Source: Histomonas meleagridis 2922-C6/04-290x (lineage: Eukaryota; Protista; Parabasalia). From it: DNA of 64,000 bases. Below, one piece after another: positions 1 to 64,000 of the stretch (the stretch's first letter is position 1; every line of letters begins with the position of its first letter). The position numbers were made by a program, and so were the translations under genes. The stretch lies in contig JAANOX010000035.1 of the NCBI GenBank assembly GCA_020184695.1, positions 124,001 to 188,000 of the forward strand, read 5' to 3'. The notes below the pieces were generated by a model. The model saw only the letters and a program-made list of their open reading frames with translations. It did not search any database and was not told where the DNA came from.

Positions 1-270
1 TCCATTGTCTGGAATGTCTTTAAAGCTAATTAATCCTGATAATAAAATTTGAAGAAATATAAAAATGTATTCTATTAAGCGTACAATGGTCCCTACTTCA
101 ACCGTTCTTCCGGCTTCTGCTATAACTGGAAAGATATCTAATTCGAAGATGTTTCTTGAACGAGATTGATTTGTTGTTGTTCGAGAATCAAAGGTAAGTG
201 AAAGCTGTCTCCCATTTGTTGATGAACTTGGTAGTGAGGATGCATTTACCGAATGTTGAACACTCGACAT
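1..270 (-). CDS. 5' part of a probable membrane protein; gene runs off the left edge of the window
   Basis: Manual translation from ATG at 270 is open to position 1: MSSVQHSVNASSLPSSSTNGRQLSLTFDSRTTTNQSRSRNIFELDIFPVIAEAGRTVEVGTIVRLIEYIFIFLQILLSGLISFKDIPDNG. Ser-rich N-terminus followed by a hydrophobic segment. Not in the ORF track because it has no stop inside the window. Confidence 0.7.
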   Translation of the reverse strand, partial: MSSVQHSVNASSLPSSSTNGRQLSLTFDSRTTTNQSRSRNIFELDIFPVIAEAGRTVEVGTIVRLIEYIFIFLQILLSGLISFKDIPDNG

Positions 271-912
271 ATTTCCGTTATTTTTTCTGACATTTGTTGT
301 GAAAAGAATGTAAACTTATGAAATTTGGTTTTATATAACTTTTTGAATTTAGTTTTGGCTGTTTTCAAGTCTGTCACTTGTTCAGAACTTTTCAATTTGA
401 ATTGCAACCCCCAAATAATTGGAACCGTTTCTTATCAAAAACCCAAAATTTGAGAAGTCATACAAAATTCCAAAATATACAAACCTGACACCTAAACGTT
501 TTTTTTTTTTTTAAATTAAATTTTTACTCATTGCAAACGAAATTTGTGTATAAAATATTTCGCAATGATAAAATTTTATCATACTCTGAGATAAAATGAA
601 TATAAATTAGGAATATGTAAGATAAAATAAAACCTTAGATAGGCAGCAATAATTTTCGTAAAAAAATTAAATTTTGATAATTAAACAATAATACTTAAAA
701 GAAATGCGGACATTAATTTATCGAAGCCCATTTTATGACAATGTTTATCGAATATATAAATAATAAAATATGAAATTTATAAAAAATTATTTTGAAAAAT
801 AATGAAATCAAATTATATACTACAAACACTTAGTATTCACTAAGTAAAAGTTATACAATAATATCTGTTTTAAAATTCAATAATATTTTTTTGAAAATAA
901 TTGATTTTTTTT

Positions 913-1281
913 TTACTTAGGAACTTGGTTATAAACCTTTGCAACTATTCTCCATTCATTGTTCATTTTAACCAGCATTAAATAATCGGAGAAATCATGA
1001 CCTGCCCAATTATCTTCAAGAACGCGTGCAAGTGCAACAGTTCCATCAATAAAAACAACATCGACGCGTGATCTATAACCTTCAGGTGCACCTACTTCAT
1101 TAATATTGTTGTATAAGTTTTGAATAGATCCTTGTTCAAGTTTTCCATCGAGGAAACCAAACATAACTGCGTTATCAAGGAAGACTGGTTGGCATATTTC
1201 TGGTTTACCACTACCAACTGCATCTGCAAACTTTTGGGCTGCTTCTTGAACTGCATTGAAATCGTCGATTGATGCTCTCAT
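913..1281 (-). CDS. NTF2/SnoaL-fold 'putative lumazine-binding' family protein, bacterial type
   Basis: 122 aa. The C-terminal pattern VDVVFIDGTVALARV...FSDYLMLVKMNNEWRIVAKVY is typical of bacterial Lumazine_bd_2/NTF2-like proteins. Confidence 0.75.
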   Translation of the reverse strand: MRASIDDFNAVQEAAQKFADAVGSGKPEICQPVFLDNAVMFGFLDGKLEQGSIQNLYNNINEVGAPEGYRSRVDVVFIDGTVALARVLEDNWAGHDFSDYLMLVKMNNEWRIVAKVYNQVPK

Positions 1282-1708
1282 GTCAATTATATATGTGAAG
1301 TCAACAACATTTCACCTTTTTTGAGGCACCAAAAATGAAGTATACGATAATTTTTTCATTTGTTTATTCGAAAAATGCAGCACGATAGCTTGTTGTAAAG
1401 TTAATAACGGTTGCTGTCAATAGCATTTAAACAATATTGTAAACAATAGAAAAATGTCGGTTCAAAGCAACAAAAAAAATTCGATTGGGCCTAATACTGA
1501 GTCTTTTTAAATGATAAACGAACTTTCCTGATTAAGCTTGTTTGGCTACAAATTCAATTTGAAGCTTATCATGTCATAAAAAATAATTGATCTTATCAAA
1601 CAAAATAATAAAAAAGTTCGTTATTTGTATCAATGTAGAAAATTCATATTGTGTTTAAGTAACTTTTTCTGTTTATTTTTATCGTTGCCTAATGTGCTAA
1701 AAGTGCCA

Positions 1709-2752
1709 ATGGATGTTCAATGCATTTCTGGCGCTTACGTTGATTATAGGTTTAATTCAGATCATCCAAATATCTCAAGAGTATTTGCCAATGCGAACTT
1801 AGATCTTGGAATTAATCATTGGGGGTTTCGGTATTGGAATCCAAATTTTGGAGACATATCACGTTACAAACTATGCAAATGGATTGGCGATGGCCGCTAT
1901 TCCGATGTGTTTGTTGCACTCCAAGATGATTCCAAAGAATGTGTAGTTAAAATTCTTAAACCAGTTAACACTGATCGTGTACGTCGTGAACTCAAAATTC
2001 TTACTATTATTCAAGGCCCTAATATACTCAAATTATTAGACATTGTCATTGATAAAAGAGAATCCATTCCAGCCATGGTTACAGAGTTATGTCCAAATGT
2101 TCCATATCGTAAACTTTTTTCATCAATGACACTTCTTGATGCTAAGTTCTATATTTATCGTGTTCTTCAAGCATTAAACCATGCACATAGTCTTGGTATA
2201 ATGCATCGTGATATTAAACCACTTAATATTTTATGCGAAAATCCACGTGAGAAAGTGGTGGTTGCTGATTGGGGTCTTGCGGAATTTTACCATCCACTTC
2301 GTCGATATAGTTCTCATGTTGCTACCAAATATTACAAATCACCCGAAATCCTTCTTGAGTATTGCTATTATGATTATTCACTTGACATATGGTCTCTTGG
2401 TGTAGTTTTACTTGAGATTCTCTCAAACAGGATACATGTCTTCGATTCCGACGATCCTGAACGGCTAATTGATGCGATTGCGGCCGTTACCGGCGGCGCC
2501 AAAATTGTTGAATGCTCAATGAAATATGGAAACGAAATATCTGAAGAAGTAAGCGAAAGGTTAAAGAAAATTGAGGGAATACCACTCGAAAATATGATTC
2601 CATATAGTAGGGCTTCTTTTAGAGATAAAGATGCACTGGATTTACTGTATAAAATGTTAAATGTGGATCACAAAGAAAGAATTTCTGCGGCAGAGGCATT
2701 GGAACACCCATTCTTCAAGGAGATAAGAGAACATGATCTAAAGGATAAATAA
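1709..2752 (+). CDS. Casein kinase II alpha-like CMGC protein kinase (divergent)
   Basis: GDGRYSDVF Gly loop, VVKILKPV, HRDIKPLN, DWGLAEFYHP (CK2 hallmark) and DIWSLG. The track ORF opens on TTG at 1625; the first ATG is at 1709. Confidence 0.9.
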   Translation: MDVQCISGAYVDYRFNSDHPNISRVFANANLDLGINHWGFRYWNPNFGDISRYKLCKWIGDGRYSDVFVALQDDSKECVVKILKPVNTDRVRRELKILTIIQGPNILKLLDIVIDKRESIPAMVTELCPNVPYRKLFSSMTLLDAKFYIYRVLQALNHAHSLGIMHRDIKPLNILCENPREKVVVADWGLAEFYHPLRRYSSHVATKYYKSPEILLEYCYYDYSLDIWSLGVVLLEILSNRIHVFDSDDPERLIDAIAAVTGGAKIVECSMKYGNEISEEVSERLKKIEGIPLENMIPYSRASFRDKDALDLLYKMLNVDHKERISAAEALEHPFFKEIREHDLKDK

Positions 2753-3011
2753 ATGTTATGGTTTGATAAATATTTTTAACATGTTAAACTTTTAAATTAA
2801 TTACAACTAAACTTTTAAAATATGTGTACTTACTTACATATATTTATGAACTGAGTGCTTAATTAATAATGAGATATATTTTATGTTTGTTAGAGAAAAG
2901 GTGATATTATCAATGAGTTAACTATCTTTCAGTCATGAGTTGCTATTATTTTAAATTGAATTTTCTTTATTCAGTTTTCACATTAGAAAATCATATCTAA
3001 TTGATGATATT

Positions 3012-3641
3012 TTATTCTAATAGATGATATGGAAAGTGTTCTAATGAATTGATTATTATCAATGCATTACATCCTTCGGCAGGACTTGAAGAAACAAATA
3101 CAGTCTGCATATTGAGGCTTTGAGCAGATTGAATGCCTTTGACTGAGTCTTCGATAACAATGAAATCTTGATTGGCAATTTGTGGAAAGTTTTGAGCTGC
3201 ACGAGAAAATAGATCAGGGCTTGGTTTTGGCGACATGTCTCCTTCATTTGTTATGATGAATTTTGCTTTCGCCATGATATCTTTGTGACCAGAAAGTTTT
3301 AAATTTAAATGAGCTCTATTGCAGCTTGCAGTGATACAAAATGGTATCGCACGTTTTTCAAGTTCAGCCACAAATTCTTCTACTCCTGGTTTCAATGGAA
3401 TTGTTGGATAAATTGTTTTTAAAATTTCGTCTCTTTTTTGGATGATTTCTTCGGGTGTTTCTTTTAATTTGTACTCAGCGCAAATAATTTTCCATGCTTC
3501 AAAATTACTTAGGCCTTTGACTCGATTTCTTAATTCTTGAGATGGCGTTCTTCCTGTAAGCTTAGTGTGAACAGATCTATTCACAGACTCGCTGTTGATA
3601 ATACATCCATCTGCATCGATTATAACAACTTTTTTCGACAT
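3012..3641 (-). CDS. HAD-superfamily hydrolase (HDHD1/pseudouridine-5'-phosphatase-like)
   Basis: Motif I IIDADG, motif III KPSPDLF, motif IV VIEDSVKG. ATG at 3641 is preceded on the minus strand by a TCACTT initiator. Confidence 0.88.
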   Translation of the reverse strand: MSKKVVIIDADGCIINSESVNRSVHTKLTGRTPSQELRNRVKGLSNFEAWKIICAEYKLKETPEEIIQKRDEILKTIYPTIPLKPGVEEFVAELEKRAIPFCITASCNRAHLNLKLSGHKDIMAKAKFIITNEGDMSPKPSPDLFSRAAQNFPQIANQDFIVIEDSVKGIQSAQSLNMQTVFVSSSPAEGCNALIIINSLEHFPYHLLE

Positions 3642-3718
3642 TGTTTTCAAGAAGAAAGTGAAATTTGCCGATTAATAACCTCCTTGTAAGGAGTGCTCTC
3701 AAAAAGTGGAGATTCTTC

Positions 3719-4306
3719 GTGGGCGCAGAAAATCCATTTGTTTATAAAATTATCATTTGTGGAGAAACTGGCGTAGGCAAAACAGCTTTTATGAACTGCC
3801 TTCTTGAACGTTATACGGATTATATATCAATTGGTATTGATTTGATATTTAAAAACTTAGAAATTGAAGGTAAACATGTTAAAGCACATGTTTGGGACCA
3901 GAATGGTTCAGAGCATTGGTTTGTCTCTCCTGCATATTTTCGCAAAGCAATTGGAGCAATTATTCTCTATGATATTTCCACAAAATCCTCTTTTCAGAAT
4001 GTTTCACGGTGGCTAAGCAATGTCCGTGAACACTCGGATAACAGAGTTGTAATTATGCTTATTGGATCAAAATGTGATCTTGAAAAGATTCGAGAAGTTT
4101 CAACAGAAGAAGGAATTGAATTCAGCAAAAACGAGAACCTTATTTTTTACGAAACGTCATCTCGCGAAAATATTAATGTTCATGAAGCATTCGCAACATT
4201 GATCAAAAAAATTTTTCAAATTCTTAACAGTGATAACCAACCAAAACAAGTTGTGGAACAAGAACCAAAATCAAACGAAAGGAAACATCTGTGTATTTTT
4301 TCTTGA
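3719..4306 (+). CDS. Degenerate Rab11-like small GTPase, or pseudogene; start codon uncertain
   Basis: P-loop GETGVGKT, Rab-like AIGAIILYDIS...WLSNVREH...VIMLIGSKCDL...FYETSS, C-terminal CIFS. No ATG in any frame between 3661 and 3790; GTG at 3719 is the most plausible start. Confidence 0.7.
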   Translation: MGAENPFVYKIIICGETGVGKTAFMNCLLERYTDYISIGIDLIFKNLEIEGKHVKAHVWDQNGSEHWFVSPAYFRKAIGAIILYDISTKSSFQNVSRWLSNVREHSDNRVVIMLIGSKCDLEKIREVSTEEGIEFSKNENLIFYETSSRENINVHEAFATLIKKIFQILNSDNQPKQVVEQEPKSNERKHLCIFS

Positions 4307-5127
4307 TTTATTGAACAACGAAAAAATTAGCACGAAGACAAAAAACGAAAAAATACTCCAAGCATTTCACAAAGTAAATCTTCGATTTTTATTGCTCATT
4401 GTGTGTTTAATAATGTTGAAAATTAATGTGAAATTAACAAATGAATTTTTTATTGTTAAAACAGTGAGTTGTTTCTACAAGAGAAAACGAAATGATATTC
4501 AACACAAAACTTTTTTTTGAAAAATTATCTAAACAATATTTTGCTATTTTCTTTTGAATTGCTGAAGTGTCATAGCAAGTTTTGAAAACAGCATCTTTCT
4601 ATTCTTGTAAAGCGAATTGTAATATCCTATTGAACGGATATAATAATTATTTGTAACAATTAATCAACAATGGTGACAATTTATCACTAAATAACAACAC
4701 TAAACTTAACGATACATATGAAATGCAATCAATTAATGATTTATATGAATTATCAATTACTATTTGTATGAGTTTTGATTTATGTAATGAGTTCTTAATA
4801 AATGTTCAATACTTTCAATCGGACTTCATATGTGGGATCGATACTTTCTTGTTTTGAAACAAAAAAATCATAATTCATAAAAATTTCATAATTCATAAAA
4901 AAAATCATATTCATCATATTAATAATTATTTTTAAAATTAACTGTAATTTTGTCTACATACGTTTTTTTGAAAGCCTACTTTTAATTTTATGTAGAATCG
5001 CTTTGTACTAGAGCACATGAAATAAAATGAATGACTTAAAATAATAAAAAGTTATTTCCATTTGTTACAAATATAACAACTTCACATTTCGATTTTTATT
5101 ATTTGATAAAATAAGAGTTCTAAAATA

Positions 5128-5592
5128 TTATTTTTTAATTGCTGGGAATGTTAAGTTTCCTTGCTTCAGGTCAGACTTTTCACCATCGAAATCGAAAAAT
5201 AGTGATGTCGCAACAATCATTTTCGGTTCGGTTGGAATTACTTCATTTGGAAGAGGATATGCAATCTTTTCTTCGTCATCATAAACTAATTTGACGCGCC
5301 CCTTTTTCACTTCATCGTTCTTGGGCTTTTCTTTAAATAATCTTTCATTTGGTAATATGTGGCGCCTTGCATGTTTTTTACTTTTTTCTTTTTTCCTATC
5401 TATTTTTGGTTCCTCGTGTCTCATTCTTGCTGGTTCTACAAGGTCTTGCTGCATTTTATATATATCTTTTCGAATTTCTGCACTTTCCTTTGTGACATCA
5501 TATACATCCAGGTTATCTAAGTCTTTTGAAAGAGATGATATATTTCCTAAGAGCTCATCGAGTTCTTTTTGCTCTTCAGGGTTAAGCGACAT
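5128..5592 (-). CDS. Hypothetical protein (~154 aa, charged)
   Basis: ORF with ATG at 5592 in a caaaATG context and an M3-like AACCGTTT just upstream. No recognisable domain. Confidence 0.7.
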   Translation of the reverse strand: MSLNPEEQKELDELLGNISSLSKDLDNLDVYDVTKESAEIRKDIYKMQQDLVEPARMRHEEPKIDRKKEKSKKHARRHILPNERLFKEKPKNDEVKKGRVKLVYDDEEKIAYPLPNEVIPTEPKMIVATSLFFDFDGEKSDLKQGNLTFPAIKK

Positions 5593-6095
5593 TTTGATAT
5601 TTGAAACGGTTTTTAGCTTTTTCAAGTGTATTACCTTTCAGAGAATATTTATGTGGCATGATAAATCATCTCAATTTTTTCATTTTGAATTAAAATTTTC
5701 CTTGTCAAGTATCCAGAGAACTAATGACTTGGTATTTTCCGATCTAGAAAAGTTAATTATATATTAACACAGTACTGTGTTAATACCTTAATCAATCGAT
5801 TCATTTGTCGTGAACAGAAACAAATTTTAAAAAGTTTACGATTCATTCTAATATTCAATAATAAATTTACTTGAATTATTAAATATTATTTGATGACTTA
5901 CGAACTTGTAAAAATTCATTGTTACATAAATTTAGTATACATTAATTGAATCTGTAACATTAGTATACTATTAATTCTTTTTTATTTAAATGTCATATAT
6001 ATTGACATTATTTTTGACTTAATTTAAAATAATTATTGTTTGCTCATGCAATTTTTATTTAAATAAAACCTTGATTTTCTTCAACTTCTTTTTCA

Positions 6096-6212
6096 TTAAT
6101 AAATCCAATTTTCAGTTCTTGAATAAAGACCTATTGGAATTTGATTTGGTGGTGCTTGTTCTGCAGATGCTTTTCGGGCGATATCTTCAATTGAATGTAC
6201 GTTGCGAAGCAT
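6096..6212 (-). CDS. Possible 38-aa small ORF or gene fragment
   Basis: Manual translation MLRNVHSIEDIARKASAEQAPPNQIPIGLYSRTENWIY*. The stretch is GC-richer than the flanking intergenic DNA. Confidence 0.35.
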   Translation of the reverse strand: MLRNVHSIEDIARKASAEQAPPNQIPIGLYSRTENWIY

Positions 6213-6778
6213 AGAGAATCAATTTTAAGTTTCCAAGTAATAAACAAGTACAATGAATTTGCACCAACTTTCTTTTGAAAAAAAAAATATTTTCAAAAAT
6301 CAATTAATCACAATTTATTTTTCATTAAAGAAAGAAGAAAAATTTGATAACTGATAAAAACAAATTGTGGTTTAAGAAAACCCTATAAATATATTTTTTT
6401 TTTTGAAAAAAAAAATTTTATGCAATGTATAAAAAATCTTACTTCATTACTTACTTTAATATTGTCAGCGGTACAAAGTGTGCTGAGTTTAAGTGAAGTT
6501 ATTACATAATAAAATTAAGTTGACCAAGATGTTGATGCTAAATTTAAATTAAAATTAAAACAATAAATCATTTTTTTAACAAAAATTTATGAATAAACAT
6601 TTTTAATTAACACTATTAGAATTATAAGCATAAAGATATGGTCAAAAAACATAAATCGTTGTTTAAACATTAGTCAGTAATTACTAATTTGAATATTTTA
6701 CAAATAAAAAAGCCACTTTTCTTGTTTGTGGTAAATAGTCAATTTTCTTTGGCCGTGTTTGGTTACAATAGAAAAGGC

Positions 6779-8971
6779 ATGAGCTCTCCAAATCAGCCTC
6801 ATCCCAAAAACATGGAAATCAAAGTTGAACGACGTCAAAAGGGAGAAGGAGCAAGTCTTTTTAATATTACACGCCCTCCTCAACAAAAGAAAGATGTGAA
6901 AATTGAATTTGCTGTAAAAATGCCTACAACAACTGTCGAAAAGCCAAAACCACGCCAAGCTCAAAATCCAACAATAACAGTTCAAAAGCCAAATAAAGGA
7001 TCAAAAATCGAAATCACAATCTTAAAGAATGCAAAAGGTAAATATACTAAACAACAAATTCTTAAATTCAGAGAAAAGATTTTGGAATTGAAGATTAAAA
7101 TTAGTGATGAATCAACTGCTGAAATGCATGCAAATTTGAAGCGTTTCCAAGTTGCAAATCAACGTAATAAGAAAGGAAACAACAAAGGCAAGGGACGTCA
7201 AAGGAATTATGAAATTACCAAACAAGTCAACAGAGATGAACTTCAAAATCAAAAATTCAAAATCACCAAAGAACTTAACAAACTTACAATGGACAACTTT
7301 AACAGTGTTGCTGATTGTCTTACAGTCAATGAGCACAACTTCTTTACAGAACAATATTTATCAATGCTTGCTAGTTGTATTCAAGAGCAAGCAGCAATTC
7401 AACCACTTTTCTCCAGGCTCTATTCACTTTTGGTACGTTCCACATCACAAGTTTTAAACAATGAAGAATATAATCAACTTCGTAATTTATTTATTAATAC
7501 TCTTATTAACAAATCTCTTGAAGCTCTTAATGCAGAATTAGTCAACACCACCTCCGGTGCCATTGGTTTATCCTCCTTTATTGGATTTTTAGCCATGCAT
7601 CATTTTATCGATATTCATAAGATCTATGAAATTTGTCTTCGAGTCATCAACGAAAACCCATTAGTTCCATCGCACATTGAAATAGTACGTCAATTATTAA
7701 TTCCATGTGGCTCATTGTTAGAAAGTCAAATCAAAGAATCGACAGCTAATCTCTTCGAAAAGCTTCAAGACTTGACAAAGAAGGAAGCAGGCTTACCCGG
7801 TCTTATCCGTTTCCCGCTTATTGATCTTCTTGATGCCCGTAAGAACAATTGGGATGTCAAAGGATTAATTAATGAAATTTATACACTTAAAGGAGCCAAA
7901 GAGAACAAATCATTCTTTGATTCATCCACCACAGTGCAAAAGAAGGCGCATAAGCCAGTTATCTCTGCAGGAAAGAATTCGTTTGCCGGACTTTTGGATA
8001 GTGACAGTGATGAAGAATATGATTATGAAGATGTTAGTGATGAACCATTTGATGCTGAACAAATGGTTCGAATGTTTGTTGTTGATAATGAACTTCCGAC
8101 ACAATGGCATAAGGAATATACTGAACAACTTATATATGCTATAGCACAACGTCCTACTAAAGAAATGACCAAAATATTATCCATATTCCAAATCCTTCAA
8201 GACAAAGACACATTTGACAATGAAAATGCAGTTGAATGTCTTTCTAAAGTAGTTCAAGAATATCAAAAAGAAGGACTCATTGATCAATTCAAAGATTCAC
8301 CATTTTATTTCGGATCAATCTTCGGGCGCTTTGTTAAAATTAATGTTGCGAATGTTAACCAATACTCAATGGTCTTCCAAACATATGATTCACGTGTCAT
8401 CGAATCATTCTTCAAGGAAATCAAGTCAAGTAAAGTAATCATCCAAAGTATGCGCGAATCAAATTATTGGAGAAACTATGAATGGGCGCCATTTGGTAAA
8501 TGTTCACAAAACGAAATCGTTAATATATTAATTGATCTTAACTCCGATTCATTGTTCGAATTGTTCCCATTATATGATTACATGTCACAACTTGAAGACT
8601 TAGTAACTGATCCTGAACAAAATGTCGAAGAAATCAAAGCAATTATTAATGAGGACTTCCCAACAAACATCGTGGAGATGCCTGCTTTCGCTGAAGGTAT
8701 CATAGAATATTTATATAACGAGGATATATTAAGTGGAGATGACGCAACGAAAATAGCGAAAAACGTTTTGGAACCATTGAAGTTGAACTCGTTGTATATG
8801 TTGAATTGGGTCGAGAAGAAATGCGCGTACAGTATGGAAATAGAAGCAGCAGCAAAGTTCATATTCGAATTGGCTAAAACAGCATCTTTCGATTTGAAGC
8901 CTTATTTGGAAAGTAACGGTAACGAGGAACATGTTCAAATGATATCTTTAATAAAGAAAATGAATGACTAA
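6779..8971 (+). CDS. eIF4G: eIF4G-like MIF4G-domain translation initiation factor
   Basis: MIF4G features: ELNKLTMDNF, QAAIQPLFSRLYSLL, FIGFL, IRFPLIDLLDARKNNW. An upstream YTKQQIL motif resembles the YxxxxL-phi eIF4E-binding motif. First ATG at 6779. Confidence 0.8.
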   Translation: MSSPNQPHPKNMEIKVERRQKGEGASLFNITRPPQQKKDVKIEFAVKMPTTTVEKPKPRQAQNPTITVQKPNKGSKIEITILKNAKGKYTKQQILKFREKILELKIKISDESTAEMHANLKRFQVANQRNKKGNNKGKGRQRNYEITKQVNRDELQNQKFKITKELNKLTMDNFNSVADCLTVNEHNFFTEQYLSMLASCIQEQAAIQPLFSRLYSLLVRSTSQVLNNEEYNQLRNLFINTLINKSLEALNAELVNTTSGAIGLSSFIGFLAMHHFIDIHKIYEICLRVINENPLVPSHIEIVRQLLIPCGSLLESQIKESTANLFEKLQDLTKKEAGLPGLIRFPLIDLLDARKNNWDVKGLINEIYTLKGAKENKSFFDSSTTVQKKAHKPVISAGKNSFAGLLDSDSDEEYDYEDVSDEPFDAEQMVRMFVVDNELPTQWHKEYTEQLIYAIAQRPTKEMTKILSIFQILQDKDTFDNENAVECLSKVVQEYQKEGLIDQFKDSPFYFGSIFGRFVKINVANVNQYSMVFQTYDSRVIESFFKEIKSSKVIIQSMRESNYWRNYEWAPFGKCSQNEIVNILIDLNSDSLFELFPLYDYMSQLEDLVTDPEQNVEEIKAIINEDFPTNIVEMPAFAEGIIEYLYNEDILSGDDATKIAKNVLEPLKLNSLYMLNWVEKKCAYSMEIEAAAKFIFELAKTASFDLKPYLESNGNEEHVQMISLIKKMND

Positions 8972-9021
8972 TGTAAATAAGATCGCAGTTAGAGAAAATT
9001 GGTAAATTAAATTGAAAAATA

Positions 9022-9057
9022 TTTTTTTTGTTTTTTTTTTTTTTTTTTTTTTTTTTT
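9022..9057. repeat. Poly-T tract (T8-G-T27)
   Basis: Directly visible homopolymer between two genes. Confidence 0.95.
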
Positions 9058-9256
9058 GGATGTTTTAACTCATTAAGAAAAATTGCTATGGAATCAACAT
9101 AACTTTGATATGATATTCTGTTATAAAGAAGAAAAATTTCGTTGAAGTGTTTTTGTACAATTTAGTCAAAAGTTGAAAGTTTAAAAATGAAGTGATATGA
9201 AAGTTTTTGTATTATACGTTATGCATAAATGTGTAAAATATTGAAAAAATCTAAAA

Positions 9257-10156
9257 ATGGAGGAGAACATTCTCCATCCCTCAGCTACTGATGTAAAGAA
9301 TGCTTACAACTACAGGATGGATATTTTTACACGGAACTCAACAATTGCAGGTGTTACAGTTATTTTTATTATTATCATTAATTATATATCACAAAATTTA
9401 ACATTTTTCATAATAATAACGACATCAACAGTTGTATTTTATATTATAGAAAAACCAATTCATAATGTTTTACATGGAATCATCATTTCTGATCAATACT
9501 TTGATGAGGTTCCATTCAAATTATTTTATTTTTCTAGTGCAGCAGGACTATTTTGCATTCTCTCATTATTGCTTATGCTAACTATTGAATCAGATCAAAT
9601 TCTTGATAAATATTTATACTCATTTTTATTTTCACAATCCACTTTTCTTCTTTCTTCAACAATTAGATCGCTTCTTATTGTGCTCAAGATCATTTCTAGA
9701 GAATCTATAAGGCTTGGCTTTTTTGCAATTTTTCAAAGGATCTTCATTATTCTTCGCAGCATTGGTACTTTTTTTATTTGGGTATCATTTATTGATAAAA
9801 TATCTTTCCACCGTCTTTTCATGCTTATCTTTTATATATCTTCCAAGATCATATTCATTACTTATTTATTCATAGATTTAATTTCTACCATAAAATTGTA
9901 CAGACAAAACAAAAAGAGGAGGATAAAGATTTCCAGGCCTCTTAAAGATCATTTGTGCACCATCTGTCTGGAAACAGGTATTAAAGAGCCTGTTTTACTT
10001 GATTGCGGCCACATCTATTGCTATCACTGTCTGACTCACTGGCTGAGGATTAAGCAAACATGCCCTTTCTGCCAGCAACCTGCTTTTCCACCGCCAACAA
10101 TAATCGAGCTTTCAGATGGATTTGTCCCTTTGTCGATGTTTATTTTCACTATTTAA
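9257..10156 (+). CDS. Multi-pass membrane RING-finger E3 ligase (RNFT1-like)
   Basis: Several hydrophobic segments followed by a C3HC4 RING, CTIC...CGHIYCYHC...CPFC. The C-terminal LSDG..LSMFIF tail resembles RNFT1. Confidence 0.85.
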   Translation: MEENILHPSATDVKNAYNYRMDIFTRNSTIAGVTVIFIIIINYISQNLTFFIIITTSTVVFYIIEKPIHNVLHGIIISDQYFDEVPFKLFYFSSAAGLFCILSLLLMLTIESDQILDKYLYSFLFSQSTFLLSSTIRSLLIVLKIISRESIRLGFFAIFQRIFIILRSIGTFFIWVSFIDKISFHRLFMLIFYISSKIIFITYLFIDLISTIKLYRQNKKRRIKISRPLKDHLCTICLETGIKEPVLLDCGHIYCYHCLTHWLRIKQTCPFCQQPAFPPPTIIELSDGFVPLSMFIFTI

Positions 10157-18889: not shown

Positions 18890-19057
18890 ATGGGTAAGCC
18901 AGGATCAAAGAACGAAAAGGCACATGCAAATGATGATGCACCTGTACATAAAGCTGAAAAGAAAAACAAGGGGCCAATGCATCTTTCAAAAGGTGCAAAG
19001 AAGGCCAAGAATATTAAGGCTAATCATGGCGGTAAAACAGACAGAAAACCACTTTAA
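18890..19057 (+). CDS. 55-aa Lys-rich small protein missed by the ORF track
   Basis: Manual translation MGKPGSKNEKAHANDDAPVHKAEKKNKGPMHLSKGAKKAKNIKANHGGKTDRKPL*. Context TCACCTCAAAAACAAATG, AAG/GCA/GGT-type codons like the ribosomal-protein genes, and stop within TAAA. Confidence 0.7.
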   Translation: MGKPGSKNEKAHANDDAPVHKAEKKNKGPMHLSKGAKKAKNIKANHGGKTDRKPL

Positions 19058-19188
19058 ACATGATTTATAATAATAAATAATTTTCTGTTATAATTTCTAT
19101 TCCAATTTTTGAGATAAAAGATTATGAGAAATCTTATTCAGATTATATCACACATAATAAATAACAATTTAGACTTCTTTGTTACCGT

Positions 19189-19377
19189 TTACTGACTCTG
19201 TGAGTTTGGACCAACCTTGCGCTTAGCATCTGGATTTGCAGAAAGGAAATATTTGTTATAATGCTTACGAGTAGCAGCACGGCCACGAAGGGGCTTTGGC
19301 TTTTCCATCTTTGGGACCTTTGGTGTGTTTGAACGAACTTTACCAGCTTGGGCGAGAGAACCGTGGACTTTTCCCAT
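19189..19377 (-). CDS. RPS30: 40S ribosomal protein S30 (eS30), no ubiquitin-like fusion
   Basis: MGKVHGSLAQAGKVRSNTPKV...GPNSQ. Confidence 0.96.
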   Translation of the reverse strand: MGKVHGSLAQAGKVRSNTPKVPKMEKPKPLRGRAATRKHYNKYFLSANPDAKRKVGPNSQSQ

Positions 19378-19472
19378 AAATTATAATGACCAAACCGTTA
19401 TGATAAAGTATTCAAACGTGGGGTGCCCCAGATTTTACGGTTGGAAAATGCGTTGCGTTTTTCTTTTTCAAA

Positions 19473-19868
19473 ATGGATTTTTCTGATTCTCAGACAATAT
19501 CAACAGATCTTAGAAGCGACATTTCTTTTATGAATAGACAGAAAGAACTTAGAACTCTCTACTCTGAATTTAAAGAAGCATTAGATGCTGTAAATTCAAT
19601 GTCAATAAATCAAATGTTGTTGGAATCAGATCAAGAATCTCCTCATCTTGAAGAGGAAGATTATGATGAAGAGAAAAAAGAAAATGATATTGAACTAATT
19701 ATCCAACAAATTGAAATTATAATGAAAGAAACAGACTATATTTTCTCTCTCCTTTCAAAGCCAAAATATTCACAAAACAAAAGAGTGCAAAAAATGAAAA
19801 AGCAACTCAAATTCTTAAAAGCAGTCAATACAAATCTAAAAAAACGTGCAGAAATGCTTCTAGAGTAA
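19473..19868 (+). CDS. Hypothetical coiled-coil protein
   Basis: 131-aa ORF, caaaATG start, acidic middle and basic end. No domain recognised. Confidence 0.7.
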   Translation: MDFSDSQTISTDLRSDISFMNRQKELRTLYSEFKEALDAVNSMSINQMLLESDQESPHLEEEDYDEEKKENDIELIIQQIEIIMKETDYIFSLLSKPKYSQNKRVQKMKKQLKFLKAVNTNLKKRAEMLLE

Positions 19869-20166
19869 ATACCATATTATGTTTATTTATATTTATTATA
19901 ATTTTTTAGTATAATTCAGGAATAACTAAAAAGCATTATTTTGGAAATATGTTCACTCATTATAATTAATATCAATTACATATGTATTAAATATTTTTAG
20001 ACTATAAATACCAAATAAAAATTGGTTCTGTATCTTTGTTTGACATACGCAATATCACTTTTATCATTTCAAACACCGGAAATTCCAAAATTTCCAACTT
20101 CTAATTTAATTATAATTTTTATTGGTGATTTAGAATCAATAATTTGAAGCATATTTTTAAATTTAT

Positions 20167-21249
20167 TTATTCTTGAACCGAGTACTTTTCAGCAAGTTCC
20201 AAAAGTCGATCACATATCCAATCGATATCTTCATCGGAAAGTCCTTGATGAAGTCCAATCAAAATTCCTCTAGAGAACGCTTTTTCGGTGACAGGGAATC
20301 CTTCTGGGTCAATGTTAGGGAAAAGGTGTGAGTAAAATGGTTGCCTTAAGATATTGCCTGCCATGCACAACCTTGTTTGGATTCCAATTTCTTCCAGATG
20401 TTCAACAATCTCAAAGCGATTCGATTTAACAAGAAGTGCCATCGAAAGCCAAACAGCTTCCTTGTTTTCTGGAAGCTCGAAAAATTGAGAGCCTTTTAAT
20501 CGTTCGTGATAGTGAAGTAGGTTTTTGTGGCGAGCTGCTGCAAATTCTTCGATTTTAAGCGAGTTTTCATAACCAAATGCAGCACAATAAGAAGGACATG
20601 AGAGGTCCCATGTGGAATTTCTCCTTAGTTCTTTACACTTTTGAGCATAATTCGGATCATTCGTAAGAGTCATACCACCGCATCCTCCAGCATTAATAAT
20701 ATGAGAGGCATAGAATGAAACTGTAGCAAAATCTGCAACAGATGTGGTGAATGTATCACAAGCATCTTCAATTAATTTAATGTCAGACCTATTGATTTTT
20801 TTGAGTTCTTCCCTCAGTTTAGCAAAGTCAAATTTATCACCAACTAAATCAGGAATGAGAATAACAGTTGTTTTTGGTGTAATCAATGATAATATTTGTT
20901 CAACAGAGGGAACATAATGGCCTTCGCATATATCTGAAAAAATAACTTGAGATCCTAAAAAAATTAAAGGTGATAAAGTTGTCGGAAATGTGCAAGTAGG
21001 TGTTATAACTTCATCATCTGGACCAATTCCCAAGGCTAAACAAGCTAAAAGATTTGCAGAACTTCCTGAATTAACAAATATTCCATACTTCATACCAAAC
21101 AAAGAAGCAACTCTTTCTTCAAATTTTTCAATGATTTTTTCATCATTAAAATCATTGTTGCTGAGAAATTGCTTTACTGCATTTATTTCCTTTTCCCCAT
21201 AAGATTGGAAAGTATTAGGCGAATAAGTTAAATTTTTCTTTTGTTTCAT
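20167..21249 (-). CDS. DegT/DnrJ/EryC1/StrS-fold PLP/PMP enzyme, RfbH/ColD-like NDP-4-keto-6-deoxyhexose 3-dehydratase
   Basis: FVNSGSSANLL, EVITPTCTFPTT, LIEDACD, ATVSFYASH (His at the usual Lys position), GIQTRLCMAGNILRQP, IGLHQGL. Confidence 0.85.
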   Translation of the reverse strand: MKQKKNLTYSPNTFQSYGEKEINAVKQFLSNNDFNDEKIIEKFEERVASLFGMKYGIFVNSGSSANLLACLALGIGPDDEVITPTCTFPTTLSPLIFLGSQVIFSDICEGHYVPSVEQILSLITPKTTVILIPDLVGDKFDFAKLREELKKINRSDIKLIEDACDTFTTSVADFATVSFYASHIINAGGCGGMTLTNDPNYAQKCKELRRNSTWDLSCPSYCAAFGYENSLKIEEFAAARHKNLLHYHERLKGSQFFELPENKEAVWLSMALLVKSNRFEIVEHLEEIGIQTRLCMAGNILRQPFYSHLFPNIDPEGFPVTEKAFSRGILIGLHQGLSDEDIDWICDRLLELAEKYSVQE

Positions 21250-21402
21250 GGATAAAAACTGTTTGTCACTTTTCTGTTATGTGTTGATACGGGGCAGCCC
21301 AAAAAAGAACTTTTTGAAGCTTCTCACAAAATTGTTTGCTTTGGCATTTTTATGTTTTCTTTGTTTTATTTCAAGTAAAGTTGTAAAAATAAGTGAGTTC
21401 AA

Positions 21403-22419
21403 ATGCTACAAACAATGAATATGACCCCACAATTACTTCCATCATACAATCAAAATCACCACACTGGCTTCAAATTTCAAAATGATCCAAATCCACCAAA
21501 ATATGAATCACAAAATAAAGTTGTATCAATTAAACTTTGGTCACGCTTCGTCTTTGCAGAATACGATGTCACAGTGCCTCTTCCTGTTGTTAACACTAAG
21601 AGATATCTCACAAATGATGAATCAATTCGTGTTTTTTGGATAGGTCATTCCACTTGTCTTATTAAGATACGTGATAAATACATTATTACAGATCCAATAT
21701 TTTCTAATAGTTGTGCACCCATACGTTTTATTCTGCGAAGAGTTACTCCAGTTCCATTTCAAATTAACGATCTCCCAAAAATTTCAGTAGTTCTAATTTC
21801 GCATGATCACTATGATCACCTCGATGTCGAAACTCTCTTCAAGCTTAAGTCTCATTCACCAAACATGATTGTTTTTGCTCCTATTGGTGTCTCAAACTTC
21901 ATTTCAGCATTATTGGGCATAAAATGCGTTACTTTTGACTGGCGGCAGCGTCTTTCGTATAAAGGCATTGACTTTTTCTGCTTTCCAGCACGTCACGGCT
22001 CTAGCAGGAGCATGATAGATGGCAATACACGTCTCTGGTGTTCGTGGCTTATTCGATATAATAACATCAGCATATATTTTCCTGGCGATACATCAGTTGG
22101 TCCACATTTTAAAGAAATTAAAAATACCATTGGAACAGTTCATTTAGCAATGATGCCAATTGCACCACAAGAACCAGTGGACACAATGAAGGCAGTGCAT
22201 TTGGATCCAAGCGATGCTTATGATATGTCTTTGGAAATCGATGCACAAAAGGTTTTTCCAATTCATTATGGAACATTTCCTCTTGGAACAAAGCCACAAG
22301 TTGATGATATTCAATTATTGAAAAGAGTTTGGAAGAAAAATAACTTATCCATTCTGCCTGTCGGAGGATTTATGGAATGGAATGGTCAAGAATTTGTTGT
22401 CGGATCTTTTAACGAATGA
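21403..22419 (+). CDS. Metallo-beta-lactamase-fold NAPE-PLD-like phospholipase
   Basis: WIGHST, ITDPIFS, ISHDHYDHLD, PARH, FPGDT, HLDP, PIHYGTF. Confidence 0.9.
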   Translation: MLQTMNMTPQLLPSYNQNHHTGFKFQNDPNPPKYESQNKVVSIKLWSRFVFAEYDVTVPLPVVNTKRYLTNDESIRVFWIGHSTCLIKIRDKYIITDPIFSNSCAPIRFILRRVTPVPFQINDLPKISVVLISHDHYDHLDVETLFKLKSHSPNMIVFAPIGVSNFISALLGIKCVTFDWRQRLSYKGIDFFCFPARHGSSRSMIDGNTRLWCSWLIRYNNISIYFPGDTSVGPHFKEIKNTIGTVHLAMMPIAPQEPVDTMKAVHLDPSDAYDMSLEIDAQKVFPIHYGTFPLGTKPQVDDIQLLKRVWKKNNLSILPVGGFMEWNGQEFVVGSFNE

Positions 22420-22571
22420 AAATAATAACATTCTTTGTTAAACAATGTTTTTATGCAATTTCATTTGAAAGCGATTTTAACAAGTTTATACATGTTCAAT
22501 AGAGCTAATTTTTCCTTATAAAAAAACAAACGTTTTATAGCAGAATGGATTTATGAACATGAAAAACATGA

Positions 22572-22615
22572 AAAGTGACAAAGGTTCAGAAAAAACCGTT
22601 GTGGCTGTGCCCTTT
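22572..22615 (+). promoter_or_regulatory. RPS17 core promoter: M2 AAAGTGAC (22572-22579), reverse M3 AACCGTT (22594-22600), M5 CCTTT (22611-22615)
   Basis: Three motifs known from Trichomonas core promoters within 50 nt of ATG 22620. Confidence 0.65.
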
Positions 22616-22619
22616 TCAA

Positions 22620-23003
22620 ATGGGTCGCATCAGGACCAAGACAACAAAGAGAGCTTCACGTCTCATTATAGAACGTTTCTATGGCCAACTTAGCTTCGAT
22701 TTCCAAGACAACAAACGTGTTTGTGATGAAGTTGCAACAATTCCATCAAAAAGAATGAGGAACAAGATTGCAGGATATGTTACACACTTAATGCGCCGTC
22801 TCGAACGCGGACCAGTTCGTGGTATCTCATTCAAGCTTCAAGAAGAAGAACGTGAAAAGCGTGATAACTGGATGCCAAAGGTTTCACAACTCGATCAACC
22901 AACCATCAGCATTGATGCTGACACCAAAGCCATGCTTACCGCTATTGGCCTTGGCAATATGGAAGGTGTTGCTGTCAGAGACAATACCCGCCGTCGTAAG
23001 TAA
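22620..23003 (+). CDS. RPS17: 40S ribosomal protein S17 (eS17)
   Basis: [21 protein letters not shown]...DFQDNKRVC...[16 protein letters not shown]...[16 protein letters not shown]. True start is ATG 22620. Confidence 0.97.
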
Positions 23004-23066
23004 ACTCTGATTTCAAATCGACTTTTTTGTAATCAACTGAATTTTTGGTCGTCTTAACGATAAGTA

Positions 23067-23906
23067 ATGGTTGAACCAGCCAAAAGGGATGAAGAAGAAA
23101 GAATTTCAATTAATTTACGTCCATTATTGATATGGCTTCATTATTTTGGTTATATTCTTTACATTTTTACAACATCACGCTTTTCTTCTTCAATAAGTAG
23201 CGGCCAACCTTACTACTTTTACATTATTTCAATTCTTTTCGCATTATCAGTTTGGCAATATTCTATTGCATGCTCATGTAGTCCTGGATTTGTTACAACA
23301 GAACCAGAAAATACTGAAGGACTTTTTTATTGCCAAAGATGTCAAATGCACATTCCATTACGTGCATCACATTGCAGAACATGTGGTCATTGTGTGCTGC
23401 GCAGAGATCATCATTGTCCATGGACTGGTCAATGTATTGGGCGTGATAACCATTTAGAATTTTATAAATGGTTAATCATTGAAACAACCACAATAGCAAT
23501 TGCACTTTTTGACATCATATCATCTCTCTTTGTCCGGTTGTCATTTGTTAATTGGCTTGAACAATTTTGGTGTAATCTGATTCTTATTATACCATTCGGC
23601 TTTTGTATGTTCCAAGTTTCAGTTTTGACTTTTGATCATACGTGCTACATTTCAAACAACCTCACTGTCTGGGAGCTTGCTAGATTCAAACAGGTTACCT
23701 ATTTCAAAGATAGACCAATGAAAAAATTTAATCCTTTCGACAAAGGGCTATTAGGAAACATCGAAGAATTCATAAATATGAAAAAGGACCAAAAAGTTTG
23801 GCATAAGGATTCATTAAATATTGATGATTTTCTGAATGAACCTGATTTAGGCAATGATGCTTTGCTTCCTGACTCAATCAAAGAAAGTTACAAACATATG
23901 TACTAA
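23067..23906 (+). CDS. DHHC palmitoyl acyltransferase
   Basis: CxxC...RASHCRTCGHCVLRRDHHCPWTGQCIGRDNH flanked by TM segments, plus NPFDKG. Confidence 0.95.
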   Translation: MVEPAKRDEEERISINLRPLLIWLHYFGYILYIFTTSRFSSSISSGQPYYFYIISILFALSVWQYSIACSCSPGFVTTEPENTEGLFYCQRCQMHIPLRASHCRTCGHCVLRRDHHCPWTGQCIGRDNHLEFYKWLIIETTTIAIALFDIISSLFVRLSFVNWLEQFWCNLILIIPFGFCMFQVSVLTFDHTCYISNNLTVWELARFKQVTYFKDRPMKKFNPFDKGLLGNIEEFINMKKDQKVWHKDSLNIDDFLNEPDLGNDALLPDSIKESYKHMY

Positions 23907-24473
23907 TTGTATATTGTATAAATATTCGGCTTTATAAATATTTTTAAAAATAAATGTAACTAATTAAACTTATCTATTTTTAATTGTGGTTCAATATGAT
24001 AAGACAGAAATGAACTAATCCTATAATATTCAATAATTGTTTCTTCATGATTATTTTCCATTAGGCATTGTATATAGGAAAGAAACATAAATGATGCATG
24101 CATTTTTGTGTAGCTAACCGATTTTAATTTTCTAACTTGTTTTTGTCAAAAGTGTGTTTCTTTCTTCAATTGATTTGAGCTCATAATTTTTGGAGGTGAT
24201 TTAACGAAAAATATAATGTTTAGAAAATTTAAAAAGATATATTTAAATAAAGATTATTTTTTAATAATAAAATTAACAAGCGAAAAATTTTTTAGTCTTT
24301 TAATTTTGCGGTTCCTGGTATAACAAACTCCCTTTTTTGGCGGTTATTGATTCAAACTATAAAATAACCGCTTATCCAAAGACAATTGAATGCTGTCAAA
24401 AGGTTTGAAAGCTCTTCACATGCCATGAAAAAATAACTTTTTGAAAAATGTGTAAAGTACTGAACATTGAACA

Positions 24474-26363
24474 ATGGGCTCTGATCAGTCGTGCGTTATC
24501 GTGGATAATACTCATAAAGAGAATGAAACACCTATAATTAATTCTCCAATGATGTCACGTTTCTCTACGGAACGTTTAATGGCAAGATTCCCAGATCTTC
24601 CAAATGTTTATACTATGGAAGATTTGTTCCAATATACAAAAAGCATTGCACCACATGATGACTTATATGGTACAAGGGTATATTCAAATGGACAGTGGCT
24701 TCCAGAATGGCGTTGGATTTCGCGTACCAAATTTGACGAATTAAGAACAGCTGTTGGTTCTTTTTTAGTTTCACAGGGAATTGAATTTGGTCAAAACATA
24801 GGAATTTTATCATATAGCCGACTTGAATGGGTTATAGTTCAATATGCATGTTATGGATATGGATACGTTCCTGTTCCAATTTATGATACATTTAACCCAG
24901 AAAACATCAATCATGTTATTAATCATTCTGGTCTCCAAGTAGTTTTTGCAATATCAACAAAAATATTAGATTTAATCAAATGCTTGAAAAAAGACACAAC
25001 CTTAAAGATGATAATTGTTATTGATGCAGAAGAACATCCATTTGATTTCAATCAAATACCACAAGATTGTATTATCAAAACCTTTTTTAAGTTTGATGAA
25101 GTCAGCAAATTCCCAACAGTTTATCCAAAAAGACCACCAAAAGCTGATTCGCCTGCATTCATAATGTATACATCTGGTACTACTGGTAATCCTAAAGGTT
25201 GTGTTCTTACTCAAGGCAATTTCATATCAACAGCAGCATCAATCTATACATATGCGTATGTCTTCACGAAAGATGACTCGTACCTTTCTTATCTTCCACT
25301 TGCTCATGTCTATGAGAACGTTGAACATGTTGTTGGATTGAAATGTCTTGGTAAGATTGGATTCTATTCTGGCAGTATCCCACGTCTTGTTGAAGAAATC
25401 AAACTTTTCAAGCCAACCATTATCGGTGGTGTTGCTCGTGTCTTTGATCGTATAGTTCAAGGGATCAAACAAAAGATAAGTGAACAACCGAAGTTGATTC
25501 AATACATCTTCTACTCAGCCTTCTATACGAAGTCCTTTTTGAACAAGCATTTACGGATCAAAAACATGCCAGTTCTCGATTCCATCTTCAATTCTGTCAA
25601 AGAGGGCCTCGGAGGAAACGTACGTTTATTCGTATCGGGCGGTTCTGCTCTATCTCCCGAAACGCAGCGGTTTTTAAGGGTGGTCTGTTGTTGCTCGTTT
25701 ATTCAAGGGTATGGCTTGACTGAAAGTTGCTCTAGTTGTATGGTACAAAGTTGGACTGATGTAAAGGATGGTAACTGCGGTGCATTCATGCCATGGGCAG
25801 AAGGTAAATTGAGAAGCGTCGATGGTTTTGAGGCATCTGAAATGAAAGGAGAATTATATATACGTGGCCCTTCTATATTTGCAGGGTATTATAAAGATGA
25901 AGAAGCCACAAAAGCTGTATTGGACTCAGAAGGATTCTTTAAGACTGGTGATGTATTTCATTTTACAAATGAAGGTCAATTTATAATGATATCTCGTTGT
26001 AAAGACTTTGTCAAACTTTCACAAGGCGAATATGTATCATTGCAAAAGCTTTATGATATATATGAAAAATGTACAATAATACAAAGTATATATATCCATG
26101 CAGGATTACAAAGCAGATTTTTAGTGGCTGTTGTTGTACCTAAAGATGGCATAGGATTAATTACAGAAGAAGTGGTGTTACAAGAATTAGATCGATTGGC
26201 GCAACAAAACAATTTGTTCGGATTCGAAAAAATAAAAAGAGTATTTATCGCCTCGCAACCATTTTCTACCGAAGATGGTACTTTGACACCTTCTCTTAAG
26301 ATGTCAGCACCTGGAATAGAGAGAAAATATAAGAAAGAAATTGCGGAAATGGAGCGGATGTGA
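24474..26363 (+). CDS. Long-chain fatty acyl-CoA synthetase (AMP-binding)
   Basis: YTSGTTGNPKG, SYLPLAH, QGYGLTE, FFKTGD. The N-terminus is MGSDQSC. Confidence 0.95.
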   Translation: MGSDQSCVIVDNTHKENETPIINSPMMSRFSTERLMARFPDLPNVYTMEDLFQYTKSIAPHDDLYGTRVYSNGQWLPEWRWISRTKFDELRTAVGSFLVSQGIEFGQNIGILSYSRLEWVIVQYACYGYGYVPVPIYDTFNPENINHVINHSGLQVVFAISTKILDLIKCLKKDTTLKMIIVIDAEEHPFDFNQIPQDCIIKTFFKFDEVSKFPTVYPKRPPKADSPAFIMYTSGTTGNPKGCVLTQGNFISTAASIYTYAYVFTKDDSYLSYLPLAHVYENVEHVVGLKCLGKIGFYSGSIPRLVEEIKLFKPTIIGGVARVFDRIVQGIKQKISEQPKLIQYIFYSAFYTKSFLNKHLRIKNMPVLDSIFNSVKEGLGGNVRLFVSGGSALSPETQRFLRVVCCCSFIQGYGLTESCSSCMVQSWTDVKDGNCGAFMPWAEGKLRSVDGFEASEMKGELYIRGPSIFAGYYKDEEATKAVLDSEGFFKTGDVFHFTNEGQFIMISRCKDFVKLSQGEYVSLQKLYDIYEKCTIIQSIYIHAGLQSRFLVAVVVPKDGIGLITEEVVLQELDRLAQQNNLFGFEKIKRVFIASQPFSTEDGTLTPSLKMSAPGIERKYKKEIAEMERM

Positions 26364-26895
26364 AATTTGATTCTATAAGTAAAAGTTTCTTCTGTATTTA
26401 TTTCTTATGATAATATCTTTTATATTATAATTTAATTTTGATAATTTTTATAATGATAACAAAGAAAATATCAAATGAAATATTAAGTTTGAGAATCATA
26501 TTATCTTTGCAATTTATTCAAAGATTCGAATTTTGATAAAATAAATAAATCACTCATTATTGTACATCAAAATTCAGACAAACAAACTGAAGACAAAATC
26601 ATTTTCAAATAATTATAATAATAAAGTTTCAAAGAAGCTAAAGAACAATATTGTTGTTTATGTACATAAAAGTCACAAATGAAAAAAATAACATTAAATG
26701 TTTAATAGAATAAGAAAATGAAATATCAAAATTCAACATCCAAACGCATTACTTGTCAATATTCCCCATCTAAGGTTGCAACTCAAACAAATAATACCAT
26801 AATTAAACACAGCAGAAAAACAAGCGCATGTTCGAATGATCAATAATTTTTATTTATTCCTTAAATCCAAATCAACATTTAACAATTAACACTTT

Positions 26896-28017
26896 TTATA
26901 TCGCATCGAGCATTGCCAGAAAGTCCAGCTTCTGGTTCAGCATTGCAATTGACCTTCCAATTGACAGTTCTGTCACTGGTTTCTCGAACTTTTCGTTGCC
27001 CTCCGACAGCGCGACGACTTTTCTTTCGTCCGGAATGTACAGGACAATTCCCGTTTGGCCTCTTGCTTCCCCGTCGCCACTTTCGCTATCATTTTCTTTA
27101 TTCTCGTTCCAAATTGGAACAGCGTAACATGTCCAACTCGCGTGCTCAATGTCGAAGATGTAAATTTTCGTCTCAGACATAAAGCCAAACGTCTCGAGAG
27201 CTATGATTACGTTGCCAGCGGCAAACGTTGTGAGCGAGTCGAGGCCGCGCGGCGGCTCCGTGCCTGTTGTGGGTACTAATGTAAACTCGAATGTTTCCAA
27301 ATCAAGCTCGAGAACAGACATAGGCGACGAGGCACCAAAAACATATAACGTAGAGTCGATGATAGAGCCACATGCACCTTGACGACAGATGTAATCGGTT
27401 GTGATTTGTTGCCAATTCATCTCATCGGTGTTAAGAACATGTAACGAAGATGGAGTGGAACAGCTGACACCAGACCATATTATAAGATATGGATGGTAAT
27501 AGGCAATAAGTGGAAGAGCACATGGTGGTGGATTATCCCCTGTTGTTATTGGATATACGATCTCAAGTTTGTCGAGATCAAGGTAATGCAGTTCGGTGGT
27601 GAAGGAAAGAGTGGAAATTCCTCCATAAAACCAGATTTTATTGTCGACTAATACTGAACCACATGCAGCTCGAGGAGTAGCACCAGTAACTTCAAGCCTA
27701 ATCCATTGTTGTTCACCAAGAGAAAATTTCCAGAATTCATCACTAAGGGTATCATCATCATTTCGGCCATAACATGCAATTATTGAACTATCTTCAGGCC
27801 AAAAATTAATGGACTGGCCACTACGGATTTTAGGAGATTCACCAGATGTATCAACAACATTCCAAACACTAGGAAATGGAAGATCTAATGAACCATCAAT
27901 AATTGGTGATAAATTTCGAGAGGGTTGTGGTGTACGGGCATTTTCAATTCTTCTCCCATCAGGTATTGAACCGAGACCAGGAAGAAAATCATGAGAAGGA
28001 GAACTGCCAAAACTCAT
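26896..28017 (-). CDS. Kelch-repeat protein
   Basis: Repeated GG/W kelch-type blades (IWFYGGI, LYVFG, WKFSL...WIRL). Confidence 0.8.
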   Translation of the reverse strand: MSFGSSPSHDFLPGLGSIPDGRRIENARTPQPSRNLSPIIDGSLDLPFPSVWNVVDTSGESPKIRSGQSINFWPEDSSIIACYGRNDDDTLSDEFWKFSLGEQQWIRLEVTGATPRAACGSVLVDNKIWFYGGISTLSFTTELHYLDLDKLEIVYPITTGDNPPPCALPLIAYYHPYLIIWSGVSCSTPSSLHVLNTDEMNWQQITTDYICRQGACGSIIDSTLYVFGASSPMSVLELDLETFEFTLVPTTGTEPPRGLDSLTTFAAGNVIIALETFGFMSETKIYIFDIEHASWTCYAVPIWNENKENDSESGDGEARGQTGIVLYIPDERKVVALSEGNEKFEKPVTELSIGRSIAMLNQKLDFLAMLDAI

Positions 28018-28227
28018 TTTTTCTGCGTTGTAAAAAGAAAAAATTCAATGTAACGATATCAATTTTTCAAGGTTGTTGAAAGTTCTATCGTATGTTATTT
28101 TTTTTCGTTGGGAAATAATATGTTAAATTTTGATTAATATTTCGTTTGCGTTACTTTTTTTTACAAAACATTAATGGAAATACTTGTTTTACTAATTCAG
28201 GAAATATATTTTTCTTTTCATTGAGAA

Positions 28228-29028
28228 TTAAATATTCAACAATGAAAACGATAATTTACCTCTTTTTACAATTAATGAAGGTACGATGCAATCAGAGATA
28301 TTTAGATGAGAAGAATAGGGTCCTATTTGTACAGGTATGCTTTCTAATGAAGCAGATTTAATTGAATTTCTATATTCATCATATGCAAGTAGAAAAGGAA
28401 AAACTATTTTTGTGTTTCTTTCACCAATTTTTTTTGCTCTTTTCATTTGCAAGTATCTATGTCTACATTGTAAATCAGTTCTTCCTTCCAAATGTGTAGC
28501 AATTTTTCGCCATCCGCATTCACCTTTCTCTTCAACTATATTAGCAAGAAGAGTATCTTCTTCAGGACTCCAAGGTTTTCTTGATATTGATGGATTAAGT
28601 GCTCTTGTCCAACGTTGATTGCATTGAGAAGATGTTCTTCCTCCACCAACAAATGCTGAAACCATTACCCAATCATGACATCCGTATCTTGATACTGCAA
28701 TTAAAAGTCTCATATCTTCTATAGTACTCCATGAAGTTCCTTTCTTTCTTAAAGAGGATGTTTTTCTTGAATTATGTAAATCGCTTTTGCACTCTGGAAC
28801 AGGAAGAGGCTGTTCGCTAATTGATTTTATATGTGCAATTTTTGTTATTATTGTTGGAGGACATGAACATTCAGAAAAAGAAGTTAAAGCAGAAATCATT
28901 GATATTTGATTTTGAAGAAAAGCATTAGCAACTTTAGATAATTTCTTATGTGTGTCTTCATCAAGATCAGGCGAAGATAAAATTAATTCTTTATCAATAA
29001 ACTCACGAAGAACAGATGTTGATTTCAT
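28228..29028 (-). CDS. R2R3 Myb-like DNA-binding protein
   Basis: WSTIEDMRLL...W..VS.FV..RT..QC.QRW and PWSPEEDTLL...W.KIA..L.GRTD.QCRHRY. Confidence 0.93.
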   Translation of the reverse strand: MKSTSVLREFIDKELILSSPDLDEDTHKKLSKVANAFLQNQISMISALTSFSECSCPPTIITKIAHIKSISEQPLPVPECKSDLHNSRKTSSLRKKGTSWSTIEDMRLLIAVSRYGCHDWVMVSAFVGGGRTSSQCNQRWTRALNPSISRKPWSPEEDTLLANIVEEKGECGWRKIATHLEGRTDLQCRHRYLQMKRAKKIGERNTKIVFPFLLAYDEYRNSIKSASLESIPVQIGPYSSHLNISDCIVPSLIVKRGKLSFSLLNI

Positions 29029-29617
29029 TTTGTTGTTGAAAATTTTGAAGAAAACTTAAATCACCATCGTTTATTTAAAGATCTTTACAAAATGAAAATT
29101 GATAGAAATCAAAAGTTAATATCCAAATTTTTGATTATTTTGAACATTTGTTAACATTATAAAGTTGTATTCTAAAATTAGAATTTGCAGATAGGAAGAT
29201 AAACAATGATTTCGAATCAATCAAAACTTTTTTAACTTAAAACAAGCAAATCAGTAGAATATTTTATAAATAAAGATTAGTTAACAAGAATCTATATCAA
29301 TCGGTTAGTAAACAGTAAAAAATTGGCAATCGGTAAAAACAAAATGTTTATATTCCCTAAATTTAAATAAAAATTTTTTTTGTTAGTTATTTTGTATATA
29401 AATATATTAAAATTTTGTTATATATTAAAAATCAACATTTTATAACTTCTGATTTAACGAAATAAATTATAATAAAATAATTTGCATTTAGGTTATTTAA
29501 TTCGTTCATCAAATTAAATGAATAATGATTTATTCCAACTTCAAATATTTAATGTTGAAATCACATATGATAAAACAACTTATTATTGTCACTTTTTCAA
29601 GTACGTTTAGCTGTTAG

Positions 29618-30934
29618 ATGAGTGTCTTTGAAAATCCCTCAAGGGTTACAGAGATATTACATCAACTTGGTCTAGCAAATGTAGACAAAGAGTACAATAA
29701 ATTAGTTAGTCAAAAAAAAGAGGATGATACAATTAAACGATTTTATTTTAAAACATCATCAAATGAACTTAATATAAAAAATCTTATTAACACTAAATCT
29801 ACTTCACAATCAGTTAAACATTTAGAAGAAGAATATCCAACACAAAAAGATTTAGACTTAATCAAAGAAGTTTATGACTCTCTTAGCAGATCTCCTTCTT
29901 TCCCATCTTTGACTAGAACAGCATTGACAAAAACTATTCGATACACCCAATATTTACAAATGAAAGAAAAACTTCCTGAAAGGATTAAATTATTATTAAC
30001 CACAAGGCTATTTATTGAAATAGGTGGTACATCAATATCAAACTGTGACTACAAAAACCTCATCAAACATATTGAAAACATTGTTCATAACGTTGAACAT
30101 TATTCATTTATCATGGAACTTGATCCTAATCGAACTGGATTTCTTACCAAATCAAACGTGTACAAATATATTTCACATTTTGTCAAGCAACTTGATTTTT
30201 TGCAAGATGAAAATTCCGATTTTATTGAAAAATATATTATATTTATCATGAATCGGATTCTCCTTGTAATTGATCCTCTTAACAAAGGTTTAATATCAAT
30301 TTCTCGACTCGTTAACGAACCTCTTTATTTATGTTTTGCGTCACTTACGACTTGGGATAATTTCGAGAAAATTAATCCATTTGATATCGAAATATTTAAG
30401 AGTGTTCTATTAGATTTTAACACTATTGACACAGATGAAGATGGCATTTTGAAAACTACAGATCTTTTAAATATGAATGGATATCGTTTAACAGAAGCAT
30501 TTATTGAATCAGTTTATGAAAACTTATGCCAAAACGGAACGATGGATTTTGAATGGTTTATTCGATTCAAAATTGCTTTGGATAATTTGGGAGCAAAATG
30601 GGCAAATCTGTTCTTTTTTGATGCAATAGATATTGATAATAGTGGCGATATTACAAGATTCGAAATTAATTATTTCCAAAAAGATATAGTTAAAGAATGT
30701 ACTAAACTATTTCCAGAATCAACAATGTTACCAACAGAATCAGTCATAAGCGAAAAGTTTGATACACTACAGGTTACAACTAATAGAATATCAAAAGATG
30801 TGTTCGTTAACTCAAGAGCTACTGAGGCATTTGTAAGACAAATCACTGACATGGCTGTAGTTGCGAAAATGGAATTTAATATTGATATTTTCCAAATAGA
30901 AAATGAAAAGAAAAACCAAGAACAAGAAAAGTAA
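29618..30934 (+). CDS. EF-hand protein, PP2A regulatory subunit B''-like
   Basis: EF-hand loops LDPNRTGFL, IDTDEDGIL, IDIDNSGDITRFEINYF in a B''-like arrangement. Confidence 0.7.
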   Translation: MSVFENPSRVTEILHQLGLANVDKEYNKLVSQKKEDDTIKRFYFKTSSNELNIKNLINTKSTSQSVKHLEEEYPTQKDLDLIKEVYDSLSRSPSFPSLTRTALTKTIRYTQYLQMKEKLPERIKLLLTTRLFIEIGGTSISNCDYKNLIKHIENIVHNVEHYSFIMELDPNRTGFLTKSNVYKYISHFVKQLDFLQDENSDFIEKYIIFIMNRILLVIDPLNKGLISISRLVNEPLYLCFASLTTWDNFEKINPFDIEIFKSVLLDFNTIDTDEDGILKTTDLLNMNGYRLTEAFIESVYENLCQNGTMDFEWFIRFKIALDNLGAKWANLFFFDAIDIDNSGDITRFEINYFQKDIVKECTKLFPESTMLPTESVISEKFDTLQVTTNRISKDVFVNSRATEAFVRQITDMAVVAKMEFNIDIFQIENEKKNQEQEK

Positions 30935-32144
30935 ATGTTTTTAGTTAAAATAATTTTGTTTGGTAATATTATATACTTTGTAAACTTTAATCAAATAAAT
31001 CTTGAGTATTAATAAATATTAAATACATGGCTGAAATTCAATTTCATTCTAATTTTAATGAAAAGATAGAAATTTCGTTAAATTAAAAAAAAGCAATGGA
31101 CAAAATTATAAAAAAATGAAAATACTGCATAATATTCGCAATAGAGAACCAATACCATATTTATGGTTATAATATTGATTATTTTGATTTTATCGAAATT
31201 TCGTTTGGTACTTCATTTGCAGATTCATGAGTTATGAAATTTCAATAATTTTACGATGAATACATCAATTTTGAATACTTATCATAACAAATCTGACTCA
31301 TTTTGACTACTAACCGAAATTCTACTCAAATTTTTTTTTCGAATTAATTTATTTTATTCGAAACTTATGCAAACATATTCATTAAAATAAATTTAATCTA
31401 GAAATATATTATAATATTTATATATTGAACTATAATCTAGATTGAAATAAATTCAAAAATGTTTGCAATTTTTCAAATCCATCGGGCATGCCAGGGCACC
31501 CCAACGACAATGAGCACAAAATTCAGCGGATGATCAAAAAACGATTTGAATAGTTATCAAAAAGTATTTTGAGACAATTAAACGTTTACAACAAAAACGT
31601 TAAATAAATATATTGAAATCATTAAATGAAACCGAAATACTCACAGAACTTGCATTCAAAAGCTTGAAAAGTCGCTGAATACCAGATTTATGTCAATTTC
31701 ATGTATATTGAAATTTATGAAAATAAAAAAGCTTTAACGAAACATAGAATGATATATATTATAGATAGCTACATGATCAAAGAGCCTTTATTGAAGACAA
31801 TATATTAATATATTATTTATTATTGACTGTTATAATTGTGTTCTCTGTTTCATCCACCTTAAAATTGTGTGAAAAAAATATTTGACATTGTTTACTGACG
31901 TATTGATCCGCAAGAAAGACTTAAAATTTTGAGAAACACAGTCAAGGAAAATAGAAAATTTTTATAAAAACGAAAGCACTATTTTTTGTGTTTCAAAGCA
32001 TATAATTTATTTTAACATTGGAACTATAAAAGACACAATTTCATGTAATCATTTTTCGAAAGTAAAGGGATGTTTTCTTTCAAATTTTAGACCTGGTTCA
32101 TACCACTTTTTCTGAGCCTCTTTGACAGATTTACAAAAGAACAA

Positions 32145-35100
32145 ATGGATCCTCTTGAAGAAATCATCCTCCACTTCAACTCTATGGTTGAAAAGCATCC
32201 AGCCACTGAAGCATCTGTCATGGGATCGAAAGAGGTGACTCCTGAAAATTATTTAGACAATTATTTTTCAAAAGAATTATTTGTCCTTAAACATTTCAGT
32301 GAGTTCAGAATAGATAGCATTCTGCCGCTTTTTTTGACTCAGACTGAAAATATCTTAAAGAACAACAACGCCAAGGAATGGAGATTCCAAACTATTTTCA
32401 CACTTTCTTTGTATTACTGTCTGGCTGAACAATGTTGCAAAGCCTTTCAGACTGCTAAACAAGGTAAAAGTGATACTGATGCTACTGAAGAATCAACAAA
32501 CCGTTTTGTTATCAATCAAGCAAATGTTATTTTTGGAAACGAGTTTTCTGGTTATGCCAAGTACCTCCGCAAGTACTTCAAAATCTTCCTTACTACTGTA
32601 GGTTCTATCTCCAATGAATTATATCGAAGATTTTGCTATGATTTGATTTCAGCGGTTTCATCCAAAACTTTTTCAGTTCACTTAATGCCTTTTAAGTATC
32701 TTGCAGGCAGTGTCAAACGTATTGATTCACTTATTGATGAGTTACTTCATGTTATCCAATCGATTCCCAAAAAGAAGCGAACTGATTTTTGTGAAATTAT
32801 TCGTGATTCCATTATCTTTGCATGTAAGAAAGACACGCCAAGTTTCATACAATTTCTTGAGAATAATCAAAATCTTACCAAAGCCTCAATATTCTTTTCA
32901 CATATTGATGATTGGAATAAGAACTCGAAGAACGTCAAAGTATCATTTTTATCTGCACAAATGGCCTTATTTATTCTTCAACCAGCACGATTTAGAGGTT
33001 GTCAAGAGACTTTTGTTGATAAACTATTGAAATTCAATGATCTTAAAGGGACCACAAAAGATGCAGCATTCACCACAATATTATATGGGTTCAAATTCTT
33101 AATGTTATCACATAATAATCATGCGTTAAATGAATTTATGAAACCATTTTATAACATGATGTTAAACTATTTCATTCAAGGCAAACATTCTATTTTAGGT
33201 AACACATTATCATCAATTGATTTTGCAGCATGTGCATTTTATTATGATTCAACATATTTTGCCGAGAAAATTATTCCAACATTTATAAATGGTAAAAACG
33301 AAGGAATTTTATCCTTTAGTAAAATTGTATGTAATATATTACGTCAAATATCACAAATTTATAATATGTCACAAATCGAACATTTAAAGATTGATGACTT
33401 ACAAGTTTTTGCTCCAACAATTTTAACTATTTTTGAGAAAGCTGTTTCAGATCAACAACGTGCTACATATATCATACCATTATTAAAAGGATTTCGATCA
33501 TATCCATCCTTCTTTAGGAACTTAGTATTTACACAAGAACAATTTTTAAATTATTATACTGATATCATTAAGAAACATATAGATTTCCCATTACAATATC
33601 CATTATTAGGATTCTTTGATAATTCATCATTCGATATCACTGAACATAGTGATTCATTATGGAAATCAGTTAAATCTATTTTAGATTTTCTTTTGAAGTT
33701 TTATCAAACAACAGCAGTATATAAACCATCACAATTTTCTAATGGAGTTCCAGAGATATTTTTAAGTGCAGCAAACTTTATACATTCATTCTTCCAAATG
33801 CCTAATGCACGAATTATACCAGAACAAAACTTAAAAGATATATATAGTGTTGTCTCTGATTTAGAATCTATATCATTAATGTTTTTCGCTTCATCTAGAA
33901 AAGAAATTCGAAATATTGCAAAAATTATATTATCAAATTTAGTTGAAATTGTTGATACTAATTTACCTGATTTAGTATTCCCAGTAAGTGTATATCAAAC
34001 ATTAATTACAGAAGTTAGAAAGATCCCAATATTAACTACTGGTCATCAATGTATTCGTAATTCTTTAAGAACATTACCTACATCATCAGAAGGTATTAAA
34101 ATTGCATTTGATGGATTATTATCATATTTCAAAGCATTAACTAATAAAATTAATCCAAACTTAGCAAAGCCTAAAGCTAATGATCAAACATTACCTTTAA
34201 CTATTGAAAAAGCTACTGATGAATGGATTGGTGTCTCAAGTGTATTATATTCATTAATATCACCTGATGAAAAAACTCAACTTTATTTATTAACAAAAGA
34301 ATTAATTAGTGATCCAGGAGATTTAGGTCAAATTATAGTAGCTGCTATCCCAACATCTATACATGTTAATCATTTTATGCCATTTATAACATTTTTATCT
34401 ACATGGATTTTTGCTATACGTAATGAACAAGGTTCTATAGAACAAAGTCAACAAAACTTAACAATATTTAGAAACATAATGAAAATCTTTAGAGGTATCT
34501 TAATCCAAAAGTTATGGGATTCACAAATGATTATTACTAATACATTTTCTGATATTTCTACACAATTAGTTTCATTTTGTGATATGGTTACAGGAGAAGA
34601 ATTTCGATTATCTTGTGCACAATGTTTAATAGCATTAAATAATTTATTAAAAGAAAATGATGTATATTTATCACCAAATATTCGTAATAGTATTAGTAAA
34701 ACATTAATTGGTTGGTTACCAAGTTCAGGAGAACCTTCAAAACAATATATATTAGCAGTACAAAGTGCTTTAGCTTCAATGTTAGATAACTTAAACTTAT
34801 TAGATTGTATTGATAGTTCATTACCTACACCAGCTAAAGAACAAGCAAGTTCATTATTTATGTTTTATTTTGTAGCTATTAAATCACGTTTAGATGCAGT
34901 TAATGATCAAAATGTTATAGAACTTGTACCAGTTTTAGCAAGTTTATTAAAACAAAATATGGATATAGGTATGGAACATTGTTTATCAATGGGATTTGCA
35001 GAGAAAGATAAAGTTCGAGCAGTATTTATGAGTGCTTTAGCTTCTGTCTTTAAAGTACCAGAAGCTAAAATAGTTGAAGCAGATAAATATCAAAATGTAG

Positions 35101-38100
35101 ATTTAATTGATTTATTATTTGAAGGAGATTTAGAATTAATTGAATTTGTATCTGGTATTATACCATTTTCTAGAGCAGAAATATTTGGTACAGCATTATT
35201 AAATGCAGCAATTTATAAGAAATGTCAAGATAAATTATTAAGCAAAATGATTGAAATTGAATTACGTAATGTTGAAGAATCTACTAAAACTACATTATTT
35301 AGAGGTAATAGTGTACCTTCTAGAGTAGTAGGTCAATATCCTCGTATTGTAGGTACTAAATGGATGACTAATTTATTACGACCGATTTTTAATGGTGTAA
35401 TTAAATCATGTAATGAAGGTAAACGTTATACAATTGAACCTCGAAAACTTTCTCCAGGAGAAAACATTGAAGAAAATCGTTTGAATTTTAAGAATTTATT
35501 AAATGAAATTATCGAATCAGTCATTCAATCAAGTAAAGAATTACCTATAGGTATTATTGAAGAAATCCAATTAATATATAAAATGGTACATGAAAAATAT
35601 GGTGATTTTGTATATCAAATCTTAAATGGATTCTTCTTCTTACGTTTCTTATTACCTACATTTACAAATCCTAAATTTATAGGTTTACCAGAAACTTTAC
35701 CAGAACCTTCACGTACTGTCTTATTACAAACTTCATCATTTTTAATGGCAGCCACATTAAAAGGAGATTTAGGAGATAAAGGAGCAGATTATCAAATATT
35801 TAATGATATAGCAAATAAAGCACATGAATCATTCCTTAAAATGTTTAAACATATAATTGAAATTGAAATCACAGAACCTGATCAAAGTATTCCTGTTAAT
35901 GAAATTACTGCACGTAAAACTTTACATGCCGAAATTTGGCCAGTTCAACAACAATTAGCTAATGCAGCTAATGAAATGTCGGATGATTCTACATTAAAGA
36001 ATTCGATTGAAGGATTATTAAGTAAGATCCAATCAATGGGTCAACCTAAAGAAACTATTCGACCACGATGTTCTACAGTATCTAATGTACGAGATTCAGC
36101 TTCAAGTAAATTAAGTTCATTATTAAATATGAAATTTACAGATGATCAATTACAACAAGTTTCAGGATTTTTAGTTCATGAAACTCATAATGCTAATGAT
36201 GGTACATCTATAATATATTTATATACATCTAAAATTGGTATGATTACAGACCCTACAATTGTAGCTTATGTAGTTATGAAAGCATTAAATGAAGAATCAG
36301 GTTCTAAAGTTACAATGGTAATATTTTTAGATTCATTTGATGAAACTAAAATCCCTACAGCACAAATGATTAAAACGTTTAGTGAAATGAAGCCTGCATT
36401 AAAGATTACACGTTATATCTTCTTTGAACCTAATCAAGCATTTGCTAATTTTGTATCACGTAATCAAAACTTATTATTTGATCGACAATATCGATTTTAT
36501 TTCATAAAAGATTTAATGGAATTTAATGAAGCTTTAGGTCCACCATCAGAACATATCCCAATTTCTACATTAGAATCATTAACTAAACCTGATAGTGTTT
36601 ATACAGCTATAGTTAATGAAAAGAAGACTACAGTACAATTACATCAACGATCTATACAATTTGTAGGAGAAGTAGAACATTATAAAGCATTTGAATTTGC
36701 TACTAGAAAAGTTTTATTAACAAAAGATATTGATAAATATACACGACCACATGAATCTACATCTAAAGCAGGTTATCATGAATTCTTAATAGGTACAACA
36801 ATGAAACATTTATTCACATTCTTACAACCTGCTAATTCTACATTATATGAAGCGATATTAAATGTTACACAACGAAGTTTAACATTAGATAACTTAAAAG
36901 ATAAAGTTAAAATTGATTCATCTACATTACAATGGTTAATGTTAAATTTATCATTTATTAATATGATTAATGATCAAGTTTCAAATCATCTTAAGAAAGC
37001 AGCAATTGATTTAACACATGTAGTATATACATCATTTTCATTTAAACATAATGTTAAAGTATTTAAGGCACCTAAAGAAGCATTACCTGAAAACTTATTA
37101 GGTTATGTTAAATCATTAGCTTATGATGTAGCAGATAATAATCCAAAATCTTATTATGATTTCTTAACAGAATATTTTAATACTTATGAATATATTGAAG
37201 AACAAATTAAACCAATATCATTTATTTATTTAGAACATTGGATTAAACATTGGGTAAATGATATTCAATCACATCCAGAATTAATTGATAAATTCTTAGA
37301 TATTTATAAATCTTTATCAAAAGTTTCGATCATATTTTCTTATAGTATATGGAATCAATTTTCAGGTAATCAAAAAGCATTAGAATTATTATTTGAAAAC
37401 ATCTTTAATCGTAATGATGAAGCATTAATAGAAATTATTATATCATTAGCAGCACTTAATAAATCAGAAATTTCAAAGATTTGGTTAAATATGTTACAAA
37501 GATGCATTGAAAAAGTTGACGAGAAGATTATATTTGTAGCTAATATTATTTCATCATTATTAGTTAATCATTTATTTGCAGATGAATATATGAATGATTT
37601 AGTATTTTATATTTCTAATTTACGATTATTATATCAACCACAAGTATTAACTAATTTAACTACATTATTCTCTAATTTAATACATGAATTAATTATTAAA
37701 TCTAAACAAAGACATGATATAGATTATCCTAAAGTATGTGAAATGTTTTCATCTAGTGATATTTCACAAAGTAAACCTATTGCATTATTATTTAAAGAAT
37801 TAATATCTGATAAAGAATCATTATTTAATAAATGTATGAAAAATATCGATAGTACTGAAGATATATCACAAATTTGTAATTCATTAATATTTGCAGCAGC
37901 ATTTAGTCAAACAGAAAATGAAAAATTCATTAACAAAGCAATTAAAATTATTAAAGATTATAAAGATGAAACTATATTATCATTAGTATGTGAAGCATTA
38001 TCAATGATTACAGTTAATAATGAAGTAATTATTTCGAAGTTATATTTCATAGGTGTATCAATTTTATTATATCTAAAACATTCATCACCATTACATTTAA

Positions 38101-38699
38101 TTAGTTCGACAATTTCTAAACTTAAAAAGAAATCTAGAATTAATAAAATAATATCTTCAAAGGCATTAGATTTAATCGTTAAATATTCTGGTTTACCATT
38201 CCATAAAAAACCAATTTTCTCAACATTAATGTTATTTAGTGCTTATTCTGATTCTGTTGATTTGTTACCAGCATTAAAAGCTATAGTACAAAATGAAAAT
38301 GAAAGAGTGGCAATGGTATTCTCATTGTTGTTTAAGGATAAAATTGATAATATGGAAGAGCTGTCATTCGATTTCGGTGAAAGAAATGGTACTATGGCCG
38401 CCGCTTTGATATTGATGTTAAGGTTCGAACCAAAATCTGCTTTGAAAGAGTACTTACTAAGTTGGATAGAAAAGGACAAAGACGCGTTCAGCTGTTTCGA
38501 CTTGTGCCAATCGAAAAATGAAAGCGCTATGTTGGCTGGCATTAACAACCCGTACTTCGTCGCGAAGTTAATATGCGCTCAAACTGGAAGGAAAAACGCT
38601 TACAAGTTGGCTGCAATACTGAAGTCAGTCATCGAGGGCACTGAGTTCGGTATTGATGAGGATACACTTGATGAACTAATTAATGAAATATACAAGTAA
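32145..38699 (+). CDS. Neurofibromin/IRA-like RasGAP (2184 aa)
   Basis: Arginine finger LFRGNS and GFFFLRFLLP signature in the central third, long helical regions either side, and a possible Sec14-like segment after the GAP domain. Confidence 0.85.
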   Translation: MDPLEEIILHFNSMVEKHPATEASVMGSKEVTPENYLDNYFSKELFVLKHFSEFRIDSILPLFLTQTENILKNNNAKEWRFQTIFTLSLYYCLAEQCCKAFQTAKQGKSDTDATEESTNRFVINQANVIFGNEFSGYAKYLRKYFKIFLTTVGSISNELYRRFCYDLISAVSSKTFSVHLMPFKYLAGSVKRIDSLIDELLHVIQSIPKKKRTDFCEIIRDSIIFACKKDTPSFIQFLENNQNLTKASIFFSHIDDWNKNSKNVKVSFLSAQMALFILQPARFRGCQETFVDKLLKFNDLKGTTKDAAFTTILYGFKFLMLSHNNHALNEFMKPFYNMMLNYFIQGKHSILGNTLSSIDFAACAFYYDSTYFAEKIIPTFINGKNEGILSFSKIVCNILRQISQIYNMSQIEHLKIDDLQVFAPTILTIFEKAVSDQQRATYIIPLLKGFRSYPSFFRNLVFTQEQFLNYYTDIIKKHIDFPLQYPLLGFFDNSSFDITEHSDSLWKSVKSILDFLLKFYQTTAVYKPSQFSNGVPEIFLSAANFIHSFFQMPNARIIPEQNLKDIYSVVSDLESISLMFFASSRKEIRNIAKIILSNLVEIVDTNLPDLVFPVSVYQTLITEVRKIPILTTGHQCIRNSLRTLPTSSEGIKIAFDGLLSYFKALTNKINPNLAKPKANDQTLPLTIEKATDEWIGVSSVLYSLISPDEKTQLYLLTKELISDPGDLGQIIVAAIPTSIHVNHFMPFITFLSTWIFAIRNEQGSIEQSQQNLTIFRNIMKIFRGILIQKLWDSQMIITNTFSDISTQLVSFCDMVTGEEFRLSCAQCLIALNNLLKENDVYLSPNIRNSISKTLIGWLPSSGEPSKQYILAVQSALASMLDNLNLLDCIDSSLPTPAKEQASSLFMFYFVAIKSRLDAVNDQNVIELVPVLASLLKQNMDIGMEHCLSMGFAEKDKVRAVFMSALASVFKVPEAKIVEADKYQNVDLIDLLFEGDLELIEFVSGIIPFSRAEIFGTALLNAAIYKKCQDKLLSKMIEIELRNVEESTKTTLFRGNSVPSRVVGQYPRIVGTKWMTNLLRPIFNGVIKSCNEGKRYTIEPRKLSPGENIEENRLNFKNLLNEIIESVIQSSKELPIGIIEEIQLIYKMVHEKYGDFVYQILNGFFFLRFLLPTFTNPKFIGLPETLPEPSRTVLLQTSSFLMAATLKGDLGDKGADYQIFNDIANKAHESFLKMFKHIIEIEITEPDQSIPVNEITARKTLHAEIWPVQQQLANAANEMSDDSTLKNSIEGLLSKIQSMGQPKETIRPRCSTVSNVRDSASSKLSSLLNMKFTDDQLQQVSGFLVHETHNANDGTSIIYLYTSKIGMITDPTIVAYVVMKALNEESGSKVTMVIFLDSFDETKIPTAQMIKTFSEMKPALKITRYIFFEPNQAFANFVSRNQNLLFDRQYRFYFIKDLMEFNEALGPPSEHIPISTLESLTKPDSVYTAIVNEKKTTVQLHQRSIQFVGEVEHYKAFEFATRKVLLTKDIDKYTRPHESTSKAGYHEFLIGTTMKHLFTFLQPANSTLYEAILNVTQRSLTLDNLKDKVKIDSSTLQWLMLNLSFINMINDQVSNHLKKAAIDLTHVVYTSFSFKHNVKVFKAPKEALPENLLGYVKSLAYDVADNNPKSYYDFLTEYFNTYEYIEEQIKPISFIYLEHWIKHWVNDIQSHPELIDKFLDIYKSLSKVSIIFSYSIWNQFSGNQKALELLFENIFNRNDEALIEIIISLAALNKSEISKIWLNMLQRCIEKVDEKIIFVANIISSLLVNHLFADEYMNDLVFYISNLRLLYQPQVLTNLTTLFSNLIHELIIKSKQRHDIDYPKVCEMFSSSDISQSKPIALLFKELISDKESLFNKCMKNIDSTEDISQICNSLIFAAAFSQTENEKFINKAIKIIKDYKDETILSLVCEALSMITVNNEVIISKLYFIGVSILLYLKHSSPLHLISSTISKLKKKSRINKIISSKALDLIVKYSGLPFHKKPIFSTLMLFSAYSDSVDLLPALKAIVQNENERVAMVFSLLFKDKIDNMEELSFDFGERNGTMAAALILMLRFEPKSALKEYLLSWIEKDKDAFSCFDLCQSKNESAMLAGINNPYFVAKLICAQTGRKNAYKLAAILKSVIEGTEFGIDEDTLDELINEIYK

Positions 38700-38958
38700 A
38701 GTATTCTTGGAAACCCTTTTTTTTTTAGAAATAAATCCGATGAACAATGTGAAAATGGAATTTGGTGATGTGAAACTGATTATGTCAAAAAGTTGTATCG
38801 CAACGACAGAAAATTGAAAAGAGTTTTGTTAGAACCGTTTGATGATAAACCATTCAAAAATGTTACAGTTTCGATCGTTTGTTAAAAAATTAAAAGGAGC
38901 CAAAATGTACACACAAATTTCTATTGAATTAACAAGAAGTGCAACAAAAAATCTGAAA

Positions 38959-40569
38959 ATGATTGTGACTGCTGTTGTGTTCCAAACAATTTTTCTGATC
39001 AAAGAAATATGTTGTCTAAACAACCCACACATTAATTCAGTTTATGATGAAGTTTATGTGGATGATGATCAAGGACCTGTTGAATTAAAAATAAATGCAA
39101 TTATTGATAATTTGAATAGGCGTCTCCTGGCATATAATAATGTGTGGGAAGCTAACGATAGTATTGGTATTACTACTCTTCTTTCTAATGGCTCTATAGA
39201 TAATTTGTATATTAATGTTCCTTATTTCACACCTAATAATTCCTTAGGTTCCTTTGTTCCAAATGGCACTACAATGTACTTTCCACAAAGTGGGAATGAT
39301 CTGCATTTATTTGCTTATTATCCATTCGATCCTAATTCTTATTCTAATAATTGGGAAATCAAAAAGGACACAAGATTTCAAAATACTCATGAACTACAAA
39401 AGCAGCTGGACTTTTTGTATGCTCCCATGATTAATGCATCTAGAACATCTGAATCAATTGATTTTCTCTTTTCACATAAGATGACGAAAATCATTATTAC
39501 AATTCGACTTACTACTGGATTTACACCTGATGAAATATCCTCTGACTGGTCATTTTATATAAGTGGGTTTCAACATAATGGTACTTTTAATGCATTCACA
39601 GGAGAAGCTGCTGTTAATAATAACGATTCACTTCCAATTGATGATTGGAATATCACAGACAACTATTGTGATATAGATGAGACAGAAGGAACAAGAACAT
39701 ATACATTATTATTATTCCCACAAACACTTGAAAATGGAATGCGTTTATCTTGCGTTTATAAAGGAAAAGCATACAACGCAACATTTGCATCTGGATCACA
39801 GTACGCAGCCGGTATGTCGTACGCTTATTCTATTAGTGTGAAAGGTCCAAGCACATATACATTCACAGAATCAAACACGTTTACTAAATCGAATACATAT
39901 TCACAATCAAACACATATACTAAATCAGAAACTCTTGTTGAATTAAACACTTTTACATTGTCAAATGCATTTACTATATCGAATACATATTCTCAATCAA
40001 ATAAATACCCTAAGTCTGATAAATTTACTCAAAGTAATACATACACTAAATCGAATACGTTTATTCCTCCACACGTAACTTTCTCATGTTCGAAAGTTTT
40101 GAGTTATTCATTTGATATTACAGAAACAATATTTGCGAATACATTTATGTCAAATACGTATTTAATCTCATTTGTTAACTCATCATTTGTACATATTTTT
40201 ACAGAATTCATATTTTATCAATATAGTATTCTTCGATATACAACATATTATTCATTTTATTCTAATTTCTTTTTTATAATGAGTGAAAATAATATTAATG
40301 ATAATGAAGATGATAACAAAACTAATACTATCATTATCATTGTTGTTTGCGTTTTAGTTGGAATTATTATAATTTGTTTACTTGTTATTTTTTTGGTTCG
40401 ATATCGAAAACATAATCAAAATGAATCAAAAGATAATGAATCGAATAGTGTAAATCTTGACGAAATTGAGACACAAAATAATTTATCGACAGGAATTAAG
40501 ATGACGAATGTTGAAGAAGATCCATTTGCAAAAGATTTCAACGAAGATAATAATATTGATAACATATAA
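38959..40569 (+). CDS. Single-pass surface protein with a Bacteroidetes fimbrillin-like (Mfa/type V pilin) ectodomain
   Basis: Signal-like MIVTAVVFQTIFL; motifs WEANDSIGI, MYFP, FAYYPF, DFLYA, FSHKMTKI, LFPQ; (F/Y)TxSNT repeats; TM IIIIVVCVLVGIIIICLLVIFLV; tail EEDPFAKDF. Upstream in-frame ATGs exist (38839, 38905). Confidence 0.8.
   Translation: MIVTAVVFQTIFLIKEICCLNNPHINSVYDEVYVDDDQGPVELKINAIIDNLNRRLLAYNNVWEANDSIGITTLLSNGSIDNLYINVPYFTPNNSLGSFVPNGTTMYFPQSGNDLHLFAYYPFDPNSYSNNWEIKKDTRFQNTHELQKQLDFLYAPMINASRTSESIDFLFSHKMTKIIITIRLTTGFTPDEISSDWSFYISGFQHNGTFNAFTGEAAVNNNDSLPIDDWNITDNYCDIDETEGTRTYTLLLFPQTLENGMRLSCVYKGKAYNATFASGSQYAAGMSYAYSISVKGPSTYTFTESNTFTKSNTYSQSNTYTKSETLVELNTFTLSNAFTISNTYSQSNKYPKSDKFTQSNTYTKSNTFIPPHVTFSCSKVLSYSFDITETIFANTFMSNTYLISFVNSSFVHIFTEFIFYQYSILRYTTYYSFYSNFFFIMSENNINDNEDDNKTNTIIIIVVCVLVGIIIICLLVIFLVRYRKHNQNESKDNESNSVNLDEIETQNNLSTGIKMTNVEEDPFAKDFNEDNNIDNI
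39856..40070 (+). repeat. Degenerate 6-aa coding repeat (F/Y)-T/S-x-S-N-T stalk
   Basis: TYTFTESNTFTKSNTYSQSNTYTKSE...FTQSNTYTKSNTF. Confidence 0.8.
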
Positions 40570-40930
40570 TTTAATTTTTAAATTTCATCATTTTGTAAAT
40601 AATAATTATATAAATAAATTGTTTCTATTTCTATTAATATTTCATGTGATTTTTATTGTGTTGATAAATTTTTGGGTAATTATATCAACAGTTGCTATGC
40701 ATCATAAATAAAAACAATTAACAGTTAACCACATCAGAATCCCAAAATTAAGTTAATTGCATGTCAATAATTTTTTTTTTAAAAATGATTCATGACTCAT
40801 ATAAAAGTTTTCAATATATATTTTAAAAACATTAATACCAATTTTCCCACATATTACTGTATCTTGAACATTTTGTTATCATGAATTAAAATAAATTTAA
40901 GCACAAAAAAAATTCCAGAAAATGATTTGT

Positions 40931-41125
40931 TTAGATCAAATTGCATTTCTTTTTTTTATCTTCACTCTTCTTATTTAACTCACTTCTTTTTGTATTTTCA
41001 TTGATTTCCTCTTTTTTAGGTTCATCATTTTCGGACGTATGCCTTTCTTCTTTTTCAATATTTACTTCGCTTGATTGTTCTTCTTCATTTTGTTCCACGT
41101 TTAGTTTCCTTTCTTCTTCAGACAT
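40931..41125 (-). CDS. 64-aa acidic protein with polybasic CaaX terminus
   Basis: Glu-rich body ending KKKKCNLI*; ACAATG start context. Confidence 0.7.
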   Translation of the reverse strand: MSEEERKLNVEQNEEEQSSEVNIEKEERHTSENDEPKKEEINENTKRSELNKKSEDKKKKCNLI

Positions 41126-41678
41126 TGTATTGAAATAAACATCGATCGTAATTTTATTACCAATTTCACCAGATGATTAAATTTTATCAACTTTTCTTTT
41201 TAAATTTTATTTTTATCTTTTAAAGATTCTTAGTTTATTTAATTTATTTAAAATATCAATTCTGTACAAATTCTCATTTAAATTATTTTTTATAATATAA
41301 TAACATGTTTATTCCATTTGGAATATAATTTGCATACATACACGAAATATTTAAAATTTTCATTTAACCTATATCATGTAGCATCAATACATACAGATTA
41401 TCATAAACAGAATCCTATGATGAAACAACATCCAAAGAATAAATCATATTTGATTTATTAAACTTTAGGAATATAAACAATGCTTTTTTTTCCTATATAG
41501 GATAAATTTAACTACCATTTTAAAATTGATCAAATCTCTAATCTTTAAAGATTTTTTTGAAATAAATTATTATAAAAAATCAATTTTTTTTAGAAAATGA
41601 ATAAAAAAGAAAGTGATTCACATCTATATATGAAATATAATTTATTTTCTCTATTTTTGTATAATTTATTATAACTGT

Positions 41679-42608
41679 TCATTGAAGTAACGAAAGCAGA
41701 GATGGATCAACTTCTTCATCTTCGTCCTCATAGTCTTCTTCCTTTGCAGCCTCTTGGAATTCCTCGACAACTTCTCTCTGTATTTCTTCCTCTGTTTTCG
41801 GCGTTTCCATTATTTCTTCGCTCTTTTGCGAAATGATCTGTTTGAGGAGCGGCGGCGCGTTTGGACCCATTTGCTTCATGAGCTCTGCATGCCAAAGGCG
41901 CACAATTTCAAACGCTTTGTCTACGGCAATGTCTATCACATTTTGGCGCACTGGAAGACCTCCGTTTTTGTGAATCGCGCAAATCTCGCCTTGAGCATTT
42001 GCAAATATAGTAAGAAAACCTTTAAGAACAGAAGACTCTTTCAACGTGGGATCAACAAAAATGAGATGTGCTTCAAGAAAACCAAATGTAATAGCAATGG
42101 GGAGATGATGGATAACAATCGCGCGAAGACCACGAGGCCCTGGTAGCTTGGTTGATAGAAGGGAAGAAACAAGTGCAAGGTGGCATGCTTCAATTAGGCC
42201 ACCGTCATTGTTTTGAATGACAATATCTGATTTGAGATTCCATACTAATTCACCAATTTTAATAACAAGTGACTCTAAATCTAGGGCACGAGTGTGATGA
42301 AGAGCCGCTCTTAATTGGTATACTGTATCTGCTTGAAATGAATAATCTAATTTATGAGGAGAAGATATAGAAATTACGTGACGCCCTTCAGATGGTCTGT
42401 CATCGTCAGGCTTTTCTTGACTTATGGTGGTTGTACAAGTAACAAGTGTTTTGCCAAGATGAACAACTGCTGAATTAGTTGAAAATTCAATTCTAAAATA
42501 TCGCGTTTCTTGTGGTTGCCGCCCATCAACTCTTCTTTCTGTTTGCAGAATATTTTCCATTGCTCTCATTTCATTTGGTGTAATTTTGAAGGGCGGAGGG
42601 TTTTCCAT
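41679..42608 (-). CDS. RRP45: Exosome core subunit RRP45 (RNase PH fold)
   Basis: RVDGR, VHLGKTLVTC, LDLESLVI..GELVWNL, NNDGGLIEAC, HHLPIAITF. Confidence 0.85.
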   Translation of the reverse strand: MENPPPFKITPNEMRAMENILQTERRVDGRQPQETRYFRIEFSTNSAVVHLGKTLVTCTTTISQEKPDDDRPSEGRHVISISSPHKLDYSFQADTVYQLRAALHHTRALDLESLVIKIGELVWNLKSDIVIQNNDGGLIEACHLALVSSLLSTKLPGPRGLRAIVIHHLPIAITFGFLEAHLIFVDPTLKESSVLKGFLTIFANAQGEICAIHKNGGLPVRQNVIDIAVDKAFEIVRLWHAELMKQMGPNAPPLLKQIISQKSEEIMETPKTEEEIQREVVEEFQEAAKEEDYEDEDEEVDPSLLSLLQ

Positions 42609-43065
42609 TAAATTTTGGTTCGATGCTTAACGGTTTCTTTGGCTTCTGAATTGACTATCTGTGTTCAAATGACAATTACAAAGAATTTTATTTTCTCAGT
42701 TAATGATGATAAAATACAAAATGAAACATTGATTTTTTATTTTAAATTCGACAAGGATAGATTACAATCAATATAACAATTTTTGTAAATTTAATTAGTG
42801 TTTTGATTTATTCTATAAGGCACTTGGACCCACAACCTAAGCTTTTCTGGTTATGCGTGTTCATGGAAAGCGATAAAATAGCAACTCGAATTTTACATAT
42901 CTTGAGAGATATTTTTTGTACAAATACATACGAGTAATCTCTTATTTATTTATCCTTTTTATAAGGAATGTGTTAAATAAAATTACTAATATTTTTTGTA
43001 TATAGGGTCTATTTCTTGCTTCATAGCAAATAAATTTTTTTTAAATAAACGTTTTTTTAAAACCA

Positions 43066-43950
43066 ATGCTTGGCTTAGACATAGGAGCAACACTAACAAA
43101 GTTTTGCTTTATCGTAGATGGATCTGTAAAATATTATTTTGTTAAAACTTCATTTGAAGATATCCAAAACTTCTTAGAGAACAAAGGAACAGGAAAAAAA
43201 TTAAATGATTTTCTTCCAAATGGGATCCAAAAATGGACAATAACAGGTTGTGGTTCCCACAGACACAGAGAGTATTTTGAACATTTTCCTATAGTACCAA
43301 GTCAGATAAATGATTCACAAACAATTTTAAATGCAATTCCTAAATTATTTGCTGATCCAGAAATGTACGTTACTATGGGTGGCACCGGAAAAGCTGCGTT
43401 TGATGACAAAATCTTGGTAGCAATGATTGGGACAGGTGTTTCATTTTTTGTCATAACTAATCAAACCTCAATTAAACACTTTGGAGGCACCAGCATTGGT
43501 GGTGGGACATTTCTTGGGATGTCAAATCTACTATTCCAAAATACAGATTTTGAAAAGTTAATCTCAATGGCAAAAGAAGGAAATCCAGACAATTTAGACT
43601 TACTTATATCAGACATTGTAGGAGGGGATTACACAGGGTGCTTGAAATCCGATGTTGTAGCTTCATCCATGGCGAAATCTTTTTGGAGTAAAGAGCGACC
43701 ATCAGACATTGACACTTCCGCATCACTTATCAAGACCATTTCCATTGTAGTTGGCAGCCAAATTGCTTCTATTTGTAATTCACAAGGAATGTCCACATGC
43801 GTATTGATTGGCGGTTTTATGGACATAAACGACATCATTTCAAACAACGTAATTGCCTCAGTGAACTTGTTTCGTCCGAGTTTGACATGCGTAATTCCAA
43901 AGAATCATCTTTATTTCGGCGCTTTTGGTGCTGCCATTAATAATCAGTAA
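43066..43950 (+). CDS. Type II pantothenate kinase (fumble family)
   Basis: GLDIGATLTK, TGCG, IGTGVS, GGTSIGGGTFLG, DLLISDIVGGDY...VASS. Confidence 0.9.
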   Translation: MLGLDIGATLTKFCFIVDGSVKYYFVKTSFEDIQNFLENKGTGKKLNDFLPNGIQKWTITGCGSHRHREYFEHFPIVPSQINDSQTILNAIPKLFADPEMYVTMGGTGKAAFDDKILVAMIGTGVSFFVITNQTSIKHFGGTSIGGGTFLGMSNLLFQNTDFEKLISMAKEGNPDNLDLLISDIVGGDYTGCLKSDVVASSMAKSFWSKERPSDIDTSASLIKTISIVVGSQIASICNSQGMSTCVLIGGFMDINDIISNNVIASVNLFRPSLTCVIPKNHLYFGAFGAAINNQ

Positions 43951-43991
43951 AATTTTACTACTATCCTTAAATCTATTGATATTTACTAAAG

Positions 43992-45635
43992 TCAGTCGAG
44001 TTTTAACGTAAAGAGTGAGAATCCACGTGGCGACAAATGGCTAAACAAGTCGAACATTCCGACTAAATAATGTTCTTGTTTCACCTCGACGATGCGCGCG
44101 AAGTAAGTGAGCCTCTCCATGAGAAGGAAGCTCTCGAACACGTGCCCAAACAATTCTCTGGCGACTGCGTGCGCCATCATTTTCCAATCTTCATTCTGAA
44201 TTTCGGCAATTTTCCAATGCACTTTCGATGCATCTGTTGGAGTACCAAAATGAGTCGCAAGACGTAAGACGTAGTCCTCAAAGTTCTCATCTTTGTTTTG
44301 TTTGAGCTTTTTAATTGTTTGTCGGGAAGGAATAAAACATTCAATTATCGAGCGATGGAGAAATTGCTCGAGAATAGATTTACGAGTTTCGAATGTGACG
44401 TTATACTCGTAGAGGGCATAGTTCAGCAGGTTATGTCTTTTGGTTTCATTTTGGCCAAATAAAAGATCGCATATTGGTTGATTCTCAGGAAGCAATGGAA
44501 GTCTTGAATGAGAAAGGTGCTGATAGCAGCAAGGAACAGAAATAGCGCCTCGTGGTTGAGGTGAGTTTAATGCAATTTCATGAGTAACAATGCTTAAATC
44601 ACCGCATGCATGAAGACCGACAGTAATATATTCAATAGGTTTGAGGTCAACATCGTTGGCTGCTAAAATTTCAACTGCAAGTTCGCCTTGGATTACGCGT
44701 GGCTTCTTGCTTTGCTCAGAAAAACGAAGTTGTTCTATCGGCACCGCGTTGGGGGCATCCTGAATTTCGTTTTTTTTGGATTTACCCTTTTTACCCTTCT
44801 GGAAATCTTTAACGGTCGCTGACCACTGTTCATATTTCATTGAATTTACATAAATTGCTTCGACATTTGTTTGAGTTGTCATGTACCCTATACACATGTT
44901 CATGAGATCAAAGGAATTTGGATCAACGCGCTTTTGAGATATAAGACATCCAATTCTGTTTTGAAGGTGACATGCATGTGATAAGCTTGCTTCAATTGTT
45001 AAAGTACGCATTCGCATTTGGCTTGACATGAATACAGAAAAGTACCCTTTTCCAGCGCCAACATCTACAAAGGAGATATTTGAACGTTTTAGTGGCGTTT
45101 TTTCGGTGATTTGTAAATGTGATAATTCTTTTGAAAGTGAATTGTGATAGGCTTCACCATGAAAAATAGATTCATCAAGTGAAAAACAATGATTAAGTAA
45201 AACATCAATTGCATAAGTGAGATAAATGACCTCTTGAGATTTATCAAATCCAGACATGCCTTGTAGAGATGGATATTTCATAACGTCAATTGCCTCTCTC
45301 TTTTCAGTTTCCCGTGGAAGAAATAGTGAAGTTGATTCTTGGAAGAATGAAGAAAGTGATGGTGATGAAATAATACTAAAATCATTTTCATTGAAAATTT
45401 TGTCATGAAAAATTTTATCAGTGAATATCCTTTGGAGATCATTTTTCCACTCAGGGTCAAAAACACCACCAGTGTTTTCTGAATAAATATCCAAAGCAAA
45501 TGGACCAAAAAGTTGAATCCATTTCTGAAAATAATCATGAAACTTTTGGAAAATCTGTTCAGTTATGTTTAAAAACTCTGTTAAAGTGCCAACAAATAGT
45601 TCTCCTCCTGGAAGAGGAGTAATGACTTTGGACAT
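43992..45635 (-). CDS. METTL25/RRNAD1-like SAM-dependent methyltransferase
   Basis: VDVGAGKGY, VGLHACGDLS, VPCCYQ, SPRG. The start may lie at ATG 45635 (aaaaATG) or further upstream (up to 45704). Confidence 0.85.
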   Translation of the reverse strand: MSKVITPLPGGELFVGTLTEFLNITEQIFQKFHDYFQKWIQLFGPFALDIYSENTGGVFDPEWKNDLQRIFTDKIFHDKIFNENDFSIISSPSLSSFFQESTSLFLPRETEKREAIDVMKYPSLQGMSGFDKSQEVIYLTYAIDVLLNHCFSLDESIFHGEAYHNSLSKELSHLQITEKTPLKRSNISFVDVGAGKGYFSVFMSSQMRMRTLTIEASLSHACHLQNRIGCLISQKRVDPNSFDLMNMCIGYMTTQTNVEAIYVNSMKYEQWSATVKDFQKGKKGKSKKNEIQDAPNAVPIEQLRFSEQSKKPRVIQGELAVEILAANDVDLKPIEYITVGLHACGDLSIVTHEIALNSPQPRGAISVPCCYQHLSHSRLPLLPENQPICDLLFGQNETKRHNLLNYALYEYNVTFETRKSILEQFLHRSIIECFIPSRQTIKKLKQNKDENFEDYVLRLATHFGTPTDASKVHWKIAEIQNEDWKMMAHAVARELFGHVFESFLLMERLTYFARIVEVKQEHYLVGMFDLFSHLSPRGFSLFTLKLD

Positions 45636-45800
45636 TTTTGGGGTGCACCTCATTCCAGCTGCAAAAATGTTTTGGTAATAAAATATACTTAATTTTTTAA
45701 TCATAGACCAACATCAAACAGCAACCAGATTTAAACTCTATTTTTTGTTTATCATTAAATTCAATCTGTTCTAAGTTTAAGTTATATTGAATTATTTTGA

Positions 45801-46607
45801 TTACTCTTGCTGTTGCATGCATAAAATGTATTTCATTTTTCTTATCTCTTTGTCTTGCATTGCAATTTCTGTTTCTAATTCTTTGATTCTTGCATTGTAA
45901 CATTTTTGATTTTCATTTAGACTATAACACATGTTTTCACACATTGACTGAAATCTCTTTAGTTCTGCTTTTGCCTTTTTGTATTTTTCTTGGTATTTTG
46001 CTGCTTGCTCTTTATATTCATTTAGTTCATTCATTAGTTGTATAAAACGATCCGTTTTATTCTCTTCATCATTTCTTTGGAATTCATTTTTCATCATATC
46101 ATTAATACAAGGATTTAAAAGAAATACATTTGAAAACAATTTAAATTCAATTATTCTAATATCGACTAACTTGATGGCAAGATCTACCTCTGATCTATGG
46201 CCATGAGCTTTCAAATAAAGGAGTGCATTTTTACAATCTTTAATTGCAGGATATTTAAATGATCTAATATTAGTAAAATCAAAAGTTATGTTATGCAACT
46301 CATTTGGAAATAGATTACTAAGCTGTTCACCTTTTAGTAGAATCTGATCACCAATTGTTGAAAAGCTGATTATTTTTTCGATTGCTTTTTCCAAATCATT
46401 TACGATTTTTATCCGATCAATATTTTTCATCTCATCATAATATAATCTTCTTGTCATGGTTGTAAGAAATTGTACATTATTTTCAGTAATTTCATTTCGA
46501 ATTGAAAGTTCATCAATTAAACTATCAATTTTGATCAACACCTCTGTAAACCTTGTTGAAGGGTTGCTAGAATATTTGTTGTAATTTTTATTTTCTACAT
46601 TTTTCAT
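45801..46607 (-). CDS. Hypothetical protein with C-terminal coiled coil
   Basis: 268-aa ORF with heptad-rich C-terminus. Confidence 0.7.
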   Translation of the reverse strand: MKNVENKNYNKYSSNPSTRFTEVLIKIDSLIDELSIRNEITENNVQFLTTMTRRLYYDEMKNIDRIKIVNDLEKAIEKIISFSTIGDQILLKGEQLSNLFPNELHNITFDFTNIRSFKYPAIKDCKNALLYLKAHGHRSEVDLAIKLVDIRIIEFKLFSNVFLLNPCINDMMKNEFQRNDEENKTDRFIQLMNELNEYKEQAAKYQEKYKKAKAELKRFQSMCENMCYSLNENQKCYNARIKELETEIAMQDKEIRKMKYILCMQQQE

Positions 46608-46843
46608 TTCAATGATATTTTTTTGCTGACAAAAAAATGAGATAAAAAATCATTAACAACGAAATTCTTAATTACTAATCTTTTGGTATGTTTCTCACTC
46701 GTGTTAAAATTTAATTATAATATTTGATAACAAATTATTTATTTTTTTACCAAACATTTTCAAGGAAAACTTTGAATATTGAGTTATTAGCTCCAAAAAA
46801 TCTATTCAAACTGTTAACTTGAAATTGATGTTTACATAAATAA

Positions 46844-48235
46844 TCAATACAGTACCTTCATTTGGGATGATCTCCACAATCTTCCATAATTATCGAAGTT
46901 AGAAGCAATACCCTTTATCAAAACACTCATTTCTTTCGATTCTAGTGGCACGTCCTGATAATCTTCTTGAATGAAATTGATCAAAAGAAGGATATCTTTT
47001 TCCAATTCTTCATTATTTAATTGTCTTGTTGGTTTAAATGTTAAGTATGGGTGATTTAACAAATCACTAATTTTTGGTCTTAACTTTGGATTTCTTTGTA
47101 AGCAACTTTTCATTGTTTGTAACAAATCAGGAAAATCAAAACGATCGATTATTTCTGGAAACTCGATTTCGTATGCGTCATCAACAATTGCTTGAATCTT
47201 TTGGAGCCAATCTGTTTGTGGAAAAGGAGGTCTTCCATAAACAAGTTGATATAAGATACAACCTAAAGACCACACATCACCAGAAGTACCAACTTTGAAC
47301 TTTTGACTTGTTTCATTAAGTTTAAGTGACTCTGGTGGCATATAATTAAGTGTTCCAACTTGATTTGATCGTTCGATATTTGTTGTGTCATTTTCAACTG
47401 CTATACGTTTTGCTATACCGAAGTCGATGAGCTTTAAGGTCCCTTTTACAAAGAGAAAGTTAGCCGGCTTTAAATCTCCATGAACAACATTTGCATGATG
47501 AACAACTTGTACAGCTTCAAGCATTTGTTGCCACATTAAACGAAGGAAATTGGGATCAATTTCTTCTTTTTCAGCAAGATTCTTTTCAATAAGAGATCGA
47601 AGATCAATATCTCCAAGTTCAAGAACAATTGAAATAACACCTCTTGTGTTGTCAACTTCACTGTCTATCATCGAAATAATGCGGTCAGAGTGGTATTCTT
47701 TGAGTTTTTTGAGTAAAGCGATTTCATTAACAAAGCTTTCAAGTGCTTGTGGATTAATATTATTAATGTTAACACGTTTAAGAGCATAAATATTGGAGTC
47801 AGGAGCCATAACTTTATAAACTTTCGAACTTCCACCTTTACCAATTTTTTTAAGGACAAGATATGGAGTATTATTAACTGTAAAAATGTTATATTGTTCA
47901 AAGAAACCATTGGAATGATGTTGTTCAGGAGTATTTTGATTTGAAAATGGTTGAGTTGTTGAGGATGAGCTTGAAATTGATAAAGAATGATTAGTTGATT
48001 GATTAACTGGAACTCTTTTTGGTGCCTGGTCAAAAATCCCACCTAATCTCTTTAAGTTATTTGTGGCTGGCGTTGGTTGCTTTTTAACGTAATCTTGAAT
48101 ATTACTTGAACCAATTTTATTGGGTGTTCTAATCTTGCTTTGCGGTTTTTTCATTTTCGATCCTAAGTCCATTTTGTTCCGTTGAGCATTTAGTTTTGAA
48201 CTTGAAATTTGTTTCAAGGCGCTTCTTGTGCTCAT
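46844..48235 (-). CDS. MPS1: Mps1/TTK dual-specificity kinase
   Basis: IGKGGSSKVYKV, NEIALL, FLRLMWQQMLEAV, HGDLKPANFLFVKGTLKLIDFGIA, QVGTLNYMPPE, DVWSLGCILYQLVYGRPPF. Confidence 0.93.
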   Translation of the reverse strand: MSTRSALKQISSSKLNAQRNKMDLGSKMKKPQSKIRTPNKIGSSNIQDYVKKQPTPATNNLKRLGGIFDQAPKRVPVNQSTNHSLSISSSSSTTQPFSNQNTPEQHHSNGFFEQYNIFTVNNTPYLVLKKIGKGGSSKVYKVMAPDSNIYALKRVNINNINPQALESFVNEIALLKKLKEYHSDRIISMIDSEVDNTRGVISIVLELGDIDLRSLIEKNLAEKEEIDPNFLRLMWQQMLEAVQVVHHANVVHGDLKPANFLFVKGTLKLIDFGIAKRIAVENDTTNIERSNQVGTLNYMPPESLKLNETSQKFKVGTSGDVWSLGCILYQLVYGRPPFPQTDWLQKIQAIVDDAYEIEFPEIIDRFDFPDLLQTMKSCLQRNPKLRPKISDLLNHPYLTFKPTRQLNNEELEKDILLLINFIQEDYQDVPLESKEMSVLIKGIASNFDNYGRLWRSSQMKVLY

Positions 48236-48466
48236 GTCGATTAAAATTTAAACGCACGTCTTTTTGGTTCAATTTAAATGTACGTTTAAAAAAATATTTT
48301 GACTAACTTTGTTTCAACTTCATTAGGAACAAACAAACAACAAAAAGGCTTCTAATAGTTTTGACATCATGAATTTTGCCCAAGTGCTACCTCAAATATA
48401 CAACAAGAGTGTTAAAATATAGTGATAAAATTAATTAAGTATTATATCATGAAAGAGTTCCTTTTA

Positions 48467-49039
48467 CTAGCATTGACATGATTGTTTTTTATTCTCTACA
48501 ACAGGCACGTTTTTTTGGGCATCAGGGTTTAATGGTGAAGTAGAAATTTTTGAAACAATATATTCAAAAAGCTTGTAAATTCCAATACCAGATACAGCTG
48601 AAGTTTCAAAATATGTCAGCTTTAGTTCAGTTGCTTTTTCATCAATATCTTTTGTGTCATAAACTCGAGTTGGTAAGTCAACCTTATTACAACATAAAAC
48701 AACCAGGCTTATATCTGATGATGTTTCATTAATGAAATTGTACCAGTATCCTACTGATTCTAAAGAATCTTGTTTTGAAACATCCATGACTATTACTGCG
48801 GCATTTGCTCCATGAAGATAAAGCGGAACAACTGATCTGTATGCATCTTGGCCTGCTGTATCCATTACAGTTAGAGAATAAGTAATACCATTAAATTCGA
48901 TTTTTTTGTTCTTTGAAGCGGCACCAATTGTTGGTGTTATTTCTTCATTCTCTCCGAAATAGTAGTTTATAATTGATGTTTTCCCAACTGCAGCATCTCC
49001 AAGAAGAACAACTTTAATGTTTTCTTCCTGCTCCAACAT
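48467..49039 (-). CDS. Rab-family small GTPase
   Basis: GDAAVGKT, TIG, DTAGQD, NKVD, ETSA, C-terminal CQC. Confidence 0.93.
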   Translation of the reverse strand: MLEQEENIKVVLLGDAAVGKTSIINYYFGENEEITPTIGAASKNKKIEFNGITYSLTVMDTAGQDAYRSVVPLYLHGANAAVIVMDVSKQDSLESVGYWYNFINETSSDISLVVLCCNKVDLPTRVYDTKDIDEKATELKLTYFETSAVSGIGIYKLFEYIVSKISTSPLNPDAQKNVPVVENKKQSCQC

Positions 49040-49534
49040 TTTATAAACGATGATATGTAACCGGTAGTTTTTTTGAAAAATTGGCAGTGACGATAAATTT
49101 TGCTTTAAAAATGACTTTTTCTATAGATCGTAAATCTTCCTAAAAGTCAATTGATTAATGTGACAGATAATTGAAAACAACTTTTTTCTTGCGGTGGAGA
49201 AATTGCTCTTTATAACAATTTAGAACACTTGAGCTTGAGTTATTGATAAAATATTACTGAAATAAAATTCCATTAATAATTTTTAAAAAATTGTATCGTG
49301 ATGAAGAATAAACCTAAATTAATTAGCTAAATATGCAATATACTTTGGTTTATTTAAAGCTGATAAATTAAAATAAATGGCAAAACATTAATAAGAAGTT
49401 AAACCAATTGATGAAATACATTACAATGAAGTTGATCATTTTTTTATGTGAAACTACGCAGTCAAAAATGCATTAGTATTACGTAATATTTACTTATGAT
49501 CATTTATTTATAGTTATAAGAAATTTTTATAAAA

Positions 49535-50389
49535 TTATGCATTAAGGAATGGCAAGATCTTATCGATTGTTTCTTTTTGCTTTTCCAAGAATAACAAATG
49601 TCCGCTCTCTTCAGATATAGCTATTTCAGAGTTTGGAACCCATTTTGACCACCAATCCTTTGAATCATCAATATCCATAAGGTTATCATGATCGCCAAGA
49701 ATTACCATCATTCGTTTGTTGACATTTGCAAGAACAGTAATTGTTTGGTCGATTTCATTTTGGTCATAAGATGCAATCGATTTCGAAATTGCACATGTGT
49801 TAGACCAACTTGTTTGGAATTGTTTCATACAAACATTAGCAACAGACTTTACAATTTCCTCACAGCTTGTCGGAGAGTAAAATTGTTGTGAAATTTGTTC
49901 AGGAATAGTTAATGAATATGTAAACTTCAAAACAAGAGGACCTAAAAACCGTGTCCCAAGCGTAAATTTTTGAAGAGGAGATGGAGAGTTGCTTGAAAAT
50001 AAGGGTGAAATAAAAATCATCTTATCAATTAATTCTGGGGATTTTGAAACTAATCCTGCTGCAACAACTGCACCATAAGAAAAGCCAATTAAGTGACATT
50101 TTTTAACTTGTAGGTAGCTAAGTAGGGATAAAACTTCTGTGATATATGAAGATAATCCAAAATTTCCATCATTTGGGTGTTCACTAAATCCCCTTCCCCA
50201 ATAGTCAATAACCAAAACAGAAAATCCATTATTCATTAATTCATTTGCTAATGGACAATAAAGATTTGAAGGCATTGTAAATCCTGGTAACAAGCAAACA
50301 ACTGGTGCGTTTTCTCTTCTAAAATCACGGTAATGTATTTTCCCATTTTGAGAAGGGAGGAAAAATTGCGGTGTATCAACAAATTCCAT
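49535..50389 (-). CDS. Alpha/beta hydrolase
   Basis: LLPGF oxyanion region, DYWGRGFS, GFSYG nucleophile elbow, GDHD acid, SGH histidine. Confidence 0.9.
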   Translation of the reverse strand: MEFVDTPQFFLPSQNGKIHYRDFRRENAPVVCLLPGFTMPSNLYCPLANELMNNGFSVLVIDYWGRGFSEHPNDGNFGLSSYITEVLSLLSYLQVKKCHLIGFSYGAVVAAGLVSKSPELIDKMIFISPLFSSNSPSPLQKFTLGTRFLGPLVLKFTYSLTIPEQISQQFYSPTSCEEIVKSVANVCMKQFQTSWSNTCAISKSIASYDQNEIDQTITVLANVNKRMMVILGDHDNLMDIDDSKDWWSKWVPNSEIAISEESGHLLFLEKQKETIDKILPFLNA

Positions 50390-50423
50390 TTATTGGCACT
50401 TTTTTGGTTCTTTTCTGACGCAT

Positions 50424-50431
50424 GTCACTTT
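50424..50431. promoter_or_regulatory. GTCACTTT in a 57-nt bidirectional promoter (Inr on + strand, M2 on - strand)
   Basis: Lies between divergent ATGs at 50389 (-) and 50447 (+). Confidence 0.55.
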
Positions 50432-50446
50432 TTTGTTTATACACAA

Positions 50447-51757
50447 ATGTCTCAAGCGATTCGTGCTACAATTTCATCTATTGCTGAATCTCTTGGCATT
50501 ACTCATATAAAAGAAACCATTCTATCAGATCTTTCAAACCATACACAGAAAGAAATTATAAAAATATTAAGTGATTCACTTCAAATTATGTCGACATGTA
50601 AAAGAAAAAGACTAAAAATATCTGACATAAATGATTCACTACAATCAAACAGTATGGAGCCACTCTTTGGATATTCAAATCAGAAACAACTTCAATTATT
50701 AAGTGCTGGAACAATATCAGCTTTAGATATTCTCTTTTATTCAGATGAACAAAGACCAGTAGATGCTTATGCAAGATTTGAGGCAGCACCTTATCCATGG
50801 GATATTTCGTTTGATATACAATGGTTAATGATTAATGGAAAACCGTTGATCTCAAGAAGCAAAAGCGAAGCTCCAATGGCACAAGAATCAACAACTATGC
50901 TTCAGTTGAATCAACAAGTTCAAAAAACAGATTCTGACCTTGAAATATCTTCAACACATTTAATTTCATATGAATTACAATTATACTACAAGCAAATTCG
51001 TGAGTACCTTATTGACAGCGATCCTGTTAAGAAGGAATCTCGTCTTTACGATTTACAAATGTCTCCTTCCATTCAATCTCTCCTTCCTTATTATTTACGG
51101 TTTTGCTTTACCTTACAGCGGGACAACCCTCATGTTTACGGGGAAATATATACATCCATTAGTGTTGCAAGGACGATGGTATCGAATCGGAATCTTCGAT
51201 TTTTTGATGTCTATTTACCCCACTTTATCACGTTGGCACTCACCAGCCTCCTTAGTTCTTCTATTGGGTCGAGCAACTTCTGTGAGTTTTTACTCCAAAG
51301 AGAATATTCGGCAGATTTGTTAAAAGCTCTTATTGATTTCTCCTTCAGACATGCATATACGTTTGTTCAGCCCAAGCTCACCGCTCAGCTTTTATATGTT
51401 CTCTTCAGCCAAAAGCGAAAACTTCCAGAAAAGTATGGAGCCTTAAACGGTCTCTTTTACTTCGGAATTGATTCGATTTCGAATTATGTTCTTCCTAAGC
51501 TTCAAATGATTCTTTCAAACCTAGAAAATGAGACCAAAGATTTGGACATACAAAAACAAAATTTATGTGTAATGTTTTACCATTTGATTTTAAAGTCGAC
51601 CGGATTTTGCCTTTACTCAGATACATATAAAATGGCTGCATCAGGTAAGTTGCCAATTATCGGCGCATCATTAGAACAGTACAGGAATTTAATGAATTTG
51701 TTTGGTTCTGACCTTGTTCCTTATATTGTGAATGATGATTCATTTTTATTTATATAA
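50447..51757 (+). CDS. TAF6: TFIID subunit TAF6-like
   Basis: N-terminal histone fold (SIAESLGI...KRKRLKISDINDSL...EPLFGY), HLISYELQLYY, LLPYY, and a helical C-terminal domain with KYGALNGL. Confidence 0.85.
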   Translation: MSQAIRATISSIAESLGITHIKETILSDLSNHTQKEIIKILSDSLQIMSTCKRKRLKISDINDSLQSNSMEPLFGYSNQKQLQLLSAGTISALDILFYSDEQRPVDAYARFEAAPYPWDISFDIQWLMINGKPLISRSKSEAPMAQESTTMLQLNQQVQKTDSDLEISSTHLISYELQLYYKQIREYLIDSDPVKKESRLYDLQMSPSIQSLLPYYLRFCFTLQRDNPHVYGEIYTSISVARTMVSNRNLRFFDVYLPHFITLALTSLLSSSIGSSNFCEFLLQREYSADLLKALIDFSFRHAYTFVQPKLTAQLLYVLFSQKRKLPEKYGALNGLFYFGIDSISNYVLPKLQMILSNLENETKDLDIQKQNLCVMFYHLILKSTGFCLYSDTYKMAASGKLPIIGASLEQYRNLMNLFGSDLVPYIVNDDSFLFI

Positions 51758-52386
51758 ATAAATGTAATTATTTTTTGAAACAATAGTTTTGTGTACAATT
51801 GAATTTTAAATGTAATGATAAGAATTTTTGAGAGAATTAAAATTTTAGTTATTGAATTTTTCTATTGATTTCAATGCAATTTTTCTATCGATTCCAAAAT
51901 TTTTTTCCTTTTTTAGTTTTATCGTGACAAAATCAACTTAAAACAATGATTTTTCAATTTATTTGTTAGAGAAACACAATTTTAGGTGTAATTAAAGAAA
52001 AAATGTTTGATGAATTTATCAGAAATGAAAAAATGAAAAACGATGTGAAAAGATTGACTGTGGCCAAATTTTGGTTCAATGATACGTTAATATTCAAAAA
52101 GTTTTTTTTCACAGCCACGGCCACTTATAAAAAATTTCACGGAAAATGATCGTTTTCCAACAGAAAACGAAATAAAAATCCCAATACTTTTTAACATATT
52201 TCGTAATTCAAATTTGTATTGATATAGAATTTTTTTCTATTCACAGAAAAAGTATTCAAATTAATTTCGATTTTTTTAATTGAACGACAAATGTGATATG
52301 TTTCCCACATATTTCTTATCAATTTCTTGGCCGGATGACTTGTTAAAGCAACAAAAAAAAATTCTTAACTGATCACAAAATACACT

Positions 52387-52896
52387 ATGCTGAAAGGATT
52401 AAACTCACTAGACTTGGTCATCGTGAACGGAAAGCTTCGGATAGAAAAGAAGCGAAAGTCTGCAAAACAAAAATTTTCTCCAGAGGAAGATGAGATTATT
52501 TTCAATTTGGTTGGAGATCAAAAGTATCCAAATTGGAACGAAATTGCAAAGCATGTTCCCGGGAAATCTTGTAGGCAGTGCAGAGAAAGGTATCAGCATT
52601 ATTTGGCACCTGGATTATCAAAGGAACCTTGGTCTCAAGAGGAAGATAATTTAATAATAGAATTATACAAAGAGCATGGACCAAACTGGGCTTTGATTGC
52701 AAAGTTTTTTCAAAACAGAAGAACCAATAACGGAATTAAGAACAGGTTCAATAGCCATCTGAAAAAGAATCTCAAAAAACAAGAAGAAGAAATAATTTTT
52801 GAGTCATTCCCAAGCTGCTCTGGGGATGATTCTTCATTATTCTTTTCAGATCCTTTAGAAAATTTGTTCAACACTGAATTAAATTTATATCAATAA
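52387..52896 (+). CDS. R2R3 Myb-like DNA-binding protein
   Basis: KFSPEEDEII...WNEIAKHVPGKSCRQCRERYQHYLAP...PWSQEEDNLI..LYKEHGPNWALIAKFF..RTNNGIKNRF. Confidence 0.95.
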   Translation: MLKGLNSLDLVIVNGKLRIEKKRKSAKQKFSPEEDEIIFNLVGDQKYPNWNEIAKHVPGKSCRQCRERYQHYLAPGLSKEPWSQEEDNLIIELYKEHGPNWALIAKFFQNRRTNNGIKNRFNSHLKKNLKKQEEEIIFESFPSCSGDDSSLFFSDPLENLFNTELNLYQ

Positions 52897-53162
52897 TAAA
52901 TAAAATCTTCCTTTGTAGGCTCTAACCAAATCTGTAGCTATATTTTTGTTGATATACTTTTGAATAAATGTTTTCATATTTCATAAAATATTTAATAATT
53001 AATTATCAGAAAAATAATCTTATTATATTATCGCTAAGTTTTAATTGTAGTTCCTTATATAAGGTTTTTGATTCCATTATAATCATGGTGGACATAAATT
53101 GTTTGCTTTGAGGATTACCCAAAAGCCTTAAACGTCCTAAAATTTTGCTTAATTCAAATCTA

Positions 53163-53795
53163 ATGGAAGCAAAACTTCGATATCGAAAAGAATTAAAATC
53201 AAATGGTATCAAAAGCACTATCAAAAAAATCCCACAAAGACAAACAATTAAAACTCCTCGTGAGAATTCATCATATCAAACAATTAATACTCAACCAAAC
53301 TCTCCTCAAAATGAAACACTAGAAAAAGGGCCCAGGCTTGGCATGGGTAAAAAGCCAACAAAAAATGAACCACGAATCAATTTTGTTCAACGAAATATCC
53401 AATCAGCATCACAACAAAAAAGTCGAGCAAAACCAGATAAGCCCAAAGGAATGAAAGAAAGAATCGTAAACTCTAAGCATGCACCTGGAGAAATTCCCAA
53501 ATATCTTGAACAAAGAAAAGATGAAATAAAAGCAAAAAATGCACCTCCTCCAGATGTAAAATGTCCGAAAGGAATGCGGCTATTATCAGATGAAGAAAAA
53601 CAAGAAGCTGTTCTTTCTCTTCAGCAAAGAAAGCAAGAAATTGAGGCAACATTAGCTAAAGCACCTTTAAGAATCGAAAGTCCTCAATTACTTAGAAACG
53701 AGAGACAATTGCGACAAGAGCTATCTGAGATAGAATCAACTTTAAGACATTTTAAGAAAAAATATGTATTTGTAAATGAAGATGAACATTTTTAA
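53163..53795 (+). CDS. Enkurin-domain protein
   Basis: PGEIPKYL, CPKGMRLLSDEEKQE, LRQELSEIESTLRHFKKKYVFV. Confidence 0.85.
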   Translation: MEAKLRYRKELKSNGIKSTIKKIPQRQTIKTPRENSSYQTINTQPNSPQNETLEKGPRLGMGKKPTKNEPRINFVQRNIQSASQQKSRAKPDKPKGMKERIVNSKHAPGEIPKYLEQRKDEIKAKNAPPPDVKCPKGMRLLSDEEKQEAVLSLQQRKQEIEATLAKAPLRIESPQLLRNERQLRQELSEIESTLRHFKKKYVFVNEDEHF

Positions 53796-54120
53796 ATAAA
53801 TTTGTTTCTCAACTAACATTTACTTCTTTTAAGTAAATCAATGTCATTTATTTGCTAAAAGCTTTTCATATTTCCATTTTGCTTTGTGAATTTATTTGCT
53901 ATATGTATATATGTTATATGTATATTGTGATTTTGATGGGTTTCATATGTTATATGTTTTATATCATCTTTTGTTTTGATAGTTTTCTTTGTGTTGTTTT
54001 CTGCGAACATTTGATCTTCGTGTTGATTTTGATCATTTTATAAAATATATGCTTCGTTTCCATTTCTTATTGAAAATGAAGACCCGACGTTTGTAGAAGA
54101 AGACTTTGAATTATAAATTT

Positions 54121-55383
54121 TTATATAGTAAATTTTACTATTTCTCTATAACCTTTTTGTTGTGCAATTTGAATTGATGTTAAATATTGTTAAAGCATAT
54201 TTTAAATTATTAAAACATATTCTAAATTATTCAAATAAATATTTTTTGTATTAACATCAATTCCTTTATCTAAAAGTAATTTTACGATTTCTATATTATT
54301 ATTTCTAACTGCTATATGAAGTGCTGTTTCAAATTATTAAAACATATATCAAATCATTTTAACATATATCAAATTATTAAAATAAATTTTTTTTGCATTT
54401 AGATCAATTTCTTTTTGTTCTAAAATATATTTCATAAGTTCAATATTTCGTGATTTTGAAGCAAATGGTAAAATATTTTATGGAATTTTATTATTTTGAA
54501 GGAAATATTTAACGAGATATAAGTTTTAATTTCGTGCTGATTCATTTATAACATCAACATTAACATAAATTTCTTTATCTTCAAAATATTTTAGAATATC
54601 ATAATTATCTTTTTTAATATAAAAACTTGCCAAATCATTTGCTTTATCTTCAGACATTTTCGGTATTGATTGTAGTTTTTCTAATTCATTTTTATAAATA
54701 TATTTAAAGATATCATTTTGATGAAATTCTATTGCTGTTTCATATGCATCTTTAAATGACCAATGATTTTGTTCACATAAATGAATAATTTCTTCTTTTC
54801 CACATGCAACTGTATTCTTGCCTGTGCCTTCTACATTAGCACCATTCATAAGTAAATATTTAAAACATTTAACTGAAGAAAAAAATGCTGCATAATCAAT
54901 TAATGTAACATTTTGATTAATAAATGAACATCTTTCATAAAGTGATGGCTCAATGAATTGATTAAAATCAAAATTTATTTGTGATGATATTTCTTAAAGT
55001 TTTTCTATTTCATCATTTCGAATTATTTTTACAATTTCATTTGGTTTATGTCCTTCTTTAATTAATTTCTTATGAAGTGCCCATTCATTTTTTGAAAGTT
55101 CTTCATAATTTAGTTCATCAACACCTAATTCTTAAATTGTTTCATTTGGCATGTATTGTATAAAATATATTTTAGAAGCAATCGAATTTTTTATATTTTT
55201 TATGACTTTTTTATCAAGTAAATTATAATCAATCATTTTAGTAAGAAGATAATATAATTCTTGTGTATTTTCACCAACAAAAAAATGTTCCCATAAATCA
55301 AAAATATCAATTTCTTTTTGAATGCTCATTTCTAGTTTTTTGATTTCTTTAAGAAAATCCAAATATTTATCAATATTTTTCAT
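54121..55383 (-). pseudogene. DUF3447/ankyrin-repeat family pseudogene, or interrupted gene
   Basis: One reading frame from ATG 55383 to ~54121 with in-frame TAA at 55132, 54994, 54526 and 54478. It contains EPSLYERCSFIN..TLIDYAAFF..VKCFKYL, AIEFHQNDIF and ankyrin repeats NILPFASKSRNIELMKYIL and ETALHIAVRNNNIEIVKLLLDKGIDVNTK. The track ORFs 55132..55383 and 54526..54849 are pieces of it. Confidence 0.85.
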
Positions 55384-55632
55384 ATGTGTGATAATAATTG
55401 CATATGTAAATCTAATTTTTTGCTTGATTCCATTTAAAATACCACTTTTGTGCTAAATCGTTTGCTTTAGATGCATACTAGCAGCACTTTTCGATTGCGT
55501 TCAAAAAGTGAAACCGATACTGCCGATTTTTTTTCTCTTAAGAAATTTTTGAAATTCTTTTGGCATATTGAAATTTTTGTATTGTTCGATTGAAAGATTT
55601 TTGTCGAAAAGTGACATTGCCTGTTTTCAGGA

Positions 55633-58600
55633 ATGGAAATTGACGTTCAATATGGCGGCGAAACATTCGACATAACTGTTCCAAAAATTTCAACAGTAAA
55701 AAATGTAATCAGATATATGGGGTACAAAACAAAGAAAGATCCAAATTCATTAAAAATGTTTTTTAATAATAATCAATTACAAGAAGATATAAAAATTGAA
55801 ACTTTAATAAAGGGTGGAAAACTTACATTAAAACTTAAGTCATTATCGGAAAGTAATGTATCAGATTTACAAGTTTCAAACCAAGTTATCAAAAATATTT
55901 ATATGCCAAAAGTAAAAGACAATATTACCTATGAAAACGATGTTTCAATCCTGGGAGAATATAATCCTTTCACATTTTCTAGGTGTTATCAAATTACAGA
56001 TTTTACAAAACCAATTTGTCGTGATTTTTACTTTAGATACGCAATGTTTACGAACAGAGTTAAGTATGGCATTTTAACGCCTTCACCTTCTCCTAAAATT
56101 TTTGAACAAATAATTTCAGGAAATGCAGGACCTGATTATTTACCAACAACTTTACATTTTTGCCACCTCTTCATTATACGCCTAATAAAGTATCAGCAAG
56201 GTGACTTGAAATCATTAAAAGTTTTTTTGAAATTTTTATATGATACAATTCCATTAGAACCATCAGCTACAAAATATCTTCTCGAAGCATTAAAGCTTGT
56301 TCTTCCAAAGAGTCCTGATATTGTTATGAACTTTATTTTTGAAACGATCAAAGATGTTAATGTTCAAATTTTTATTTTCCCCAAATTAAACTATAACAAT
56401 AGTCCTGATCTTTTTCATAAGCTTATTTCCGTCATGGCCGATAATATTATCAAGTTAAAGAAAAGTAATATTGGAGATTTATATCCATATATTGGTGTTT
56501 TTATTGATGTTCTTTTTGGCTACAAAGGTAAAATCACTAAAGAGACAAAAGCTGCACTCAAATCACATTATAAAGACTTTTCAAATTTCGGAAAAACGCA
56601 TTCTGACATCCACATCAGTCTCCTCATTTTAGCGGTTTCTATCAAAATTGGCAAAGTCAACAATAAACGTATCCAAGTTCTCAAGGAGACCGTTACTGTC
56701 CAATACTTAACGAACTCCACTTTATTAATAACTCTCGAATTAATTAGAAAGAATGTTAAAATCGAAGATTTTGAAGAAATTATCGGATCTATTCCTTTGC
56801 ATTATGAGAACATATCGATTGTGGAAGAAATAATGAAAGATAAATCATTTGATCAGTTCCATCAATTATTAAGTTCAAGTTATCCATATCCATTATTATT
56901 AGTTAAAAACTTACCAAACAATTTTAGAAATGAATTATTACGTTATGCTATCGAAAAGAAGCTTGTACGCTATGCATTACCACATTTAAATGCTGAAACA
57001 TTTCCATATTTTTTGCCAGTGATTTATGATTTATCTGAAAATGGAGTATCGATTCAAGTAATTCGAACATTTTTCAAGAATTCCAATGATTTAATAGTTA
57101 AAACCATAAATTCAATATCACAAAACTTGTTGTTTTATTTTGATAATTTATCTGGTGATCGAATCTTTAATTTACTTCATATATTAATGAAATCGTTAGT
57201 CTTAAATTGTACTACTAAAAAATCTGAAACAAATATATCAACAATTACATTAAACTTTTTAACAATTGATATCATTGGATTATTTTATTTATTACGCGAA
57301 GATACCAAACAAATCCAAATTAACTCCAATGAAATATTAAGAAGAAATATGATATTATGGCAAATAAATGAAGAAAACAATGGAAACAAAACCAAAAATA
57401 AATATATTCCATTATTTAAGATATTTTTAAATAACAAAGATAAAATAGTTGAGCAATCAAAGCCAAGCGAAATTAATTCAAATGATATATATCAATTTAA
57501 TTTTCTAAAGTTAATTCGAGTGTTATTATCTATCTTAAGATGTACTGATGATAAATTCATGGAAACAGCACAAACAATGTCAAAACAAGTTACTGATTAT
57601 CCATTAATACCATTTATCATATCTGTAGTTCGAAATGATACCAATTTTATTCAATATTTACAAATGCCAATTATATATAAATTTGATACATTTGGACAAA
57701 TCGCTTCATTTATTAAATCATCTGATAATAAGAATCATAAACCACGTGAAATGTTTTTAGATGCATTTAAAGAAGCTATTAATAAGTTTGAAATCAATAA
57801 TGAACATGTTATAAATATATTATATCATTTTGTTCAAACCACTGATAAATTTGAACAAAAAGAAATTAATAAATCGATATCAATATTGTATACGTATAAA
57901 GATTCATTAGTTATTAATGAAACACAAATATCAATACAATTCTTAAATATATTATCGATTTTATTACCATATTTACAATCATGGAATAATGAAGCAACTG
58001 AGTTCTTTAACATTGTACATAACTTATCTGAAAGTTCAATGTTAATGGAATCACAATCGAAATATATCTTTAAAATTCATATGGCAGCATATCGTAATGA
58101 TAAATGTAAACTCACATTCTTAAATATGGTTTCGATTAAAGAAGCATATAATATATTGATACAAAACAATTGGACATCACGCGCATTTTTCTTAAAGATA
58201 TTCCAAGGATGTAATTTCTCACATGCAACACATATTTTGTTTTATACGAAACTTCTCGAAAAAGATGGAAACTTTTCATCATCTTTACAATCGACTTTAT
58301 TATCTAATTTCATAAGTTCGATAATACCTTCTTATCCTGATTTAGATAAAAAACAAATTGATTTACTCAAAAATAATAAGCAATTGATTACGACTGCATT
58401 GTTTTCGATTTTGTCTCATCCAATGTTAAGTTATTTTGTAGCGAATCATTTAATCGAATTGTATTTACCATTTTTGGATTATAATATTAACTCATTTACT
58501 TTTAAGACTCCAAATTATATTATACAATATAATGTTATTATTAAAATATTCCCATTATTCTTTGCAAATTCAAATTATTCTTTTCTAGAATGTTTGTTGG

Positions 58601-59637
58601 ATCAAGGTAATATATCAATTGATTTATGGGAATTAATATATAAACTCGCGCCAATTAAATCAGCGTTTTTAAATGTGTTAATGAAGAAAATTAAAAATAT
58701 TTATCACGTAGCAATATTAAATAAAATTTTATCTTTAATTAACCCGAAATTAGCTATTATTACATTGTCATTGTTATTTAATAGAAATGATTTATATGTT
58801 ATTAAATATATTTTACATTATATCAATAAGAACTTCAATAAAAATTATTTCGATACGTTGAAAAAACAAATTTGTGTACCGATTAATGAAATTCCTTTGC
58901 CTGATAATGTTAACTCTTCGTTGGATTATTTCTTGGATCAATTTGAGCCAAAGAATCCAAACGAAAATAAATTATTTTATTATATTTATCCAAATCAATT
59001 TTTATCTAAAATTTTAACAGAGCCGATAAGTGTTAACGAATTCATTTCCTCAATTATTGAATGCTGTATTGAAAAGAACAAAGAAACATACTTGAAATTA
59101 TTTGAATTTTTGTATAATTCAAAAGTGGATAAAAAACTCAAAATTTCAATAGCAAAAGCAGTTTTACAAACAAACGATAGGGAATTGATTAAAATAACCG
59201 TTAAATTTTTGAAGACGATAGAGATCGAAGAAGAAGTTGTAAATCTTGTTTTAGAATGTGCATTAAATGGATTTTTAGAAGTTGATGAAATCGAATATTG
59301 GAAAAGAGCTAAAGCTTCAAATAAAATGAAATTATTGTTCAGTGGAAAAAATAATGATAAAATTAGTTATTTCGATAAGTTGAAAATCGGACTTTTATCA
59401 TCAAATACAATGTTTTCTAGATTCAAAAATTTGTCAAATGAGTTGGGGAATGATAATAAAAACAAAATTAATTTGTTCTCATTCAACGAAAACATTCATA
59501 TCGAAAGGTTTTCTTCGTTGGATGTGGACGAAACAAAACTTTTCGACTTTTCCAACGAAGCTGAAGTGCTACCGTGCCATGGAATAATGACAAACTCAAC
59601 TAAGTTCATCAATCTCCTCAGAGGACTCCAAAAGTAA
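55633..59637 (+). CDS. Large hypothetical helical protein with an N-terminal ubiquitin-like domain
   Basis: First ~70 aa (FDITVPKISTVKNV...LKMFFNNNQLQEDIKIETL) resemble a beta-grasp fold. The rest is Leu/Ile-rich and helical. Confidence 0.75.
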   Translation: MEIDVQYGGETFDITVPKISTVKNVIRYMGYKTKKDPNSLKMFFNNNQLQEDIKIETLIKGGKLTLKLKSLSESNVSDLQVSNQVIKNIYMPKVKDNITYENDVSILGEYNPFTFSRCYQITDFTKPICRDFYFRYAMFTNRVKYGILTPSPSPKIFEQIISGNAGPDYLPTTLHFCHLFIIRLIKYQQGDLKSLKVFLKFLYDTIPLEPSATKYLLEALKLVLPKSPDIVMNFIFETIKDVNVQIFIFPKLNYNNSPDLFHKLISVMADNIIKLKKSNIGDLYPYIGVFIDVLFGYKGKITKETKAALKSHYKDFSNFGKTHSDIHISLLILAVSIKIGKVNNKRIQVLKETVTVQYLTNSTLLITLELIRKNVKIEDFEEIIGSIPLHYENISIVEEIMKDKSFDQFHQLLSSSYPYPLLLVKNLPNNFRNELLRYAIEKKLVRYALPHLNAETFPYFLPVIYDLSENGVSIQVIRTFFKNSNDLIVKTINSISQNLLFYFDNLSGDRIFNLLHILMKSLVLNCTTKKSETNISTITLNFLTIDIIGLFYLLREDTKQIQINSNEILRRNMILWQINEENNGNKTKNKYIPLFKIFLNNKDKIVEQSKPSEINSNDIYQFNFLKLIRVLLSILRCTDDKFMETAQTMSKQVTDYPLIPFIISVVRNDTNFIQYLQMPIIYKFDTFGQIASFIKSSDNKNHKPREMFLDAFKEAINKFEINNEHVINILYHFVQTTDKFEQKEINKSISILYTYKDSLVINETQISIQFLNILSILLPYLQSWNNEATEFFNIVHNLSESSMLMESQSKYIFKIHMAAYRNDKCKLTFLNMVSIKEAYNILIQNNWTSRAFFLKIFQGCNFSHATHILFYTKLLEKDGNFSSSLQSTLLSNFISSIIPSYPDLDKKQIDLLKNNKQLITTALFSILSHPMLSYFVANHLIELYLPFLDYNINSFTFKTPNYIIQYNVIIKIFPLFFANSNYSFLECLLDQGNISIDLWELIYKLAPIKSAFLNVLMKKIKNIYHVAILNKILSLINPKLAIITLSLLFNRNDLYVIKYILHYINKNFNKNYFDTLKKQICVPINEIPLPDNVNSSLDYFLDQFEPKNPNENKLFYYIYPNQFLSKILTEPISVNEFISSIIECCIEKNKETYLKLFEFLYNSKVDKKLKISIAKAVLQTNDRELIKITVKFLKTIEIEEEVVNLVLECALNGFLEVDEIEYWKRAKASNKMKLLFSGKNNDKISYFDKLKIGLLSSNTMFSRFKNLSNELGNDNKNKINLFSFNENIHIERFSSLDVDETKLFDFSNEAEVLPCHGIMTNSTKFINLLRGLQK

Positions 59638-59931
59638 AAATTCTTTAAATTTTTTATCTTTTTAAATTCAATCAATGATTTATCTGATTTTTAATTGCAT
59701 CTTTAATTTCATTGTGTAGGAGTTTAATGGTTGCTCGATGTCATCTGTGTTTCAGACTGGATTAACATTTATCTAAAATATAATCAATTATAATATGAAT
59801 ATTTTATTGTATTTCAAATAGAAATTAAGAAAATAACATTTAATAATATGAAGTATTTCATCTAATAAAAATTTATACATAATAAAATGTTATGATTTAC
59901 AAAAACACATTACTTTATCATGAAACATAAG

Positions 59932-60639
59932 TTACGTTTGCGTGGTTTCTGTATTATTTTGAGTTTCCTCTGTACCAACATTAGGCTCATCTTGTTTTTT
60001 CTGGTTTTCATCATGATCACTAAGGTCGTCACTATCAAACATTTCACCAAGAAGAACAGAGCGAACAACTTCATCTGCTTGTCGAGAAGATTCAGATCTA
60101 CATTTGAGAAAGCAAATAAGGTTTAAAGACTCCACGCCGATAATGCAGGCACAAATAAATGTATCAAACCAACTGAATGAAAAAATGGACCATATAAATA
60201 TGATAAACCATACAACAATAATTCCAAAAAGACCGCCCCAAAATATATTAGACTTATAGGCTTCTGGAACGTATGGGTCTGGACGTGAATAGAAAATCCA
60301 TTTGGGTTCTCCTGAAGATGTATCATGATACCAACGCATACCTACAAGATTAAGGCCGTCAACATTTTTGCAAAACCAAATTTCAATGGTGGAAAATAAT
60401 AATGTTAAGAAAACTTTGATAGAAGGATAAAAATCAAATAGGATTGGTACTAAATATGCTAAAAGAAGTGAAACTTTGAGTGATAAAAAACGGCCAGAGT
60501 TATCGGTGTTTCTGTCTGGCTCAACACTGTTTGTGATTAAATTTAATTCAGATGAGTTTTGTTGTTCTTCTTTTGCTTCTTGCATAAATAAACGTTCTTC
60601 AAGAAAGGGTACCGTTGTCACTTTTCCTATCATGTTCAT
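59932..60639 (-). CDS. TVP23: Golgi membrane protein TVP23/FAM18 family
   Basis: IWFCKNVDGLNLVGMRW, W.F.S, NIFWGGL, LNLICFLKC. Confidence 0.85.
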   Translation of the reverse strand: MNMIGKVTTVPFLEERLFMQEAKEEQQNSSELNLITNSVEPDRNTDNSGRFLSLKVSLLLAYLVPILFDFYPSIKVFLTLLFSTIEIWFCKNVDGLNLVGMRWYHDTSSGEPKWIFYSRPDPYVPEAYKSNIFWGGLFGIIVVWFIIFIWSIFSFSWFDTFICACIIGVESLNLICFLKCRSESSRQADEVVRSVLLGEMFDSDDLSDHDENQKKQDEPNVGTEETQNNTETTQT

Positions 60640-61143
60640 TAAGTGATGAAGAATTGAAAAATAACTTCCTCGAACCTTATATCAAAATGATGCCTTCTGT
60701 TTCTCTCACACACAATTATAAATTTTAATATTTTTTTAAATAACTTAGAAGTATTCAATATGCATTATATGTGTAAGAAATGTAAATAACAATGTATATA
60801 AATTTTTTGATTTTGACAGGTATTTTCTCAACACAAAGTTATAATATATGCTTGATTGATACGAACAATAACACACACTATCCCCTATTTATATGTATTT
60901 TGTTTGTATTTCTGTTAAATATTTTCAGTTAGCTCTCAATTTTCAAGCAATTTAACAATTTTGGGATAACCTTTGTTAGATGCATTTTAATAATAAATTT
61001 TTATCCGATTCTATCAGAGAAAGGCATCCGAAGTTGTCCTTTTCTCATTGCTTGATACAATTTAGCCACAAATGAAAAAAGTGACAATGTGTTAGGGTAT
61101 TGTTTGAATTTCGGGGATTAAAACGACATTTTTTTAAAGGAAA

Positions 61144-61165
61144 AAACCGCCATTTTCACTTCATT
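61144..61165 (+). promoter_or_regulatory. Histone H3 core promoter: reverse M3 (AAACCGCC) and tandem Inr TCACT-TCATT
   Basis: Motifs lie 7-28 nt upstream of ATG 61173. Confidence 0.65.
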
Positions 61166-61172
61166 ATTTTTT

Positions 61173-61589
61173 ATGGCTCGTACAAAACAAACAGCTCGTA
61201 AATCTACTGGTGGTAAGACTCCACGTAAGTCACTCGGTGCTAAGGCAGCTCGTAAATCAACACCAGTTGTTGATTCACAAGGTGCTAAGAAGCAACATCG
61301 TTTCAGACCAGGTACAGTTGCCCTTCGTGAAATTCGTAAATACCAAAAGAGCACAGATCTTTTAATCCGTAAGCTTCCATTCCAACGTCTTGTTCGTGAA
61401 ATCGCTTCTGGATTCCGCGGTGATCTTCGTTTCCAATCATCAGCAATTGCAGCTCTTCAAGAAGCATCTGAAGCTTACCTTGTTGGTCTCTTTGAAGATA
61501 CAAATCTTTGCGCCATTCATGCAAATCGTGTTACAATTATGGAACGTGATGTTCAACTTGCACAAAGAATTCGTGGTGAACGTAATTAA
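61173..61589 (+). CDS. H3: Histone H3
   Basis: [14 protein letters not shown]...[37 protein letters not shown]...[12 protein letters not shown]. Confidence 0.99.
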
Positions 61590-61967
61590 AACTAGTTTAG
61601 TGTTTCCAAATTTTTATGTTTTTTGATGAACCCATGAAAAATTTTTGAACAAAAAAAATATTGACATCTCTCTTTTATTGTTTTACTTCAATCCATAAAA
61701 TTCAAATAAACCAGAATATTTATTTAAATAAATACCCTATCGCTAAACATAAGCAATTTCTGAAAATTTAGTCAACATTTAATTTGCATAATCATTGGTC
61801 ACGCTTTAAAAGAGCACATCAAAAATGACATTCGAGTTCAAAAATGAAGCAAAAAGCAAACAAAAATTGAGATTAATCATCATAAAAATTTTCGAATTTT
61901 TAAAAAAATCATCAAACAATTTACATTAAATAAACAATTTATTAATTCACACAAACAAACAAAATAA

Positions 61968-64000: not shown

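Follow-up and report, generated by a model that had tools for sequence, protein, structure and literature searches.

The window analyzed here, 64,000 nucleotides of Histomonas meleagridis contig JAANOX010000035.1, carries on its forward strand an uninterrupted open reading frame (38959-40569) for a protein of 536 amino acids, with eukaryotic genes for its neighbors (RasGAP, RNase PH, PanK, Myb and Kelch). The frame stays open over 536 codons despite the AT-rich host genome. Together with a possible leader, its parts are (positions are those of the window):

38739-38958, + strand: possible 5' leader, seen in a single RNA contig, with a 25-codon upstream open reading frame (38740-38817) and three in-frame ATGs
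38959-39018, + strand: likely start codon and, over residues 1 to about 20, a hydrophobic stretch taken as the N-terminal signal sequence, from Kyte-Doolittle hydropathy
39073-39846, + strand: type V pilin (Mfa_like_1) ectodomain, a two-domain beta-sandwich, residues 39-296, with nine N-x-S/T sequons
39073-39132, + strand: anchor strand PVELKINAII and conserved-Arg loop NRR-LLA, from alignment and AF2 model
39847-39870, + strand: fusion junction KGPSTYTF, where the stalk starts, from alignments A2 and A5
39853-40062, + strand: stalk of about ten (F/Y)TxSNT hexapeptides, residues 299-368, from a regular-expression count
40075-40284, + strand: aromatic-rich juxtamembrane module, residues 373-442, from alignment A6 and AF2
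40330-40398, + strand: single transmembrane helix, residues about 458-480, hydropathy up to 3.8
40399-40569, + strand: acidic cytoplasmic tail and stop codon, residues 481-536

An intact, transcribed and unannotated gene

The pilin-fusion gene is an intact, transcribed but unannotated gene of H. meleagridis that encodes a predicted type I membrane protein. The window is identical over 12,885 nt to WSYJ01000186.1 of the H. meleagridis assembly GCA_020186115.1, in which the position of the fusion carries no gene call, and the fusion sequence itself shows no difference between the two sequenced strains or from RNA. Exact protein look-ups with six alternative N-termini gave no matches. Among annotated Histomonas proteins, a word-indexed profile search built from the eukaryotic copies of the domain found none with PF13149, a search that is non-exhaustive because it did not return P0020, one of those copies, either.

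The ATG at 38959 is the best candidate for the start codon, since the N-termini of the two related metagenome proteins, P0020 and P0001, align there. Other in-frame ATGs lie upstream at 38842, 38860 and 38905, and the RNA contigs start at different points (X3 record 18 at 38739, the X4 contig at 39000); given these upstream ATGs and the long RNA leader, the true N-terminus is uncertain. Residues 1-20 have a mean Kyte-Doolittle value of 1.9-2.0 and, judged by this hydropathy, probably act as a signal peptide. Where the window protein has its hydrophobic N-terminus (MIVTAVVFQ..., without lipobox context), the bacterial homologues have a lipobox Cys, and the bacterial Mfa-domain matches are mostly positive for the lipobox pattern or fragments.

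The sequence-only reading, which had proposed a bacterial pilin domain grafted onto a protist surface protein, allowed that the two might have been joined by a chimeric assembly if the junction between domain and stalk were not spanned. DNA and RNA contigs both cross it. A DNA contig (38300-39916) links the RasGAP gene, across the pilin domain, with 63 nt of the stalk, and the junction is also bridged, with 0 mismatches, by an RNA contig (38739-40540) that comes from a separate study of 2023. Because this independent RNA contig crosses the modules of the reading frame without mismatch, the assembly is not chimeric, and one transcript carries all modules of the fusion. The upstream gene ends with its own poly(A) at 38713, RNA depth in the downstream intergenic region is about 0, and RNA word depth over the fusion is below that of the upstream gene, although assembled contigs, rather than raw reads, underlie these figures and make both expression level and transcript ends approximations. 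The locus shows no pilus operon, being flanked by the RasGAP and RNase PH genes, the latter annotated. The GC content of the domain is 33%, like that of the host genome, compared with about 50% in a bacterial homologue gene.

The pilin ectodomain and its truncation

The ordered motifs from which an Mfa-like fimbrillin had been proposed all fall where that reading had placed them: PVELKINAIIDNLNRR at residues 40-55, WEANDSIGI at 63-71, YFP at 106-108, FAYYPF at 118-123, DFLYA at 151-155, FLFSHKMTKI at 169-178 and LFPQ at 252-255. So do nine sequons, the stalk, one transmembrane helix and the acidic tail with EEDPFAKDF. The proposed family identity is borne out at the level of profile, sequence and predicted fold. 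Pfam PF13149 (Mfa_like_1) matches residues 58-300 with an E-value of 5e-40 (138.5 bits; cut-off 27), covering profile positions 3-234 of 246, and among proteins of known structure the window protein matches 3ufi_A (4.7e-19) and 4k4k_A (3.4e-14). The domain and the scaffold were folded as separate models. That of the domain (AF2; pLDDT 89.1, pTM 0.86) retrieved with Foldseek the same two structures (3ufi, E 1e-16, TM 0.71; 4k4k, TM 0.71/0.78), followed by 3t2l, Mfa4 (5dhm), Mfa2 and Mfa3, and the atlas neighbors of the pilin domain are all PF13149. The nearest bacterial proteins are 35-36% identical to it, and the domain keeps all 4 invariant and 19 near-invariant residues of the family, as defined over 79 members.

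At its N-terminal end, the domain has the elements that precede the core in bacterial pilins. R55 falls in an alignment column occupied by Arg in at least 90% of the 79 family members, and in the AF2 model, residues 20-25 (model numbering) form a strand and 30-34, which correspond to residues 54-58 of the protein, a loop of low pLDDT. In bacterial type V pilins, the conserved Arg/Lys loop is the cleavage site (PMC13655056). Judged by the alignment and the predicted model, the parasite domain thus still has its N-terminal anchor strand and Arg loop.

The C-terminal end is different. In the alignments, the stalk replaces the bacterial segment KTGLxVSxCTIxxW... directly after SYAYSISV, and the last 12 positions of the PF13149 profile (235-246) are unmatched in the window protein. 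The same domain–stalk junction is seen in the alignment of P0020 and P0001, and the first stalk repeat, where included in the domain model, has a pLDDT <50. A combined MAFFT alignment, A4 (full-length fold), set the bacterial pilins against the stalk and was discarded. Polymerization of type V pilins needs a C-terminal donor strand, which during assembly is inserted in the groove of the subunit before it, tip pilins being without donor strands (PMC13655056). As the C-terminal donor-strand segment is missing, the window protein is not expected to take part in polymerization as a donor. The view of a pilin grafted onto a protist scaffold therefore stands as regards the domain and the fusion but not as regards a whole domain, the donor-strand segment and 12 profile positions having no counterpart.

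The domain also differs in its sequons. Its nine sites (N66, 77, 93, 102, 159, 207, 222, 231 and 273) compare with 4.5 +/- 1.9 in shuffled sequences (P about 0.02), and the eukaryotic copies have 7-10 of them against 2-4 in bacteria; those at N207 and N273 are conserved in the eukaryotic copies only. This enrichment and the two conserved sites lend indirect support to the sequence-only reading's conjecture of a glycosylated adhesin that would bind mucus, host cells or bacterial pili. What emerges as new is that the fusion cost the pilin its C-terminal donor-strand segment but left anchor strand and Arg loop in place, and that N-glycosylation sequons were gained.

A scaffold shared by unrelated heads

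Downstream of the junction, residues 299-368 contain ten hexapeptides of the form (F/Y)(T/S)xS(N/D/E)(T/K/A), counted by regular expression, and this stalk is predicted to be disordered (AF2 pLDDT <50). The juxtamembrane module carries an invariant Tyr in alignment A6 and is modeled as a long beta hairpin (strands at model residues 78-111 and 114-147; pLDDT 67-89 at the center), and the transmembrane region is modeled as a helix at model residues 158-194 (pLDDT 87-96). Since confidence in the scaffold model is low overall (pLDDT 60, pTM 0.27), only the transmembrane helix and the core of the hairpin are taken as indicative. The tail has 13 acidic (D+E) against 6 basic (K+R) residues, with EEDPFAKDF at residues 519-527 (40513-40539).

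Several lines of evidence connect this half of the protein to other Histomonas proteins. DNA word depth is about 8x the single-copy level at 39815-39915 and 15-30x in the tail, and 31-mers of the stalk and tail are common to many paralogues. HMMER matches to the scaffold over residues 280-533 range from 1e-29 to 1e-13; the 30 scaffold proteins in alignment A6 are 26-44% identical to the window module and conserve a D-x-[F/W] column. The stalk-transmembrane-tail module is common to Histomonas BspA-LRR, DUF5057 and Ig-like proteins. Two of these, P0022 (DUF5057, KAH0794904.1) and P0023 (LRR, KAH0786114.1), have the TxSNT stalk, juxtamembrane module, transmembrane helix and EEDPFAxDF tail of the window protein, with 38-44% identity over the scaffold module, but they differ from it in having unrelated ectodomains and in being annotated. 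The sequence comparisons thus suggest that hexapeptide stalk, juxtamembrane module, transmembrane helix and D-x-[F/W] tail form a lineage-specific cassette that carries unrelated heads. The sequence-only reading had called the stalk, transmembrane helix and DPF tail typical of trichomonads; this holds for Histomonas and similar metagenome sequences, in which alone the scaffold is documented, and does not extend to trichomonads generally. For surface proteins of trichomonads, DxF is listed among the endocytic motifs related to AP-2 (PMC6701047).

Origin, likely function and alternatives

Type V pili are described as occurring only in the class Bacteroidia (PMC13655056). Three eukaryote-type copies of the domain are known, namely the window protein and the metagenome proteins P0020 and P0001, the latter stopping abruptly inside the stalk. 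A scan of metagenome contigs with the three eukaryote-type domains returned two distant bacterial lipoproteins only and no new eukaryotic copies, and a search of genome contigs with P0021 alone gave no match. In the phylogenetic tree, the three copies form one clade (support 99/97) nested among Bacteroidales, in agreement with the lateral acquisition proposed earlier, and the clade holds under leave-one-out. They are mutually 33-37% identical and sit on long branches, so that donor and sister group can be placed no finer than Bacteroidales. Based on the nesting, the eukaryotic gene context and the host-like GC content, the pilin domain is best described as laterally acquired from Bacteroidales. 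The monophyly of the eukaryotic copies and their common junction indicate that transfer and fusion happened once each.

The relationship to the Bacteroidales PF13149 pilins (BACOVA_04980, 3ufi; BACUNI_00621, 4k4k; L017:3947-4885) is one of shared family and fold; the anchor strand, the Arg loop after it and every invariant core residue are common to both. In contrast to these, the window protein is without the lipobox signal, donor-strand segment and pilus operon; its gene is monocistronic and eukaryotic and its product has extra sequons, a stalk, a transmembrane helix and a cytoplasmic tail. The bacterial homologue L017:3947-4885, from a MAG titled Candidatus Bacteroides intestinavium, belongs to a true pilus operon that comprises an Mfa2 anchor and three Mfa_like_1 genes. 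The accessory or tip pilins Mfa4 and Mfa5 of P. gingivalis also have a pilin fold that lacks the terminal donor strand, and in bacterial Mfa_like_1 lipoproteins with additional C-terminal domains the C-terminus likewise runs into other modules. [quoted passage not shown] Within parabasalids, the closest parallels are the BspA-like and Pmp-like proteins, which also have a bacterial adhesin-type ectodomain and a transmembrane helix with a DxF-type tail in place of the prokaryotic C-terminal part (Handrich et al. 2019, PMC6701047). They resemble the window protein, as does BspA of H. meleagridis (PMC8529796), in having donors of Bacteroidales type and an expanded gene family as well, but the module is a type V pilin fold in the window protein and LRR or Pmp repeats in theirs.

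The explanation we favor, with a probability of about 0.7, is that a laterally acquired Bacteroidales pilin on a parasite scaffold works as a putative non-polymerizing surface binding protein; judged from the sequence, the most likely function is that of an adhesin or receptor. In one ancestral event, the pilin domain would have lost its lipoprotein signal and C-terminal donor strands and been joined to the stalk-transmembrane-tail cassette. The fusion protein would then enter the endoplasmic reticulum, be N-glycosylated and sit on the cell surface, its pilin domain staying a closed, non-polymerizing monomer that may bind ligands of the host mucosa or of bacteria. Through its tail motif, the protein would be tied to endocytic cycling of the AP-2 type, as proposed for trichomonad BspA and Pmp (PMC6701047). 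Speaking against a surface location, tagged BspA and Pmp of Trichomonas vaginalis were found mostly in the endoplasmic reticulum and Golgi, not on the surface (PMC6701047).

A scaffold that bears many unrelated heads (LRR, DUF5057, Ig-like) and has many paralogues with common tail and stalk 31-mers could also serve as a surface coat or decoy, the pilin domain being one of many interchangeable heads, a variable, glycosylated antigen with no specific ligand that shields the membrane or imitates antigens of commensal Bacteroidales. The gain of sequons and the fast divergence of the eukaryotic copies would fit such a role. We consider it possible but rather unlikely, as the domain preserves the whole invariant and near-invariant core of the bacterial family, although maintenance of the fold alone could explain this and the evidence fits a coat as well as an adhesin. 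A more elaborate proposal is that of an acceptor-only pilin, a membrane-anchored subunit into which a stalk pilin of Bacteroidales would insert its C-terminal donor strand, so that bacteria are tethered for uptake, either after an Arg-specific caecal protease has cut the loop or through whatever stretch of the groove the lost donor strand leaves vacant; the strands captured would be free ones, from pili still forming or broken. The layout does resemble a bacterial tip pilin, with donor strand absent and anchor strand and family Arg kept, the MAG name and isolate code of the closest bacterial relative suggest a chicken caecal source, and the tail motif is consistent with uptake. This proposal would amount to cross-kingdom hijacking of bacterial pilus polymerization, with bacteria tethered and internalized, but it is entirely inferential and, in our view, improbable: the Arg is not conserved in P0001, the third eukaryotic copy, heavy N-glycosylation could obstruct the groove, and the gene is transcribed in laboratory cultures monoxenic with E. 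coli, which to our knowledge has no type V pili.

The fusion might also be a neutral by-product of domain shuffling, transcribed but decaying and without a selected function, as its absence from the genome annotation, its RNA word depth below that of the upstream gene and the interruption of P0001 within the stalk could be taken to indicate. An intact frame of 536 codons, identical in both strains and in RNA, the retention of the family core residues, and the persistence of the junction and of two eukaryote-specific sequons across copies that are 33-37% identical make this very improbable. As for an artefact, whether a chimeric assembly or a bacterial contaminant fused to a protist gene, the DNA runs give De Bruijn contigs that are interrupted within the repeated stalk (39882-39927) and the tail (40508-40551), and these runs may be the assembly's own source and hence not independent. 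Nevertheless, the chance of such an artefact is close to nil in view of the DNA contig that leads from RasGAP 63 nt into the stalk, the independent RNA contig with 0 mismatches over 38739-40540, the GC content of 33% rather than a bacterial 50%, the absence of a lipobox and the recurrence of the junction in two metagenome sequences.

In the literature searched, we found no report of a type V pilin domain in any eukaryote. The putative surface binding protein described here would be the third bacterial adhesin fold to be placed on a parabasalid membrane scaffold, after BspA-LRR and Pmp, and one in which the steps of the graft are visible, with the lipobox giving way to a eukaryotic signal, the polymerization strand cut at a conserved junction and sequons added. 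Proteomic and surfaceome studies of Histomonas have probably missed it, since the gene is absent from the published annotation that they search. H. meleagridis is an economically important parasite of the poultry gut, and the pilin fusion offers a testable handle on its contact with the caecal mucosa or the surrounding bacteria.

Pilin domain and membrane scaffold

The open frame and one membrane-proximal element of its product are located as follows.

38839-40569, plus strand: full open frame of the pilin-fusion gene, 536 aa when read from ATG 38959
40075-40284, same frame (residues 373-442): aromatic juxtamembrane block, FIFYQYS...YYSFYSNFF, modelled with moderate confidence as a 34+34-residue beta hairpin

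ATG 38959 is probably the start codon, a choice supported by P0020 and P0001, two eukaryote-type homologues from metagenome assemblies that both begin at a methionine aligned there; the N-terminus is only probable because further in-frame ATGs lie upstream (38842, 38860, 38905) and one RNA contig starts at 38739. Six alternative N-terminal versions of the protein had no exact match in a collection of 15 billion proteins. Within the same RNA contig, upstream of the gene, a uORF of 25 codons (38740-38817) occupies the frame of the main ORF. The leader of the transcripts may be unusually long, or read-through from the upstream gene may form part of the contig.

The sequence-only reading had recognised a Bacteroidetes fimbrillin domain from an ordered series of ectodomain motifs running from PVELKINA..NRR to LFPQ, all of which are present in the 536-aa product in the order given, and profile and structure comparisons bear out the assignment. 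Pfam places Mfa_like_1 (PF13149) at residues 58-300, covering profile positions 3-234 of 246, with an E-value of 5e-40 and a score of 138.5 bits against a cut-off of 27, and a sequence search of the PDB returned the Bacteroides structures 3ufi_A (4.7e-19) and 4k4k_A (3.4e-14). An AlphaFold2 model of residues 25-305, computed from a 79-sequence alignment, has a mean pLDDT of 89.1 and a pTM of 0.86; its Foldseek matches in the PDB include 3ufi (E 1e-16, TM 0.71), 4k4k, 3t2l, 4eps and 3sy6, together with Mfa4, Mfa2 and Mfa3, pilins of Porphyromonas. Structural neighbours among AlphaFold DB clusters and in the ESM Atlas are fimbrillins or otherwise unnamed proteins, every ESM Atlas neighbour carries PF13149, and the window protein retains all four invariant and all 19 near-invariant residues of the 79-member alignment.

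The remainder of the protein also agrees with the earlier description, with ten (F/Y)TxSNT hexapeptides at residues 299-368, a single strongly hydrophobic helix at residues ~458-480 and, at residues 519-527 of the acidic tail, the motif EEDPFAKDF. Residues 296-536 match many Histomonas proteins that have unrelated heads (E 1e-29 to 1e-13), annotated as BspA-type LRR, DUF5057 and bacterial Ig-like. In an alignment of 30 such proteins with the window module, TxSNT repeats vary in number, the aromatic juxtamembrane block is accompanied by a single TM helix, and the tails are of two classes. One class has ...EEDPFAxDFxE..., the other the C-terminal sequence ...(E/D)DQW(L/I/M), and the two can be aligned as D-x-[F/W]. 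In the AlphaFold model of the scaffold, which is of low confidence overall (pTM 0.27), the stalk repeats are disordered and the TM segment is a confident helix; the 34+34 hairpin would probably not be stable in isolation, a hint that scaffold proteins may oligomerise. In trichomonad BspA and Pmp proteins, bacterial C-terminal parts have been exchanged for a TM helix plus tails bearing endocytic motifs, DxF included (Handrich et al., PMC6701047), and the graft logic of the window protein is the same.

Contiguity, transcription and missing annotation

That the fusion of pilin and scaffold is an assembly artefact has a negligible probability, since the domain-stalk junction is crossed by contigs of both DNA and RNA. 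The stretch 38300-39916 is covered with zero mismatches by De Bruijn contigs of two DNA runs. It begins at the end of a RasGAP gene, takes in the entire pilin domain and stops 63 nt inside the stalk; subsequent contigs cover 39892-40536. The breaks coincide with a rise in word depth from ~515 to 4,400 at the stalk start; depth reaches 8,000-16,000 at the tail motif, and the DNA surrounding that motif (40399-40569) has 15-30 times the single-copy depth. These jumps indicate that many paralogues have identical 31-mers there, and near-identical tail cassettes are common to many paralogues. The DNA runs are not independent evidence, as they are possibly the source of the assembly; the RNA runs come from a different, later study. 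One RNA contig of 1,802 nt spans 38739-40540 with zero mismatches and a second spans 39000-40541, RNA depth in the intergenic interval 40623-41300 is zero or near zero, and the upstream gene has its own end at a poly(A) tract at 38713. A single transcript therefore carries all modules, and the gene is expressed in culture. The two outcomes that the sequence-only reading named as refuting it, no profile or structural match to type V pilins and a junction not spanned by reads, were both checked, and neither occurred.

Proteins encoded by neighbouring ORFs include a 2184-aa RasGAP protein, an RNase PH exosome subunit, a pantothenate kinase, and Myb, Kelch and EF-hand proteins. Window positions 37066-49950 are identical over 12,885 nt to a stretch of contig WSYJ01000186.1 of assembly GCA_020186115.1, whose GenBank record leaves the interval between the RasGAP and RNase PH genes without a gene call (window 38700-41678, corresponding to L089:1635-4613 of the fetched record). 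The pilin-fusion ORF, intact, transcribed and 536 codons long, lies in that interval and is consequently unannotated, and HMMER, run exhaustively over 1.8 billion cluster representatives, did not return the window protein itself. The annotation of H. meleagridis may have missed further genes of the scaffold family likewise. Elsewhere in the window, the minus strand at 11328-15750 encodes CCT-epsilon and proteasome Rpn1-like proteins, whose paralogues in the same 90%-identity clusters lie on a different contig of H. meleagridis, 461,849 bp long; the consecutive accession numbers of the two paralogues suggest a segmental duplication.

Bacterial relatives and origin of the domain

Among the best 150 HMMER hits with the domain, nearly all others are bacterial, most with a lipoprotein lipobox pattern, and a scan of species-representative genomes found 80 loci, all in Bacteroidales apart from a few contigs in bins of other phyla, which are probably mis-binned. 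Seven Bacteroidales-type pilin loci (L029, L041, L047, L050, L057, L063, L064) were found in MAGs assigned to Eggerthellaceae, Clostridium, Acutalibacteraceae, Senegalimassilia, Agathobaculum and Spirochaetaceae, for which mis-binning of contigs in public MAGs is the most probable cause. Among bacterial proteins the window domain is closest to P0021 and to an orthologue, 85% identical to P0021, from a MAG titled Candidatus Bacteroides intestinavium; both have 35-36% identity to the window domain (E about 5e-49). To judge by its species name and isolate code, this MAG may come from chicken caecum. The orthologue is encoded there within a typical type V pilus operon, in which three Mfa_like_1 genes come after an Mfa2-type anchor.

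In a maximum-likelihood tree the window, P0020 and P0001 domains form one group (ultrafast bootstrap 99, SH-aLRT 97), which falls inside Bacteroidales sequences, on long branches, when distant bacterial members are added. With either metagenome copy left out, the nearest row to the remaining one is still the window protein, the pairing with P0001 being starred at 95 and that with P0020 falling below starred support. P0020 (559 aa, contig GC 31%) has the full architecture, with an EEDPFAADF tail. P0001 is truncated within the stalk, its frame being lost after two repeats (L006, 1150-1697; contig GC 38%); it could be a pseudogene, derive from a different species, or be a graph chimera at the repeat. 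The three copies are 33-37% identical to each other, and in all of them the switch from pilin to stalk occurs at one position, ...S(V/L)-x2-3-(S/E)T(Y/N)TFT(E/Q)SNTFT. The grouping and the common junction point to a single transfer from a Bacteroidales donor, placed no finer than that order, and a single fusion, with later divergence. Lateral acquisition, as first proposed, accords with this nesting, with the eukaryotic neighbours and with a GC content of 33% in the pilin domain (whole gene 29%, window 31%, gene of the nearest bacterial homologue 51%). We regard the identity and origin of the domain as practically certain.

A single Mfa_like_1 sequence, matched at ~4001-4987 in most cases, recurs in nine loci (L030-L037, L059) from genomes or MAGs assigned to Phocaeicola vulgatus, Bacteroides xylanisolvens, Segatella copri and Muribaculaceae, 100% identical over the part used in the tree except for a slightly different copy in Parabacteroides (L034). 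This fits cargo of a conjugative element, and mobility of that kind may have made transfer beyond the phylum easier.

Lost pilin features and proposed function

Bacterial relatives end in a segment with the consensus KTGLxVSxCTIxxW and about ten further residues. A cryo-EM study of the Mfa pilus reports that polymerisation requires C-terminal donor strands, which tip pilins lack (PMC13655056). The donor-strand segment is missing in both the window protein and P0020: in the former, SYAYSISVKGP passes directly into the stalk, the last 12 Pfam profile positions have no match, and the first stalk repeat is aligned by HMMER to the start of the matching 3ufi strand, for which it is a possible substitute; the model gives these residues a pLDDT <50. 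The anchor strand PVELKINAII and the subsequent loop are retained; R55 lies in a column where at least 90% of family members have Arg, and the model of the loop is of low confidence, which suits an exposed site. The Arg loop reads RKLLA in P0020, and P0001 is without the Arg. A plain hydrophobic N-terminus replaces the lipobox of bacterial pilins. The ectodomain contains the nine N-x-S/T sequons originally counted, an enrichment over the 4.5 +/- 1.9 seen in shuffles; there are 7-10 in the eukaryote copies and 2-4 in bacterial domains, and the sequons at N207 and N273 are kept in all three eukaryote copies and not in bacteria.

The window gene is transcribed and encodes a protein with a secretory-type N-terminus, a pilin fold devoid of its donor strand, a stalk, a TM helix and a D-x-[F/W] tail. 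Such a protein would have type I topology and display a glycosylated pilin head on the cell surface as a non-polymerising monomer, which would serve to bind ligands of the host mucosa or of bacteria, while the cytoplasmic tail would couple it to endocytic cycling; to this reading as a whole we assign a probability of about 0.7. A role as adhesin or receptor is by itself somewhat favoured. It is unlikely that the protein, with its sequon-rich head, acts as a coat, decoy or mimicry protein. Docking of bacterial donor strands by the head as a strand acceptor, a proposal on which the missing C-terminal segment bears, is rather improbable, and a shade more improbable still is that the gene is a neutral by-product of domain shuffling.

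A full-text literature search found no report of an Mfa_like_1/fimbrillin domain in a eukaryote, and the domain is not mentioned in the Histomonas genome paper (PMC8529796), the surfaceome paper, the Trichomonas LGT toolkit paper or the 2013 LGT survey. Parabasalid membrane scaffolds that bear bacterial adhesin domains are already known in general; the unannotated status of the gene, the pilin fold and the removal of its donor strand are new.
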